Translations under genes and position numbers: made by a program
Part shown: piece by piece, positions 1 to 32,000 of the stretch
Layout of the letters: each line of letters starts with the position of its first letter
How positions within the stretch are numbered: the stretch's first letter is position 1
Notes under the pieces: model-generated
Database searches by the model: none
What the model saw: the letters and a program-made list of their open reading frames with translations, nothing else
What the model was told of the DNA's origin: nothing
DNA from: Promethearchaeum syntrophicum
GTDB taxonomy: Archaea; Asgardarchaeota; Lokiarchaeia; Sigyniarchaeales; Promethearchaeaceae
Reading direction: 5' to 3'
Assembly (NCBI RefSeq): GCF_008000775.2
Contig: NZ_CP042905.2
Location: forward strand, 630,001-662,000
Length of the DNA stretch: 32,000 nt

Positions 1-62
1 GAATCAAAAGGATAAATTTCCTTCATTTTTTCTAATTTTTTTTACTAATTCACTAAATTTTT

Positions 63-102
63 AAACCATGATATGCACAAAAGTGTGCATCTTCAGTAGA
101 AC
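63..102 (-). pseudogene. Degenerate 3'-end remnant of the wHTH/zinc-ribbon paralog family (third copy)
   Basis: By my hand alignment, 33 of 40 nt match 2222-2261, the 3' end of the ORF 2213..2530. The minus-strand translation is ...STEDAHFCAYHGLKI*, against ...TTEDAQFCAYCGSKL* in the intact-end copy. The second zinc-ribbon Cys pair is lost (CG to HG). I saw no similarity further upstream. Confidence 0.35.
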
Positions 103-283
103 TTGGATTTGAAGAGCGTAAATTACTTGAAGAAAATGTGAAAATCTATCATCCTATCTTCACTAAAATTTCCCAAAATGATAAAATTAAAATCATAAAT
201 GAATTGAAAATAATGAAATAAATCATTATATACATGAAAATTAAATATATAAAAGATAATAGACAATTCATAGAATTATTGGA

Positions 284-2146
284 ATGAGAAAAATGGCAAT
301 TATAAATATTGTTGAAGAAGAAAAAAAACTATTAAAAGAACTCTCTACTGAAACGGGAATTCAAAATATTGAAAATAAAAAATACATTAAATTGAAAGAG
401 GGTCGGGTTGTTTCTCTTTCTTTAAATAACTTGGATTTAAAGTCAATTCCTTCCTCTGTATTTAAATTTCGTTATTTGGAAGACTTATATCTTGATCATA
501 ATAAATTGATTACGATATCAAACGAAATTTGTAATCTGAAAAACCTACAATTATTATCCTTTTCTCATAACTTTTTTGAGAAATTGCCTGATATTTTAAG
601 AGAGTTATATTCACTGAGTGTATTAGTTTTTTCAGATAACCCTTTATATGAAATTCCTGATTGGATTGAAAGTTTATTTCAATTAGTTGAAATTCACATG
701 GGACCTTTGAAAAAATACAATAATCTTCCAGAAATAATGAAAAAATTAAAAAATATAATATATCTTGATACCGATGATGAAATCTGGGAAGAAAATTCAG
801 TTATAAACAATTTTTTTAAAGGAGTAAAATTTTTACCAAGTGAAATTGAAGGAATAAAAATCCTTGAAGAAATTACTAATGAGAAAATGAACGAATTATA
901 TGAATGGGATGAATTAAAATCAGAAAAAAAGCATTTGGGATTGATCTGTTATAGAGATAAAATTATTGCTTTAAAGGCAATGAATTTGTCGTATTCTGAA
1001 CTACCCCCAGAAGTTGATTCATTTTATGCTTTAAATTATTTAAAATGTAAAGGTGATTGGGATATATCTCATCTTCCGAGATTATCGAATCTTTTTAATT
1101 ATGGGATTCGTTTGGAATCCGAAGAAACTAAAGCTTTATTAGAACTGGAATCATTTCTGGGTAAAAAAATTCCTTATCGAGATATGGCATTGATTAATAA
1201 TTGGGGGAATATTCATGGTGACCATGTAGATTTAGGATTTGATATTCGAGCAAATCATGTAGTATGTTTAAGTTTGGAGAATCTAAATCTTTCAGAAATA
1301 CCTAAGATTATCATAAAATTTCCTTATTTGCGAATACTAAACCTCACGAATAATAATATCAGAGAATTACCCGAATGGTTAGCAGAATTAAAACTCTTAA
1401 CAACAATTTTTCTGTATTTTGACGAAACTGATGAGGAAGAAGGAATTATTAAAATTGAACCCGATTTTTTAGATGGTATCAAAGAAAATAATGAACTACA
1501 ATCATGGTATCAGGTGCAACATCTTCAAGACATTTCCTTTGAAAATAAAATTACCTTTCAAGATTGGATCGATCAAGCAGATGAATATGTTGCATCAGAT
1601 TCAAATTTTGCAGATTTTTATATTTCAGAAGAAGATTGGCATAAATTATATTTGGCATATATCCCGTTAGCAGAATTAATCGAAGCCCCAATTTTTTGTC
1701 CTCAAAAATGTGATTCGAAGATCATTTTAATACATGTAAATTTAAACGCGTTTAAAGATCATATTTATGATTTCTATTCAATTATTTACCAGAAATTAGC
1801 ACAGCATGTATGGGCTTATTATTACAATTCAATTTCCCCTCTTTTTGGAGACCAAAAAGCCACTGTCTGGGATTTTCATAAGCAAAATTCTGAGTTGATT
1901 TATGCATTGATTGAACCAGAATCTAATACGAAAGTTTGGGCGTTTGCATCACCTTCATTTGAAACTTGTTTTGCTTTCCAAGAATATTGCATGTCAAATA
2001 TGATGGGAAAGGTAGAAAAAACGCGAGATTTCTCAACATTAACTCACGAAATGCACAAGTTGATAGAGGGAGGGAAACAAATGATGAATCGATATCCATT
2101 AGATTTGAGAGAGCTTCAAAATGAATTATATAAATATAGAATATAA
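284..2146 (+). CDS. Leucine-rich repeat (LRR) protein with three repeated modules and an unassigned C-terminal region of about 230 aa
   Basis: 620-aa ORF. It has canonical 22-24 aa LRRs (LSLNNLDLKSIPSSVFKFRYLEDLYLDHNKLITISNEICNLKNLQLLSFSHNFFEKLPD...). A second LRR block reads VVCLSLENLNLSEIPKIIIKFPYLRILNLTNNNIRELPEWLAELKLL. Confidence 0.85.
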   Translation: MRKMAIINIVEEEKKLLKELSTETGIQNIENKKYIKLKEGRVVSLSLNNLDLKSIPSSVFKFRYLEDLYLDHNKLITISNEICNLKNLQLLSFSHNFFEKLPDILRELYSLSVLVFSDNPLYEIPDWIESLFQLVEIHMGPLKKYNNLPEIMKKLKNIIYLDTDDEIWEENSVINNFFKGVKFLPSEIEGIKILEEITNEKMNELYEWDELKSEKKHLGLICYRDKIIALKAMNLSYSELPPEVDSFYALNYLKCKGDWDISHLPRLSNLFNYGIRLESEETKALLELESFLGKKIPYRDMALINNWGNIHGDHVDLGFDIRANHVVCLSLENLNLSEIPKIIIKFPYLRILNLTNNNIRELPEWLAELKLLTTIFLYFDETDEEEGIIKIEPDFLDGIKENNELQSWYQVQHLQDISFENKITFQDWIDQADEYVASDSNFADFYISEEDWHKLYLAYIPLAELIEAPIFCPQKCDSKIILIHVNLNAFKDHIYDFYSIIYQKLAQHVWAYYYNSISPLFGDQKATVWDFHKQNSELIYALIEPESNTKVWAFASPSFETCFAFQEYCMSNMMGKVEKTRDFSTLTHEMHKLIEGGKQMMNRYPLDLRELQNELYKYRI

Positions 2147-2212
2147 GCAATAAGACGATTTTAATAAACAATAAAAAAACTTTTTTATCGATTTTTCTTT
2201 CTAAATTCCCCC

Positions 2213-2530
2213 TTATAATTTTGAACCACAATAGGCACAAAACTGTGCATCTTCAGTAGTATCGATTTCAGATCCACATTCTACGCAAAATTTCTGATCT
2301 CCTTTTGAGATCGTCTCTAATTTTTCAATTTTTCTTCCATATAGGTTTGAAATTTCCACTGTCTGCATTTTTCCGGAAATCTGAGAAAAAGTTCCACGTA
2401 ATCGACCAGTTGCTTTCAAATCAAAAATAATCGCCCGTACATCTTTTAAAGTTATTCCTGTGTTAATAGAGATTTCTTCTACAGTTATATTTGGATTAAG
2501 ATTGAATTCATTTAGAATGATATTTTGCAA
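2213..2530 (-). CDS. wHTH-like plus C-terminal zinc-ribbon protein; the soluble half of a paralog interrupted by an in-frame TAG
   Basis: 105-aa ORF opening with TTG. It closely parallels residues 63-167 of the neighbour 2823..3326 (NIILNEFNLNPNITVEEISINTGITLKDVRAIIFDLKATGRLRGTFSQ vs NIVLNEFTRNPNISSEEISTNTGISRKDIKAIILDLKGSGHLRGTFSQ). The C-terminus has a CxxC...CxxC ribbon (CVECGSEID...FCAYCGSKL). Confidence 0.6.
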   Translation of the reverse strand: MQNIILNEFNLNPNITVEEISINTGITLKDVRAIIFDLKATGRLRGTFSQISGKMQTVEISNLYGRKIEKLETISKGDQKFCVECGSEIDTTEDAQFCAYCGSKL

Positions 2531-2557
2531 TTTACCTTTGTTCTTATATGCTATTAT

Positions 2558-2713
2558 CTATCCCATTAATATAATAATTCCCATACCTATTGAAATTAAA
2601 TTCCAATAAAATCCTTCAACTACCTTTGAAAATCCCCAAAAAAGGTAAGCTCCAGCAATTAATAAGCTAAAATAGCTAAATCCTTCAACATATTGATCTC
2701 TTTCATATTTCAA
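2558..2713 (-). pseudogene. N-terminal two-TM fragment of the same paralog, ending at an in-frame TAG (2558..2560)
   Basis: It is in the same reading frame as 2213..2530. From the TTG at 2711..2713 my translation gives (M)KYERDQYVEGFSYFSLLIAGAYLFWGFSKVVEGFYWNLISIGMGIIILMG*, colinear with MKYEKNSYVEGISLCSLIIAGAFLYWGFNDIGSSWWNLIQIAIGLSILVG of 2823..3326. Both copies share the upstream sequence GGTTATTAAATTGAA. Confidence 0.45.
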
Positions 2714-2822
2714 TTTAATAACCTATTAACCACACTAGCTTGTAGAGATTTAAATATTTGTAAAGAAGAAAAAGTGCGTAAAAAAAAATCAAAAAAATCC
2801 GTATTAATTATCTCTTATGTAA

Positions 2823-3326
2823 TTATCTTTCAATTTTAGAGCCACAATAAGGACAAAATTGAGCTTCATCACTTTTATCAATTTCAGTTCCACATTCCTT
2901 GCAGAATCGTTGAATTTCACTTGGTTTTATCTCAATTTCTTTAATTTCTTTTGCAGGTTGCCTTGTAATTTCCACTGACTGCATTTTTCCTGTGGTTTGG
3001 GAGAAAGTTCCTCGTAAATGCCCTGATCCTTTCAAATCTAATATTATTGCTTTAATATCTTTTCGAGATATCCCGGTATTTGTTGAAATTTCTTCACTCG
3101 AGATATTTGGATTTCGAGTAAATTCATTTAAAACAATATTACGCAATTTGGGTCTGTTAGTAAACGCTCTAACTTGACCAACTAAAATACTTAGCCCGAT
3201 TGCAATTTGAATTAAATTCCACCAACTACTTCCGATATCATTGAATCCCCAATAAAGAAAAGCTCCAGCAATTATCAAACTGCAAAGGCTAATTCCTTCA
3301 ACATATGAATTTTTTTCGTACTTCAA
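2823..3326 (-). CDS. Membrane-anchored (two N-terminal TM helices) wHTH-like plus zinc-ribbon protein; the intact paralog
   Basis: 167-aa ORF with a TTG start. It has two hydrophobic helices, then an HTH-like segment, then a C-terminal ribbon (FCKECGTEIDKSDEAQFCPYCGSKI). Confidence 0.8.
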   Translation of the reverse strand: MKYEKNSYVEGISLCSLIIAGAFLYWGFNDIGSSWWNLIQIAIGLSILVGQVRAFTNRPKLRNIVLNEFTRNPNISSEEISTNTGISRKDIKAIILDLKGSGHLRGTFSQTTGKMQSVEITRQPAKEIKEIEIKPSEIQRFCKECGTEIDKSDEAQFCPYCGSKIER

Positions 3327-3347
3327 TTTAATAACCTCTTCGTTACA

Positions 3348-5468
3348 TTATCTTGCTGAATTAAAAATATTTCTTAAGGTAATAAAAAATTTTTCTTGGT
3401 CGATCTCTGGAGCCAAACATTTGAATTCGCGGCAGAGGAAAAATGTGGTTTTATTTTGAATTAGTTTAAAGTCAGAAAGGAATTGAATATTCTCTATGGG
3501 TATCTTTCCTTGAAAGAAATTTAATCTTGGAATATATTGACTTAAAATTTCTTTTTGGAATTTATCAATATGAGTCTTCATATCTTTCTTTTGATCTTGT
3601 GGGAATAAAATATTGATATCTGTGCTTGCATACATGAATCGTTGAAGAGAAATAAAATATGTGGCGTTTCCAAGAGGAGAATTTTTTACTTTTATATATA
3701 GGGCTTTTAATATATTTTCAGCGAGATCCGAGTACTTCGAATCTTTAAACAAATATTGGGCCCGTAATAGATTTTCGACCATTACTGAATTAGAATTTGG
3801 CAAGGGTGCATCATATAACAATTTAGGTCTGGTAAAGATATCGTTTTCTTTAACATCACTAAAATAATATGTATGTCCAGAACCATCCCAGAAATGCTCG
3901 TGAACATAAGTTAGGAGTTTTTCGATATCTTTTAGTAAAGTCAATTCATGAGTAATATTAAACTCGTCCAATAAAGCTTGTATGAAATAAGCGTAATCAT
4001 TCAAATTTCCAGATATTTTGACTGAATTTTCAATAAAAATTCTATAAAGATGTCCTGTTTCTGAATCAAACATAGTATTTCTTAGAAATTTTAAAATATC
4101 AGTTGCCATTTCTAAGATAATTTTCCCAAAAGGTTCATTAACAAATAGTTTATAAGCGGAATATAAACCATGAAGTGTAAGAGAATTCCAAGCTGTAATT
4201 ACTTTATTATCTAAGCCAGGTTTCACCCGAATTTTTCGTCGTTCTAACAATTTATGCTTAATATTTGTCAAGATCTCTTTAATTTTAATCAAATCTTTAT
4301 TAATTTTATTGCCAACGTCTTCTAATTCTTGAACTTGATGAAGAATAATTTGATGATCTTCGAAATTTCCTTCTGGAGTAATCTCAAAAATGGAATAGAA
4401 AATCTCTTTTTCTTCATTGGATAAAAGTTTATCAAGCTCATTTTTTTGCCAGACGTAGTATATTCCTTCTTTCCCGTGCGAATCTGCATCCAAAGTCGAA
4501 TATAATCCTTTCTTCTCCGTTTGCATATACATATCTCTTTGAATCCATTCGATTATTTCTCTTACAATTTCCTTATATCGATTTTGATTGAAGAATTGAT
4601 ATGCTTCAGAATAAGCAACTAGTGCCATTGCATTGTCATATAACATTTTTTCAAAATGTGGGACTAACCAGAATTTATCTACTGAATATCTGTGAAATCC
4701 TCCGCCAATTTGATCATAAATTCCTCCTCTTGCCATTTTATCCAGTGTAAGTTGTACATTTGAAATGAGTTTCTTAGAAATCGGATTATCTAAGTTTTGG
4801 TCAGTTTCATGAATTTGGCGCATAATCATAGTTAGTGATGGAAAATTGGGAAATTTAGGGGCGCTTCCATAACCTCCTTCGCGTTCATCAAATCCGAGAT
4901 TAAATTCCTTTAACACCTCATCAAATAATTTAGGATCAAACCGATCAATTTGTCCTTGCGACCCTTGATTAAAAACATTTAAGATTGCACGACTTATTTC
5001 TTCTCCTGCTTGATCTACTTTTTGTCTATCAGATTTATACACATTAACTAATTGTAAAAGTAGGTCAGGAAAACTAATAATTCCGAAACGGGAAGTTGGA
5101 GGAAAGTAGGTTCCCCCAAAGATTGGTTTTTTATCTGGGGTTAAAAATATGGATAGTGGCCATCCACCTCTCTTTCCCATTAATTGAACTACAGTTTGAT
5201 AAATATTGTCGATGTCGGGGCGTTCTTCTCTATCGATTTTAATAGAAATAAAATTTTCATTTAATATTTGAGCTATATGTTCATCCTCAAATGATTCATG
5301 AGCCATAACATGACACCAATGACACGAACTGTAGCCGATCGATAAGAAAATCATCTTTTTTTCTTCTTGGGCTAAATAAAATGCCTCAGAGCTATATGGA
5401 TACCAGTTTACAGGATTTTTTTGATGTTGTTTGAGATAAGGAGATGACTCTCCTTTTAGATGATTCAT
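3348..5468 (-). CDS. Thioredoxin-domain protein of the DUF255/YyaL type (N-terminal Trx-like fold plus C-terminal alpha/alpha-barrel, N-acylglucosamine-epimerase-like)
   Basis: 706 aa. The N-terminal signature is NPVNWYPYSSEAF...IFLSIGYSSCHWCHVMAHESFEDEHIAQILNENFISIKIDREERPDID. The length and this motif are typical of the family. Confidence 0.9.
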   Translation of the reverse strand: MNHLKGESSPYLKQHQKNPVNWYPYSSEAFYLAQEEKKMIFLSIGYSSCHWCHVMAHESFEDEHIAQILNENFISIKIDREERPDIDNIYQTVVQLMGKRGGWPLSIFLTPDKKPIFGGTYFPPTSRFGIISFPDLLLQLVNVYKSDRQKVDQAGEEISRAILNVFNQGSQGQIDRFDPKLFDEVLKEFNLGFDEREGGYGSAPKFPNFPSLTMIMRQIHETDQNLDNPISKKLISNVQLTLDKMARGGIYDQIGGGFHRYSVDKFWLVPHFEKMLYDNAMALVAYSEAYQFFNQNRYKEIVREIIEWIQRDMYMQTEKKGLYSTLDADSHGKEGIYYVWQKNELDKLLSNEEKEIFYSIFEITPEGNFEDHQIILHQVQELEDVGNKINKDLIKIKEILTNIKHKLLERRKIRVKPGLDNKVITAWNSLTLHGLYSAYKLFVNEPFGKIILEMATDILKFLRNTMFDSETGHLYRIFIENSVKISGNLNDYAYFIQALLDEFNITHELTLLKDIEKLLTYVHEHFWDGSGHTYYFSDVKENDIFTRPKLLYDAPLPNSNSVMVENLLRAQYLFKDSKYSDLAENILKALYIKVKNSPLGNATYFISLQRFMYASTDINILFPQDQKKDMKTHIDKFQKEILSQYIPRLNFFQGKIPIENIQFLSDFKLIQNKTTFFLCREFKCLAPEIDQEKFFITLRNIFNSAR

Positions 5469-5617
5469 GATTTAATTAGCAGATTAGAGAAATTTTATAT
5501 TTTTGATTAAAAAATAAAGGCAAATCTTAGGAAAGACAATATTCCAAAAGCATTTTTTTTTTAAATATTCAATTCTAATCAAATATTTAGAAAAAAAAAT
5601 AAATAAAGTGAAAAAAA

Positions 5618-6178
5618 ATGAATGTAAAAGACGCAATTGAAAATAGAAGAGCTTATCGATCTTTAGCTGAGATTAAAATAACTGAAGAATTAATCAATGA
5701 TTTGGGGACTGCTGCGCAATTAATGCCGAGTTGTTTTAATAAGCAACCTTGGCGATTTGTATTCGTGTATAAAGATCCTCAACTCGAACGAATGAAAAAT
5801 GAGGTTTTAAGTGAAGGAAACTTATGGGCAAAGAAAGCCTCAATGATAATTGCTGTGTTTAGCAAAAAAGAATTTGATTGTGTAATTAAAGAACGGGAAT
5901 ATTATTTATACGATACAGGAATGGCGGTTGGATCATTGCTTCTAAGAGCAACTGAGATGGGGTTAATTGCTCATCCAATAGCTGGCTACAATCCAAGTAA
6001 AGCTAGAGAAGTTTTGAATATTCCTTCAGAATATAATGTGATCAATTTGATAATAATTGGTAAGAAAGATCCGATTATTCCTGATAATTTTACTTCTTTT
6101 CAATTAGAATCCGAAAAAAATCGCCCTCCAAGAAAACCACTTAAAGAATTTGTATTTCACAACACCTTTAGTTCTTAA
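5618..6178 (+). CDS. Nitroreductase-family protein
   Basis: 186 aa. It has NRRAYRSL near the N-terminus and KQPWRFVFV, with an overall nitroreductase-like layout. Its stop overlaps the stop of the convergent gene in TTAA at 6175..6178. Confidence 0.85.
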   Translation: MNVKDAIENRRAYRSLAEIKITEELINDLGTAAQLMPSCFNKQPWRFVFVYKDPQLERMKNEVLSEGNLWAKKASMIIAVFSKKEFDCVIKEREYYLYDTGMAVGSLLLRATEMGLIAHPIAGYNPSKAREVLNIPSEYNVINLIIIGKKDPIIPDNFTSFQLESEKNRPPRKPLKEFVFHNTFSS

Positions 6179-6531
6179 TCAACATTTTTTAATTTTTTTT
6201 TCATCAGAGTTTCATATTCATCAAAATCAAATTTTTCTACAAAATCTATGCCAACTTGAGCATCATCCTTAGAAAATTTAAGTGGAATATTATTTTGATG
6301 GCATATATCAATAAATCGCCACAAATTCACTCCTGCAATTTCACTTGCTTTCCCAAATGATACTTTCTCATTACGATATTCATTTATTGCAGTTTCTATT
6401 CGTATCTCTTCAATTGATTTGGAAAGTAAATATCTTATTAACGTACTTTTATCCATTTTAAGGATTTTTTGAAGATCTTCAATTTCTTTATTCAAATCTT
6501 TTGGAACTACAATTGATAATCGTTCACTCAT
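6175..6531 (-). CDS. UPF0175-family protein (putative antitoxin / DNA-binding partner of the PIN-like protein)
   Basis: 118 aa. Its core is VSFGKASEIAGVNLWRFIDICHQNNIPL, typical of UPF0175. It overlaps the upstream PIN-like gene by 8 nt. Confidence 0.7.
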   Translation of the reverse strand: MSERLSIVVPKDLNKEIEDLQKILKMDKSTLIRYLLSKSIEEIRIETAINEYRNEKVSFGKASEIAGVNLWRFIDICHQNNIPLKFSKDDAQVGIDFVEKFDFDEYETLMKKKLKNVD

Positions 6532-7018
6532 ATTTTTTTCCCTCGTTTAGATATTTTTCATATAATTCATGCGTAAACCATCCATTTGAAGAATATTTTA
6601 ATAAATTTCTTTTAAAATGATTAAAATTGATAGATTTTAGCTTAATCAAGAGTAAAAGCATATCTGCCGTTGAAATTGATGATATTTTTCGCTGTTCTGC
6701 AACTAGTCTTGCTTTTCGATCATCTAATATAACTAAAGATTTCAAAGTTTCTGAAAGTAAAATTGATTCATATTCTCCCAAATGTAAGTACTTTTTTAAT
6801 AAGGGATCTTGTTTCTTAATTGAATATTTTAAGATTCTATGCTCATTGTAATAGTTTTCTAGTAGTATAGCATCTGAATAACCATGTTTAATACCTTTTT
6901 CAATAACTTCACAATAAACAGCATCTGGTATAATTATATTTTTAAATTTCTTCAGAATGAAATCAATTTTTCCAATTTTTGTTAAATGGATCAATGGTGA
7001 TGAATCAAATATGATCAT
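6524..7018 (-). CDS. PIN-like nuclease-domain protein (DUF3368 type), putative toxin
   Basis: 164 aa. The N-terminus MIIFDSSPLIHLTKIGKIDFILKKFKNIIIPDAVYCEV matches the DUF3368 pattern (DsSpLI.LakIg.ldlL...iP.aVy.Ev). It also has LGEYESILL and ILDDRKAR acidic motifs. Confidence 0.7.
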   Translation of the reverse strand: MIIFDSSPLIHLTKIGKIDFILKKFKNIIIPDAVYCEVIEKGIKHGYSDAILLENYYNEHRILKYSIKKQDPLLKKYLHLGEYESILLSETLKSLVILDDRKARLVAEQRKISSISTADMLLLLIKLKSINFNHFKRNLLKYSSNGWFTHELYEKYLNEGKKYE

Positions 7019-7072
7019 ATATGATATTATATGAAATATACATATTTAAATAAATATAAAAAATGATTAAAT

Positions 7073-8428
7073 CTATTCTTTTTTAGGCCAAACCTTTCTG
7101 AAAGCACCTTTCTTCATTCGACAGACAGGACATTCCTCTGGTGGTTCATCACCATAGTGTAAATGACCACATATTTTACAACGCCACACGGTTTGTTGTT
7201 CCATGCCCTTTCTTGCAGCTTCTTTTACATCTTTTGCCCGTAATCTTGGTAAATCTTCCATTTTTGGCATAATTGGTTGAAAACCACCCTTCATAAGATA
7301 TTTTAGAACTATCATTCTTTGAACTTGATTTGTTCCTTCGTAGATCTGTAATAATCTGATATCTCTTAGAAGTTTCTCTACAGGGAAGTATTTCGTATAA
7401 CCGTATCCCCCCAAAATCTGTAATGCATCGTTTGCGACTTCAAAAGCTGCTTCAGTTGTATAAAATTTCGTCATAGATGCCCATAAAGTGCAATCACGCC
7501 CTTGATCGGCTTCCCAAGCGGAGCGCCAGATCATTAAGCGCGAAGTTTCAACTTTCTGGAACATTTCTGCAATTTTGAATTGAATGCCTTGAAAAGCCCC
7601 AATAGGTTGACCGAATGCTTTCCGATTCATAGCATGTTGCATGGCAAATTCCATAGCAGATCGTGCCGCACCAACAGCAAAAGCTCCGATCATTGGACGT
7701 GTGTGTGAAAAAACATTCATAGCTAAACCAAATCCTTCCCCGCCTTCTCTTCCCAGAACATTTTCAGCGGGGACTCTCACATTATCAAACTTAAGTGCCA
7801 CTGTGTTTGAAGTTCGTTGACCCATTTTCGGGATGTGATCAACAACTGAAACTCCATCCCAATCTGTTTCAATTACCACTCCTACAATTCCTTTGTGTCT
7901 AAGTTTTCGATCCACTGTAGCAAAAATTGTAGCATAATCAGCAAAACCCCCATTTGTAACCCAATATTTTGTTCCATTTAGAATGTAATCTTTCCCATCA
8001 GGTGTCGCTTTACATCGCATTCCTGCCACATCCGAGCCCATTCCAGTCTCTGATGTAGCGAAGCTAATCAGTTTAAAATTTTTAATTATATCCGTTAGAT
8101 ATTTTTCCTTAGCGATTTCATTAGTTGATAAAATCAGAGGTTCTTGTCCTAACCCATTATCAAAAATAGATGTTGCTAATCCAGGACCACAAGAAGCAAA
8201 TTCTTCAACCGCAATGGATGCATCTAACATTCCATGTCCTTGACCACCATATTTCTTAGGAATGCCTAAATTCATTAAGCCTTCTTTATATGCACGTTCT
8301 AATACATAGAGAGGCATTTCATCCATTTCATCAAAATACCATGCTACAGGTAAGATTTCGCGATGAGCAAATTCACGACTTTTCATTTGTAATGCTAATT
8401 GCTCATCTGTTAGTGTAAAATCAATCAT
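7073..8428 (-). CDS. Acyl-CoA dehydrogenase fused to a C-terminal rubredoxin/rubrerythrin-type Cys4 domain
   Basis: 451 aa. The ACAD body includes GSDVAGMRCKA, YWVTNGG and the catalytic-base region IYEGTNQVQRMIV. The C-terminal extension of about 70 aa contains WRCKICGHLHYGDEPPEECPVCRMKKGAF (C417, C420, C433, C436). Confidence 0.9.
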   Translation of the reverse strand: MIDFTLTDEQLALQMKSREFAHREILPVAWYFDEMDEMPLYVLERAYKEGLMNLGIPKKYGGQGHGMLDASIAVEEFASCGPGLATSIFDNGLGQEPLILSTNEIAKEKYLTDIIKNFKLISFATSETGMGSDVAGMRCKATPDGKDYILNGTKYWVTNGGFADYATIFATVDRKLRHKGIVGVVIETDWDGVSVVDHIPKMGQRTSNTVALKFDNVRVPAENVLGREGGEGFGLAMNVFSHTRPMIGAFAVGAARSAMEFAMQHAMNRKAFGQPIGAFQGIQFKIAEMFQKVETSRLMIWRSAWEADQGRDCTLWASMTKFYTTEAAFEVANDALQILGGYGYTKYFPVEKLLRDIRLLQIYEGTNQVQRMIVLKYLMKGGFQPIMPKMEDLPRLRAKDVKEAARKGMEQQTVWRCKICGHLHYGDEPPEECPVCRMKKGAFRKVWPKKE

Positions 8429-8649
8429 TATTTTATCTCCTTTTTATTTTCAAAAAAATCTTATAAAGTCAAAATTTTTTCAATAATAATAAAAAATGTT
8501 GATTGAGGATGTTATTAAATTTGTTCTTTTAATTATAAAATAAGTAAATATATTCAATTAATAAATATAACTTCAGATTCAAAACTTGATATGTGTATGA
8601 TTTTTGAGATAGAATACGAAAATAATGAAATAAAAAAAATGTAGATAAA

Positions 8650-10029
8650 TTAGTAAAATTCGCAATCTTCTAAAATTTCTGAGATGTCTACCACGCTTAA
8701 GGCAGATTTACTTTCATTTGCGGCTTGATATAAATTGTTTTTGCAAAATACACAAGAACTAACCATCCATTCTGCGTTTGTTTCTTCAGCTTCTTTTAGC
8801 CGATCTTTACGTAATTCTTCAACACAATTCGTGGATTCTCCTAACCGATTTGTGGCAACAGTTGTTGCTAGTTCACCATAAAGAGTTTTTACTCCTCCTC
8901 CTGCTCCGCAACATCTGGACATATTTTTAATATGTTTCATTTCCACCAATTTAACACCCTCAATCATATTAATTAATTCTCGAGGGGGATCATAAATACT
9001 CATATATCGTCCGAGATGGCATGGATCATGATAAGTTACCAAGACAGGGTCTTCTTTTGTTCGTTTACCATATTTAATCTTGAGATTATGGTCGTTTACA
9101 AACTTTGGAATATACTCTGCGATATGATAGAGATTGAATCCCAACTTTTCTTTTAATAATCTGGGATATTCCAATGATAATGTTGAGAAGCATCCAGAGC
9201 ATGAAAATACTACGTCTTCAACTCCACTTTCCCGAATCATTTCTGTATTATGTTGGACTAAATCAAGAATATGGTCTTCTAATCCGGTTCGGTAAGATAC
9301 AGATCCACAACAAATCTCTTCAGGGAAAAAGACAAATTCAATCTTAAGTGCTTCGAGAATTTTACTTGTGGCAATAGCTAATTCCGTATTTCTAAATGCA
9401 GATGTGCAACCTACAAAATAACCAACTTTATATTTCTTCGTAGGAGTCCCTGATCTGATACTATTTAACAATTCTTTACCACGTTGTAAAGCACGTTCTG
9501 CTGCACCACAACCTTTGGTCCAATTAAAGCGAGTTTCTGGGGGTTCATTATATGGATTTCTTAGTTTTGCAACCCGTTCATCCAGTATTCCTAATTTCTT
9601 AGGGAGAACCCCTTGATTTATGGCATCTTTTCGGAATTTTTGAAACACTGCGACGGTATCAATACCAACAGGACAAACCTCCCTACAATTTCCACATAAC
9701 ATACAACGGAAGATGCTATCAACGATCCCTTCCTTATCAAATTTAATTTCTTTATTTGCTAAAGATTTGAGAATCCGATTTCGTCCTCCTGCGTAATCCA
9801 TTTCATTATATGTTATATCATATACTCTACAAACACTACGACAATATCCACACTGAATACATCGTTCAAAGTCATCAGTCAATGTTAAGGGGTCATGTAA
9901 ATTCTCTTGTTGAGGAGAAAATAACCCTGATCCAGGAGGACCAGTAGTATTTATATTCTTAACATACTGTTTTTCTTCTTTACTCATTTTTTCTCTCTCC
10001 TCCTTTTTTAAGCCACCCAATAAAGCCAT
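8650..10029 (-). CDS. HdrD/GlcF-like iron-sulfur protein (2x[4Fe-4S] ferredoxin motifs plus two CCG domains)
   Basis: It has CIQCGYCRSVCRV and CMLCGNCREVCPVG, plus CCG motifs (EEICCGSVSYRTG; MSRCCGAGGGV; DPCHLGR). The real start may be the ATG at 9985..9987 (MSKEEKQY), which follows AAGGAGGAG. The long form overlaps the upstream gene by 22 nt. Confidence 0.85.
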   Translation of the reverse strand: MALLGGLKKEEREKMSKEEKQYVKNINTTGPPGSGLFSPQQENLHDPLTLTDDFERCIQCGYCRSVCRVYDITYNEMDYAGGRNRILKSLANKEIKFDKEGIVDSIFRCMLCGNCREVCPVGIDTVAVFQKFRKDAINQGVLPKKLGILDERVAKLRNPYNEPPETRFNWTKGCGAAERALQRGKELLNSIRSGTPTKKYKVGYFVGCTSAFRNTELAIATSKILEALKIEFVFFPEEICCGSVSYRTGLEDHILDLVQHNTEMIRESGVEDVVFSCSGCFSTLSLEYPRLLKEKLGFNLYHIAEYIPKFVNDHNLKIKYGKRTKEDPVLVTYHDPCHLGRYMSIYDPPRELINMIEGVKLVEMKHIKNMSRCCGAGGGVKTLYGELATTVATNRLGESTNCVEELRKDRLKEAEETNAEWMVSSCVFCKNNLYQAANESKSALSVVDISEILEDCEFY

Positions 10030-11471
10030 TTAGCGATAAAAAAAAGTAGTTGAATTCGCCAATATTTCATTTTTGCCTGCACAAATCGATAGGAGTTAAC
10101 AAGGTTTTCAGGATCTAATTTTGTTTTTAACGCTTTGGTATATTCTAAACCATCGGGGTTAAATTTAATAAAATAGAAAGTGTTTACCACTCCGATTGTA
10201 TACAATCGATCTTGTTGGCCATATGCAAACTTAGATAATTCATGGAAATTTGCTTTAATTCCAAAAAATTCTCGTGGATTTTTGATATCAGAAAGACCGA
10301 AAATTTTAATTCGATTTCCTCCATTGATTCCTGCCATTATGTAGAAGGCATTTTTATACATTAACTTCTTTGTTTTACTATGATACATCTCATAAAAAGA
10401 TTGACACCTTTCATCTGCAATCCAATACTCTTGAAATACTGGATTTCGGCATAAACGACCTAAATTCAGTTCCGTATCTGCAATATCAAGCCATTTTTCC
10501 TTCAAATACCATTCATCCACGCTAAGACCGTCAGTCTTCAATGCAGCTTCCTTAGAAGACGCAAGTGCTTTTTCAGTTAAATCGGGATCATCAAAGAAGA
10601 CTGCATAGACAAAGAAATCCCTAGTTGGTAAAGTCTTGTGGGCTAGTTTTTCAAATTTTTTATTTGAAAGTGAAAGGAAAAAGGGTTTATTAACTTTATT
10701 GTTTTTCAGAGTCAAGTAAAAATCAATTGCTTTATTAAAAGATTTAAATCCATATCCTATCATTCCAAGAGAAGTTTTTAGGGTAGTAATAGTCATTTCT
10801 ATTTCAGCAATAGCCCCATAAATTCCAAGGGATTCGACAATGTTATCAAGAGTTAAATTTCCTTTTGAATCTTTAGTTATTTCTTCAATAGAGCCATCAG
10901 GCTTAACAAGTGTAACCGAAACAAGTGCATCTCTGATCCCACCATATTTTAAAACTCCAATTCCTGATTTTCCCGCTGAAGCGACAAAACCTCCTAAACA
11001 TGATGCCTTATAACTGGTTGGGTAACATTTTGGAGCTAAACCGTAGTCAAGTAAGGATTCTATGAGTTTTATCCATGAAATTCCTGCATCACATCTTACA
11101 ATCTTCTTATCAGCATCAATTTCGTGTACCTTATTCATCCTCCGCATATCAATAATAGCACCACCTCTCGTTGGAGAACTAGAGGAAAAACAAGATGTGG
11201 CAGCAGCTCGAATTGTTACTGGAAGTGAAAACTCCCGACACTTTTTCATGACTTTCGATAGTTCCTCAGTGTTACCAGGGCGAATAACATGGCTGGCTCG
11301 AAATTCTTCTTTAAACTTATAATGATATTTTGGTAACAAAGAAAGATCAGCGGATGTTGCTTCGATCTCGTAAGGATCGGTAGAAACATGTGAAGAAGAG
11401 ATGAATTTTTCAACTTCTTTGGTAAAGCGGTCGAGTTTTTCTAATTTTTGTGTTATGTTCATATTTATCAT
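10008..11471 (-). CDS. FAD-binding (PCMH/FAD_binding_4 type) dehydrogenase, GlcD/D-lactate dehydrogenase-like
   Basis: 487 aa. The FAD-binding region reads PGNTEELSKVMKKCREFSLPVTIRAAATS...GGAIIDMRRMNKVHEIDADKKIVRCDAGISW...ASCLGGFVASAGKSGIGVLKYGGIRDALVSVTLVKPDGS. It has a hydrophobic C-terminal tail (WRIQLLFFIAKWLYWVA). Confidence 0.85.
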   Translation of the reverse strand: MINMNITQKLEKLDRFTKEVEKFISSSHVSTDPYEIEATSADLSLLPKYHYKFKEEFRASHVIRPGNTEELSKVMKKCREFSLPVTIRAAATSCFSSSSPTRGGAIIDMRRMNKVHEIDADKKIVRCDAGISWIKLIESLLDYGLAPKCYPTSYKASCLGGFVASAGKSGIGVLKYGGIRDALVSVTLVKPDGSIEEITKDSKGNLTLDNIVESLGIYGAIAEIEMTITTLKTSLGMIGYGFKSFNKAIDFYLTLKNNKVNKPFFLSLSNKKFEKLAHKTLPTRDFFVYAVFFDDPDLTEKALASSKEAALKTDGLSVDEWYLKEKWLDIADTELNLGRLCRNPVFQEYWIADERCQSFYEMYHSKTKKLMYKNAFYIMAGINGGNRIKIFGLSDIKNPREFFGIKANFHELSKFAYGQQDRLYTIGVVNTFYFIKFNPDGLEYTKALKTKLDPENLVNSYRFVQAKMKYWRIQLLFFIAKWLYWVA

Positions 11472-11477
11472 CCCTTT

Positions 11478-12263
11478 TTATAATGTACTGATGTTTGCAA
11501 ATTCTATAAAGAATCCTAATAGATATGCCAACCACCAACAGCCAAGGGTTGTATATCCGGTTAATTTTGCTAATCTTCGCATTCCAGATGTCCCGAATAA
11601 CGCGCTAGCAAAACCAAATGTTAAACCTACTCCCCCACAAATAATGTGTAAGGCGTGGATCCACCCAGAATAACCTTTCATTATATCTTGGGTTAAAGTG
11701 AATAACAATATCACGTTCAAAAGTGTGATAATCCAAGCACCACCTGCACTATAACCGTGGTATATACTATATTTGGGTTCGTCATAGATAACAAGGAGCG
11801 TTCCAATTGTGACCAATATTAATGCTGGAAGCCCTAAAGTTGAACCGAGGTGAAGACTATCATACTCAACTGTTCCACCAATCCAAATGAAAATAGAAAT
11901 AGTGATCATGAGTATATAGAGAATGGCTAGAAATGTAACGAATATACTTCTGATTGAGGGTTTTTTTAGTTTTTCAGATAATAAAACTGCAATAATAGTT
12001 ATTCCCAGAATTCCAATAGAATTCACAAATAACCAGATTTCAAGATCATATATTGCGACAGTAGTAACTTCGATTATTCCAATCACAAGCAATGTTGTGA
12101 GCATCGTTATTAATAGAGTTACTAATGTAATCAATACACCTTTCTTCTCATGCTTTTTGAAATAGTCTAAGAATAAAATCGTCCCTAATAAAATTGACAT
12201 AATTCCAATTGTTAAGATTATTTGGGCGATTCTAATCGTTTCTGATGATGTTATATTAACCAT
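11478..12263 (-). CDS. Polytopic membrane protein (about 8 TM); possible heme-copper oxidase subunit III-like component
   Basis: 261 aa and almost entirely hydrophobic. The motif GWIH203ALH206IICGG resembles GFHGLHVIIGS of COX3. It occupies the gene position after the subunit-I-like gene. The function call is weak. Confidence 0.6.
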   Translation of the reverse strand: MVNITSSETIRIAQIILTIGIMSILLGTILFLDYFKKHEKKGVLITLVTLLITMLTTLLVIGIIEVTTVAIYDLEIWLFVNSIGILGITIIAVLLSEKLKKPSIRSIFVTFLAILYILMITISIFIWIGGTVEYDSLHLGSTLGLPALILVTIGTLLVIYDEPKYSIYHGYSAGGAWIITLLNVILLFTLTQDIMKGYSGWIHALHIICGGVGLTFGFASALFGTSGMRRLAKLTGYTTLGCWWLAYLLGFFIEFANISTL

Positions 12264-12280
12264 AATGATTGCCTTCTTTT

Positions 12281-13780
12281 TTATTTCTCCTTCAATAATT
12301 TGAGATCATGTCTATGTGCATGTAAGATTACGTATATTGCGAAAATAAACCCAAGTATCATAATCCAAACACCTACAAAAGTTAAAATCATAGTTGGCAT
12401 CTTATCTGTCGTTGGTTTTCTCATCATGTAAGCATTAGCAAAAGTAAATGCCCACGTACCTCCAATAGATAATAACCATGCAGCAATAGAGCTAGATCGA
12501 GTTGTTTCAGGTTGGAAATGTTTAATGGCTATTAAAATTACTAGCACCGCAAGCAACACAGCAAGTACATGCCAATGTCCAACATTAAAGTCATATTCTA
12601 CATCAACATACTCATGCGTTCTAAATATATGTCGTGTGCGCAAACCAACACTGATCCCACAGATTGTAACAACTATTTGAGCATAGAGATAAATCCAATA
12701 CAGTGCAAATCTAGCTGGATCTGCAAACATGCCTTTAATTTTATTTCCAAGTGATGTTGCGGTATAGTTTTCTCCTAAATGTTCTTTTGATATTTCCATC
12801 AATCCATTTATAGAGAGAGCTATAGTACATAATATTAAAATTCCTGCACCCACCCAGATTAAGTAATGATTTAACACCCAAGCACCATAGGAGATTGTGA
12901 TGATACCAATTGGACATAAAAATAGCATAATGTGATAGATTGTTCCCTTGATTTTACTTATTTTATATCCCATCATTGTAATCATCGCACCTGTCAAAGA
13001 AAGTTGTATGTGAAGATGAGATACAATAAATTCTTCCGGATGATCATGAATTAAGACTTTAACTACTTCCTCCGCGAAAAATGCATCTTGGTTTGGTCGA
13101 TTCAATACCCATATTGAATTAGTAAAAACTTCCATAGCAGCTAAGGCACCATATACAATTGACACAAGAACACAAAATGCTAAAAGCACCATTGAATAAT
13201 TTTCCAAATCTAATCCATAGAATAGAGCTCCATCTGTGGCTTCCTTAGGATCCGGGAATTTATTCGGTACTGGCCATGCCGCGATTATAAATATAACTCC
13301 TCCTAGAAAGACTAAAAACAACCCAAAGTAAAAAAACTCATGTAAAAACCTAATTCGAGTATAGGCAAAAAGTAGTCCACAGATCCCAGAGATAAAAGAC
13401 CCAGTTACCAAGGTTACTTTCAAGCTTGGTACATACTTTTCTCGAATTTCAAAGAATTCAAAACACCAAAAGGTAGTAGCAGCCACAAAAGGTGTTGCGA
13501 TAGAATGGTATATCATAACGATTCGAGCAGATCTTCCCATTAAATCATCATTATAGATATCAAATAGTGGTTCTCCCCCCCAAATAAAGGACATAGGTTC
13601 GGAAAACGTAAGGAGGAAAAGTACTTCGCAAACTAACAAAATAATCAAGCTGATATGGATTTTATTATAGTTAAATTTCGACTTTTCCTCTTTTTCATGG
13701 GTTTCCATTGTAAGCTCTGCAGTTCCTATTGGAGGAATGTTTTTTTCTTCTATTTTCAATTTCATTTCACTTTTATCCAT
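12281..13780 (-). CDS. 12-TM membrane protein; candidate highly divergent heme-copper oxidase superfamily subunit I-like protein
   Basis: 499 aa with 12 predicted TM helices. H92 is in TM2, HDH247PEEF is at TM6, N304-H305 is in TM7, H389-E390 follows, and GH402WH404VL is in TM10. Order and spacing parallel bovine COX1 H61, GH240PEVY, H290-H291, H368-D369 and AH376FH378YV. I am confident it is a CDS; the family call is tentative. Confidence 0.55.
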   Translation of the reverse strand: MDKSEMKLKIEEKNIPPIGTAELTMETHEKEEKSKFNYNKIHISLIILLVCEVLFLLTFSEPMSFIWGGEPLFDIYNDDLMGRSARIVMIYHSIATPFVAATTFWCFEFFEIREKYVPSLKVTLVTGSFISGICGLLFAYTRIRFLHEFFYFGLFLVFLGGVIFIIAAWPVPNKFPDPKEATDGALFYGLDLENYSMVLLAFCVLVSIVYGALAAMEVFTNSIWVLNRPNQDAFFAEEVVKVLIHDHPEEFIVSHLHIQLSLTGAMITMMGYKISKIKGTIYHIMLFLCPIGIITISYGAWVLNHYLIWVGAGILILCTIALSINGLMEISKEHLGENYTATSLGNKIKGMFADPARFALYWIYLYAQIVVTICGISVGLRTRHIFRTHEYVDVEYDFNVGHWHVLAVLLAVLVILIAIKHFQPETTRSSSIAAWLLSIGGTWAFTFANAYMMRKPTTDKMPTMILTFVGVWIMILGFIFAIYVILHAHRHDLKLLKEK

Positions 13781-14425
13781 TTAGTGTTTCACTTCTTCTT
13801 TTTTTTTCCCAAATATCCGCCATAATGCTAGTGGTGTCATAACTACAATTGTACAAACGAGTGTTGGTACCACAGCTTCAATCATGGAATGTTCTGTATC
13901 ATACCAAGGATGACCAGAAATAAGTGAATGTGTATAAGCACCGCCCAAACTACAAAATGCGGTGACTGCGATTAATGTCCATTCAGGAGCGTCTATGCTG
14001 TAATTATAATGATTTATTAAATCATCTGCTTGATTGGTATAGTGTCTGTCCTCCACTAAAGTTTTATTAAGTGTGCCAATATCTACTACATCAAAAACAT
14101 ATGCTTCTCGGATTGCATAGTCTCCGAATATTTCATGTTCTTCTACCTCATCGCTCACCAATAGATATTTATCTTGTGTAGTAAAATTTTCTATAAGCTC
14201 TTTAGGTAATTGATAGAATTCTATTGTAACTCTCTCTATGTAATGATATTCGGAATCTGATACTCCATGAGTGATATAAACACTCAATATTTTGTCTTGA
14301 TTATAATATTTGAGGTCTATAAATCTTGGATCATGGGCACTTGCATTTATGCTACCAGTAGTAAAACCAACCATAAATATTAGAGATATTAACAAAGTCC
14401 AAGCTCTCTTTCTATTATTACTCAT
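13781..14425 (-). CDS. Extracytoplasmic His/Cys-containing protein with an N-terminal signal/anchor and a C-terminal TM helix; occupies the subunit-II position
   Basis: 214 aa. The N-terminal hydrophobic segment is WTLLISLIFMVGFTTGSINASA and the C-terminal TM is AVVPTLVCTIVVMTPLALW. Candidate ligands are H31, H53, H61, C158, H166 and H172. Its stop codon directly abuts the ATG of the next gene. Confidence 0.6.
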   Translation of the reverse strand: MSNNRKRAWTLLISLIFMVGFTTGSINASAHDPRFIDLKYYNQDKILSVYITHGVSDSEYHYIERVTIEFYQLPKELIENFTTQDKYLLVSDEVEEHEIFGDYAIREAYVFDVVDIGTLNKTLVEDRHYTNQADDLINHYNYSIDAPEWTLIAVTAFCSLGGAYTHSLISGHPWYDTEHSMIEAVVPTLVCTIVVMTPLALWRIFGKKKEEVKH

Positions 14426-14460
14426 TTTCTTTTCCTATTTAAATTTTAAATCTGAGCAAG

Positions 14461-14487
14461 AGCTAAAGAATCAATCTAACTTTAGCT
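14461..14487. promoter_or_regulatory. Perfect 8-bp inverted repeat (AGCTAAAG-N11-CTTTAGCT) in the leader/promoter of the membrane-complex operon
   Basis: Read directly from the sequence. It lies 36-62 nt upstream of the ATG at 14425 (minus strand). On the plus strand a T-run follows it. Confidence 0.3.
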
Positions 14488-15290
14488 TTTTTACTCTCGT
14501 TCTTAATTTTGTTTTAATCATATATATAACTATATTTAAAATTATCCTTTTGACAATCTTCTCTTCAATTTTGATTTTTACTTCTCAATCTTCTTTTAAA
14601 TAGATCATACTTTATAGATAATTATTTTTAAAAATGCTCGATTCCAATTGCAGTGATAGTTATGGTTTCTTGGTATCAACAATTATAAAATATACACTGT
14701 GGTTATTATAATTACAATTATAATGTTTATTCGATCTTAAAAAGAGGAAATAATATTATTTAAGTTTCGCTCTCTATTTAAACATGATATTTTCTGGTCT
14801 TATTTTCAGATACTTGAATCAAACCAGTGAACAGAAAATTAAATTTAAGAAAAATTTTATGAGATTCAGATATTATATATTACATATTAATCTCTTTTTA
14901 ACCTACCTAGTATTTTTATATAAAGAAAATCGAGTGTGTAGATCATTTATAAAAAAAATTTAATAAACTCTCTATCTAACTCATGTATGATTTAGTTAAA
15001 TATTTATTAAACTAAGCCGCTCTTTCGAAGATAAATTTGAATATTGCTTTCGTTCTTATTAAATCTAATTGCTTTTATATAATGTTAACATGATGGATGA
15101 CCTTCTTTAAAATAAAGCAAAAAAAAGTAATGTAAAGAACTTCAAAAAAAAAATATAATAAAAAAAACATTATCTTCAAAATTGATCTATGTATTGATTT
15201 TTAGGAATGCTAAATTATAAAAAAAGTTGCTAATCCTACCGATTTTTGTCGAATTAGATTACCTTTGAAGTGCATAAAAAAAAATGGAAA

Positions 15291-16517
15291 TTACAACTTT
15301 TTAGGTATCTTTTTGATTTCCTGAGCAAATTTTTTGCCCATTTCAAAACCTTTATCTAAATCCTCATCCTTTGGCCCACCTTGAAATTCTAAAGGCTCTA
15401 AACAATCCCATTTCAATTTCTCAGTCATCTGATCGAAATGTTTCTGGGCTCCACCTGACCATCCGAAACTTCCAAAACGAAATACTTTCTTATTCCAAAC
15501 ATGCTTTTTAGCAAGCAAAGATATTAAATCTTGCATAGGGGGGTACATTTTATATTCATAAGTTGGCATTCCAAAAACCAGTCCTGCAGATTCCCATGCA
15601 GATGCTAAGATATAGGATTTATCATCCTCAGGCACCCGAAAAATTTTAACATGAACACCCTCTGATGCAATACCTTTCAATACCGAACGAAGCATTTTTT
15701 CTGTATTGGAATACATTGAGCCCCAAATGACAGTAATTTTTGGTTCAGCATAATCATTCATGTAATTTGCATAAGTTTTATATCTGTTTACTATTGTTCT
15801 AGGATTTCCTCTCCAGACTAATCCATGGGATGGTGCGATAATTTTGATATCTAAAGGTCCGAGGGCGTCAATAGCCTTTAGAACGAAGTTCGAGAAAGGT
15901 CCTACAATATTTGCATAATATCTTAAGGATTCATTTTCGTAAAAAAGATGATCTTCTTCGCTGTTTTCATCATCAAAAAGAGATCCCTTTAATGCACCAA
16001 ATGAACCGAAAGCATCGCATGGAAATAAAGTTTCTGTACTGCTCTCAAAAGTTGCCATCGTTTCTGGCCAATGAACATTTGGAATATCATAAAAAGTTAG
16101 AACCTTACCTTGACCTAAATCAAGTGTATCTCCTGAACTAACCGCTTTAACATTTTCTGTAATTCCATAAAAGGCTTCAACTAGAGGTTTTCCCTTTGTT
16201 GAAGTAATAATCTCTGCTTTTCCGGATAATTCATTAAACCCTCTTAAATCTCCTGTGTGATCCGGTTCTAAGTGATTAACAATAAAATAATCAACATCCT
16301 TGATACTTATTCCAATAGAATTCAATTCGTCAATTAAGTTAGATTGAGCTCCACCCCAATCACGAACTAAATCAATAATCGCAATTTTATCTCCTCTAAC
16401 TACGTATGAATTAATAGTTACCCCATTTGGGATTGGCCATAAACCTTCAAATAGATCATTTGTCGAAATATTTGCACCAATCCAATAAATTCCATCTGTA
16501 ATTTCAGTAGCTTTCAT
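15291..16517 (-). CDS. fprA: Flavodiiron protein (FprA-type A-type flavoprotein; O2/NO reductase)
   Basis: 408 aa. It has a metallo-beta-lactamase-like domain with the diiron motif HLEPDHTG, followed by a flavodoxin-like domain (KITVIWGSMYSNTEKM). Confidence 0.9.
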   Translation of the reverse strand: MKATEITDGIYWIGANISTNDLFEGLWPIPNGVTINSYVVRGDKIAIIDLVRDWGGAQSNLIDELNSIGISIKDVDYFIVNHLEPDHTGDLRGFNELSGKAEIITSTKGKPLVEAFYGITENVKAVSSGDTLDLGQGKVLTFYDIPNVHWPETMATFESSTETLFPCDAFGSFGALKGSLFDDENSEEDHLFYENESLRYYANIVGPFSNFVLKAIDALGPLDIKIIAPSHGLVWRGNPRTIVNRYKTYANYMNDYAEPKITVIWGSMYSNTEKMLRSVLKGIASEGVHVKIFRVPEDDKSYILASAWESAGLVFGMPTYEYKMYPPMQDLISLLAKKHVWNKKVFRFGSFGWSGGAQKHFDQMTEKLKWDCLEPLEFQGGPKDEDLDKGFEMGKKFAQEIKKIPKKL

Positions 16518-16553
16518 TTTGATTCACATAACAATTTTTAATATATAAAAAAT

Positions 16554-16892
16554 TTACAAAGGACGCCGTTCTGGTATTCCTTGAGTTTCTTTTCCACTAT
16601 CATAAAAATCTTGTGTTAAATATAAACCACAATAACAATGTCCATACTCTTCTTGATCGGGAATGCAATAATCACATGGACAAATAATATCTTTATCTTC
16701 TTCTTTAACCCCATCCCCATCTCGACAAGGACAGCTGTAATAACCATATCTATTGTAATTAGCATTTAAACCATCAATTATCGAATCCAAAAACTCAACA
16801 TCACGCGTTAATTTCCATGCGTTTTTTTTTGCAACCATTTCTACAAATTTTCGTGTATCTTCAATATTTTTTTCTTTTTTTGTTTTGGACAT
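16554..16892 (-). CDS. Ferredoxin:thioredoxin reductase catalytic subunit-like protein
   Basis: 112 aa. It has the CPC...CPC...CHC-type pattern: YYSCPCRDGDG...IICPCDYCIPDQEEYGHCYCGLYL. Confidence 0.85.
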   Translation of the reverse strand: MSKTKKEKNIEDTRKFVEMVAKKNAWKLTRDVEFLDSIIDGLNANYNRYGYYSCPCRDGDGVKEEDKDIICPCDYCIPDQEEYGHCYCGLYLTQDFYDSGKETQGIPERRPL

Positions 16893-16960
16893 ATTTAATT
16901 AAATCTCCTTTTAATTCATAAAAAAAAAGTAGTCACTTGTTGGGATATGAATTAAATTTA

Positions 16961-17260
16961 TCATAGACCACAAATTTCTTCCCAATCACTTTTTACAAAC
17001 CCAACTATTGCTTTTTCATCATTACAGACTAAAAATGGAAATGCGACTCTTCTATTAAATTTCTTTTTAAGACTTTCTTTTATTTTTGATTTCTTTTCAA
17101 TATCTATTTTATCAACATAAACATATCTAAATTTAACTTCATTTTCCCTAAGAAAATTCAATCCTCTACGACAAAATCCGCATGTGGATAAAGCAAATAC
17201 TGTTAATTCATTTGTAGCAATTTTTCCGTCTTCTTCGATAAAGTCAATATCTTCGTACAT
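16961..17260 (-). CDS. Glutaredoxin/thioredoxin-like small redox protein
   Basis: 99 aa. It has a CxxC active site in a Grx-like context: VFALSTCGFCRRGLNFLRENEVKFRYVYVD. Confidence 0.8.
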   Translation of the reverse strand: MYEDIDFIEEDGKIATNELTVFALSTCGFCRRGLNFLRENEVKFRYVYVDKIDIEKKSKIKESLKKKFNRRVAFPFLVCNDEKAIVGFVKSDWEEICGL

Positions 17261-17391
17261 AGTTAAATTCAGCCTCGAATAGATAAAAAAATAACGTTAT
17301 GAAATCTTATTCAAAATAGAAAAATTCATTATTAAAAATAAGTAATATTGTTTATCAAATCATATACATTAGAAAAGAGTGTTGATTAAAA

Positions 17392-18582
17392 ATGAAGATA
17401 TTAATTATCGGAAATGGAATTGCTGGACAGACAGTTGCGGAAGAAATTCGAAAAAACAATTCAGACTATGAAATAAATATCATTACAAAAGAACCCTATC
17501 TTTATTATTCACGTATTTTCCTCCCGAGCTATCTAATAGGAGAAAAATCTTTAGATAAACTCATCTTACATTCAATTGAATGGTATAAAAATCGAAATAT
17601 TTCAGTTGAGTTAAATAAGCAAATTGACCAGATTGATCGGGTTAACAAAAAATTACATGTTCTTGAAGATGATAATTGGATTAACTATGATAAATTAGTT
17701 ATTGCATCAGGAAGTAATGCAAGAATACTCCATTTTGGAAATCCAAATCTAAAAGGTGTGTTCAGTTTGCGAAATGTCGCCGATGCAGATACAATTCGGA
17801 ATTATATTAATAAGAATAATGTAAAAGATGTACTAGTTATAGGGGGTGGGTTATTAGGGATAGAAATTGGTTTTAATTTACGAGATCTTCAATTAAATGT
17901 TACTATATGTGAAATTGCACCATATCTACTTCCACGGCAGTTAGATCGAGGGACTTCAAAACTCCTTCAAAAGTATCTGGAATCTAAAAATTTGGAGATA
18001 TTATGTGATGTTGCTGTAGAGAAAATATTAGGTGATAAAAGGGTTACAGGGATTAAACTGAAAAATGGTATGGAAAGGAAATTTGATATGATAATTCAGC
18101 AGATGGGAATCATTCCCGAGATATCTCTGGCTCAAAAAAGTGATATTCAAGCTGAAAAAGGCATTATCGTTAATGAATACATGCAAACAAACGATCCCGA
18201 TATTTATGCTGTTGGAGATTGTATTCAATTTAATGGAAGAATCTGGGGGATTATTCCTGCTAGTAGAGAGCAGAGTAAATTAGCTGCGAAACATATTTTA
18301 AAATTAAATCCTGAAAAATATCAAGGGACTTTCTGGAATACACGTTTAAAAATAGCTGGAATAAATTTAACTTGTTTAGGTTCTCCTGAAGAAGAAGATA
18401 AAGAAGAAACTAAGCTTATTGAATCAGTAGATGAAGAAAAATTTCTTTGTAGAAAAGTCCGGATTGAAGATAATCAAATTAAAAGTGCAATTTTGTTAGG
18501 ACCTGGAAAAGATAATTTCTTCGTGAAAAATTTAGGGAAAGAAGTGGATTTCGATGAAGTAAAAAAGAAAGTCTATGAATAA
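17392..18582 (+). CDS. NAD(P)H/FAD-dependent pyridine nucleotide-disulfide-family oxidoreductase (rubredoxin-reductase / NirB-N-terminal-like)
   Basis: 396 aa. It has two Rossmann motifs (KILIIGNGIAGQTVA; VLVIGGGLLGIEIGF) and AVGDC near the FAD-binding C-terminal motif. Confidence 0.85.
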   Translation: MKILIIGNGIAGQTVAEEIRKNNSDYEINIITKEPYLYYSRIFLPSYLIGEKSLDKLILHSIEWYKNRNISVELNKQIDQIDRVNKKLHVLEDDNWINYDKLVIASGSNARILHFGNPNLKGVFSLRNVADADTIRNYINKNNVKDVLVIGGGLLGIEIGFNLRDLQLNVTICEIAPYLLPRQLDRGTSKLLQKYLESKNLEILCDVAVEKILGDKRVTGIKLKNGMERKFDMIIQQMGIIPEISLAQKSDIQAEKGIIVNEYMQTNDPDIYAVGDCIQFNGRIWGIIPASREQSKLAAKHILKLNPEKYQGTFWNTRLKIAGINLTCLGSPEEEDKEETKLIESVDEEKFLCRKVRIEDNQIKSAILLGPGKDNFFVKNLGKEVDFDEVKKKVYE

Positions 18583-18624
18583 ATTATCATTTAACTTAGA
18601 TTTTTTATCCAATCCATGTTTTTA

Positions 18625-19143
18625 TTACCCTTTATAGAGACCTAGTTTTCTCAAATAATTTAAAACACTAATGCATAATTCTTCCTCAAATTTCTGATAT
18701 ATTCCTAAATTGCCCTTTCCCAGTTCAATTGGTTCTTTGAAAACTTCATAGAATCTATTTAATAATATTTCTGCTTCTTCTTCCAAATGATTTTTCACCA
18801 TATTTGGTCTAAAAAAGAAAACTGTTATCAAAGATTTTTTGGAAACGATATTCATTTCAACATTTAATCCCTCTATATAAATTCGTTTGATTTGACCAAC
18901 ATTTTCCTTACCGAACATTGAGAGGGCTGCTATAAAATTAGATATTAAATCAATCTTCAGAGTAGAGTCGATTTGATAAGAAAAAAGGATATCACCACCA
19001 GTTCGGCAAATAAAAATTCCAAGCATATATTTCTTAAGTTTTCTTTGGACAAGTTTATATTGTTCTTCAGTGAGAACTTTAGGTTTATAACCATTAAAAG
19101 CGTAATTCTCTTTTTTTTCTTGGAGTGAATTCATTTTATTCAA
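18625..19143 (-). CDS. Roadblock/LC7- or longin-like fold protein (putative GTPase partner)
   Basis: 172 aa. The predicted alpha-beta-beta-alpha-beta-beta-alpha pattern is MLGIFICRTGGDILFSYQ / DLISNFIAALSMFG / IKRIYIEGLNVEMNIV / SLITVFFF / EEEAEILLNRFYEVF. It lies 11 nt downstream of the GTPase gene. The fold call rests on sequence pattern only. The start is either TTG at 19143 or ATG at 19134. Confidence 0.45.
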   Translation of the reverse strand: MNKMNSLQEKKENYAFNGYKPKVLTEEQYKLVQRKLKKYMLGIFICRTGGDILFSYQIDSTLKIDLISNFIAALSMFGKENVGQIKRIYIEGLNVEMNIVSKKSLITVFFFRPNMVKNHLEEEAEILLNRFYEVFKEPIELGKGNLGIYQKFEEELCISVLNYLRKLGLYKG

Positions 19144-19154
19144 TTTCGTTTTGT

Positions 19155-20108
19155 CTATTCTAAATTTTCTTCTTTTTTGAAGATTTCAATAGCTAATTTT
19201 TCAAACATCTCATCCACGTTTTCTCCTGTCTTTGCTGAGCATTCAATAAACAGAAATCCATGTTCGATTGCATAATTTAAACCCTCTTGTCTTGAAACCT
19301 TTCGTTCTAAGTCAGATTTATTTCCAACTAATAAAACTGGAACTTTGCCTAAATTTTCTTCTAAATCTGCAACCCACTTATCTAAGTGTTTAAACGATAA
19401 AGCATTGTTTATATCGTAACAGATTAAAGCTCCTTTGGCATCCTTAAAATATATACCTCGAATTTTGTCATATTGATCTTGACCTGCCGCGTCCCATACA
19501 TTCATTCGCGCTGTAAAGCGATATGTTCCTGAAAATAATAAATCTGTGCTCAAATAAGATGTTTTTATTTCTTTTGTGCCGAAATCCACACCCAAAGTTG
19601 TTTTAAGATCTTTCTTGAAATAATTATCTGTAAATCGAACTTTGATTGCTGTTTTTCCAACTGCTGTATCTCCGATCTCTATTATTTTGAAGGAGTAATT
19701 GCTTCTTAGAAGAGTTTTTGCTTCGTTTATTGCCCAACTTTCAATATTTTCCCCTGTTATTAGAGTCGGTGAAATATCACTCATTTCCGTAAGTTTTAAT
19801 ATAAAGCCATTGACATAAGTATCATATTCCATATTTTCTAAAGCTTTTTCATTAAAAGTTTCAATCTTACCAGAACAAGGTGCATTTAAAGTGGTTACTC
19901 CTTGTTCAGAAGCAATTGCTACAAACGGTAAGCCTACTTTAATTTCATTTTCAACTAGTAAACTTATTTCTGTAGGATTTTTTAAGAAAGCGTATCCTAT
20001 CTGGTCTAAGCCTATTATTTTCTTCTGTAAATTCATATAAACATGTTGATTTTTGCTATAATATAATTCATTCGGTAGATCATAACGACCATCAGCTATA
20101 GTTACCAT
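19155..20108 (-). CDS. Fusion protein: N-terminal GcvH-like (lipoyl-domain-fold) domain plus C-terminal Rab/Ras-like small GTPase
   Basis: All five G motifs are present: G1 GDTAVGKT, G2 TTLGVDF, G3 WDAAGQ, G4 GNKSD, G5 ECSAKTG. Residues 1-125 align by hand to E. coli GcvH (PNELYYSKNQHVYM vs PAELKYSKEHEWL; FVAIASEQGVTTLNAPCSGKIETFN vs [25 protein letters not shown]). Confidence 0.85.
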   Translation of the reverse strand: MVTIADGRYDLPNELYYSKNQHVYMNLQKKIIGLDQIGYAFLKNPTEISLLVENEIKVGLPFVAIASEQGVTTLNAPCSGKIETFNEKALENMEYDTYVNGFILKLTEMSDISPTLITGENIESWAINEAKTLLRSNYSFKIIEIGDTAVGKTAIKVRFTDNYFKKDLKTTLGVDFGTKEIKTSYLSTDLLFSGTYRFTARMNVWDAAGQDQYDKIRGIYFKDAKGALICYDINNALSFKHLDKWVADLEENLGKVPVLLVGNKSDLERKVSRQEGLNYAIEHGFLFIECSAKTGENVDEMFEKLAIEIFKKEENLE

Positions 20109-20155
20109 TTTTTTTCTTCTCCATATTTACTTATTTTTTAATCATAATATTAATA

Positions 20156-20596
20156 TCATTTCACTTGAATCCGATCCATGATTTTATCCCAGAATTCATT
20201 TTTAAATTCGGGATTAACTAATATAACTTTTTTCATCTTTACCTTTTCAATTTCAGGAATTTTATTGCCGGTTCTAAGAGGTAAATTGTTTCTATTTAGA
20301 ATATGTCCATCCAATTTCATGGAAATTGCATCAAATGGGCATAATGTCAGACATACACCACAAAAAACACATTTCAATGGATCTGGGAAAAATGGAACCC
20401 GTTCTTTTCTGGGCACTTTTTTTCCTTTAGGAATTTCTGGCTTGAATAATGCATTTTTTGGGCAAGCTTTTACGCATTGATAACATGAGGTGCATTTGTT
20501 AAGATCAAACATCAAGTCTGTTGTACGATTCATATATTCTATTTTTGTATTTCTAACCGAAAAATTTATAGATTCTTCCACAATTGGCCATTTCAT
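20156..20596 (-). CDS. 2x[4Fe-4S] ferredoxin-domain protein, the last gene of hdr/mvhD operon 1
   Basis: 146 aa. It has CTSCYQCVKACPKNA and CVFCGVCLTLCPFDA. Its start overlaps the mvhD stop by 1 nt. Confidence 0.8.
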   Translation of the reverse strand: MKWPIVEESINFSVRNTKIEYMNRTTDLMFDLNKCTSCYQCVKACPKNALFKPEIPKGKKVPRKERVPFFPDPLKCVFCGVCLTLCPFDAISMKLDGHILNRNNLPLRTGNKIPEIEKVKMKKVILVNPEFKNEFWDKIMDRIQVK

Positions 20597-21066
20597 TAAA
20601 TAACAACCTCCTCAAGTTTTTTAAATTCCTTTGCAGCTATTTTTTTACGGGAATTTGGTCCAATTTTCTTCAATTCAGATACAAATTCTCGAATATGTTC
20701 GGTAAATTCAGCTCCTTCACTAGCGCTAATATGCCAGAGCTTAAATCGTTTTGGATCAATCCCATATTGTTCCATAAACGTATTCATAATAGAAAATCTT
20801 CTTACTGCTTTTTCATTCCCTTCTATATAATGACAATCTCCTAAATGACACGCCCCAATTATGACTCCATCAGCTCCATTTTTCAAAGCTTCTATTGCAT
20901 AACTGGGTTCCATTCTTCCAGAGCACATCAAACGAATTATTCTAACATCTGCAGGTCGTTGCATACGGCTTACACCAGCTTGATCACTTCCAGTATAAGT
21001 GCACCAGTTACAAGCAAAACAAACAATATACGGCTCGAAATCACTTTTTTCAATCATTTTAATCAC
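20596..21066 (-). CDS. mvhD: MvhD-type (methyl-viologen-reducing hydrogenase delta subunit family) [2Fe-2S] protein
   Basis: 156 aa. The diagnostic sequence is IVCFACNWCTYTGSDQAG...RIIRLMCSGRMEPSYAIEALKNGADGVIIGACHLGDCHY. Confidence 0.9.
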   Translation of the reverse strand: MIKMIEKSDFEPYIVCFACNWCTYTGSDQAGVSRMQRPADVRIIRLMCSGRMEPSYAIEALKNGADGVIIGACHLGDCHYIEGNEKAVRRFSIMNTFMEQYGIDPKRFKLWHISASEGAEFTEHIREFVSELKKIGPNSRKKIAAKEFKKLEEVVI

Positions 21067-21073
21067 TTAAATT

Positions 21074-23056
21074 TTAAATTTCTTTGATATAATTCTCCCA
21101 AGGTCTTAATGCCCTTACTTCACTTAAAATTTGATTGCGAGTGAAATGATTCTGTATAATTGCATTTGATGGGCAAGAGCTTACACATACACCACATCCT
21201 TTGCATTTTATTGCATTTATATCTGCAGTTTTCGTAGTTTCATCAAAACTTATTGCATCATATGGGCAAAGTTGGATACATGATCTGCATCCTGAACATA
21301 TTTCTGGTTGAACCATTGAATAATAAGGCTCAATTTCTACTTCACCTGAATACATGAAATTATCCGCACTGCTAGCTGCTGCTTTCGCCTGAGCTACTGA
21401 GTCAGGTATATCACGTGGCGCTTGGCAAGTACCTGCAATAAAAATTCCAGTTGAGAGTGAATCTACTGGTTTAAGCTTTGGGTGTGCTTCCATGAACATT
21501 CCATCTTCTGAACATTGAATACCGAAAAATCGACCTACTTCATCAGCATCTTTTCGAGCTTCAATGGCTGTTGATAAAATGAGCATATCAACTTCAACTT
21601 CATACTTTTCAGCAAGTAAAGTATCGCTTCCCCTTAAAATTAAGGATCCATCATTTTTTTCAAAAACATCTCCAATTCTACCCCGGATAAAATTAATTCC
21701 ATATTCTCTTGAAGCAATTTCATAAAATTCTTCATAACCTTTTCCAAATGCCCTCAAATCAATGTAAAATATAAAAACTTCTGAATCTGGATATTTCTCT
21801 TTAAATTGCCTTGCTTGTTTTACCGCATACATACAACACACTCGTGAACAATATTTATGAGTGCCTTCATGAAAATCACGTGAACCTACACACTGTAAAA
21901 ATGCAATTCGTTTTGGTGTTTTATGGTCTGAAGGTTTTATTACTTTACCTAATGTTGGACCTGTACTGGAAAGTAAACGTTCCATCTCGATAGCAATTAG
22001 TACATTTTTATATTTTTGATATCCGTAGCGATAAAGTTGGGAAGGATCAAAAATATCATTTCCTGTTGCAATAATTATCGAACCGACTTTTAAATCAATA
22101 ATTTCATCTTTTAAGCTAAAATCTATGGCATTTACTTCACACGCATCAACACAAAGCATACATTCAATGCATGATTTTATATCGATTGTATATTGTTCAG
22201 GAATTGCTTGAGGAAATGGAACATAGGCCGCACGTCTATAACCCATATTATAATCAAATTCGTTTGGAACAGTAACAGGACAAATTTCACCACAAGCTCC
22301 ACAGCCTGTGCATATGGAATGATTTATTCTTCGATTTTTTTTTCTTACCTTAACCTCAAAATTTCCTACATTTAGATCTACACTTTCTATTTCAGAATAC
22401 GTAAGTAGATCTATATTCGGGTTTCGTCCAACTTCTACCATCTTAGGAGTAGTAATACATGCAGAGCAGTCCATTGTTGGAAAAGTTTTATCAAGTTGCG
22501 CCATATGACCTCCTATTGAAGGAGTTCGCTCTACTAAATGAACTTTATATTTATTTGCGAGATCAAGGGCAGCAAACATTCCTGTAATTCCTGCTCCGAC
22601 AATTAAAGCTTCTTTAGTTACCTCTATTTTTTGTCTAATTAATGGTCTATCATTCGATACTTTTGCAACCGCCATTTTAATATGATCTTTTGCAATTTCC
22701 ATAGCGCCTTTATGATCCCTCATACTTACCCATGATGCATGTTCACGTATGTTTGCTTGTTCAAAAAAGAACTCATTAAAACTGTTTTCACGCATGACTC
22801 TTCGATATGTTTCCTCATGCATGAGTGGACTACAAGCAGCTACTACAACACGATCAACTTTACCTGATTTTAAATCCTCTGCTATCAAATCCTGACCTGC
22901 ATTGCTACACATGAATTTGAAGTTTTTTACTGAAACAACATTAGGTATATGTTTTGAATATTCCGTTATTTCATCCATGTCAATAACATCTGCAATATTT
23001 TTACCACAATGGCAAATATATACTGCAACTTTTGGTTTAGGTCTTTCTAAACTCAT
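21074..23056 (-). CDS. hdrA: Heterodisulfide reductase subunit A (full-length, bifurcating type with ferredoxin-like inserts)
   Basis: 660 aa. The N-terminus has VAVYICHCGKNIA, the FAD motif is ALIVGAGITGMFAALDLA, and the protein has several CxxCxxCxxxCP motifs. There is a 4-nt ATGA overlap with hdrB. Confidence 0.92.
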   Translation of the reverse strand: MSLERPKPKVAVYICHCGKNIADVIDMDEITEYSKHIPNVVSVKNFKFMCSNAGQDLIAEDLKSGKVDRVVVAACSPLMHEETYRRVMRENSFNEFFFEQANIREHASWVSMRDHKGAMEIAKDHIKMAVAKVSNDRPLIRQKIEVTKEALIVGAGITGMFAALDLANKYKVHLVERTPSIGGHMAQLDKTFPTMDCSACITTPKMVEVGRNPNIDLLTYSEIESVDLNVGNFEVKVRKKNRRINHSICTGCGACGEICPVTVPNEFDYNMGYRRAAYVPFPQAIPEQYTIDIKSCIECMLCVDACEVNAIDFSLKDEIIDLKVGSIIIATGNDIFDPSQLYRYGYQKYKNVLIAIEMERLLSSTGPTLGKVIKPSDHKTPKRIAFLQCVGSRDFHEGTHKYCSRVCCMYAVKQARQFKEKYPDSEVFIFYIDLRAFGKGYEEFYEIASREYGINFIRGRIGDVFEKNDGSLILRGSDTLLAEKYEVEVDMLILSTAIEARKDADEVGRFFGIQCSEDGMFMEAHPKLKPVDSLSTGIFIAGTCQAPRDIPDSVAQAKAAASSADNFMYSGEVEIEPYYSMVQPEICSGCRSCIQLCPYDAISFDETTKTADINAIKCKGCGVCVSSCPSNAIIQNHFTRNQILSEVRALRPWENYIKEI

Positions 23057-24078
23057 ATGTTTTTACCTCCTGCAAAATCATCTAATGGAATATTTTCAAT
23101 TTTCTTCAGTAATTTATCGAACGGAACAAATGGTGATATTCCTTTCAATTCTTCAGGTTTTATCATCCCGAGGTCTTCAGGTTCAAATCCCATTGCTAAT
23201 CCTAAAAGTTGGGTAATATATATAACTGGAATTCTGAACTCTTCTTCTCCCTCATCTAATAATTTGGAAACTTCAATTTGTCCTAAATCAAACTGCAAAT
23301 GGCAAAATGGACAACACACTACAATGCAATCTACTCCAACTTTACGAATTTGTCGCAATTTCTCTAAAGTATATTGAAGACTATTATCTTTAAAACCAGT
23401 TCTTAACGATCCTCCTGCTCCACAGCACATTAATTTTTCTTGATAATCAATTGATTGACATCCGATTTTCTCAACAACCTCATCAAAAAATGTAGGATTA
23501 TCAGGATCTTGTCCAAAAAGCTGCGTGGTTGCTGGCTTAAGAATGTGACAACCATAATGAATAGCTGTTCGTAAATTAAGTGTTCTTTTAACTAATTTTT
23601 TTATTTTCTCCAATCCTATATCAAAATAAAGTACATCCATTACTTGACGCACATTAACCTTACCATCAAAATGAATATTTTTTTCTGCAAGAATATCATT
23701 GATTCTTTTATTAATTTCTGGATTTGATTTCATTTCATGTTCTACTTCGTGTAATGTGCCAAAACATCCATTGCACAGTGTCAATAATTCGGTTGTATTA
23801 TTATTTTGGGCGATTGTTAGATTTCGTGTCCCTAATGTAAGCCAAAGTGCTTTATCGACGGATCTAAACACTCCTGGTGCAGGACAGCATGTAGCACCAT
23901 TCATATCTATAAGCTCTATTCCCAGTTTGTTAAAAACAAAGCGAGATGCGCGTTCGATCATAGGATAACGATTTGGAATAACACACCCTAAATATAACGA
24001 ATATTTTAAATCTGATAGGGGTTTTTCAGTTAGTTCTTCCTTTGATTGCTCCCTATTTTGTTCTTTAATTTCTGTCAT
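23053..24078 (-). CDS. hdrB: Heterodisulfide reductase subunit B (two CCG domains)
   Basis: 341 aa. Motifs include YSLYLGCVIPNRYP, GATCCPAPG, LCNGCFG, LMCCGAGGS and CPFCHLQFD. Confidence 0.9.
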   Translation of the reverse strand: MTEIKEQNREQSKEELTEKPLSDLKYSLYLGCVIPNRYPMIERASRFVFNKLGIELIDMNGATCCPAPGVFRSVDKALWLTLGTRNLTIAQNNNTTELLTLCNGCFGTLHEVEHEMKSNPEINKRINDILAEKNIHFDGKVNVRQVMDVLYFDIGLEKIKKLVKRTLNLRTAIHYGCHILKPATTQLFGQDPDNPTFFDEVVEKIGCQSIDYQEKLMCCGAGGSLRTGFKDNSLQYTLEKLRQIRKVGVDCIVVCCPFCHLQFDLGQIEVSKLLDEGEEEFRIPVIYITQLLGLAMGFEPEDLGMIKPEELKGISPFVPFDKLLKKIENIPLDDFAGGKNI

Positions 24079-24119
24079 TAATTCTCATCTTCTCTTCATT
24101 TCAAAGGTTTTCAATTTTA

Positions 24120-24662
24120 TTAGCGATATGGGATACGTGCATTAAATTTAATTTTATCAAGTAAGGTAAAAAGCTCATCCAATGCTTCAGGAAACTTGTG
24201 AACAGTTGGAGGTATTTTATCTAATTTATGTAATTCTCGTAATTTTGCCCATTTTGAATCTGCTCCTCCCAGAGGAACTGCATGGCCCGTATTTGCTAAA
24301 TTCTTAATGACATTTTTCAAAGCATCTGGTAAATAGCCCTCCCTAACTGCCATATTCCTCAATTTTAAAATTACATTAGTAACTGGAATTGTTCTTGGGC
24401 AACGTTCATAACAATTAAAGCAAGTTGAACAATACCAGATATCTGGTTCTGAAAGAACTGAATGAACCCCTGCCAAGGCTTTTCTCATTATTTTTCTTGT
24501 TACTAAGGCTGTAAAACTACCACTGGGGCAAACTGATGTACACATTCCGCACTGAATACAACTACGAATCTTTTTCAAATCTTCATCAACAGAAAGTTCA
24601 TCTGAGTATTCAGAGCTATATTTTATTAATTTTGATTTATTTATCAATTCATTTTTCACCAA
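24120..24662 (-). CDS. hdrC: Heterodisulfide reductase subunit C
   Basis: 180 aa. Motifs are CIQCGMCTSVCPSG and CSTCFNCYERCPR. The start is TTG at 24662 or GTG at 24659. Confidence 0.9.
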   Translation of the reverse strand: MVKNELINKSKLIKYSSEYSDELSVDEDLKKIRSCIQCGMCTSVCPSGSFTALVTRKIMRKALAGVHSVLSEPDIWYCSTCFNCYERCPRTIPVTNVILKLRNMAVREGYLPDALKNVIKNLANTGHAVPLGGADSKWAKLRELHKLDKIPPTVHKFPEALDELFTLLDKIKFNARIPYR

Positions 24663-25187
24663 ATTATTGTCTATGATCGATTACGATCAAATTATTGAAT
24701 CTATCAAAATCAGTCACTTTATTCACTTAATTTAATAAATTTGTTTTTGTTTGATTTAAATCTTCACTTTTTTTAGATAAGCTGATATCAGAGGACATCT
24801 TAAATATATTATCATTTATGGGTACGGTTCTCTTTGAAATAGTAAAAAAGAACCATTTGCTTATTCACCGAAACATTAGTACTTGGAAATTAATTTAGAT
24901 TCAAATGAAATTGATCCTTTTTTATGATCATAATTTGTTGAGGAAGTGATAAATATTCGGAAAATGATCATATTTTCATTCCAAATTATGTTTTTCATCA
25001 ATTTCACCTTTCAAGTAAAAATTATATCGATAAATTTTTTAAATACATAATTACTTTAAAATGTTATATTGGTATTACAAATGTTTCGATTTTTCTATTT
25101 ATTATTATCATTCGTTTTTTATTTAATGAATAAATGATAAAATTGAATAAATTGAAATTTTGAGTTTAAAAAATAATCAATATAAAG
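24663..25187. promoter_or_regulatory. Divergent intergenic control region between hdrC (operon 1) and tusA
   Basis: 525 bp with no convincing ORF, lying between two divergently transcribed clusters. It is AT-rich and contains a tandem AAATTGAA direct repeat 30-45 nt upstream of the tusA ATG. I did not define any specific promoter element. Confidence 0.4.
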
Positions 25188-25421
25188 ATGAAAACAATGG
25201 TAGATTTCGAATTAGATGCTAAGGGATTAAAATGTCCAATGCCAATCTTAAAAGCCAAAAAAGTTATTAAGAAAATGGAATCTGGACAAACATTTGAATT
25301 GGTTTCAGATGATGGCGGTTCAAAAGCAGATGTCCCACCTCTGCTAAATAAAACTGGTTGCACACTGGTTGAAATGAAAGAAGATGGTGGCGTTTTTACC
25401 TTTTTAATTAAAAAGGATTAA
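25188..25421 (+). CDS. tusA: TusA-family sulfurtransferase
   Basis: 77 aa. It has the diagnostic LDAKGLKCPMPILKAKKVI (CPxP active-site Cys). Confidence 0.88.
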   Translation: MKTMVDFELDAKGLKCPMPILKAKKVIKKMESGQTFELVSDDGGSKADVPPLLNKTGCTLVEMKEDGGVFTFLIKKD

Positions 25422-25427
25422 AATTGG

Positions 25428-25793
25428 TTGATGATCATGAAAATTGGATTTGCAGTAATGACTGAATTTTTAAAATATCAGCAAATATACTCACTTCTTA
25501 AATTAATTGAAGCTGCTAAAGCAAAAAATCATCAAATAACAGGAATTTTCTTTTTTGGGACAGGGGTTTTAAATATTAAGAAAGGTGCCCATTTAGGAAA
25601 GAGCACAAAAAATATCCCACTTGAGTTAGAGAACTTACATGATATTCCAAAATATGCATGCCAAACATGGGCTGATAATTATGCTATATTCCCAGAAGAT
25701 ACAATCCAAGGATTGGAAATTACAGGTTTAGGTGAACTTTCTAATATCACGAAAGAATCTGATAAAATGATTTTCTTCGGAGCACATGCATAA
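25428..25793 (+). CDS. dsrE: DsrE/TusD-family sulfur-relay protein
   Basis: It is about 118-121 aa; the likely start is the ATG at 25437 (MKIGFAV). It has ITGIFFFGTGV and a Cys in the YACQTWADNY context, corresponding to the ICVAAALRRG active-site Cys of TusD. It is followed by dsrF/dsrH-like genes. Confidence 0.8.
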   Translation: MMIMKIGFAVMTEFLKYQQIYSLLKLIEAAKAKNHQITGIFFFGTGVLNIKKGAHLGKSTKNIPLELENLHDIPKYACQTWADNYAIFPEDTIQGLEITGLGELSNITKESDKMIFFGAHA

Positions 25794-25808
25794 AATAAAA
25801 AGGAGATT

Positions 25809-26189
25809 ATGAGAAAAATGGAATCAGTTTTAGTAATGTGTAATTCCGGTCCTTTTGGAACAAATTCAACATATGAATCAATCCGATTAGGTTCTGGATT
25901 TATGGGTTTAGGTGAGGATATAAATTGTAAAATTCTGTTTTATGGTGATGCAGTTCTCTCTGTAAAAAAGAATTTGAATTCCGGTAAGATTGGAATGGAT
26001 TCATTTGAAGAAGGATTAGAAATGGCTGATTTAAGTGAATTACCGATAATTGTAATTGAAGAGGATTTAATTACAAGGGGTATGACAACAAGGGATTTGT
26101 TTGAATTCGAAGATTGTCCTATTCAAGTAATTAAAGAAAATCAATTAGGGGAAATAATGACCCAATTTGATGCAGTATTTCAAATGTAG
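25809..26189 (+). CDS. dsrF: DsrF/TusC-family sulfur-relay protein
   Basis: 126 aa. It has the pattern VLVMCNSGPFGT...ESIRL...ILFYGDAVL...EEDLITRG and sits between the dsrE-like and dsrH-like genes. A GGAG precedes the ATG. Confidence 0.75.
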   Translation: MRKMESVLVMCNSGPFGTNSTYESIRLGSGFMGLGEDINCKILFYGDAVLSVKKNLNSGKIGMDSFEEGLEMADLSELPIIVIEEDLITRGMTTRDLFEFEDCPIQVIKENQLGEIMTQFDAVFQM

Positions 26190-26200
26190 GTGGAAAAAAA

Positions 26201-26527
26201 ATGGCAAAAAATTTGATATTATTCGGACATAGTGGTTTCGATTTAAATAATTACAAGAGTTTGACAAAAATCCTAAATAATACAACTGAATGTCTTGTTG
26301 TTTTGATGGAAGATGGTGTGAATGGTGTAATAAAAACAGATGCAACAAGTGATTTTGAACCTTACAATGATATTCTTGAAAAAAATATTCCACTATACTG
26401 TGTTGTTGAAGATTTGGAAGCACGAGGTTTTGAATCATCACAATTAAAATCGTCTATTAATCATTTAACTTATCTAGAATTAATAAATTTGATTGAAACA
26501 TCGAATCGAGTTATTTCGTTATTATAA
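26201..26527 (+). CDS. dsrH: DsrH/TusB-family sulfur-relay protein
   Basis: 108 aa. VVLMEDGV and LYCVVEDLEARGF parallel LLLLQDGV and VYALNEDLIARGL of TusB. Confidence 0.75.
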   Translation: MAKNLILFGHSGFDLNNYKSLTKILNNTTECLVVLMEDGVNGVIKTDATSDFEPYNDILEKNIPLYCVVEDLEARGFESSQLKSSINHLTYLELINLIETSNRVISLL

Positions 26528-26597
26528 TTTTTTTTTTGAAATTAGATGTAGTGAGAACTGAAAAAAAACAAAAATAAAAACAAAAAGTGAAAAAAAT

Positions 26598-27017
26598 ATG
26601 CCAAAACAAATGAATTTTATTGTCTCGGAAAATAGTTTTGAAAAATTCGGGATGATGGTGATATTGGGCACTACTGGTGCTGCGATGGAGACACAAATGA
26701 ACTTCTTCTTTACATTTTGGGGACTTTTCCTCCTAAAGAGAAGTTATAATCCCGGAGTCGCTAAAATGCCCTTCCCATTCAAGAAGATGGGCGGAACGAT
26801 GTTTAAAAAGATGTTGAAAGGATTTGGATATGATGACATGTGGGAAATGATAAAAGATGGTGTTGAAGAAGGCAAAATTAAATTATACCCATGCTCAATG
26901 ACTATGGACTTACTAAGAATCAAACGCAAATCAATGCACAAATTCGTTGAAGAACCTGTTGGTGCCGCTGCATTCTTAGAGATGTGCGATAATGCAGATT
27001 CAGTAATTTCATTATAA
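26598..27017 (+). CDS. DsrE/DsrF-like family protein (COG2210-type, also annotated as a peroxiredoxin-family protein)
   Basis: 139 aa. Features are FIVSENSFEKFGMMVILGTTGAAM, FFFTFWG, a conserved Cys in LYPCSMTMDL, and the C-terminal GAAAFLE. Confidence 0.7.
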   Translation: MPKQMNFIVSENSFEKFGMMVILGTTGAAMETQMNFFFTFWGLFLLKRSYNPGVAKMPFPFKKMGGTMFKKMLKGFGYDDMWEMIKDGVEEGKIKLYPCSMTMDLLRIKRKSMHKFVEEPVGAAAFLEMCDNADSVISL

Positions 27018-27115
27018 TATTGAAAATTTTCTGTATTTTTTTTTAAATATATACAAAAATATTTGACTAAAATAATAATATATCAAAAAATTAAAACTAA
27101 AAAGGATGTCTTATT

Positions 27116-27619
27116 GTGGGAAAAAAAGAAGTTATGAATAATATATCGAATGGGACAAATCATAAAGCGTTCCTTGATGAAATTGATAAGAAAATCCTTA
27201 CGCTCATTCAAGAGGATGGAAAAGCCTCACTACGAACAATTTCTAAAACTATAGGATCCAGTATTTCCACTGTTAAAAATCATCTAGATAGATTAAATGA
27301 AATTGAAGTCATAAAACGAACTATTGCGGTTGTTGATTGTTGCAAAATTGGATATACAGAAATGATTTTAATATCTATTCGAGTAAATTCTTCTGTCGGA
27401 ATTCAAGAAATTCTAGATCATCTTGAAGAAATTGAACAAATTAATGCAATTTATCAAGTATCAGGTAATTATCCAATCTTTTGTTTCGCTAAATGCGTTG
27501 AAAAGGAAGATCAAATAAATTTACTTGAAGATATAAAAAAAACCAAAGGAATTGATGAGGCAGTAACCCAAATTGTTCTCAAAAGAGTAAAGGAAGATAT
27601 GCGAGTTAAAATACCATAA
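27116..27619 (+). CDS. Lrp/AsnC-family transcriptional regulator
   Basis: The HTH reads LDEIDKKILTLIQEDGKASLRTISKTIGSSISTVKNHLDRLNEIEVI and is followed by a RAM-like domain. The start is GTG at 27116 or ATG at 27134. The gene ends 16 nt before hdrC of operon 2. Confidence 0.85.
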   Translation: MGKKEVMNNISNGTNHKAFLDEIDKKILTLIQEDGKASLRTISKTIGSSISTVKNHLDRLNEIEVIKRTIAVVDCCKIGYTEMILISIRVNSSVGIQEILDHLEEIEQINAIYQVSGNYPIFCFAKCVEKEDQINLLEDIKKTKGIDEAVTQIVLKRVKEDMRVKIP

Positions 27620-27635
27620 ATTAGAAGGAAAAAAA

Positions 27636-28247
27636 ATGACAAGTAATACTAAAAGCGAAATTGAAAACGATTTTCTAGAAGAAAAGAAAAAATATGTTGA
27701 GTTAAGTGATTTTGATTCTCATTTTTTTGATGACATCGAAAATCGGAGCAAAATCTTATCATGTATTCAATGTGGAACATGTTCCGCGAGTTGTGAATCA
27801 GGTAGATGGACAGCGTTAAAAACCAGAATGATTATTCGAAAAGTAATATTAGGTGATCTCTCAGTATTAGAGGATCCTGACATCTGGCTTTGTACGACAT
27901 GTTATAATTGTTATGAGCGTTGTCCCCGTAATTTGAAACCTACAGAAGTAATTATCGAATTAAGGAATTATGCATCGAAATTAGGAAATATTCATCCAGT
28001 TCATAGGAAAGTGGTAGATTTTCTAAAAGCAACAGGTCATGCTGTTCCAATCAATGATGAAACGATCCAGAAACGAAAAGAATTGGGTATTGATGAAATT
28101 CCACCAACCTTATACAAATTTAAAGATGAAGAAAATAGTGATTTGACAAAATATGCAAAGGAATTATTCAATCTAGTTCCTCCTAAAGAAAAAAAGGACG
28201 CAGGAATGAATAAAAACAAAGTTATAGATAAAGAAAAGAAGGCTTAA
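27636..28247 (+). CDS. hdrC: Heterodisulfide reductase subunit C (second copy)
   Basis: 203 aa. Motifs are CIQCGTCSASCESG (CE instead of CP) and CTTCYNCYERCPR. It has a Lys-rich C-terminal tail. Confidence 0.9.
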   Translation: MTSNTKSEIENDFLEEKKKYVELSDFDSHFFDDIENRSKILSCIQCGTCSASCESGRWTALKTRMIIRKVILGDLSVLEDPDIWLCTTCYNCYERCPRNLKPTEVIIELRNYASKLGNIHPVHRKVVDFLKATGHAVPINDETIQKRKELGIDEIPPTLYKFKDEENSDLTKYAKELFNLVPPKEKKDAGMNKNKVIDKEKKA

Positions 28248-28250
28248 AAA

Positions 28251-29159
28251 ATGGTCCAAGAAAAGAAATATGCGTTTTATTTAGGTTGTATAATGCCTAA
28301 TAGATACCCTGCCATAGAAAAATCAACTCGGTTTGCAATGGAAAAACTCGGTTATGAATTATTAGATATGGAACGAGCAGCATGTTGTCCTGCTCCCGGA
28401 GTTTTACGTTCCTTTGATAAGGAAGATTGGATGGTAGCTGCCGCACGAAATATATGCATAGCAGAAAAGATGGATGTTGATTTACTAACCGTTTGTAACG
28501 GGTGCTTTGGCACATTGCAAGAAGTTAACACACAATTACATGAAAATGAAGAATTGCGTGAGAGAGTAAATAAAAAATTAAAATTACTTGGAGATTATGA
28601 ATTTAAAGCTACAATACAAGTCAAACATGTAGCAGCGATATTAGCAATAGATATTGGACCTTCTGAAATTAAAAAACACTTAGTTAGGAAGATAAAGGCA
28701 ACCACAGCAATTCATTATGGGTGTCACTTTTTAAAACCTAGTCATGTTAGACAAATCGATAGTTCAGAGGATCCAATTATTTTAGAAGATTTTGTGGAAG
28801 CTTTGGGTATCAAATCATTGCAATTTAAACAAAAATATACCTGTTGTGGTGCGGGAGGTGGAATAAAGGCTGCCTATGCTGATACAAGCATGAACATTCT
28901 ATCCGAGAAGATGAAACATATCTCAGATGTTAACCCAGATTTTATTTTAGATGTGTGTCCTTTCTGCCATTTACAATTTGAAACGGGTCAAGATTGGCTT
29001 AAAAAGAATCATAGTATTAATTACGATATTCCAGTATTTCATCTCTCTCAAATCGTAGCATATTGTTTGGGAATGGAAGAGAAATATATGGGATTAAAAT
29101 ATCAAAACCATGGTAAAAAATATCAATTAACTCCAATTGAGGTGCAAACAAGTGACTAA
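28251..29159 (+). CDS. hdrB: Heterodisulfide reductase subunit B (second copy)
   Basis: 302 aa. Motifs include YAFYLGCIMPNRYP, AACCPAPG, VCNGCFG, YTCCGAGGG and CPFCHLQFE. Confidence 0.9.
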   Translation: MVQEKKYAFYLGCIMPNRYPAIEKSTRFAMEKLGYELLDMERAACCPAPGVLRSFDKEDWMVAAARNICIAEKMDVDLLTVCNGCFGTLQEVNTQLHENEELRERVNKKLKLLGDYEFKATIQVKHVAAILAIDIGPSEIKKHLVRKIKATTAIHYGCHFLKPSHVRQIDSSEDPIILEDFVEALGIKSLQFKQKYTCCGAGGGIKAAYADTSMNILSEKMKHISDVNPDFILDVCPFCHLQFETGQDWLKKNHSINYDIPVFHLSQIVAYCLGMEEKYMGLKYQNHGKKYQLTPIEVQTSD

Positions 29160-31176
29160 TTCAACAAACGCAGATGATATTGCTGTTAGTGATCAAAAAA
29201 CTCTTCATAATGAAAAAGATGAACCCCGAATCGGGGTTTTTGTTTGTCATTGTGGCCATAATATTGCAGATACAGTTGATGTTGAGAAAACTATTGAAGC
29301 AGTTAAAGGATTAGACAATGTTGTTGAAGCTCAGCATTATATGTTCATGTGCTCGAAACAAGGAATTGAAATGGTAAAGGAAAGTATCAAAGAAAAGGGT
29401 GTCAATAGGACGGTAGTCGCTTCATGTTCAAAAACCCAACATGGTCCCACATTTGCAAGAGCAATTGAAGAGGAAGGTCTTAACAAACATTTGCATTTCC
29501 AAGCCAACATACGTGAAGGTTGTTCATGGGTAACTCCTAAAAGTAAAAAACCAGAAGCTACCAAAAAAGCGATCAAATTAGTTTCTGGAGCAATCAATCG
29601 AGCACGCAAATTGGAAGAAGTAGAAACCAAACAAATTAAAACTACAAAAGCGGCTTTAGTTATTGGAGCAGGGATTGCTGGGTTAAGAGCAACTATGGAT
29701 TTGGCCAATCTTGGTATTCCAGTATATTTAGTGGAGCGTGAATCGAGTATAGGGGGGCATATGACTCAGTTATATAAAACATTCCCAACTAATGAATGTC
29801 CACAATGTTCAATTTCGCCTTTAACAAACGGTGTCGCAAGCCATCCAAATGTTACGTTAATGACTTATAGTACAGTGAAGAGTGTTGAAGGTTCTTTAGG
29901 AAATTTTGAAGTTAAAATTCAAACCAAACCTCGATATGTTCATGACAACTGTACCTCTTGTGGAGAATGTGCTGAAAAATGTCCTGTTGAAGTTCCTAGT
30001 GAATGGGATAGTGGTATGAGTATGAGAAAGGCAATTTACAAACTCTACCCTCAAGCTATCCCCTCAACTTATGTACGTGATAAGAAAGTATGTATTACTT
30101 GTCAAACGTGTGTTAATTTATGTCCTGTAGGAGCTGTAGATTTCTCAATGAAGAAAACTATAACTACTGTCAAAGTTGGCTCAATAATAGTAGCAACGGG
30201 ATATGATGAATACGATCCTTCTGAAATTGAACCATATCATTATGGACAACCGGGTTATGAAGATATAATTACACAATTACAGTTTGAGAGGATGTTAAAT
30301 CCTGTTTCGTTAACGGGGTCAAATATTTTACGACCATCTGACGGTAGCGTTCCAAAACGAGTTGTTATGATACAATGTGTGGGGTCGAGAAATGAACAAG
30401 TAGGAAACGAATATTGCACTGGTGTTTGTTGCATGTTTGGAAATAAGAACGCGCAAATGATTAAAGAAATCAATCCTGAAACGGATGTAATTATGTGTTA
30501 TATCGATATGAGAACTCCTGGAATATATTATGAAGAATTTTATAAAAAATCTCAAGAGATGGGAATAAAATTCATTCGGGGTAGACCTTCAGAAATTGAA
30601 AGAAATCCTCTTACTGGTGAATTAACTGTGATCGTTGAAGATACATTATCATTATCACCAATGGAAATACAAGCAGATATGATCGTTCTATCTGCAGCTA
30701 TGGTTCCTCCAAGAGGAATTGGTCCACTTGGGTCAAAACTTCAAATTCTACGAATGAAGGAAGGATTTTTCAAAGAATTCCATATTAAAATGAACCCAAC
30801 TAAATCTTCAAAAGATGGAATTTTTTTGGCAGGAGCTATTCAGGGTCCAAAGGATATAACACAGTCTGTCGCACAAGCGGGTAGTGCTGCAGCTCTTGCA
30901 GCTGCCCCTTTAGTAAGAGGGTATATAGAGAAAGAGATGATAATTCCTTTAATTGATCATGTAAGTTGTACTTTATGTGGAGCATGTAAAACTGTATGCC
31001 CATTCGGAGCCTTAGATATCAAGAATGAAAAATTGGAATTAAATGAAGTTGCTTGCAAAGGATGTGGCTTGTGTCAACCGATTTGCCCAACTGCTGCAAT
31101 CCAATTGATAAATACACGCGAAGATGAACTTTATGATGAAATTGTAGGAATTACAGGAGGAATTACAAATGCTTAG
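29137..31176 (+). CDS. hdrA: Heterodisulfide reductase subunit A (second copy, full-length type)
   Basis: 679 aa. It has IGVFVCHCGHNIA, ALVIGAGIAGLRATMDLA and multiple CxxCxxCxxxCP motifs. The start is TTG at 29137 or GTG at 29152, and both overlap the end of hdrB. Confidence 0.92.
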   Translation: MRCKQVTNSTNADDIAVSDQKTLHNEKDEPRIGVFVCHCGHNIADTVDVEKTIEAVKGLDNVVEAQHYMFMCSKQGIEMVKESIKEKGVNRTVVASCSKTQHGPTFARAIEEEGLNKHLHFQANIREGCSWVTPKSKKPEATKKAIKLVSGAINRARKLEEVETKQIKTTKAALVIGAGIAGLRATMDLANLGIPVYLVERESSIGGHMTQLYKTFPTNECPQCSISPLTNGVASHPNVTLMTYSTVKSVEGSLGNFEVKIQTKPRYVHDNCTSCGECAEKCPVEVPSEWDSGMSMRKAIYKLYPQAIPSTYVRDKKVCITCQTCVNLCPVGAVDFSMKKTITTVKVGSIIVATGYDEYDPSEIEPYHYGQPGYEDIITQLQFERMLNPVSLTGSNILRPSDGSVPKRVVMIQCVGSRNEQVGNEYCTGVCCMFGNKNAQMIKEINPETDVIMCYIDMRTPGIYYEEFYKKSQEMGIKFIRGRPSEIERNPLTGELTVIVEDTLSLSPMEIQADMIVLSAAMVPPRGIGPLGSKLQILRMKEGFFKEFHIKMNPTKSSKDGIFLAGAIQGPKDITQSVAQAGSAAALAAAPLVRGYIEKEMIIPLIDHVSCTLCGACKTVCPFGALDIKNEKLELNEVACKGCGLCQPICPTAAIQLINTREDELYDEIVGITGGITNA

Positions 31177-31582
31177 TGAACAAAAAGATGTTCTTGCCTT
31201 TATGTGTGCTGAATGTGGTCAAGGTGCTGCAGTCACTGCAGGTGTTGCTAGATTAAAATATGATACTTCTGTCAAAATCATTCGAGTAAAGTGCAGTGGC
31301 TTAGTAGGACCTATCCAAATAATGGATGCATTAAAAAATGGAGCAGATGCAGTTGCCGTAATTGGTTGCTGCTTTCAGGCTTGTCATTTTTTCAATGGGA
31401 ATTTTCTTTCTATGCATCGAATAAAACTTATGAAAAAGCTCTTTAAGGAAATGGGATACAGCGATCAAATGATTAATCATTATACTGCTCGAGCTGCGGA
31501 AGGTGAAACTGCTACTGGGGATTTTGAAGATGCTATTGAACGTTTGATGAAAGCAGAAGAAGAAGGAGGAACTTTTGCATGA
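31169..31582 (+). CDS. mvhD: MvhD-family protein (second, more divergent copy)
   Basis: 137 aa. It reads LAFMCAECGQGAAVTAG...IIRVKCSGLVGPIQIMDALKNGADAVAVIGCCFQACHF. It overlaps hdrA by 8 nt. Confidence 0.85.
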   Translation: MLSEQKDVLAFMCAECGQGAAVTAGVARLKYDTSVKIIRVKCSGLVGPIQIMDALKNGADAVAVIGCCFQACHFFNGNFLSMHRIKLMKKLFKEMGYSDQMINHYTARAAEGETATGDFEDAIERLMKAEEEGGTFA

Positions 31583-32000
31583 AAATTGGGATTTTTCAAT
31601 TAAATGGTTGCAATAAATGTTTCAATGAAACAATTTTATTAGATAAACACATAAAATCTAAAAATGAAATTTATAGAATAAAAAATTCTGAAATTGAATC
31701 ATGGTCTGAGAAAGAGCTTGATTATGCAGTTGTAACGGGGTATATAAAACCAGAAAACCATGAATTTCTTCAAAATTTATCTAAAAATTCAAAAAATATA
31801 GTGGGATATGGAAGTTGTGCAACAACAGGAGGAATTTTCGGGTTAGCTTACCAAAATGGATATAAAATCTCACCAATCGGAAAAATAATCTCAGATGCAG
31901 CAATTGTTGATGGGTGTTTGGGTGAAATTGAAGAATTATCTGAAATTTTACAAGGTAATCCTTTATCAAATGATAGCAATCTATGTAAATCTTGCGCACG
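31579..32000 (+). CDS. [NiFe]-hydrogenase small-subunit-like protein (MvhG/HydD/FrhG family), 3'-truncated by the window edge
   Basis: This gene is not in the ORF track because it has no stop inside the window. My translation is MKIGIFQLNGCNKCFNETILL...DYAVVTGYI...IVGYGSCATTGGIFG. That matches the proximal-cluster pattern L.GC..C ... V.G ... G.CA..GG. It has an ATGA overlap with the mvhD stop. Confidence 0.7.
   Translation, partial: MKIGIFQLNGCNKCFNETILLDKHIKSKNEIYRIKNSEIESWSEKELDYAVVTGYIKPENHEFLQNLSKNSKNIVGYGSCATTGGIFGLAYQNGYKISPIGKIISDAAIVDGCLGEIEELSEILQGNPLSNDSNLCKSCA

Follow-up and report, generated by a model that had tools for sequence, protein, structure and literature searches.

Haem-copper oxidases (HCO), with subunit I as the catalytic subunit, receive their electrons from quinol or cytochrome c; the superfamily takes in the A-, B- and C-type O2 reductases, cNOR and qNOR, and the eNOR-, sNOR-, gNOR- and nNOR-type NO reductases. 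The FAD/Fe-S 2-hydroxyacid dehydrogenases GlcDEF (glycolate oxidase), Dld-II/LdhAB (D-lactate dehydrogenase) and LctD combine a FAD_binding_4 flavoprotein with a 2x[4Fe-4S]/2xCCG partner. In GlcDEF and Dld-II this HdrD/GlcF-type partner relays electrons to the membrane, and those pairs of FAD_binding_4 and CCG proteins that have been characterised are dehydrogenases. In HdrDE, HdrD pairs with a membrane cytochrome b. NO-responsive regulons include NnrS, a haem/copper membrane protein with 12 TM segments.

Ca. Prometheoarchaeum syntrophicum MK-D1, a cultured Asgard archaeon, is an obligate syntroph and has been described as strictly anaerobic and non-respiring. Here we present a minus-strand cluster of five ORFs at positions 8650-14425 of the analysed window (32,000 nucleotides of contig NZ_CP042905.2), together with its conservation, the features of the encoded proteins and the explanations that may account for them.

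Gene organization and conservation

Table 1. Features of the five-gene cluster and its upstream neighbourhood (window positions)
Feature	Position	Strand	Basis and remarks
CCG protein	8650-10029	-	ORF, 459 aa; 4Fe-4S dicluster and two CCG stretches, E=1.6e-32 (Pfam)
FAD protein	10008-11471	-	ORF, 487 aa; FAD_binding_4 E=3.3e-30 (Pfam)
tm261, polytopic membrane protein	11478-12263	-	ORF, 261 aa, ~8 TM
12-TM protein	12281-13780	-	ORF, 499 aa; or 494 aa from Met6 at 13765
Ectodomain protein	13781-14425	-	ORF, 214 aa: N-terminal signal/anchor helix, beta-sandwich ectodomain, C-terminal TM helix
AT-rich intergenic region upstream of operon	14426-15290	.	Sequence, 865 nt; presumed promoter/5' region
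Flavodiiron protein	15291-16517	-	Pfam
Ferredoxin-thioredoxin-reductase-like	16554-16892	-	Pfam
Glutaredoxin-like	16961-17260	-	Pfam
Rubredoxin-reductase-like, Pyr_redox_2 and Rubredoxin_C	17392-18582	+	Pfam

All five ORFs were found on the minus strand where the earlier note had placed them, with junctions of 0, 17 and 6 nt and an overlap of 22 nt. NCBI and Logan gene calls begin the 12-TM protein, which is identical to DSAG12_01126, at Met6, so that the first spacer becomes 15 nt and not 0. The CCG gene most likely starts at ATG 9987 (445 aa, 20-nt gap), because AGGAGG precedes this codon and the N-termini of the orthologues agree with it; of the two starts considered earlier, the SD-preceded one with a gap of about 20 nt is thus favoured. 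The operon is flanked by intergenic regions of 865 nt upstream and 220 nt downstream, the former lying between the operon and the flavodiiron protein gene and containing no long ORF, no Rfam family and no notable repeats. The neighbours at 15291-18582 are O2/NO-stress genes; catalase and Fur occur near one relative locus (L001), YgbA_NO near seven clade-A loci, and flavodiiron and hemerythrin-PAS proteins at clade C loci.

Clade A, the Loki/Thor/Hermod/Hod clade including MK-D1, was surveyed at 20 non-redundant loci. At each of the 19 clade-A loci whose flanks are long enough, the 12-TM gene is followed by those for tm261, FAD and CCG; the ectodomain gene was found at 16 of 16. The five genes, taken for an operon in the earlier note, are conserved as a unit across many genomes of Asgard archaea: they are co-conserved and tightly spaced in about 20 genomes with identities down to 43%, an arrangement far beyond chance. 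The note had also described the FAD/CCG pair as hard-wired to a membrane module other than a cytochrome b or NrfD anchor, and the loci bear this out; unlike the flavoproteins of GlcDEF, Dld-II/LdhAB and LctD, which occur alone or with a quinone-reducing anchor, the FAD protein is always encoded with the 12-TM protein, tm261 and the ectodomain protein.

The usual order in clade A (most loci) is 12-TM, haem O synthase, tm261, FAD, CCG, while in MK-D1 the haem O synthase is encoded elsewhere in the genome (P0339). At 56 of the 66 loci with enough flank, in Asgard and Chloroflexota, the 12-TM gene is followed by a haem O synthase gene at a distance of 6 kb or less (clade A 19/20, clade B 9/9, clade C 28/37), a linkage shared with the cyo/cta operons of HCO. 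The syntenic haem O synthase matches TIGR01473 at 2.2e-60 and is 31% identical to CyoE. The FAD/CCG module is limited to one clade of the wider 12-TM family; Heimdall and Chloroflexota clades lack the module and have either multihaem cytochromes c or an FGE-sulfatase-like lipoprotein, and in clade C multihaem cytochromes c and Crp/Fnr regulators take its place. Electron input to the 12-TM family would be modular. In one relative the 12-TM protein is fused to an FGE-sulfatase domain (P0125), which argues that the outward-facing partners are real subunits. Locus L008 holds an additional pair of ectodomain-like and tm261-like genes without a 12-TM gene.

Membrane proteins and ectodomain

The 12-TM protein is unannotated, and neither Pfam nor NCBIfam has a family that matches it. 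The AlphaFold (AF2) model (pLDDT 86.6, pTM 0.86) contains 12 long helices, in agreement with the 12 TM segments given earlier. In Foldseek searches against the PDB the best 19 matches were all HCO subunit I (prob 1.0, TM ~0.5, TMq up to 0.52), and the next folds had TM <0.2. The HCO likeness proposed in the earlier note therefore holds for the fold, but it does not extend to the sequence: Pfam COX1 matched none of 50 family members even at E≤10, and hhalign against CyoB/HCO gave E ~0.05 and a probability of ~1%, that is, no sequence-level link. Nor is the canonical pattern of CuB ligands, the TM6 HPEVY His and the TM7 HH, conserved; H245 varies within the alignment. Because COX1 is unmatched and this pattern lacking, the protein is not a recognisable member of the HCO family.

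Seven histidines (H92, H147, H255, H257, H305, H402 and H404) are invariant in 85 sequences from three clades, as are R86, R387, E395, W301 and W403; each of the seven histidines is located in the outer half of TM2, 4, 6, 8 or 10. A TM2 His and a TM10 HxH motif are shared with HCO. The latter is part of a GHWH motif (GH402WH404), which in the alignment with E. coli CyoB stands opposite AH419FH421, whose histidines are the haem ligands in the bo3 structure. The stretch AWVLNH305YLIWVGAG stands opposite VWLHH334FFTMGAG of CyoB, and its W-x-x-x-H...GAG motif at the TM7/8 turn resembles the CuB HH region. In contrast to the TM6 His and TM7 HH of HCO, further invariant histidines are found at TM4, at TM6 (HxH) and at the start of TM8. 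Paralogues without H257, H305, E237, W301 and W403 still keep H92, H402 and H404, a pattern of losses that, at the level of sequence, fits separate roles for haem ligands and for a third metal. The operon differs from those of HCO in lacking a subunit II of the cupredoxin or cytochrome c type and in its presumed electron donor, a cytoplasmic flavo/FeS module. At four Chloroflexota loci the 12-TM gene directly adjoins a canonical HCO. Like NnrS, the protein is polytopic, His-rich and encoded near NO/O2-responsive regulators (here Crp/Fnr and YgbA_NO), but its fold similarity is to HCO and Pfam NnrS (PF05940) matched none of 50 family members at E≤10. The 12-TM protein is presumed to be a haem O-binding catalytic or electron-conducting core.

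Hydropathy gives about eight TM segments for tm261, the number claimed earlier. Its C-terminal 4-TM core is conserved, and H138, H169, H203, H206 and R229 are invariant in a curated 14-sequence alignment. The protein has no Pfam or PDB match, and its sequence shows no relationship to HdrE, DsrM or NarI. Still, as in HdrDE, DsrMK and TfrAB, an HdrD-like CCG gene is found beside the gene of a His-rich polytopic membrane protein; a flavoprotein and an HCO-like protein are added here, and a thiol substrate is not implied. tm261 is a candidate for a haem- or metal-binding protein that connects the CCG protein with the 12-TM and ectodomain proteins.

Sequence searches of Pfam, NCBIfam and the PDB gave no match for the ectodomain. 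The best PDB folds of its AF2 model (pLDDT 76.9) are superoxide reductases (SOR) of the neelaredoxin/1Fe-SOR kind, 4brj, 6gq8, 4bk8 and 2hvb (Foldseek prob 1.0, E ~4e-3, TMt ~0.5). Conserved residues are H31 (18/21), H53, H61, Y62, Q132 and C158. They include a His3Cys set in the order of the SOR ligands (one His ahead of strand 1, two in the strand 2-3 loop, and a Cys ending a late strand), but there is no counterpart of the fourth His of SOR (CxxH). As hhalign against verified SOR sequences was not significant and Pfam and PDB HMM searches for SOR were negative, the modelled likeness is one of fold only. Classical SORs such as these four are soluble and cytoplasmic; the ectodomain is predicted to be membrane-anchored and outward-facing and has a helical insertion. 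Assignment as a subunit-II cupredoxin was considered and rejected, the best folds being superoxide reductases.

Flavoprotein and iron-sulfur protein

The FAD protein belongs to the VAO/PCMH superfamily and consists of FAD_binding_4, a divergent cap domain and a C-terminal amphipathic tail; the hydrophobic tail recorded in the earlier note is thus present in this form, and it is conserved in orthologues. The match to NCBIfam GlcD (91 bits, cutoff 568) and the PDB profile matches to alkyl-DHAP synthase (best), LctD and glycolate oxidase do not extend beyond the FAD domain. The FAD-oxidase_C cap is essentially absent, only its last 25 residues being detected in 3/16 members. Because the resemblance to GlcD/Dld/LctD-type enzymes is confined to the FAD-binding domain, the 2-hydroxyacid substrate suggested earlier is unsupported. 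The combination with a 2x[4Fe-4S]/2xCCG partner is shared with GlcDEF, Dld-II/LdhAB and LctD, from which the FAD protein differs in its unrecognisable cap, its amphipathic tail and scores far under all equivalog cutoffs. It is presumably a cytoplasmic, membrane-associated dehydrogenase, whose tail could indicate a lipid-soluble substrate.

The CCG protein is of the HdrD/GlcF/GlpC/TfrB type, with two 4Fe-4S ferredoxin motifs (Fer4_8, 8.4e-14) and two complete CCG motifs. Its best NCBIfam match is TfrB (1.8e-57, 195 bits, cutoff 385) and its best PDB match 9ojn, 'iron-sulfur-binding reductase' (3.5e-30), followed by HdrB. All NCBIfam scores of the FAD/CCG pair are far under the family cutoffs, with GlcD and GlcF among the weak matches. 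HdrA- and HdrB-like genes occur elsewhere in the window.

Function of the five-gene unit

The reading that we prefer, with a probability of roughly 45%, is that the products of the five genes make up a single membrane-bound oxidoreductase of a kind that has so far gone unannotated. This would be a reductase with an oxidase fold and haem O, fed by a flavo/FeS module and independent of quinones, and its task would be to scavenge O2, NO or superoxide. A complex of this composition, thought undescribed in the earlier note, was not found in the literature searched. The VAO-type flavoprotein, cytoplasmic and membrane-associated, would oxidise a substrate, the HdrD/GlcF-type protein would relay the electrons to the membrane by its 2x[4Fe-4S] and 2xCCG centres, and the His-rich tm261 would take them into it. 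The 12-TM core would most likely carry two haems: a low-spin haem ligated by H92 (TM2) and one His of GH402WH404, and a high-spin haem, probably haem O, on the other TM10 His, with a further metal site from H255/H257, H305 and/or H147. From FAD through Fe-S/CCG and tm261 to these haems and on to a small oxidant, we infer a path that bypasses the quinone pool. The oxidant (O2, NO or superoxide) would be reduced at the binuclear site of the 12-TM protein and/or at the metal site of the ectodomain, the outward-facing SOR-like beta-sandwich with its conserved His3Cys set being the fourth clade-A addition. In favour of this reading are the conservation of the unit, the HCO-like fold of a confident model, the invariant histidines and what paralogues keep of them, the motifs that align with CyoB, the synteny of haem O synthase, the exchange of input modules between clades, the FGE-sulfatase fusion, the O2/NO-stress context in several lineages and the SOR-like fold and ligand order of the ectodomain. 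Against it stand the lack of a sequence-level link to HCO, the unconserved CuB pattern, a likeness to SOR in fold only, the tail of the FAD protein with its hint of a lipid-soluble substrate, and the strictly anaerobic, non-respiring character ascribed to MK-D1. Nor is it evident why an outward redox domain should be required if cytoplasmic electrons end in the 12-TM protein.

This domain bears on an unlikely alternative, in which electrons pass from a cytoplasmic substrate over the membrane haems and the outward metal domain to an extracellular acceptor or a carrier of the syntrophic partner, so that the complex would be the electron outlet of a fermentative syntroph and not an oxidant-detoxifying enzyme. 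The conserved His/Cys site of the ectodomain, which is specific to the clade with FAD/CCG, the L008 gene pair, which suggests a transmembrane redox pair, and the obligate syntrophy of MK-D1 speak for such an outlet. It leaves the obligatory association with haem O synthase and the HCO-like fold with extra invariant histidines unexplained; moreover the neighbours are O2/NO-stress and not electron-export genes, and the nearest folds of the ectodomain are superoxide reductases. In a further alternative of equally low probability, tm261 and the FAD/CCG pair would not feed electrons but would modify a membrane-bound cofactor of the 12-TM protein. They might, for example, oxidise haem O without O2 and so yield a haem A-like derivative, or carry out another prenylated-cofactor step, the Fe-S protein disposing of the electrons. 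A 2026 survey found canonical haem A synthase within Asgard to be confined to Heimdallarchaeota (PMC12808453), which would suit this. So would the position of the three genes directly after haem O synthase in most clade-A loci, a flavoprotein without the 2-hydroxyacid-dehydrogenase cap and with a conserved tail appropriate to a membrane-embedded substrate, and its PDB relatives, which include the lipid-acting enzymes alkyl-DHAP synthase and DprE1. However, clades B and C have the 12-TM protein and haem O synthase without tm261, FAD and CCG, which are thus dispensable for core function; the HdrD/GlcF-type proteins that accompany FAD_binding_4 proteins classically relay electrons to the membrane, and we know of no precedent for flavin-dependent haem methyl oxidation.

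Electron flow in the opposite direction, as in HdrDE, is less probable again. The membrane haem proteins would then gather electrons from outside or from the membrane and pass them via the CCG protein to a cytoplasmic disulfide or other acceptor, with the flavoprotein as a second cytoplasmic partner. The two complete HdrB-type CCG motifs, the matches of the TfrB, HdrB and DsrK type with their thiol/disulfide chemistry, the Hdr-like genes of the window and the usual partnership of HdrD with a cytochrome b are consistent with it, but the cluster holds no candidate external donor system, the HCO-like fold and haem O go with terminal reduction and not electron uptake, the context is one of oxidative-stress defence, and the characterised FAD_binding_4 and CCG pairs work as dehydrogenases. 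That an ordinary D-lactate/glycolate dehydrogenase (GlcD plus GlcF-like) just happens to be encoded beside genes for unrelated membrane proteins is highly improbable: such pairs are common and GlcD and GlcF do appear among the weak matches, but the synteny of all five genes effectively refutes chance adjacency, and low scores and the missing cap domain of GlcD also count against it.

Under the preferred reading, a quinone-independent reductase, the complex would serve its anaerobic host physiologically by removing O2, NO or ROS, and it may represent a new route by which a strict anaerobe reduces oxygen or related oxidants.

Organization of the operon and its surroundings

ORF calling recovered the five minus-strand genes at exactly the positions reported in the earlier note, with the same junctions (spacers of 0, 17 and 6 nt, then a 22-nt overlap). 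For the CCG gene the alternative ATG at 9987 is the probable start, since AGGAGG precedes it and the N-termini of the orthologues agree with it; the gap is then 20 nt. The ORF of the protein with 12 transmembrane helices (12-TM protein, 499 aa) has the same sequence as DSAG12_01126 of Candidatus Prometheoarchaeum syntrophicum MK-D1, and the 214-aa ORF of the anchored, outward-facing ectodomain protein the same as DSAG12_01127. In public gene calls the 12-TM protein begins at Met6, so that the spacer becomes 15 nt.

The window is AT-rich (G+C content about 32%), and the cluster is flanked by 865 nt of intergenic DNA upstream and 220 nt downstream. The upstream stretch is unusually long and very AT-rich; it contains no ORF of at least 80 aa, matches no Rfam family and lacks notable repeats, and a sigma-70 promoter and terminator scan of it is uninformative for an AT-rich archaeon. 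Further upstream in the window a flavodiiron protein, a ferredoxin-thioredoxin-reductase-like protein, a glutaredoxin and a rubredoxin-reductase-like flavoprotein are encoded. Because of its HdrA- and HdrB-like genes, the window holds heterodisulfide-reductase-type modules beyond the CCG protein of the operon. The Ras/Roc-family GTPase is a gene of the Asgard 'eukaryotic signature' type.

Features of the window and of related loci (coordinates of other loci are preceded by the locus name)
Position	Strand	Feature	Details
284-2146	+	Leucine-rich-repeat protein	620 aa
3348-5468	-	DUF255 protein	706 aa; thioredoxin-like DUF255 (Thioredox_DsbH), faint GlcNAc-2-epimerase-like region
6175-7018	-	Toxin-antitoxin-like overlapping small ORFs	UPF0175 antitoxin-like, 118 aa; weak PIN-domain protein, 164 aa
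7073-8428	-	Acyl-CoA dehydrogenase fused to C-terminal rubredoxin-like zinc/iron-binding domain (RUBY_RBDX)	Immediately downstream of the operon
8650-10029	-	CCG protein	Operon
10008-11471	-	FAD protein	Operon
11478-12263	-	tm261	Operon; His-rich polytopic membrane protein, 261 aa
12281-13780	-	12-TM protein	Operon
13781-14425	-	Ectodomain protein	Operon
14426-15290		Intergenic stretch	5' of the operon
19155-20108	-	Ras/Roc-family small GTPase	Pfam Ras 1.4e-46; N-terminal extension weakly glycine-cleavage-H-like
21074-24078 and 29137-31176	- and +	Two HdrA-like flavo/Fe-S proteins and an HdrB-like two-CCG protein	660 and 679 aa; 341 aa
L003:1935-3551, L020:5250-6602, L024:4950-6269		Second 12-TM paralogues	Upstream of the main cluster; ectodomain gene after each
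L008:6136-7429		Extra pair of ectodomain-like and tm261-like proteins	158 and 267 aa; no adjacent 12-TM gene
L043:8267-9895, L057:3573-5201, L067:7201-9030, L083:3784-5412		Canonical haem-copper oxidase subunit I	Directly upstream of the 12-TM gene
L001:14793-16470		Polytopic membrane protein	Faint cytidylyltransferase-family match; equivalent sites in about 7-10 clade-A loci

The 12-TM protein and its predicted haem-copper oxidase-like fold

The three membrane proteins of the operon have no sequence match in Pfam, NCBIfam or the PDB. For the 12-TM protein the PDB was searched with phmmer and with profiles, and COX1 (PF00115) matched none of 50 family members at E<=10, compared with 3.4e-66 for a genuine haem-copper oxidase (HCO) from a related locus. 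Alignment by hhalign to CyoB, subunit I of the E. coli bo3 oxidase, and to four canonical HCOs was non-significant (E about 0.05, probability about 1%), and a sequence link to any known family was accordingly rejected. A word-based search delivered 128 homologues, of which every named one is an Asgard 'hypothetical protein', and a profile search across 1.8 billion representatives delivered 272. Scanning one genome per species located relatives in 520 genomes, from Promethearchaeota, Thor-, Hermod-, Hod- and Heimdallarchaeota, many Chloroflexota (Anaerolineae) and, in a few cases, Zixibacteria, Ignavibacteriota and Aminicenantes.

The AlphaFold model (pLDDT 86.6, pTM 0.86; 50-sequence alignment as input) consists of 12 long helices. 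The best 19 Foldseek matches in the PDB are all HCO subunits I (bo3, aa3 and mitochondrial complex IV) with a probability of about 1.0 and TM values up to 0.52; MFS, MATE, antiporter-like and GPCR folds remain below 0.2. At the fold level the predicted structure thus has the 12-helix core of HCO subunit I. Across 85 sequences of three clades of 12-TM gene loci (A, B and C), seven histidines (H92, H147, H255, H257, H305, H402 and H404) are invariant, all in the outer half of even-numbered helices, together with R86, R387, E395, W301, W403 and W435. They include a His in TM2 (H92) and an HxH motif in TM10 (H402-W-H404). The hhalign alignment to CyoB is non-significant yet collinear: GH402WH404 lands on AH419FH421, the TM10 haem ligands of the bo3 structure, AWVLNH305YLIWVGAG lands on VWLHH334FFTMGAG in the CuB region, and H92 sits about 7 residues off CyoB H106.

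The canonical CuB/FeB set, the TM6 HPEVY His and the TM7 HH pair, is not kept. H245, the equivalent of the TM6 CuB His, varies (clade C has K or H), the HH position holds the single H305 with N, A or M as its neighbor, and H147, H255 and H257 are invariant outside the canonical CuB positions. N304 was considered as an 'nNOR-like' Asn replacing a CuB His and rejected as a family feature, since clade C has Ala there and clade B shows no fixed residue. Because the canonical CuB set is not conserved and COX1 never matched, the 12-TM protein cannot be filed as a recognizable HCO family member, although its modeled structure is HCO-subunit-I-like. In three clade-A loci a second 12-TM paralogue retains H92, H147, H255, H402 and H404 and has lost H257, H305, E237, W301 and W403, a pattern that would fit a division of roles, with some residues as haem ligands and others at a distinct metal site.

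Partner proteins and conservation of the gene cluster

The ectodomain model (pLDDT 76.9, a moderate confidence) shows a beta-sandwich flanked by an N-terminal helix and a C-terminal TM helix. Its best Foldseek matches in the PDB are superoxide reductases (SORs) of Ignicoccus, Nanoarchaeum, Archaeoglobus and Pyrococcus (probability 1.0, E about 4e-3, TMt about 0.5), with generic Ig/FN3 folds close behind. The fold search gives no support to a cupredoxin of the subunit-II type. P33, H53, H61, Y62, Q132, C158 and G162 are invariant in 21 members, and H31 is found in 18 of them; an N-terminal 'histidine brace' (signal cleavage between ASA and H) is weakened by the A, T or D that replaces H31 in the other three. 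Compared with verified SOR sequences, the conserved order corresponds to four of the five SOR Fe ligands: a His before strand 1, two His in the loop between strands 2 and 3 and a Cys ending a late strand. The CxxH histidine of the SOR Fe(His)4Cys site is missing: no His follows C158 at a distance of two or three residues, and H172 and H179 are not conserved. SOR homology at the sequence level was rejected, as Pfam (including PF01880) and PDB HMM searches gave no match and hhalign a probability of 0.7%. The protein is described here as SOR-like in its predicted fold, with a putative, unproven His3Cys metal site.

The conserved part of tm261 is a C-terminal four-helix core in which H138, H169, H203, H206 and R229 are invariant in a curated 14-sequence alignment and at least 90% conserved in a 23-sequence set. 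The positive-inside rule would put H138, H203 and H206 toward the outside of the membrane and H169 toward the inside. CtaA/COX15, cytochrome b561 and CopD-like identities were rejected for want of a significant Pfam or PDB match. Since the pair of ectodomain-like and tm261-like genes in L008 occurs without a 12-TM gene, an interaction of the two proteins is hinted at.

The FAD protein carries FAD_binding_4 (PF01565, 3.3e-30), a domain found in 16 of 16 orthologues. Similarity to GlcD, LctD, D-lactate and 2-hydroxyglutarate dehydrogenases, alkyl-DHAP synthase and DprE1 is confined to this domain; PDB alignments end at about residue 270, and NCBIfam glcD reaches 91 bits (cutoff 568) over profile positions 1-201 only. 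The FAD-oxidase_C cap domain (PF02913) is typical of 2-hydroxyacid dehydrogenases; here only its last 25 positions matched, in 3 of 16 members and at E>=0.007. With the cap essentially undetectable and the score far under the cutoff, membership in the GlcD, Dld-II or LctD families is not supported, and for the same reasons neither is the 2-hydroxyacid (or similar) substrate inferred in the earlier note. A conserved amphipathic C-terminal tail suggests membrane association.

The CCG protein contains two CX2CX2CX3C ferredoxin motifs (Cys 57/60/63/67 and 109/112/115/119; Fer4_8, 8.4e-14) and two complete CCG domains of the form CXnCCXnCX2C (Cys 208/240/241/277/280 and 337/373/374/426/429; Pfam CCG, 1.6e-32 in 2 stretches). 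Its best NCBIfam matches (TfrB, LdhH, GlpC and GlcF) all score under their cutoffs, TfrB leading with 195 bits against 385, and assignment to a specific equivalog, HdrD included, is not supported. The closest PDB relative is 9ojn, an 'iron-sulfur-binding reductase', followed by HdrB.

Synteny was surveyed in 87 related loci, whose called ORFs were queried with the five proteins of the operon and with a haem O synthase. Clade A (at least 43% identity; Loki/Thor/Hermod/Hod) comprises 20 non-redundant loci. The genes for tm261, FAD and CCG proteins follow the 12-TM gene in 19 of 19 loci with enough flank, and the ectodomain gene is present in 16 of 16; among the loci searched, its homologues were seen in clade A only. 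A haem O synthase-like UbiA-family gene lies within 6 kb of the 12-TM gene in 19 of the 20 loci. In clade B (30-37% identity; Heimdall/Hod/Thor/Hermod) it directly follows the 12-TM gene in all nine loci, and genes for FAD, CCG, tm261 and ectodomain proteins are all missing. Clade C (25-31% identity) is mostly from Chloroflexota and has the UbiA gene within 6 kb in 28 of 37 loci, with an FGE-sulfatase-like lipoprotein, multihaem cytochromes c and a Crp/Fnr regulator as usual companions. Over all clades, 56 of the 66 loci whose flank is long enough show the linkage. The UbiA protein matches TIGR01473 at 2.2e-60 (204.8 bits, cutoff 210.3; other UbiA subfamilies at most 53 bits) and is 31% identical to E. 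coli CyoE. Scored as operon linkage to haem O synthase, dependence on haem O/A is indicated in the relatives. The window has no haem O synthase and its closest relative, L026, likewise no adjacent copy; in MK-D1 the enzyme is encoded elsewhere (P0339, annotated protoheme IX farnesyltransferase). The polytopic protein of L001 and equivalent loci is followed by an isopentenyl phosphate kinase (NF040647, 4.4e-51) beside the clade-A clusters, which may point to a connection with the provision of prenyl groups for making haem O.

In every clade the 12-TM gene has uncharacterized polytopic families (fam2, fam3 and fam8) as companions; none was found in the window. In P0125 (785 aa) a 12-TM protein is naturally fused, through an extra TM helix, to a C-terminal FGE-sulfatase domain; judged by this fusion, the outward-facing partners are genuine subunits. 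The more divergent P0262 (777 aa) has SHTHV and GHEH motifs and a fused beta-propeller-like C-terminal region. The canonical HCO (COX1, 3.4e-66) of four clade-C loci from Chloroflexota (L043, L057, L067 and L083) has WWGLD as its TM6 motif in place of the usual GHP, with Asp at the first CuB His, and is reminiscent of variant NO-reductase-like HCO families.

Proposed function and significance

The operon product is best described as a predicted membrane oxidoreductase that has an oxidase fold, is linked to haem O and carries partner modules without precedent. In the model that we prefer, the FAD protein would oxidize a cytoplasmic substrate and electrons would pass through the Fe-S/CCG protein and tm261 to haems of the 12-TM protein, no quinone taking part. 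The terminal acceptor would be O2, NO or superoxide, at the metal site of the 12-TM protein, the ectodomain site or both. A small oxidant is proposed mainly because an O2/NO-stress neighborhood recurs in unrelated lineages: the flavodiiron and other redox genes that flank the operon in the window, catalase and Fur in L001, YgbA_NO in seven clade-A loci, and flavodiiron proteins, DUF438-hemerythrin-PAS proteins and Crp/Fnr regulators in clade C, with the canonical HCO in four of its loci. With cofactors, direction, donor and acceptor all inferred, this model of a flavo/FeS-fed, quinone-independent oxidant reductase is given a probability of roughly 45%. The earlier interpretation stands in part, with the gene arrangement confirmed and the 2-hydroxyacid substrate unsupported.

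The FAD, CCG and tm261 proteins, encoded next to haem O synthase in most clade-A loci, could also serve cofactor maturation; this is improbable. Electron-input modularity across the clades fits the oxidant-reductase model. Electron export to the outside is judged to be just as improbable, and an HdrDE-like system working in the reverse direction slightly more so. That an ordinary GlcD/GlcF dehydrogenase lies beside the membrane genes by chance is effectively refuted by synteny and is barely credible.

A published description of the 12-TM family or complex was not found by full-text literature searches; a 'distant HCO homologue' reported in BMC Biology in 2022 concerns a halobacterial family and was rejected as the same. 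A preprint on oxygen metabolism in Asgard archaea assigns canonical HCOs, chiefly of the A type, mainly to Heimdallarchaeia (bioRxiv 10.1101/2024.07.04.601786). It is a tentative and rather doubtful proposal that the 12-TM protein founds a deeply divergent, unrecognized branch or sister of the HCOs, haem-O-dependent and widespread in anaerobic Asgard archaea and Chloroflexota, which in Loki/Thor/Hermod/Hod lineages, among them MK-D1 (a cultured archaeon described as a 'strict anaerobe'), would be wired to a cytoplasmic flavo/Fe-S dehydrogenase and an outward SOR-like domain as a self-contained, quinone-independent O2/NO/superoxide reductase.

The idea is directly testable, given a cultured organism (MK-D1) and a compact operon. 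An HCO fold whose invariant histidines differ from the canonical ones is relevant to the evolution of the active site of the superfamily, and the electron-input modules of the 12-TM family appear interchangeable between a flavo/FeS dehydrogenase, multihaem cytochromes c and an FGE-sulfatase-like lipoprotein. The conserved complex would add an unrecognized oxidant-reducing or redox system to Loki/Thor-type archaea, the first cultured Asgard archaeon included. If the proposal is true, most Asgard lineages, and not Heimdallarchaeia alone, would possess a haem-based, oxidant-reducing membrane enzyme, and oxygen handling by Asgard archaea is central to scenarios of eukaryote origin.

Follow-up and report, generated by a model that had tools for sequence, protein, structure and literature searches.

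Annotated terminal oxidases of Asgard archaea are placed by the literature in Heimdallarchaeia only, and genomes of the Loki-, Thor- and Hermod-type are reported to be without canonical heme-copper oxidases (HCOs). Accounts of Asgard physiology and eukaryogenesis likewise restrict terminal oxidases to Heimdallarchaeia and treat Lokiarchaeia/Promethearchaeia as lacking them. Among described proteins, subunit I of the A- and B-type HCOs (CyoB, 6WTI; Paracoccus CtaD, 1AR1; the ba3-type CbaA) shares a 12-transmembrane (TM) core, of similar length, with a 499-residue protein encoded in the window, the 32,000 nucleotide stretch of Promethearchaeum syntrophicum DNA analysed here. The protein is identical (100%) to DSAG12_01126 of Ca. 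Prometheoarchaeum syntrophicum, whose database name is 'hypothetical protein'. A literature search retrieved no account of its family, of DSAG12_01126 or of the adjacent DSAG12_01127. The initial annotation had proposed that the gene encodes an HCO with a non-canonical active site. As set out below, a divergent core resembling subunit I is retained from this idea, while the specific residue substitutions are not.

Sequence searches and predicted fold

Pfam and NCBIfam scans of the 499-residue protein gave no match at E ≤ 10; this includes COX1 (PF00115), the profile that the initial annotation had named as a check. PDB sequences likewise gave zero matches, both to the protein (phmmer) and to the family profile (hmmsearch). 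Ten divergent family members have no Pfam match apart from fused C-terminal domains, which are of the FGE-sulfatase type in P0124 and form a beta-propeller (PD40) in P0258. When the family profile was searched against 1.84 billion representative proteins, 258 members were recovered, all from its own group; as this is far below the number of canonical HCOs, no sequence bridge connects the two. An Rfam scan of the whole window matched no family. The initial interpretation is partly supported: its central idea, that similarity-based annotation misses a very divergent, subunit-I-like member of the HCO/NorB superfamily, stands, and its account of the active site does not.

The open reading frame is confirmed, and an AF2 model of its product (pLDDT 89.1, pTM 0.88) contains 12 long helices, in agreement with the 12 predicted TM helices. 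In the Foldseek comparison to the PDB that the initial annotation had suggested, the best-ranked matches are nearly all HCO subunit I (prob 0.92–1.0, TMq 0.40–0.55), led by 6wti_A, the E. coli CyoB (prob 1.0, TMq 0.55). Other 12-TM families, including transporter folds, reach TM values of 0.12–0.24. The predicted model hence conforms to the 12-TM HCO core fold, at E-values that are statistically weak (4e-3 and worse) and an rmsd of 8–9 Å.

A profile of 29 diverse family members was aligned to a small set of 11 HCO sequences, of A and B types only, using hhalign. In global mode the two are co-linear over 454 columns, with a probability of 91.6% (E 1e-7, score 41.3). Reversed profiles scored 3.5–4.8, and none of 20 column shuffles exceeded 3.3. 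With controls this far below the actual score, the HCO profile signal is specific, and remote homology to HCO subunit I is detectable by profile-profile comparison.

Conserved histidines and their register with CyoB

Conservation was assessed in sets of 105 homologs, 29 very diverse members and about 140 full-length members. H92, H255, H402 and H404 are invariant across the sampled members, H257 and H305 are kept in every lineage except one, and H147 is missing solely from the four most distant members (Table 1). Six core histidines are conserved in both Asgard archaea and Chloroflexota. When conservation is mapped on the AF2 helices, almost all conserved polar residues are found at the outer (P) side, with H92 in the outer third of TM2. 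In one paralogous lineage H257, W301 and H305 are jointly replaced by R, F and N, while H92, H147, H255, H402 and H404 are retained. The fact that these three residues change together while the other histidines stay suggests two distinct sites in the protein.

Table 1 Features of the locus (window coordinates) and conserved residues of the 499-residue protein.
Feature	Position	Strand	Description	Basis
HdrD/GlcF-like Fe-S protein	8650..10029	minus	459 aa	Pfam CCG x2 1.6e-32, Fer4_8 8e-14
GlcD-like PCMH-type FAD-binding dehydrogenase	10008..11471	minus	487 aa	Pfam FAD_binding_4 3e-30
Small membrane subunit	11478..12263	minus	261 aa	ORF list, conservation
Core subunit gene	12281..13780	minus	499 aa, ATG start	ORF list
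Outer-face subunit DSAG12_01127	13781..14425	minus	214 aa	ORF list, conservation, AF2
Intergenic gap	14426..15290	none	865 bp, AT-rich (GC about 26%), preceding the five-gene operon	
Conserved residues, TM2	R86, Y91, H92			homolog conservation
Conserved residue, TM4	H147			homolog conservation
Conserved residues, TM6	H255, H257		H255-L-H257	homolog conservation
Conserved residues, TM7 and start of TM8	W301 (TM7), H305 (TM8 start)			homolog conservation
Conserved residues, TM10	H402, H404		H402-W-H404	homolog conservation
Further conserved residues	E237, R387, E395			homolog conservation

In the global alignment H402 and H404 are placed exactly opposite CyoB H419 (heme o3) and H421 (heme b), respectively. 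The proposed role of these invariant TM10 residues as heme axial ligands is thus borne out at the level of the alignment. On the CuB side, H257 pairs with CyoB H284, and W301/H305 pair with CyoB W331/H333. H305 corresponds to the first histidine of the HH pair, and the third CuB ligand, CyoB H334, lies opposite the non-conserved Y306. With H257 taken as the TM6 ligand, the histidine spacings are 165/48/97, compared to 178/50/85 in E. coli CyoB. H92, proposed as the low-spin ligand in TM2, is invariant, yet is offset by 7 residues from the TM2 ligand H106. The position of the cross-link tyrosine (CyoB Y288) holds Ser/Ala, and neither a cross-linked Tyr nor D/K proton channels could be found in the family by alignment and conservation. 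Nor does the family display the canonical CuB/FeB pattern of a TM6 His with an adjacent TM7 His-His, and the invariant H255 is an additional TM6 histidine. A CuB/FeB-like site, if present, is rearranged.

The motifs and spacings (155/58/97) given by the initial annotation do occur in the sequence (H92, H245/H247, N304-H305, H389-E390 and H402-W-H404). Four of the five histidines it selected as ligands (H92, H305, H402 and H404) proved conserved in the homolog alignment. The fifth, H247, varies even between orthologs within Asgard archaea and is missing from the distant clade, and N304 and F251 were not upheld either. The conserved TM6 H255-L-H257 and H147 had been overlooked.

In local mode hhalign adopts another register, with H147/H255/H257 opposite H333/H419/H421. 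The mapping of residues to HCOs is thus ambiguous owing to the internal repeat symmetry. The i/i+2 pair H255/H257 could belong to a third heme or a bis-His heme rather than to a binuclear centre.

Operon partners and linkage to heme O synthase

The five genes are closely packed, and this type-1 operon is constant in 19–20 of 20 loci from Loki-, Thor-, Hermod- and Hod-type genomes. The 865-bp gap, in which neither a convincing ORF nor an Rfam family occurs, is presumed to be the operon promoter region. Genes for FprA, a rubredoxin-reductase-like protein and a ferredoxin-thioredoxin reductase adjoin the operon, a redox-stress context.

The stop codon of DSAG12_01127 abuts the start of the 499-residue gene, and a homolog is found in 19 of the 20 type-1 loci. 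The protein consists of a signal peptide, a beta-sandwich domain and a TM anchor at the C terminus (AF2 pLDDT 82), with H31, H53-G, H61-Y and C158 conserved, plus H179. These His/Cys residues form a candidate mononuclear metal site. The best Foldseek match is to 1Fe superoxide reductase (SOR)/neelaredoxin (4brj, E 6e-4, TMt 0.54), with many further SOR entries; these matches are weak, generic Ig-like entries being close behind. Searches against Pfam (including Desulfoferrodoxin) and PDB sequences gave no match. A cupredoxin-fold subunit II is not found beside the 499-residue gene: the neighbour is SOR-like/Ig-like, and its anchor is C-terminal rather than N-terminal. An N-terminal histidine brace was also considered for DSAG12_01127 and rejected, as the first His following the signal peptide varies across clades.

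The remaining three genes are present in all 20 type-1 loci. The 261-residue protein has a conserved C-terminal four-TM core with invariant H138, H169, H203, H206, E162, N183, R229 and W243-W244, and its family has no match in Pfam, NCBIfam or the PDB. It is a candidate for the subunit at which electrons enter, by way of bound heme or metal. The 487-residue protein is devoid of a signal peptide and scores 6e-26 with the NCBIfam glcD model, far under the equivalog cutoff; it is presumed to be a cytoplasmic electron-input enzyme of the 2-hydroxyacid/D-lactate type. The 459-residue protein, whose gene shares 22 nt with the gene upstream of it, combines two CCG domains with a 4Fe-4S dicluster domain, and belongs to the HdrD/GlcF type by Pfam.

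Of 82 loci from Asgard archaea and Chloroflexota, 57 have a heme-O-synthase-like gene of the UbiA family no more than 5 kb away on the same strand. It is linked in this way in 18/20 loci of the type-1 Asgard group, 9/16 of the Heimdall-type and 30/46 of the bacteria; where the linked gene is missing, the flanks are mostly truncated by contig ends. The linked UbiA genes score 195–209 bits with TIGR01473 (heme O synthase; cutoff 210.3) and about 50 bits with the next family, and are named protoheme IX farnesyltransferase by NCBI. The family is tied to heme O synthase (CtaB/CyoE) at the operon level. No heme O synthase gene is adjacent at the window locus or at that of its closest relative (L020). 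In P. syntrophicum the gene (P0340) is placed elsewhere in the genome, where the initial annotation had advised looking for it.

Heimdall-type loci often consist of the 12-TM gene and heme O synthase without an outer partner, and minimal two-gene modules of this kind are seen at L023 and L029. Such loci suggest that the core can work on its own. The bacterial outer-face partner is a lipoprotein of the FGE-sulfatase fold, which in P0124 is joined to the 12-TM protein, and neither of the accessory membrane proteins encoded in bacterial clusters (b201, b265) is related to the 261- or the 214-residue protein of Asgard archaea. CRP/FNR regulators flank the bacterial homologs, four of which, all in Chloroflexota, are encoded immediately after a canonical operon for a ba3-type oxidase.

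Proposed mechanism, alternatives and comparison with known systems

We propose that the 499-residue protein is the core subunit in a branch of the HCO/NO-reductase superfamily that is very divergent and has escaped annotation, with the electron path and role outlined here, an explanation for which the scales are about evenly balanced. A likeness to HCOs in fold and profile, the conserved histidines and the synteny are shown and speak for the HCO reading; the cofactor identities, electron path and substrate of the complex are those we infer as follows. A 12-helix HCO-type scaffold would carry two hemes close to the outer face, heme b and/or heme O, the linked heme O synthase being the source of the latter. 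The low-spin heme would be ligated by H92 and H404, and the second heme by H402. H257 and H305 (at the TM7/8 junction), together with W301, may form a rearranged CuB/FeB-like non-heme metal site, with H255 or E395 as a possible extra contributor, and R86 and R387 would be positioned for the heme propionates.

For Prometheoarchaeum and most non-Heimdall Asgard archaea, the cytoplasmic GlcD-like flavoprotein would oxidise a 2-hydroxyacid, and electrons would then pass via the HdrD-like Fe-S/CCG protein and the four-His small membrane subunit to the HCO-like core, quinone playing no part in the proposed path. The core would reduce O2 (or NO) at the outer face, together with the superoxide-reductase-like subunit. 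Since nearly every conserved polar residue lies towards the outer side and a cytoplasmic proton channel is not conserved, the enzyme is probably non-pumping, like cNOR. It is probably an O2/NO-type reductase that receives its electrons directly from a cytoplasmic dehydrogenase, and its role may be the scavenging of oxygen or reactive species rather than energy-yielding respiration. More tentatively, and with some doubt, we extend this to most non-Heimdall Asgard lineages (Loki, Thor, Hermod and Hod-type), P. syntrophicum included, which would possess an unrecognised heme-O-dependent, HCO-derived, quinone-independent terminal reductase, wired to a 2-hydroxyacid dehydrogenase/HdrD module and bearing a SOR-like outer cap.

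The same observations can be read differently. The protein might be a heme-O-dependent membrane cytochrome without a catalytic binuclear centre, in which two or three bis-His hemes (e.g. H92-H404, H402-H257 and H255-H147) pass electrons laterally to the partner at the outer face, the presumed site of reactions like the reduction of superoxide or peroxide (SOR-like in Asgard archaea, the FGE-sulfatase-fold lipoprotein in Chloroflexota). The i/i+2 pairs of TM6 and TM10, plus H147, fit the pseudo-threefold repeat, the local alignment puts TM4–8 onto HCO TM7–12, and both the cross-link Tyr and the third canonical CuB His are missing. An outer-face partner can also be counted as constant, if the SOR-like protein of 19/20 type-1 loci and the bacterial FGE-fold protein are taken together; however, Heimdall-type loci are often partnerless (e.g. 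L023), and the SOR likeness of the 214-residue protein is weak and lacks the C-x-x-H ligand. Given, in addition, that H257, W301 and H305 co-vary as a unit of their own opposite the CuB ligands, we regard the cytochrome as unlikely. Less probable again is a heme-O handling protein that is not a redox enzyme, be it a novel heme-modifying enzyme that acts on heme O in analogy to heme A synthase, a heme-O chaperone/insertase or an exporter acting together with heme O synthase. Heme O synthase is indeed the most conserved partner over all clades, down to the two-gene modules, and the position behind the ba3-type operon in four Chloroflexota loci is accessory-like. In contrast, Loki-, Thor- and Hermod-type genomes reportedly have no canonical HCOs in need of modified heme, the fold and histidine pattern are those of an oxidase subunit rather than of the 8-TM heme A synthase, and the flavoprotein/HdrD module of all 20 type-1 loci better suits a redox terminal enzyme.

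That no heme is involved at all is a long shot. The 12-TM likeness would then be convergent or misassigned, the protein a His-rich transporter or Cu/Fe permease, and the UbiA product a different one. Such a protein would agree with the complete lack of sequence-family matches, the weak statistics of the structure matches and UbiA scores slightly under the heme O synthase trusted cutoff. It is at odds with an HCO profile signal that is specific by the reversed and shuffled controls, the exact match of the TM10 H-x-H, TM values below 0.25 for transporter folds, and the lead of about 150 bits that heme O synthase models hold over other UbiA subfamilies, in agreement with the NCBI naming. Hardly credible, finally, is the form in which the HCO was first suggested, with N304 in place of a CuB His, F251 in place of the cross-linked Tyr and an analogy to NO-dismutase-type qNor proteins. 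The window sequence does contain N304-H305 and H247-PEEF, and N304 is kept in the closest Asgard clade, but it is lost beyond this type-1 clade and falls in a gap of the hhalign alignment rather than at an HCO ligand position. The likeness of HPEEF to HPEVY does not survive comparison of orthologs, among which H247 and F251 vary, and H257 rather than H247 occupies the TM6 ligand position. The qNor analogy lapses with the His to Asn substitution it requires, which is neither conserved nor aligned to a ligand. A supposed resemblance of H389/E390 to the Mg/Mn site can be discarded too, as these residues are not conserved.

If the proposed HCO-derived reductase is correct, lineages regarded as strict anaerobes may carry an unrecognised terminal oxidase, and a conserved five- to six-gene operon combining an HCO-like protein with heme O synthase would alter the current picture of Asgard respiration. 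The orphan heme O synthase of P. syntrophicum would gain a client, and a route to oxygen or NO tolerance would become testable in a cultured organism. The family would constitute a sequence-invisible deep HCO branch common to Asgard archaea and Chloroflexota, bearing on the evolution of O2 and NO reductases. HCO-type reduction of O2, NO or ROS would then be a widespread and perhaps ancestral trait of the archaeal lineage that led to eukaryotes. Direct dehydrogenase-to-oxidase wiring without quinone would represent an unusual respiratory architecture.

Likeness to HCO subunit I extends to the TM10 H-x-H, a TM6 histidine and the TM7 W-x(n)-H, all on the outer side, as is a TM2 histidine that is out of register with the HCO ligand; both are tied genetically to heme O synthase. 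However, the 499-residue family has an H-x-H in TM6 and a single TM7/8 histidine, where HCOs have one and two, respectively. Unlike HCOs, it displays no sequence-level match, cross-link Tyr or conserved D/K-channel residues, and instead of a cupredoxin subunit II or a subunit III its partners are the SOR-like protein, the four-His membrane protein and the GlcD/HdrD module. DSAG12_01127 has its best fold match in 1Fe SOR (neelaredoxin), and its order of His, H-G-x6-H-Y-(I/V) and Cys recalls the Fe(His)4Cys site. In contrast to the cytoplasmic SORs, it is secreted and membrane-anchored, with a His spacing of x7 rather than x5 and without the C-x-x-H motif. As in HdrDE/DsrMK and GlcDEF/LdhAB, a CCG Fe-S protein adjoins a small His-bearing membrane subunit and GlcD is paired with GlcF/HdrD, although the 261-residue membrane partner shows no sequence relationship to HdrE, DsrM or NarI, and the module would couple to an HCO-like protein rather than to quinone, methanophenazine or heterodisulfide. 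NorB differs in that COX1-type profiles detect it but not the 499-residue family, and in its FeB ligands (H+E in TM6, HH in TM7), a comparison made by description, as the aligned HCO sequences were of A/B type only. NorB of cNOR and qNOR nevertheless resembles the family in combining the HCO fold with the absence of cytoplasmic proton channels and of a cross-link Tyr, and in a conserved Glu near the outer-side active-site region (here E237 and E395). Furthermore, qNOR provides a precedent for a core that functions without subunit II.

Fold and residue conservation of the 12-TM family

The 499-aa product (minus strand, ATG start) proposed in the initial annotation was recovered by ORF calling and is 100% identical to "hypothetical protein DSAG12_01126" of Candidatus Prometheoarchaeum syntrophicum MK-D1, the source of the window; the histidines and strings quoted for it are present in the window sequence. 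The suggested Pfam COX1 search proved negative, with neither COX1 nor any other model matched in Pfam-A and NCBIfam at E≤10, and nothing matched among all PDB chain sequences using phmmer or hmmsearch with the family profile. The protein is thus unannotatable by sequence-family criteria, and a literature search found no paper on the family or its locus tags.

An AlphaFold2 model computed from a 105-sequence alignment (mean pLDDT 89.1, pTM 0.88) contains 12 long helices. In a Foldseek comparison to the PDB, almost all of the 25 best hits are heme-copper oxidase (HCO) subunit I, among them E. coli bo3 CyoB (6wti_A; E 4e-3, prob 1.0, TMq 0.55), the aa3 enzymes of Paracoccus and Rhodobacter, and mitochondrial COX1. 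TM values for other families with 12-14 TM helices (complex I antiporter-like subunits, MATE, MurJ, ACIII) are 0.12-0.24. The predicted fold resembles that of HCO subunit I, as the initial annotation had proposed; the weak E-values and an rmsd of 8-9 Å point to shared architecture, not close kinship.

Asgard homologs (Loki/Promethearchaeota, Thor, Hermod, Hod, Heimdall) are 42-84% identical to the 499-aa protein. A remoter group (25-32%) belongs mainly to the Chloroflexota (Anaerolineae, Thermoflexia, Dehalococcoidia, Caldilineae, Chloroflexia), with a few other bacteria. Scanning one genome per GTDB species revealed 416 family loci; a family-profile search of 1.84 billion cluster representatives returned only 258 members, where canonical HCOs would give far more. 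Residues invariant in the 105 sequences include H92, H147, H255, H257, H305, H402 and H404 as well as R86, Y91, E237, W301, R387 and E395. Among 29 maximally diverse members, H92, H255, H402 and H404 remain invariant, and H257, H305 and E395 are ≥90% conserved. Across the family, H147 is missing only from the four most distant members. Hence, H92, H305, H402 and H404 stand as ligand candidates from the initial annotation. H247 (with H245 and F251), N304 and H389/E390 are not conserved among homologs, and the conserved TM6 motif H255-L-H257 had been overlooked.

The model helix boundaries and lysine-rich N- and C-termini indicate an N-in topology. This would place every conserved histidine and, with few exceptions, the conserved polar residues as well (S60, R83, R86, Y91, S93, E237, W301, R387, E395) in the outer third of the membrane, at a depth matching that of the hemes and CuB in HCOs. 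On the cytoplasmic side only E193 and S207 are conserved, and judging from conservation and the model, the family appears to have no evident D- or K-channel equivalent.

Profile comparison with heme-copper oxidases

The family was compared with an alignment of CyoB (100% identical to annotated cyoB) and ten more subunit I sequences of A and B type, taken from annotated plasmids and from the loci examined. The six canonical ligand columns were as expected, except that H284 was misaligned to Leu in the three ba3-like sequences. Global hhalign of the 29-member family alignment was co-linear over 454 columns (probability 91.6%, E 1e-7, score 41.3), compared to scores of 3.5-4.8 with either alignment reversed and ≤3.3 for twenty column shuffles. 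It pairs H402 and H404 with CyoB H419 (heme o3 ligand) and H421 (heme b ligand), H257 with the CuB ligand H284, and W301/H305 with W331/H333, the latter a CuB ligand. The third CuB ligand position, H334, is paired with the non-conserved Y306, the cross-link Tyr288 with Ser/Ala, and H92 falls 7 residues from the TM2 heme b ligand H106. These residue-level assignments are provisional, as local mode gave another register (H147 against H333, H255/H257 against H419/H421) that reflects the three-fold repeat within the fold and the occurrence of an H-x-H motif in both TM6 and TM10.

In one lineage (P0153 and a second, divergent paralog in each of two family clusters), H257, W301 and H305 are jointly replaced by R/F/N, while H92, H147, H255, H402 and H404 are retained. 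This is the pattern expected if the former constitute one CuB-like site and the other histidines another, for hemes.

Genomic context

Genomic context provides the strongest independent evidence for an HCO-like reading. A neighbour-protein tblastn over 82 family loci detected a UbiA-family gene (same strand, ≤5 kb) in 18 of 20 type-1 Asgard loci, 9/16 Heimdall-type and 30/46 bacterial loci; the downstream flank is <1.7 kb in 13 of the 25 loci without one. The linked genes, named protoheme IX farnesyltransferase by NCBI, score 195-209 bits against heme O synthase model TIGR01473, below its trusted cutoff of 210.3, and ~50 bits against the best other UbiA model. The window and its closest relative (L020) lack an adjacent copy; the P. 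syntrophicum heme O synthase (P0340), whose presence elsewhere in the genome the initial annotation had proposed checking, is encoded elsewhere on the 4.32-Mb chromosome. Published surveys find HCO and bd oxidases among Asgard archaea only in Heimdallarchaeia and describe Promethearchaeia without them, leaving the Loki-type heme O synthase without an annotated client, for which the 12-TM family is an obvious candidate.

The window operon comprises five tightly packed, head-to-tail genes. All four partners of the 12-TM gene occur in 19-20 of 20 type-1 loci, where heme O synthase usually sits between the 12-TM and 261-aa genes. The 214-aa protein combines a signal peptide with a beta-sandwich and a C-terminal anchor (AF2 pLDDT 82), and H31, H53-G, H61-Y and C158 are conserved in it. 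Among PDB folds, 1Fe superoxide reductases match it best (e.g. 4brj, E 6e-4), but weakly and with generic Ig-like folds close behind. Four invariant histidines lie in the conserved four-TM core of the 261-aa protein, for which no relatives were detectable by family-profile and PDB sequence searches. In the GlcD-like protein the FAD-oxidase_C domain is barely detectable (E 0.16), and a hydrophobic/amphipathic C-terminal tail (…YWRIQLLFFIAKWLYWVA), kept in the L004 homolog, may be a membrane-docking element. The genes upstream form an oxidative-/redox-stress neighbourhood; in several Chloroflexota loci (L039, L051, L067) the family gene likewise has FprA homologs nearby.

Features in the window and in other family loci (L-numbers)
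Feature	Position	Strand	Remark
620-aa leucine-rich-repeat protein	284-2146	+	unrelated to 12-TM finding
PIN-domain/UPF0175 toxin-antitoxin-like pair	6175-7018	-	unrelated to 12-TM finding
Acyl-CoA dehydrogenase fused to C-terminal rubredoxin-like (rubrerythrin-type) zinc/iron ribbon	7073-8428	-	directly downstream of operon, 221-bp gap
HdrD/GlcF-like protein	8650-10029	-	operon; 4Fe-4S + 2x CCG (domain search)
GlcD-like FAD_binding_4 protein	10008-11471	-	operon (domain search)
261-aa membrane protein	11478-12263	-	operon (predicted)
12-TM protein	12281-13780	-	operon
214-aa outer-face protein	13781-14425	-	operon (predicted)
FprA-type flavodiiron protein	15291-16517	-	upstream of operon
Ferredoxin-thioredoxin reductase catalytic (beta) subunit	16554-16892	-	upstream of operon
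Rubredoxin-reductase-like flavoprotein	17392-18582	+	upstream of operon
317-aa protein	19155-20108	-	Asgard-type eukaryotic-signature GTPase, unusual fusion: C-terminal Ras/Roc domain, weak glycine-cleavage-H-like N-terminal region
HdrC/HdrB/HdrA/MvhD-type set	20156-24662	-	also 2x4Fe-4S ferredoxin gene
DsrE/DsrF-like genes	25428-27017		ahead of second Hdr set
Lrp/AsnC regulator	27116-27619		ahead of second Hdr set
HdrC/HdrB/HdrA/MvhD-type set, separate	27636-31582	+	
R/F/N-lineage paralog	L014:3250-4602		Loki-type cluster of 12-TM gene, upstream of SOR-like gene
R/F/N-lineage paralog	L018:2950-4269		as for L014
FGE-sulfatase-fold lipoprotein	L001:9473-10375		and homologs; bacterial clusters, adjoins 12-TM gene
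ba3-like oxidase	L037:6267-7895		
ba3-like oxidase	L048:3138-5201		
ba3-like oxidase	L071:3265-5412		
ba3-like oxidase	L057:~5639-7147		

In the version found in Heimdall-type and Chloroflexota loci, heme O synthase borders the core gene. It is the only partner in some Heimdall loci; often, a small protein with six TM helices, a lipoprotein of FGE-sulfatase fold and a CRP/FNR-type regulator are there as well. By inspection of its sequence, the lipoprotein appears to lack the FGE catalytic Cys pair. In P0124 (785 aa) the 12-TM protein is fused to the FGE-sulfatase-fold domain via an extra TM helix; P0258 carries a C-terminal PD40/beta-propeller domain instead. Four Chloroflexota loci have a canonical ba3-type oxidase directly upstream of the family gene, made up of a small subunit II and a 542-aa subunit I that is 23% identical to CyoB. 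The family thus occurs side by side with ordinary HCOs and is separate from them.

Assignment of the family

Similarity in fold and in profile, residue conservation and synteny were computed directly. The most economical reading, to which we give about even odds, is a branch of the HCO/NOR superfamily that is deep and invisible to sequence searches. The headline of the initial annotation thus holds for the most part, but not its details of the active site (H247, N304, F251, H389/E390), and the analogy to NO dismutase is not borne out, N304 not being conserved. Alternatively, the 12-TM protein could act as a multi-heme relay to an outer-face partner, which we consider unlikely; a heme-O handling protein is more doubtful, and a convergent non-heme permease appears the least probable.

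For the HCO/NOR-branch reading, we infer cofactors, electron path and substrate as follows. The TM2 and TM10 histidines would ligate heme b/O, with H257/H305 forming a rearranged non-heme metal site. In non-Heimdall Asgard archaea, electrons would pass from a cytoplasmic flavoprotein/HdrD module via the small His-rich membrane subunit to the core, at whose outer side O2, NO or a reactive oxygen species would be reduced, presumably without proton pumping. If this holds, the phylogenetic distribution of the family bears on ideas about the oxygen metabolism of the archaea ancestral to eukaryotes, and the protein represents a variant within a known superfamily, with a subunit set that is unprecedented.

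Follow-up and report, generated by a model that had tools for sequence, protein, structure and literature searches.

The 2018 work of Cao et al. reportedly deals with LbpA as the lipoate-binding protein of sHdr systems. LbpA is a GcvH-like protein of sulfur-oxidizing sHdr systems (PMC10332631, PMC11094781), in which the sulfur transferases TusA and DsrE are reported as constant companions and TusA interacts with both LbpA and sHdr (PMC11094781). LipS1/S2 lipoate assembly genes are present in Asgard archaea, MK-D1 among them (PMC10332631). Asgard genomes also encode Rag-like GTPases with an attached Longin or Roadblock domain (PMC10933270, bioRxiv 10.1101/2020.10.19.343400), and the extra domains of MK-D1 GTPases that are neither Roadblock nor longin were marked merely "?" by Tran et al. 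2024 (PMC10933270). Here we analyzed a gene that joins an H-protein-fold domain to a Rab-type GTPase. It resembles the Longin/Roadblock fusions in principle, as a GTPase with a small α/β interaction domain attached that is often lineage-specific, and differs from them in both parts: the attached domain has the barrel-sandwich hybrid H-fold, and the G domain resembles Rab, not Rag/Arf.

The gene occupies positions 19155..20108 on the minus strand (ATG start, stop codon counted in) of the window, by which we mean the whole 32,000-nucleotide stretch of DNA that was analyzed. Its 317-aa product is 100% identical to a Promethearchaeum syntrophicum MK-D1 "GTP-binding protein" at NCBI, on a 4.32-Mb contig, and because more than 100 full-length homologs exist besides this identical protein, the reading frame is a real gene. 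The 105 full-length homologs aligned all come from Asgard archaea (Lokiarchaeia, Helarchaeota and other Asgard assemblies); the fusion is seen in the complete genomes of MK-D1 and L. ossiferum, both cultured Lokiarchaeia, and in many MAGs, at two to three paralogs per genome. That the fusion is a pseudogene or an artefact of assembly or frameshift is next to impossible. A handful of 107–171-aa homologs in metagenomic data could be read that way, but these run into GTPase sequence or end in frameshift-like tails, while a common architecture of 315–328 aa recurs in more than 100 independent assemblies, two closed genomes included, and every catalytic motif is intact. No convincing split versions were found among the homologs. 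The fusion of a GcvH/LbpA-like domain to a Rab-type GTPase is therefore genuine. A literature search on GcvH/GCV_H with GTPases in Asgard archaea and on the locus tags gave no description of this architecture, in agreement with the initial annotation, which had not recognized it as a described one.

The C-terminal half had been read as a small GTPase devoid of a C-terminal prenylation cysteine, and both statements held. Residues 137–317 (19158..19700, minus strand) contain the quoted motifs GDTAVGKT, TLGVDF, WDAAGQ, GNKSD and SAK together with T171, and Pfam Ras (PF00071) matches residues 141–309 with E=1.4e-46 and 158.5 bits against a cut-off of 21.6 bits. The key residues of G1–G5 and the catalytic Gln210 are invariant in the 105 homologs, and the encoded Rab-type molecular switch is predicted to be catalytically competent. 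In a PDB sequence search the best 60 matches were all Rab/Ypt, with Rab2B first (2.3e-35) and the Thorarchaeota Rab 7EZB included (E=1.4e-32), and in a structural search the best 50 matches were all Rab (TMt 0.70–0.86); the closest are Rab2, Rab14, Rab11, Ypt31/32 and Rab8. By its best PDB sequence and structural matches the G domain is Rab-like. As in the Asgard Rab-like set (Thorarchaeota Rab 7EZB and the MK-D1 set, PMC10933270), the catalytic Gln is present and the C-terminal prenylation Cys is missing; none of the 105 family members has a Cys within the last six residues, where eukaryotic Rab geranylgeranylation would call for one. Unlike that set, the protein carries the 132-residue N-terminal domain and an interswitch hairpin longer by about 12 residues. 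This family-specific insertion, seen as a gap against Rab2A/2B, lies in the β2–β3 hairpin at residues ~183–199 (19512..19562, minus strand), has a lower pLDDT of ~70–78 in the full-length AF2 model and is reflected in a spacing of 28–30 residues between F176 and W205 in 103 of the 105 members.

The N-terminal ~125 aa had been proposed to be GcvH-like, and the H-fold was recovered by both profile and structure searches. Pfam GCV_H (PF01597) matches residues 16–110 with E=3.9e-4 and 20.8 bits, slightly below its cut-off of 22.2 bits, and a precomputed PF01597 match is present on about 20 homologs; NCBIfam GcvH models score 18.6–27.9 bits, far under their equivalog cut-off of 115–117 bits. The family profile matched solved GcvH sequences with E=5e-6, and a search of 1.84 billion representatives with it retrieved 619 GCV_H-type proteins. 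The AF2 model of the domain (pLDDT 95.2) shows a complete H-protein fold, for which the best 22 Foldseek matches in the PDB were all H-proteins (TM 0.54–0.76, probability 1.00). By profile and model, residues 1–132 (19713..20108, minus strand) thus adopt the GcvH fold (PF01597, TIGR00527). Signature positions of GcvH are shared as well, namely an N-terminal "Y..(Q/E)H(V/E)(Y/W)", "SP.SG" after the hairpin and "D.Y..G(F/Y/W)". The gcvT and gcvP domains are absent from the window ORFs scanned.

What sets the domain apart from GcvH is the loss of the lipoyl lysine. The codon at 19902..19904 (minus strand) is CAA, and in the profile alignment to M. tuberculosis GcvH the encoded Gln69 faces the lipoyl-Lys exactly ("aittekgittlnsP" versus "EVESTKSVSDLYAP"), so that the replacement proposed in the initial annotation was correctly placed. 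Whether Lys or Gln occupies this position in homologs has a mixed answer, since the column is varied (N24 Q19 R17 K12 S9 T6 in 105 homologs): Gln is found in 19, Lys in 12, and Asn is the commonest. Residues that determine the fold are conserved, the neighboring G70, P77 and G80 are invariant or almost so (103–105/105), the C78 column reads C69/V30/I6, and among the Lys and Cys residues of the domain none is invariant. Because the lipoyl-Lys position is variable in the family, with Lys in 12/105, the N-terminal domain is not a lipoate carrier. That it could still carry a cofactor, modified elsewhere or with another prosthetic group, is barely credible. The whole H-protein fold is kept, hairpin included, and the LipS1/S2 genes of MK-D1 would also suit a carrier; against it, the hairpin-tip residue (N, Q, R, K, S or T) offers no conserved nucleophile, the rest of the domain has no invariant Lys or Cys, and the window ORFs scanned hold no ligase or lipoyl synthase gene, including sLpl(AB) and LipS1/S2. 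We therefore treat the domain as a probable "pseudo-carrier", a complete GcvH/LbpA-type H-fold whose lost lysine leaves it no swinging-arm role, and which may have a non-catalytic role in docking proteins or in targeting.

Lys-less domains of this kind are not confined to the family. The lipoyl Lys is missing in about half of the best 135 non-family representatives, and it is likewise absent from GCV_H domains in multi-domain bacterial proteins (P0172, P0217, P0252), none of which is fused to a GTPase. A putative sequence of eukaryotic Abitram/FAM206A, a Lys-less GCV_H-family domain, proved a weak GCV_H member (28 bits in Pfam); it is not fused to a GTPase, unlike the Asgard family, and at 10 bits against the family profile it was rejected as a specific relative.

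Outside the family, the highest scores belong to Lys-bearing GCV_H proteins of 139–154 aa, which reach 58–74 bits against the family profile compared to 24–35 bits for canonical GcvH. LbpA falls in this sub-radiation, a context-verified LbpA (P0171) scoring 68 bits, and its C-terminal "L.xG....W" helix motif is also found in the family domain. An LbpA-type relative in an hdrC-hdrB-gcvH operon (L084) is 35% identical to the family over 133 aa and has in common with it the motifs "MVTI.DG.Y.P" (N-terminal) and "LI.GE.IE.W" (C-terminal). Other Lys-bearing relatives have a textbook sHdr-LbpA locus as their context, adjoin a CCG protein, or are flanked by a lipoate ligase gene and a radical-SAM gene; lipoylation genes stand beside P0171 and P0173, and for P0175, P0177, P0200 and P0252 the surrounding sequence was of insufficient length or carried no useful information. 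In a numpy NJ distance tree with 200 bootstraps the family was monophyletic with no stable sister, and it joined other Lys-less GCV_H domains in ~80% of replicates. HMM scores thus favor the LbpA type and the NJ tree favors the Lys-less domains, and since no stable sister was found, the tree does not settle LbpA-type descent. An archaeal Hdr-associated lipoate-binding LbpA-like protein is the most likely source of the H-fold domain, and such an origin would account for the continued position of one ortholog group beside hdrCBA-mvhD.

The conserved operon partner of the fusion gene is a 169-aa Asgard-only gene, not hdr. This partner gene ("P172"; 18625..19134, minus strand) begins with an ATG at 19134, 20 nt past the GTPase stop. 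It is directly downstream on the same strand in loci L001-L007, L012, L024 and L096-98 and nearby in L008 (13 loci). In addition, 16 or more proteins of the partner family come from contigs equal in length to contigs that carry GTPase-fusion family members. The partner family has 90 members, all Asgard and none with a Pfam match, and a repeat database search with the family alignment brought up no more than 90 Asgard proteins, all of them unannotated; loci of the distant fusion members (Helarchaeota and others) are without the gene. The protein had no match in Pfam, NCBIfam or PDB sequences, and a hydrophobic-moment heuristic gave no informative signal. A Roadblock/LC7 or longin identity found no support in the same searches, nor in hhalign, which gave <1% probability to putative LAMTOR2 and Ykt6 longin sequences. 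The initial annotation did not mention this gene, which is the truly conserved partner.

On balance, the reading we hold to be probable, if by a modest degree, is that of a Rab-type switch with a Lys-less pseudo-carrier docking domain of LbpA-like origin, partnered with the 169-aa protein. This predicted co-transcribed, Asgard-specific protein would act with the fusion and probably regulates the GTPase or serves as its effector. It is very unlikely that the H-fold domain works purely within the molecule, as an autoinhibitory, GDI-like or dimerization element that contacts the switches or the lengthened interswitch hairpin, with no docking of other proteins. The C-terminal helix of the H-fold (121–134) passes into G-domain β1 (137–147) almost linker-free, switch I and the interswitch insertion are very highly conserved across the family, and the two domains show correlated evolutionary rates (identities across homologs, r=0.87), all of which would fit such a regulator. 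However, the full-length AF2 model has a pTM of 0.60 and shows no confident interface, so the two domains have no firm relative orientation. This intramolecular reading also leaves the conserved partner gene and the hdr enrichment unexplained, and no GTPase regulator is known to have an H-fold.

Upstream of the fusion gene, Pfam identifies hdr operon 1 (20156..24662), composed on the minus strand of HdrC (24120-24662), HdrB (23053-24078), a 660-aa HdrA (21074-23056), MvhD/FlpD (20596-21066) and, as its last gene, a 146-aa 2x[4Fe-4S] ferredoxin (20156-20596). The stop codon of the ferredoxin gene is at 20156, which confirms the 47 nt earlier counted between the operon and the fusion gene. This AT-rich spacer (20109..20155, minus strand) has a GGAG 10 nt ahead of the ATG and no terminator-like hairpin in a weakly informative bacterial-type scan, and bacterial-type promoter and terminator signals showed no excess over the shuffled expectation. 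The placement downstream of an hdr operon thus stands for this genome, but co-transcription is not conserved. The hdr block adjoins the orthologous GTPase gene in four genera, and it is co-directional only in Promethearchaeum, being divergent in Lokiarchaeum and three other lineages. On the opposite strand to the fusion gene and 5–8 kb away, upstream of a second hdrCBA-mvhD operon (hdr2), are tusA (25188-25421, Pfam scan) and four DsrE/DsrH-family genes (dsrE, dsrE/F, dsrH and a DsrE2-like gene; 25428-27017). All of these, hdr2 included, lie inside the window, within 11.5 kb.

A link to sulfur-oxidizing Hdr-like systems had been suggested from this neighborhood, and for the adjacent operon it was not borne out. 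As HdrA is long (660 aa) and MvhD is carried, operon 1 is not of the sHdr type, whereas the sHdr-LbpA comparator locus (L086) has a 353-aa sHdrA. The family resembles LbpA in its tendency toward Hdr-type genes; tusA and dsrE lie close by in this window, though not beside orthologs of the gene in other genera. It differs from LbpA in the missing lipoyl Lys and the fused GTPase, and from LbpA loci in having hdrC-hdrB-hdrA-mvhD-fer4 as neighbor instead of shdrC1B1AHC2B2 with a ~350-aa sHdrA, and no sLpl(AB) or LipS1/S2 beside the gene.

A tie to Hdr in the broader sense received support that had not been expected. Genes of the hdr type were found within ~8 kb at 9/24 family loci (8/23 loci with Hdr-like genes in the flanks plus the Harpocratesius remnant locus L024) compared to 0/59 similarly sized loci of other Asgard small GTPases (Fisher p=4e-6; 5e-4 by a conservative count), although several of the linked loci are in one genomic island and hence not independent. 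It is rather unlikely that the fusion is functionally wired to HdrABC-MvhD or TusA-DsrE, with the GTPase cycle gating assembly, localization or activity of the redox complex and the Lys-less domain acting as a decoy or sensor where a lipoate-binding protein would normally dock on an HdrB/C-type (CCG) subunit or on a sulfur-relay protein. Besides the enrichment, such wiring would accord with the different hdr paralogs involved (hdr1; hdr2 in L014; hdrCB in CR_4, L019; mvhA-hdrBC in L024), with the top-scoring relatives of the N-terminal domain, which come from hdrCB or sHdr loci, and with the nearby tusA, dsrE-family genes and hdr2. On the other hand, 4/7 paralog clusters have no nearby hdr, among them those with the second MK-D1 paralog and with the two Helarchaeota copies, and the orientation of hdr varies, where an in-place inversion would preserve adjacency without selection. 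Moreover, tusA and dsrE are not beside orthologs of the fusion gene in other genera, and the long-HdrA/MvhD type found here is not known to have a lipoate-binding partner. The more specific claim of an Asgard Rab GTPase physically coupled to HdrABC-MvhD/TusA-DsrE via a decoy lipoate-carrier domain from Hdr-associated LbpA is distinctly unlikely. Coupling of the fusion protein to Hdr in general is possible, yet unproven.

Asgard archaea have dozens of Rab/Rag/Arf-like GTPases, and the family described here offers unusually concrete handles on what they do, in the form of an accessory domain of probable lipoate-carrier ancestry without its cofactor site, a predicted co-transcribed partner and the hdr neighborhood statistics. 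As it occurs in MK-D1 and L. ossiferum, the two Lokiarchaeia in culture, pull-downs, localization and GTPase assays are feasible. If the Hdr link is not functional, the family would still illustrate cleanly how a swinging-arm carrier domain can become an interaction module. A functional link would tie eukaryote-like G-protein signaling to archaeal energy metabolism; coupling would place an electron-bifurcating enzyme complex under G-protein control, and at least some "membrane-trafficking-type" GTPases would have had metabolic jobs before eukaryogenesis.

The GcvH/LbpA-like and Rab fusion gene occupies positions 19155..20108 on the minus strand as an ATG-initiated ORF of 317 codons, and its product matches a Promethearchaeum syntrophicum "GTP-binding protein" at NCBI with 100% identity. 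The 47-nt spacer separating it from the stop of the ferredoxin gene (which ends at 20156) is AT-rich and carries GGAG 10 nt 5' of the ATG. Pfam assigned residues 141-309 to Ras (E=1.4e-46), with Roc and Arf matches as well, and GCV_H matched residues 16-110 at 20.8 bits (E=3.9e-4), below the 22.2-bit cut-off. The factual statements on this gene in the initial annotation were all borne out, including the ORF, the GTPase motifs, the 47-nt gap, and Gln69, whose codon is CAA (19904..19902).

In order to characterize the N-terminal domain, a profile was built from 40 homologous N-domains. It matched solved glycine-cleavage H-proteins with E-values of 5e-6 to 3e-3, placing position 69 opposite their lipoyl-lysine. 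An AlphaFold2 model from the same alignment (mean pLDDT 95.2, pTM 0.87) was searched against the PDB with Foldseek, and the best 22 matches were H-proteins or GcvH-L only (TM 0.54-0.76, probability 1.00), in agreement with the GcvH-like character first proposed for this domain. Because H-proteins top this list, with plain lipoyl and biotinyl domains ranking far below them, the modeled N-domain is an entire H-protein fold, more than a lipoyl-domain-like barrel. Across 105 full-length homologs, the lipoyl-lysine column holds Asn (24), Gln (19, as reported for the window protein), Arg (17), Lys (12), Ser (9), and Thr (6), next to the invariant or almost invariant Gly70, Pro77, and Gly80 (103-105 of 105). 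The N-domain has no other invariant lysine or cysteine in these homologs. Judged from the alignment, the GcvH-Rab family as a whole has abandoned the cofactor attachment site.

More than 100 database proteins of 315-328 residues match the query end to end, from P. syntrophicum, Lokiarchaeum ossiferum, Harpocratesius, Lokiarchaeia, Helarchaeota, Hodarchaeota, and Sigynarchaeota, and for about 20 of them a PF01597 match was precomputed. Identity to the query is correlated between the N-domain and the G-domain (r=0.87), and the few short homologs either continue into GTPase sequence or carry frameshift-like tails. Together, these results rule out an assembly or frameshift artifact as the source of the fusion in these Asgard proteins. 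Several genomes encode paralogs (at least two in strain MK-D1, three in L. ossiferum, and two in one Helarchaeota MAG). One 3.4-kb contig (L006, 980-3075) carries a cluster 1 and a cluster 2 paralog in head-to-head arrangement, suggesting that local duplication gave rise to the two. In Harpocratesius repetitus, only an 81-residue C-terminal GTPase remnant is left, followed by an intact copy of the downstream partner gene (L024, 8058-8837).

The GTPase half is Rab-like by both sequence and structure, as initially annotated. Rab/Ypt proteins account for all 60 of its best PDB sequence matches, led by Rab2B (2.3e-35) and then Rab2A, Rab14, the Thorarchaeota Rab 7EZB, Ypt31/32, and Rab11, and the best 50 structural matches of the full-length model are all Rabs (TMt 0.70-0.86). 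Residues G146, G151, K152, T153, T171, D206, G209, Q210, N263, K264, D266, S291, and A292 are invariant across the 105 homologs, none of which has a cysteine near the C-terminus, extending the reported lack of a prenylation site to the family. A family-specific extension of about 12 residues, conserved in length, lies in the β2-β3 interswitch hairpin. In the full-length model (pLDDT 86, pTM 0.60), each domain is confident and the final H-fold helix leads almost straight into β1 of the G-domain, but the mutual orientation of the domains is not fixed. Intramolecular regulation by the N-domain is a role that we consider improbable.

The partner gene (18625..19134, same strand) begins 20 nt past the GTPase stop and encodes 169 residues, with the ORF extendable to a TTG at 19143. 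The 90 members of its family come exclusively from Asgard sources and carry no Pfam domain. Twelve loci (L001-L007, L012, L024, and L096-L098) have a homolog immediately 3' of the GTPase gene in the same orientation, L008 has one nearby, and at least 16 further members are on contigs equal in size to those carrying family GTPases. The conserved operon partner within Lokiarchaeales is this gene and not hdr; it is absent from the loci of more distant family members. The partner protein had no sequence-profile match in Pfam, NCBIfam, or PDB sequences. A Roadblock/longin fold was also considered, and profile comparison with LAMTOR2 and Ykt6 sequences gave no support. Some Promethearchaeum MAGs carry two tandem copies (L001, 6875-7910; L003, 8962-10009), 62-66% and 77-79% identical to the single window copy. 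Adjoining the partner gene is a thiol/redox gene set (15291-18582) of a pyridine-nucleotide-disulfide oxidoreductase with a rubredoxin-reductase C-domain (17392-18582, plus strand), a glutaredoxin-like protein (16961-17260), a ferredoxin:thioredoxin reductase catalytic chain (16554-16892), and a flavodiiron-type protein (15291-16517).

Upstream of the GTPase gene, hdr operon 1 encodes HdrC, HdrB (CCG), HdrA (660 residues), MvhD (FlpD), and a 2x[4Fe-4S] ferredoxin, all on the minus strand, and is of the long-HdrA/MvhD type. The analogy to sulfur-oxidizing Hdr-like systems therefore fails as it was drawn, since a genuine sHdr-LbpA locus (L086) combines a 353-residue HdrA with TusA, DsrE, an ArsR-type regulator, LbpA, two radical-SAM genes, and two LplA-like ligases. 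Across 525 bp, a ten-gene plus-strand cluster diverges from hdr operon 1, consisting of tusA (25188-25421; 77 residues, below the 90-residue ORF-listing minimum, Pfam TusA 88.5 bits), dsrE (25428-25793), a dsrE/F-like gene (25809-26189), dsrH (26201-26527), a DsrE2-type gene (26598-27017), and an AsnC/Lrp-type regulator followed by hdrC2, hdrB2, hdrA2 (679 residues), and mvhD2 (27116-31582). The island holds the same protein families as sHdr-LbpA systems, in which LbpA is GcvH-like (PMC10332631). It differs in its Hdr type, in the absence of lipoylation genes, and in an LbpA-like module that lacks the lysine and is fused to a GTPase. LipS1/S2 lipoate synthases are encoded by Asgard archaea, MK-D1 among them (PMC10332631). 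Beside the GcvH-Rab orthologs in other genera, no counterparts of the window tusA and dsrE genes were found.

Linkage to hdr across Asgard archaea held in part. Hdr-like genes lie within the flanks of 8 of 23 family loci; none lie in the flanks of 59 control loci, which surround other small GTPases of comparable length from Asgard archaea (Fisher p=4e-6; 5e-4 with related loci collapsed), in a sample where several loci come from one hdr1/hdr2 island and the controls cover more Asgard lineages. However, the GTPase gene follows hdr co-directionally only in Promethearchaeum. The GTPase-partner pair and the same hdr block point away from each other in L. ossiferum, HM1_B6_4, binchicken_co256_1, and two further MAGs (gaps of 177-405 bp). 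In four of seven paralog clusters (64% identity level), among them those of the second MK-D1 paralog and the two Helarchaeota copies, hdr is not present within roughly 8 kb. The linked loci involve different hdr paralogs. The hdr2 ortholog in L. ossiferum (74% HdrA identity) lies 5.5 kb from another GcvH-Rab paralog (L014), and the additional Harpocratesius locus has its GTPase remnant and partner gene 4 kb downstream of an mvhA-hdrB-hdrC-(455 aa) block. In the CR_4 Lokiarchaeote (L019), an hdrCB pair orthologous to that of metagenome contig L084 lies 2.3 kb from the GcvH-Rab gene, with no stand-alone gcvH there. The CR_4 contig has near-duplicate segments (3576-6053 and 8553-10474; truncated hdrB copy, part of a membrane-protein gene) along with stretches of N or X. 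Misassembly is the probable cause, and the hdrB piece immediately 5' of the GTPase gene in CR_4 is therefore unreliable.

Searching the N-domain profile against 1.84 billion representative proteins identified 619 GCV_H-type proteins. The best non-family matches are stand-alone proteins of 139-154 residues that have the lysine (58-74 bits, compared with 24-35 bits for the canonical E. coli, human, and B. subtilis GcvH). The top-scoring stand-alone relative, P0169, retains the lysine, shares 35% identity over 133 residues and the N- and C-terminal motifs with the window N-domain, and is encoded by the third gene of an hdrC-hdrB-gcvH operon (L084, 3185-5052) on a contig that also encodes a 229-residue small GTPase. 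Among other relatives whose gene context was available, P0171 is the LbpA encoded at L086, a textbook sHdr locus, the P0174 gene precedes a CCG protein gene, and the P0173 gene is flanked by a lipoate ligase and a radical-SAM gene. These relatives and the hdr enrichment revive a link to Hdr. A decoy H-fold docking onto Hdr or sulfur-relay proteins, through which the GTPase would control this machinery, is a possible but unlikely reading. In a neighbor-joining tree (200 bootstraps), the family is monophyletic in 193 replicates and is united with other Lys-less GCV_H domains in about 80%, with no stable sister. The lipoyl lysine is missing from about half of the best GCV_H representatives outside the family. 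Bacterial multidomain proteins (P0172, P0217, and P0252) have a Lys-less GCV_H domain placed between a Cys-rich motif at the N-terminus and a C-terminal extension. Such domains look like an uncharacterized class of pseudo-carrier domains.

Elsewhere, the window encodes a 620-residue leucine-rich-repeat protein (284-2146, plus strand) and, on the minus strand, a 706-residue thioredoxin-DsbH (DUF255) protein (3348-5468), an acyl-CoA dehydrogenase ending in a rubredoxin-like domain (7073-8428), and, next to the latter, a GlcD-like FAD_binding_4 protein (10008-11471) that precedes a Fer4+CCG (HdrD/GlcF-like) protein (8650-10029). Three consecutive minus-strand ORFs of 261, 499, and 214 residues (11478-14425) have no Pfam match, the last with hydrophobic stretches at both termini. 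A UPF0175/PIN-like pair (6175-7018) looks like a toxin-antitoxin module.

By its sequence, the window protein combines a Rab-type switch with intact motifs and a covalently attached H-fold that is not lipoylatable at the canonical site. With moderate confidence, we favor a combined reading in which the H-fold would act as a pseudo-carrier, that is, a docking or targeting module, the putatively co-transcribed partner would be a regulator or effector of the GTPase, and the H-fold would have been recruited from an Hdr-associated lipoate-binding protein. Full-text literature searches turned up no paper connecting GcvH/GCV_H with small GTPases in Asgard archaea, consistent with the architecture being undescribed. 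A study modeling all 74 MK-D1 small GTPases marked accessory domains other than Roadblock/longin with "?", as of unknown function, and is silent on glycine cleavage and lipoyl domains (PMC10933270). Already known are the fusion of Asgard GTPases to small interaction domains, as an established concept, and the commonness of Lys-less GCV_H domains; the architecture itself is discernible in the precomputed Pfam annotation of some homologs. A possible coupling of the GTPase to Hdr would be a testable and more exciting extension of the GcvH-Rab finding.

Follow-up and report, generated by a model that had tools for sequence, protein, structure and literature searches.

Sulfur-carrier genes conserved beside a bifurcating-type Hdr operon in Asgard archaea suggest carrier-bound sulfur as a candidate Hdr substrate

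On which disulfide does Hdr act in Asgard archaea, and do the sulfur-relay genes lying between two hdr operons of Promethearchaeum syntrophicum bear on the answer? The original prediction for this locus, that a protein persulfide or polysulfide carried by TusA/DsrEFH is the substrate or product of Hdr, treated the physiological substrate as an open question. The literature on Asgard archaea still terms it an "unidentified heterodisulfide" (PMC11291895). The prediction also drew on a precedent that the literature bears out, since sHdr loci come "always accompanied" by sulfur-delivering transferases of the TusA/DsrE type (PMC11094781); in Sulfolobales, a dsrE3A-dsrE2B-tusA cluster adjoins hdr-like genes (PMC4175335). 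The idea of an Hdr acting on carrier persulfides is not entirely new, as a similar model appears in a 2025 Nerearchaeum preprint, which draws Hdr, in a different Asgard archaeon, as reducing persulfides bound to TusA/DsrE. The present locus offers a testable candidate for the long-unknown substrate of one particular Asgard Hdr, namely carrier-bound sulfur.

The window, a stretch of 32,000 nucleotides from P. syntrophicum MK-D1 (approximately DSAG12_01134 to 01149), was searched for genes using open reading frames, Pfam and NCBIfam, and all the genes named in the original prediction were found with the same order, coordinates and strands. Operon 1, on the minus strand, encodes HdrC1 (24120..24662; TIGR03290, 163.7 bits, cut-off 160), HdrB1 with two CCG domains (23053..24078; TIGR03288, 372.7 bits, cut-off 345.15; Pfam CCG twice), the full-length bifurcating-type HdrA1 of 660 aa (21074..23056; NCBIfam HdrA2 model, 857.7 bits over residues 9-652; Pfam Fer4 domains at approximately 249-311 and 583-633) and the [2Fe-2S] adaptor subunit MvhD1 (20596..21066; Pfam FlpD, E 3e-47; NCBIfam VhuD, E 3.5e-34). 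A fifth gene, previously unnamed, ends this operon on the same strand and encodes a 2x[4Fe-4S] ferredoxin (20156..20596; Pfam Fer4 in two stretches, E 6e-16); its locus tag, DSAG12_01134, comes from S-Table 3 of Imachi 2020. Between hdrC1 and tusA1 lies a divergent, AT-rich intergenic region of 525 bp (24663..25187), in which sequence inspection found no ORF of at least 60 aa. A promoter scan around it relied on a bacterial-type model and is therefore uninformative for an archaeal host.

On the plus strand, the cassette begins with TusA1, which carries Cys16 in a CPMP (CPxP) motif (25188..25421; Pfam TusA, E 2.5e-25). The three following genes encode a DsrE/TusD-like subunit (25428..25793; Pfam DsrE, E 1.2e-12; TIGR03012, 38.7 bits, below the cut-off of 89), whose true start is likely the ATG at 25437 (118 aa); a DsrF/TusC-like subunit (25809..26189; Pfam DsrE, E 1.8e-8; TIGR03010, 27.8 bits, below the cut-off of 94); and a DsrH/TusB-like subunit (26201..26527; Pfam DsrH, E 1.6e-8; TIGR03011, 44.1 bits, cut-off 49.2). 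A DsrE2B-like protein (26598..27017; Pfam DrsE_2, PF13686, E 3.9e-18) and an Lrp/AsnC-family regulator (27116..27619; Pfam HTH_24/HTH_AsnC and AsnC_trans_reg) precede operon 2, on the same strand. This second operon encodes HdrC2 (27636..28247; TIGR03290, 170.3 bits, cut-off 160), HdrB2 with two CCG motifs for noncubane [4Fe-4S] clusters (28251..29159; TIGR03288, 366.4 bits, cut-off 345), HdrA2 (29137..31176; 679 aa from a TTG start, identified by Pfam, NCBIfam and PDB 5ODC_A), MvhD2 (31169..31582; Pfam FlpD, E 5e-31) and the 5' part of an MvhG-like gene, DSAG12_01149, truncated by the window end (31579..32000; Pfam Oxidored_q6). The automatic gene call for HdrA2 begins at 29152 and gives 674 aa. 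As had been noted earlier, no CoM/CoB-specific genes were recognised among the window ORFs scanned.

Operon 2 continues past the window, and a contig that is 100% identical over 9,983 nt (L001/L082) supplies the remainder: after mvhD2 come a 418-aa MvhG-like protein, an 819-aa FrhB/GltD-like fusion and tusA2. The MvhG-like protein is 100% identical to NCBI protein DSAG12_01149, matches MvhG (PDB 5ODC_E) with an E value of 1.7e-16 (Foldseek, E 5e-7) and has 13 cysteines conserved at 100%. In the fusion protein, FrhB N- and C-terminal domains enclose a core (residues ~200-615) that resembles NfnB/GltD-type NAD(P)H flavoproteins (E 1e-85 to 1e-53). No [NiFe] large subunit was found within the operon 2 cluster, and the real MvhA of MK-D1, DSAG12_03951, is encoded elsewhere in the genome. 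These genes, missed in the earlier reading, change the picture of the electron donor: judged by its sequence, the input module of operon 2 looks NAD(P)H- or F420H2-dependent rather than hydrogenase-based. All 13 genes of window and extension share a strand, several of them overlapping and the others never more than 98 bp apart, and no terminator-like sites were found in the scanned stretch from the cassette to the hdrC2 start (24500-27800). All cluster genes are transcribed in MK-D1 culture, with RPKM values of 191-348, similar to the 346 of MvhA (Imachi 2020, S-Tables 3 and 4).

A linkage restricted to this one genome had been named as a circumstance that would refute the idea, but tusA-dsrEFH-dsrE2-like and hdrCBA-mvhD are linked in many other genomes as well. 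Among 58 species-level Asgard genome loci with enough downstream sequence, hdrC is the next gene after the DsrE2-like one, and on its strand, in 51 (median gap, 57 bp), while the cassette lacks an adjoining Hdr in the other seven. Similarly, anchoring on the MvhG-like gene gave 21 metagenome loci with at least 5.2 kb upstream of it, and 20 of these carry the DsrE2-like gene and the cassette there; two rearranged variants among the MvhG-anchored loci retain the cassette downstream of tusA2. The conserved unit is co-directional and comprises 12 to 13 genes, (lrp) tusA1-dsrE-dsrF-dsrH-dsrE2B-like, hdrC2-hdrB2-hdrA2-mvhD2 and mvhG-like-frhB/gltD-like-tusA2, with tusA2 following frhB in 30/35 loci. 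Only 12 gene families are conserved within ±10 kb of the anchor, the next commonest occurring in 15 loci. Recurrence in dozens of species-level genomes places the adjacency of cassette and Hdr far beyond chance. HdrA2 shares 66-74% identity with its orthologues in lineages that bear the labels Loki-, Hod-, Hermod- and Odinarchaeota, compared with 41% to HdrA1; on this measure, the linkage conserved across Asgard archaea is orthologous to operon 2.

The mirror-image geometry of two operons flanking the cassette is present in the window, but it is not conserved: across lineages, only operon 2 accompanies the cassette, contiguous and co-directional with it. Adjacency of operon 1 to the cassette is confined to the genus Promethearchaeum (L007); in Lokiarchaeum ossiferum, operon 1 lies ~10 kb from it, on the same strand, which makes the mirror image a lineage-specific accident. 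A recent inverted duplication was ruled out, as HdrA, HdrB and HdrC of the two operons share 41-42% identity (41% for the HdrA pair) and MvhD 31%; inverted matches between the operons are short, 71-83% identical, and all fall within conserved coding motifs. The two Hdr operons are old paralogs.

Cysteines of the carriers and of the Hdr subunits are strongly conserved. Cys16 of TusA1 is present in 100% of 87 homologues, and the CPxP cysteine of TusA is known to bind sulfur (PMC11094781). The sole cysteine of the DsrE-like protein, Cys78, occurs in all of 58 orthologues and lines up with the active-site cysteine of Allochromatium vinosum DsrE (PDB 2HY5). Conservation reaches 96% for Cys40 of the DsrF-like protein and 98% for Cys99 of the DsrE2B-like protein, whose profile (20 orthologues) matches Sulfolobus solfataricus DsrE2B (PDB 2QS7) with an E value of 2.4e-22 and the cysteine aligned. 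No conserved cysteine was found among orthologues of the DsrH-like protein, and TusA2 of MK-D1 itself lacks the second cysteine. In the Hdr subunits, the eight cluster cysteines of HdrC2 and the ten CCG cysteines of HdrB2 (58 orthologues) are 100% conserved, and the six of MvhD2 98-100%. Together, the synteny and the conserved sulfur-binding and Hdr cluster cysteines strongly support a functional coupling of the cassette with Hdr2.

Both Hdr sets were predicted to be of the long, MvhD-associated, bifurcating type and not of the short sHdr type, and the structural matches agree. Both HdrA proteins align along the entire methanogen HdrA, with inserted and C-terminal ferredoxin domains in each; HdrA2 matches PDB 5ODC_A over residues 28-672 (E 7e-194), whereas the HdrA of sHdr (PDB 6TJR) matches it over residues 343-594 only.

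We infer that carrier-bound sulfane sulfur may be the substrate of HdrB. The cluster would then encode a cytoplasmic flavin-based electron-bifurcating (or confurcating) Hdr complex acting on carrier-delivered sulfane sulfur, with operon 1 as an ancient paralog, a reading to which we give about an even chance. In this scheme, the FrhB/GltD-like flavoprotein would oxidise NAD(P)H or F420H2, and the FAD of HdrA2 would receive the electrons by way of three [4Fe-4S] clusters in the MvhG-like protein and the [2Fe-2S] cluster in MvhD2. Along one branch, electrons would be exchanged with ferredoxin via the HdrA ferredoxin domains; the other would reach, by way of HdrC2, the two noncubane clusters in HdrB2, where a sulfane-sulfur S-S bond might be cleaved to thiol and sulfide, or formed in reverse. 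Persulfide, trisulfide, polysulfide and thiosulfonate are candidate sulfur forms, which would be mobilised and passed on by TusA1, then by the DsrEFH-like proteins, then by the DsrE2B-like protein and TusA2. The S0/H2S and polysulfide couples, at ~-270 mV, are far less oxidising than CoM-S-S-CoB (~-140 mV), making it doubtful that persulfide reduction could drive ferredoxin reduction from NAD(P)H. Also weighing against this scheme are the lack of a DsrC/TusE-type acceptor in the cluster, the seven loci whose cassette has no Hdr beside it, the genes inserted into the cassette of Harpocratesius (below) and the missing second cysteine of TusA2 in MK-D1.

An unlikely alternative is that Hdr2 reduces a low-molecular-weight (hetero)disulfide as in methanogens, while the cassette plays an indirect part, for example in making or repairing that thiol cofactor or in feeding sulfur to the many Fe-S clusters of the complex. 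HdrB2 passes the CoB-CoM HdrB equivalog model, HdrC2 is also above its equivalog cut-off, and HdrB2 aligns from end to end with Methanothermococcus thermolithotrophicus HdrB (PDB 5ODC_B; E 8.6e-92), every CCG cysteine included. HdrB2 is thus very similar to the HdrB that reduces CoM-S-S-CoB and is equally compatible with a small-molecule heterodisulfide, the kind of compound as which the Asgard substrate has been described (PMC11291895). However, the 12 conserved families include no cofactor-biosynthesis family, MCR is reportedly absent from Asgard archaea (PMC11291895), and five carrier genes plus tusA2, in near-obligatory adjacency, exceed the usual need for maturation. Somewhat more doubtful is a TusABCD-type relay of TusA, the DsrEFH-like and the DsrE2-like proteins serving tRNA thiolation, molybdopterin, thiamine or Fe-S synthesis, with Hdr2 either unrelated or supplying reductant, for instance for release of sulfide or thiocarboxylate from persulfides. 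KEGG and Prokka label the genes as tRNA 2-thiouridine synthesizing proteins A, D, C and B, and their best NCBIfam models are TusD, TusC and TusB, but all three score under the equivalog cut-offs, the first two far under. In the cassette of Harpocratesius repetitus, genes for a cysteine desulfurase, a ThiF-type E1 and an additional TusA separate dsrH from the DsrE2-like gene, with NifU nearby, and in MK-D1 a tusA, a dsrE, a cysteine desulfurase and a scaffold gene form a cluster of their own (DSAG12_01092 to 01095), both in keeping with a biosynthetic role. Against it, TusE, MnmA and NcsA families are not conserved in the cluster, and the conserved neighbours, from both anchor ends, are seven Hdr-complex genes.

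Oxidation of carrier sulfane sulfur (to sulfite or a disulfide), with the electrons confurcated with those of reduced ferredoxin onto NAD(P)+ or F420, would follow the established case of hdr syntenic with tusA/dsrE, that of sHdr; an additional hdrC'-hdrB' pair after tusA2 in Hod- and Hermodarchaeota recalls the two HdrBC pairs of sHdr, and MK-D1 Hdr complexes have been interpreted elsewhere as confurcating. This direction is very unlikely here: HdrA is long, unlike the ~350-aa sHdr type, MvhD is present but absent in sHdr, no LbpA was found (the only nearby GcvH-like domain lacks the lipoyl lysine), none of the 12 conserved families is a lipoate ligase, and sulfite-handling genes are not conserved in the cluster. 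Selenium trafficking, with the carriers handling perselenide in an organism that makes use of selenoproteins and Hdr giving reducing equivalents, is hardly to be expected. TusA1 matches the YedF selenium-metabolism model (49 bits), Sec-containing HdrA and MvhD are encoded in Lokiarchaeia, and TusA and TusD transcripts rise in Methanococcus maripaludis under selenium depletion; yet in the window the ORFs of both HdrA and both MvhD are unbroken and encode Cys forms, the cluster has no conserved SelD or Sec-machinery gene, and the model matches, under cut-off, reflect shared folds.

In the preferred reading, carrier-delivered sulfane sulfur as Hdr2 substrate, operon 1 (hdrC1B1A1-mvhD1-ferredoxin) may use the same thiol/sulfur pool as operon 2. 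Its ferredoxin gene after mvhD1 is conserved in Promethearchaeum (L007) and L. ossiferum (L081). The Lrp/AsnC gene is present in 54/68 loci, mostly divergent and upstream of tusA1, unlike its position in MK-D1.

All genes named in the original prediction were recovered in the window (G+C content of about 31%) by ORF listing and profile searches. Operon 1, on the minus strand (24662 down to 20156), comprises hdrC1-hdrB1-hdrA1-mvhD1 and a 146-aa ferredoxin with two [4Fe-4S] clusters. The central block on the plus strand is formed by a cassette (25188-27017) of tusA1, three DsrE/F/H-family genes and a DsrE2-type gene of family PF13686, together with lrp (27116..27619), and operon 2 starts at 27636 on the same strand with hdrC2-hdrB2-hdrA2-mvhD2 (suffixes on Hdr and MvhD proteins denote the operon). 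The same genes appear in the same order, DSAG12_01128 to 01151, in the published MK-D1 gene table (Imachi et al.). The 418-aa protein starting at 31579 matches DSAG12_01149 of Promethearchaeum syntrophicum with 100% identity, and positions 22018..32000 are 100% identical to a Logan contig (L001/L082, run DRR199588) that extends 10 kb beyond the window. A scan with promoter and terminator models gave counts at chance level, the models being bacterial and uninformative for an archaeon.

The Hdr sets had been assigned to the bifurcating type and not to the sHdr type, and this assignment holds, as both HdrA proteins (660 aa for HdrA1 and 679 aa for HdrA2) are full-length, four-domain forms accompanied by MvhD. 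They consist of N-terminal, FAD (thioredoxin-reductase-like), inserted ferredoxin and C-terminal ferredoxin domains, with Fer4 pairs at the insert and at the C terminus. The classification follows from the alignment of HdrA2 residues 28-672 with residues 2-649 of 5ODC_A (E 7e-194, 645 residues aligned), whereas the short sHdr HdrA (PDB 6TJR) covers residues 343-594 only; HdrA1 residues 9-652 align with the NCBIfam HdrA2 model. The best NCBIfam model for both proteins was NF040770, HdrA2 of Methanosarcina acetivorans, and their scores of 857.7 and 738.6 bits stay under its cut-off of 1100 because MvhD, which matches the C-terminal part of the model, is a separate gene here. Each mvhD lies directly 3' of its hdrA and matches FlpD (E 3e-47 for MvhD1 and 5e-31 for MvhD2). 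HdrB1 and HdrB2 exceed the equivalog cut-off of TIGR03288 (372.7 and 366.4 against 345.15 bits), as HdrC1 and HdrC2 do that of TIGR03290 (163.7 and 170.3 against 160 bits). HdrB carries two CCG motifs (10 Cys) for noncubane [4Fe-4S] clusters and HdrC two [4Fe-4S] clusters, with cysteines 100% conserved in orthologues, and HdrB2 matches PDB 5ODC_B over its full length (E 8.6e-92). As the original prediction had it, CoM/CoB-related genes were not found among the window genes scanned.

TusA1 has the motif KCPMP, and TusA2, encoded by the last cluster gene beyond the window end, has VCPVP (Pfam TusA E 2.5e-25 and 1.6e-21, respectively); the CPxP cysteine of TusA1 is 100% conserved. The three consecutive DsrE/F/H-like proteins pass the gathering scores of Pfam DsrE, DsrE and DsrH and fall below the TusD, TusC and TusB equivalog cut-offs (38.7 against 89.25, 27.8 against 94.15 and 44.1 against 49.2 bits), and thus probably represent a divergent DsrEFH-like set. 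The single cysteine of the DsrE-like protein (ORF position 78) was found in 100% of 58 orthologues and aligns with the active-site cysteine of A. vinosum DsrE (2HY5_A) and that of 1JX7, this residue of DsrE/TusD being Cys78 in A. vinosum and E. coli; Cys40 of the DsrF-like protein is 96% conserved, and the orthologue alignment of the DsrH-like subunit contains no conserved cysteine. The DsrE2-like protein (139 aa) matched PDB 2QS7 in a profile search (E 2.4e-22) and PF13686 with 66.3 bits (cut-off 25), and its Cys99, 98% conserved, aligns with the conserved cysteine of S. solfataricus DsrE2B. Its score of 49.7 bits against the 210-bit cut-off of the NCBIfam DsrE2 equivalog distinguishes it from the membrane-bound A. 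vinosum DsrE2. As judged from these alignments, the predicted sulfur-binding positions are strictly conserved.

Conservation is very high in TusA2, higher than in TusA1, and in 67 of 71 orthologues (loci L008-L154) the CPxP cysteine is preceded, at a distance of 4-5 residues, by a second one. The motif is C-G-x-V-C-P-x-P in 64 of the 71, with the second cysteine at -4, and in three more it lies at -5; the position is Gln in MK-D1 and its nearest relative and Thr in two others, and TusA1 never has this cysteine. TusA2 was considered as a DsrC-like two-cysteine substrate and set aside, since the second cysteine is missing in MK-D1 and its closest relative.

Past the window end, the identical contig carries three further genes 3' of mvhD2, which encode an MvhG-like protein, an FrhB/GltD-like fusion and TusA2 (L082 13302-13538). 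From tusA1 to tusA2 the cluster comprises 13 genes on a single strand; several of them overlap, and no gap exceeds 98 bp. Among solved structures, the MvhG-like protein (418 aa) is closest to the MvhG subunit of the complex of Hdr with hydrogenase (5ODC_E; E 1.7e-16, Foldseek E 5e-7), and 13 cysteines are invariant in its orthologue alignment; its extra C-terminal domain of ~160 aa had no match in profile and structure searches. This family has 354 members in a large protein collection, and among the 120 listed, all those with a named source are Asgard. In the 819-aa fusion, residues ~200-615 form an NAD(P)H flavoprotein core of the GltD/NfnB type (PDB E 1e-85 to 1e-53), inserted between the N-terminal and C-terminal domains of FrhB, and the FrhB-type domain suggests F420H2 as a possible input. 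The [NiFe] large subunit (MvhA) is absent from the cluster, where the MvhG-like gene is followed by the FrhB/GltD-like fusion, and the only MvhA of MK-D1, DSAG12_03951, is encoded elsewhere in the genome (Imachi et al.). On these grounds, a Mvh hydrogenase-Hdr complex was rejected for operon 2. Operon 1 offers a ferredoxin alone in this respect, with no hydrogenase or formate dehydrogenase module.

To place this cluster among Asgard genomes, a forward scan with the DsrE2-like alignment as query and one genome per species yielded 74 loci, 68 of them Asgard, and the ORFs called within +/-10 kb of each locus were clustered into families. Exactly 12 families were recurrent (Lrp, TusA, DsrE, DsrF, DsrH, DsrE2-like, HdrC, HdrB, HdrA, MvhD, MvhG-like and FrhB-like), and the next commonest was present at 15 loci only. 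A DsrC/TusE-type acceptor was neither in the cluster nor represented by a conserved family beyond the 12 within +/-10 kb. The hdrC gene lies directly 3' of the DsrE2-like gene, on the same strand and with a median gap of 57 bp, at 51 of the 58 loci with enough downstream sequence, and tusA lies 3' of frhB at 30 of 35. In a reverse test, an independent collection of metagenome contigs was anchored on the MvhG-like protein and gave 72 loci. The upstream sequence reached 5.2 kb or more at 21 of them, and 20 of these 21 have the cassette there together with the DsrE2-like gene; two variants had the cassette relocated downstream of tusA2. Outside Asgard archaea, proteins with 28-32% identity to the DsrE2-like protein, from Rhodobacterales and similar groups, are accompanied by tusA and by no Hdr. 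The Hdr genes at the conserved loci are all orthologues of operon 2. Hence, the predicted linkage of the cassette with Hdr is real and conserved in both tests, but it holds for operon 2 only and does not extend to operon 1. In the published MK-D1 tables, RPKM values across the cluster are 191-348, compared with 346 for MvhA (Imachi et al.). The cluster is therefore conserved, co-directional and expressed, with intact redox and sulfur-binding residues.

Some variation was observed among the loci. The lrp gene is divergent and upstream of tusA1 in most genomes; Promethearchaeum, Lokiarchaeum and Harpocratesius have it instead as a gene separating the cassette from hdrC. Between dsrH and the DsrE2-like gene of Harpocratesius repetitus (L010/L004/L005, 7100-9700) are inserted genes for a cysteine desulfurase (Aminotran_5), a ThiF-type E1 and an additional TusA; this genome also has NifU_N upstream, a small ferredoxin in place of the FrhB/GltD fusion and a further DsrE 3' of tusA2. 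Only in some Hod/Hermod-type loci (L030/L006 17183-18580; L046, L095, L138 and L146) is tusA2 followed by an additional hdrC'-hdrB' pair, which shares 28-37% identity with HdrC1 and HdrB1 and recalls the two HdrBC pairs of sHdr; their FrhB has 380 aa and no GltD insert. A 2,965-bp contig labelled Patescibacteria (L074), with a tusA and DsrE2-like pair 48-55% identical to Asgard proteins, is most likely a mis-binned Asgard contig.

The two Hdr operons are distant paralogs, with 41-42% identity between their HdrA, HdrB and HdrC proteins and 31% between their MvhD proteins. HdrA2 orthologues in other Asgard lineages are 66-74% identical, indicating that the split between operons 1 and 2 is older than those lineages. 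A recent inverted duplication was rejected given this divergence and the inverted DNA matches between the operons, which are short, imperfect and confined to conserved motifs. Apart from the window, operon 1 was seen to adjoin the cassette in one genome, that of the closest relative, Promethearchaeum sp. CSMAG_2396, which has the same arrangement at ~90% protein identity. In Lokiarchaeum ossiferum, the orthologue of operon 1 (hdrCBA-mvhD-ferredoxin, HdrA 75% identical) shares its strand with operon 2, and ~10 kb separate it from the cassette. The mirror arrangement is thus a genus-level feature and not the conserved signal. A third group of HdrA-MvhD paralogues, whose HdrA shares 57-60% identity with HdrA1, occurs in L. 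ossiferum (L083) and in MK-D1 (DSAG12_02801-02808). Its genes are clustered with those for a polyferredoxin, a TPR-CCG fusion protein and an aldehyde:ferredoxin oxidoreductase, suggesting that Asgard HdrA-MvhD modules are combined with differing partner enzymes.

The operon 2 cluster was compared with known systems. It has in common with MvhADG-HdrABC of hydrogenotrophic methanogens (5ODC) the subunits HdrA, HdrB, HdrC and MvhD and an MvhG-type three-cluster subunit, with conserved cluster cysteines; however, the MvhG-like protein carries its extra C-terminal domain, an NAD(P)H/F420-type flavoprotein takes the place of MvhA, and the host is not a methanogen, the cluster being joined to a sulfur-relay cassette and ending with TusA. 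HdrA2B2C2 of M. acetivorans, an F420H2- and ferredoxin-dependent bifurcating complex, provides the best model for both HdrA proteins; in contrast to it, MvhD is separate here, input would come via the separate MvhG-like and FrhB/GltD proteins, and CoM-S-S-CoB is not known as a substrate of the Asgard complex. With the sHdr loci of Hyphomicrobium, Aquifex and Sulfolobales, the cluster has in common the synteny of hdr genes with tusA and DsrE-family genes and the conserved sulfur-binding cysteines. The sHdr system is always accompanied by TusA/DsrE transferases passing sulfur on (PMC11094781), and the DsrE2B type represented by 2QS7 also adjoins hdr-like genes in Sulfolobales, in a dsrE3A-dsrE2B-tusA cluster (PMC4175335). 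Unlike the long Asgard forms, sHdr HdrA has ~350 aa and lacks both ferredoxin domains and MvhD; there are two HdrBC pairs in sHdr (hdrC1B1A-hyp-hdrC2B2) but one per operon in the window, and a DsrEFH-like trimer set is found here instead of DsrE3. LbpA and its ligases are not among the families conserved in 140 related loci, and the only GcvH-like domain at the window locus lacks the lipoyl lysine. The direction of the operon 2 system is probably reductive, unlike that of sHdr.

The cassette resembles DsrEFH/TusBCD plus TusA in that tusA is followed by three adjacent paralogous genes whose probable order is E-F-H, and in the invariant cysteine equivalent to that of DsrE, but the cluster contains no DsrC/TusE partner and the DsrF-like protein bears an additional conserved cysteine. 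FlxABCD-HdrABC of sulfate reducers and syntrophs follows the same logic of a pyridine-nucleotide-oxidising flavoprotein, an MvhD-type adaptor and HdrABC; its input consists of FlxA, FlxB and FlxC, whereas here it is the MvhG-like protein and the FrhB/GltD fusion, and the sulfur proteins here are TusA and the DsrE family, not DsrC. Ramos et al. reportedly proposed in 2015 that a protein-bound sulfur or disulfide (DsrC) is the acceptor of FlxABCD-HdrABC. DsrC is also a protein substrate of DsrK. The Flox/Flx-Hdr sets of MK-D1 are listed separately from this cluster (Imachi et al.).

Considering the gene content, the FrhB/GltD-like protein may oxidise NAD(P)H or F420H2, and electrons would reach the flavin of HdrA2 first through the clusters of the MvhG-like protein and then through MvhD2. 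There, a bifurcating flow would go to ferredoxin and to HdrC2/HdrB2, and a confurcating one would combine electrons from both. HdrB2 could then act on the S-S bond of sulfur brought by the TusA/DsrE relay. Precedents are the sHdr and Sulfolobales gene clusters and the protein substrate DsrC of FlxABCD-HdrABC and DsrK. Functional coupling of the sulfur relay with Hdr is very probable. That relay-borne sulfur is itself the HdrB substrate is a more specific reading, to which we give about even chances. A small heterodisulfide is still plausible as the HdrB2 substrate, given that HdrB2 is close to methanogen HdrB over its full length; sulfane-sulfur couples lie at about -270 mV, with much less driving force than CoM-S-S-CoB at -140 mV. 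The insertion of a cysteine desulfurase, ThiF and another TusA in the Harpocratesius cassette fits a biosynthetic sulfur relay, and sulfate-activation genes 5 kb from operon 1 in L. ossiferum hint at an assimilatory role. The acceptor of Asgard Hdr has been termed an 'unidentified heterodisulfide' (PMC11291895); that it corresponds to sulfane sulfur on TusA/DsrE-family carriers, and not to a small cofactor pair, is a tentative and rather doubtful identification. If HdrB2 did reduce relay-borne sulfur, the 13 genes would constitute an Asgard-wide, hydrogenase-independent module, a protein-persulfide/trisulfide reductase driven by NAD(P)H or F420H2 and coupled to ferredoxin by bifurcation or confurcation. 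Its MvhG-like subunit would have lost the [NiFe] partner and would dock a flavoprotein instead. Many of the Asgard lineages covered here would then have cytoplasmic sulfur redox chemistry as part of their core energy metabolism.

Bifurcating Hdr and the Hdr-associated sulfur relay are both known, and the cluster is a variation on these kinds. Imachi et al. placed it under 'heterodisulfide reductase complexes', with the cassette keeping automatic tRNA-thiouridine names. Hdr reducing 'TusA- and DsrE-bound persulfides' was put forward, as a hypothesis within a metabolic scheme, in the accessible portion of a 2025 preprint on Nerearchaeum marumarumayae (bioRxiv 10.1101/2025.07.22.663070). The donor in that scheme is a group 3c [NiFe] hydrogenase, and conserved synteny, an MvhG-like/FrhB-GltD module and TusA2 are not mentioned in that portion. 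No other work linking Asgard, TusA/DsrE and Hdr was found in a search of the literature outside subscription journals. The available part of an ISME J 2026 paper on 'DsrEFH type II' describes archaeal dsrEFH beside 'dsrMK or qmoAB' and names no Asgard taxon. What appears to be new here is the quantified, two-way conservation of a 12-13 gene unit, the tie of a specific Hdr paralogue to the cassette, and the hydrogenase-less MvhG-like/FrhB-GltD input module with its terminal TusA2. HdrABC-type complexes are among the most highly transcribed Asgard energy genes and are central to all Asgard metabolic models, including hydrogen/sulfur syntrophy scenarios for eukaryogenesis. The near-obligatory linkage of one Hdr paralogue with a complete sulfur-carrier set makes the long-standing question of the oxidant experimentally testable, the cluster being present in two growable organisms, MK-D1 and L. 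ossiferum. Two annotations should be corrected: the MvhD/MvhG genes of the cluster are not part of a hydrogenase, and the tRNA-thiolation naming of the cassette is unsupported by its context.

Several neighbouring genes were also noted. Next to operon 1, a Rab-like small GTPase of 317 aa (19155-20108, minus strand; Pfam Ras E 1.4e-46) has a GcvH-like N terminus (Pfam E 3.9e-4, NCBIfam GcvH E 9e-6), which was rejected as an LbpA-like carrier since Gln replaces the lipoyl lysine. Its copy in Promethearchaeum sp. CSMAG_2396 (L007) is 91% identical, and a Ras-family gene, also of 317 aa and with GTPase domains only in Pfam, adjoins the operon 1 orthologue of L. ossiferum (L081). Directly after the GTPase gene, a 172-aa ORF (DSAG12_01132; 18625-19143, minus strand) has no Pfam or NCBIfam match; two copies of it occur in L007 (76% and 65% identity), and in L. 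ossiferum a gene of 166 aa takes the same position. The two sulfate-activation genes of contig L081 lie at 1-1704, one being CysD-like and of the PAPS_reduct family, the other a CysNC-like fusion of GTP_EFTU and APS_kinase.

Just outside the Hdr/cassette region, a thiol and oxygen redox island (15291-18582) encodes the flavodiiron protein FprA (15291-16517), a ferredoxin:thioredoxin reductase catalytic subunit (16554-16892), a glutaredoxin-like protein (16961-17260) and a Pyr_redox_2/Rubredoxin_C flavoprotein (17392-18582), named 'CoA disulfide reductase' by Prokka, in whose N terminus no CoADR-type active-site cysteine was seen. An HdrD-like protein with Fer4_8 and two CCG domains (8650-10029, minus strand) overlaps a GlcD-type FAD_binding_4 dehydrogenase (10008-11471); the two form a lactate/glycolate dehydrogenase-HdrD pair, the third CCG-type enzyme in the same 32 kb. 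Beside the HdrD-like gene lies one for an acyl-CoA dehydrogenase that bears a rubredoxin-like domain at its C terminus (7073-8428, minus strand), and downstream of the GlcD-like gene three consecutive ORFs of 261, 499 and 214 aa (11478-14425, minus strand) have no Pfam match. The remaining observations are a UPF0175/PIN-like pair, probably a toxin-antitoxin system (6175-7018, minus strand), a 706-aa DUF255 thioredoxin-domain protein (3348-5468) and a 620-aa leucine-rich-repeat protein (284-2146).
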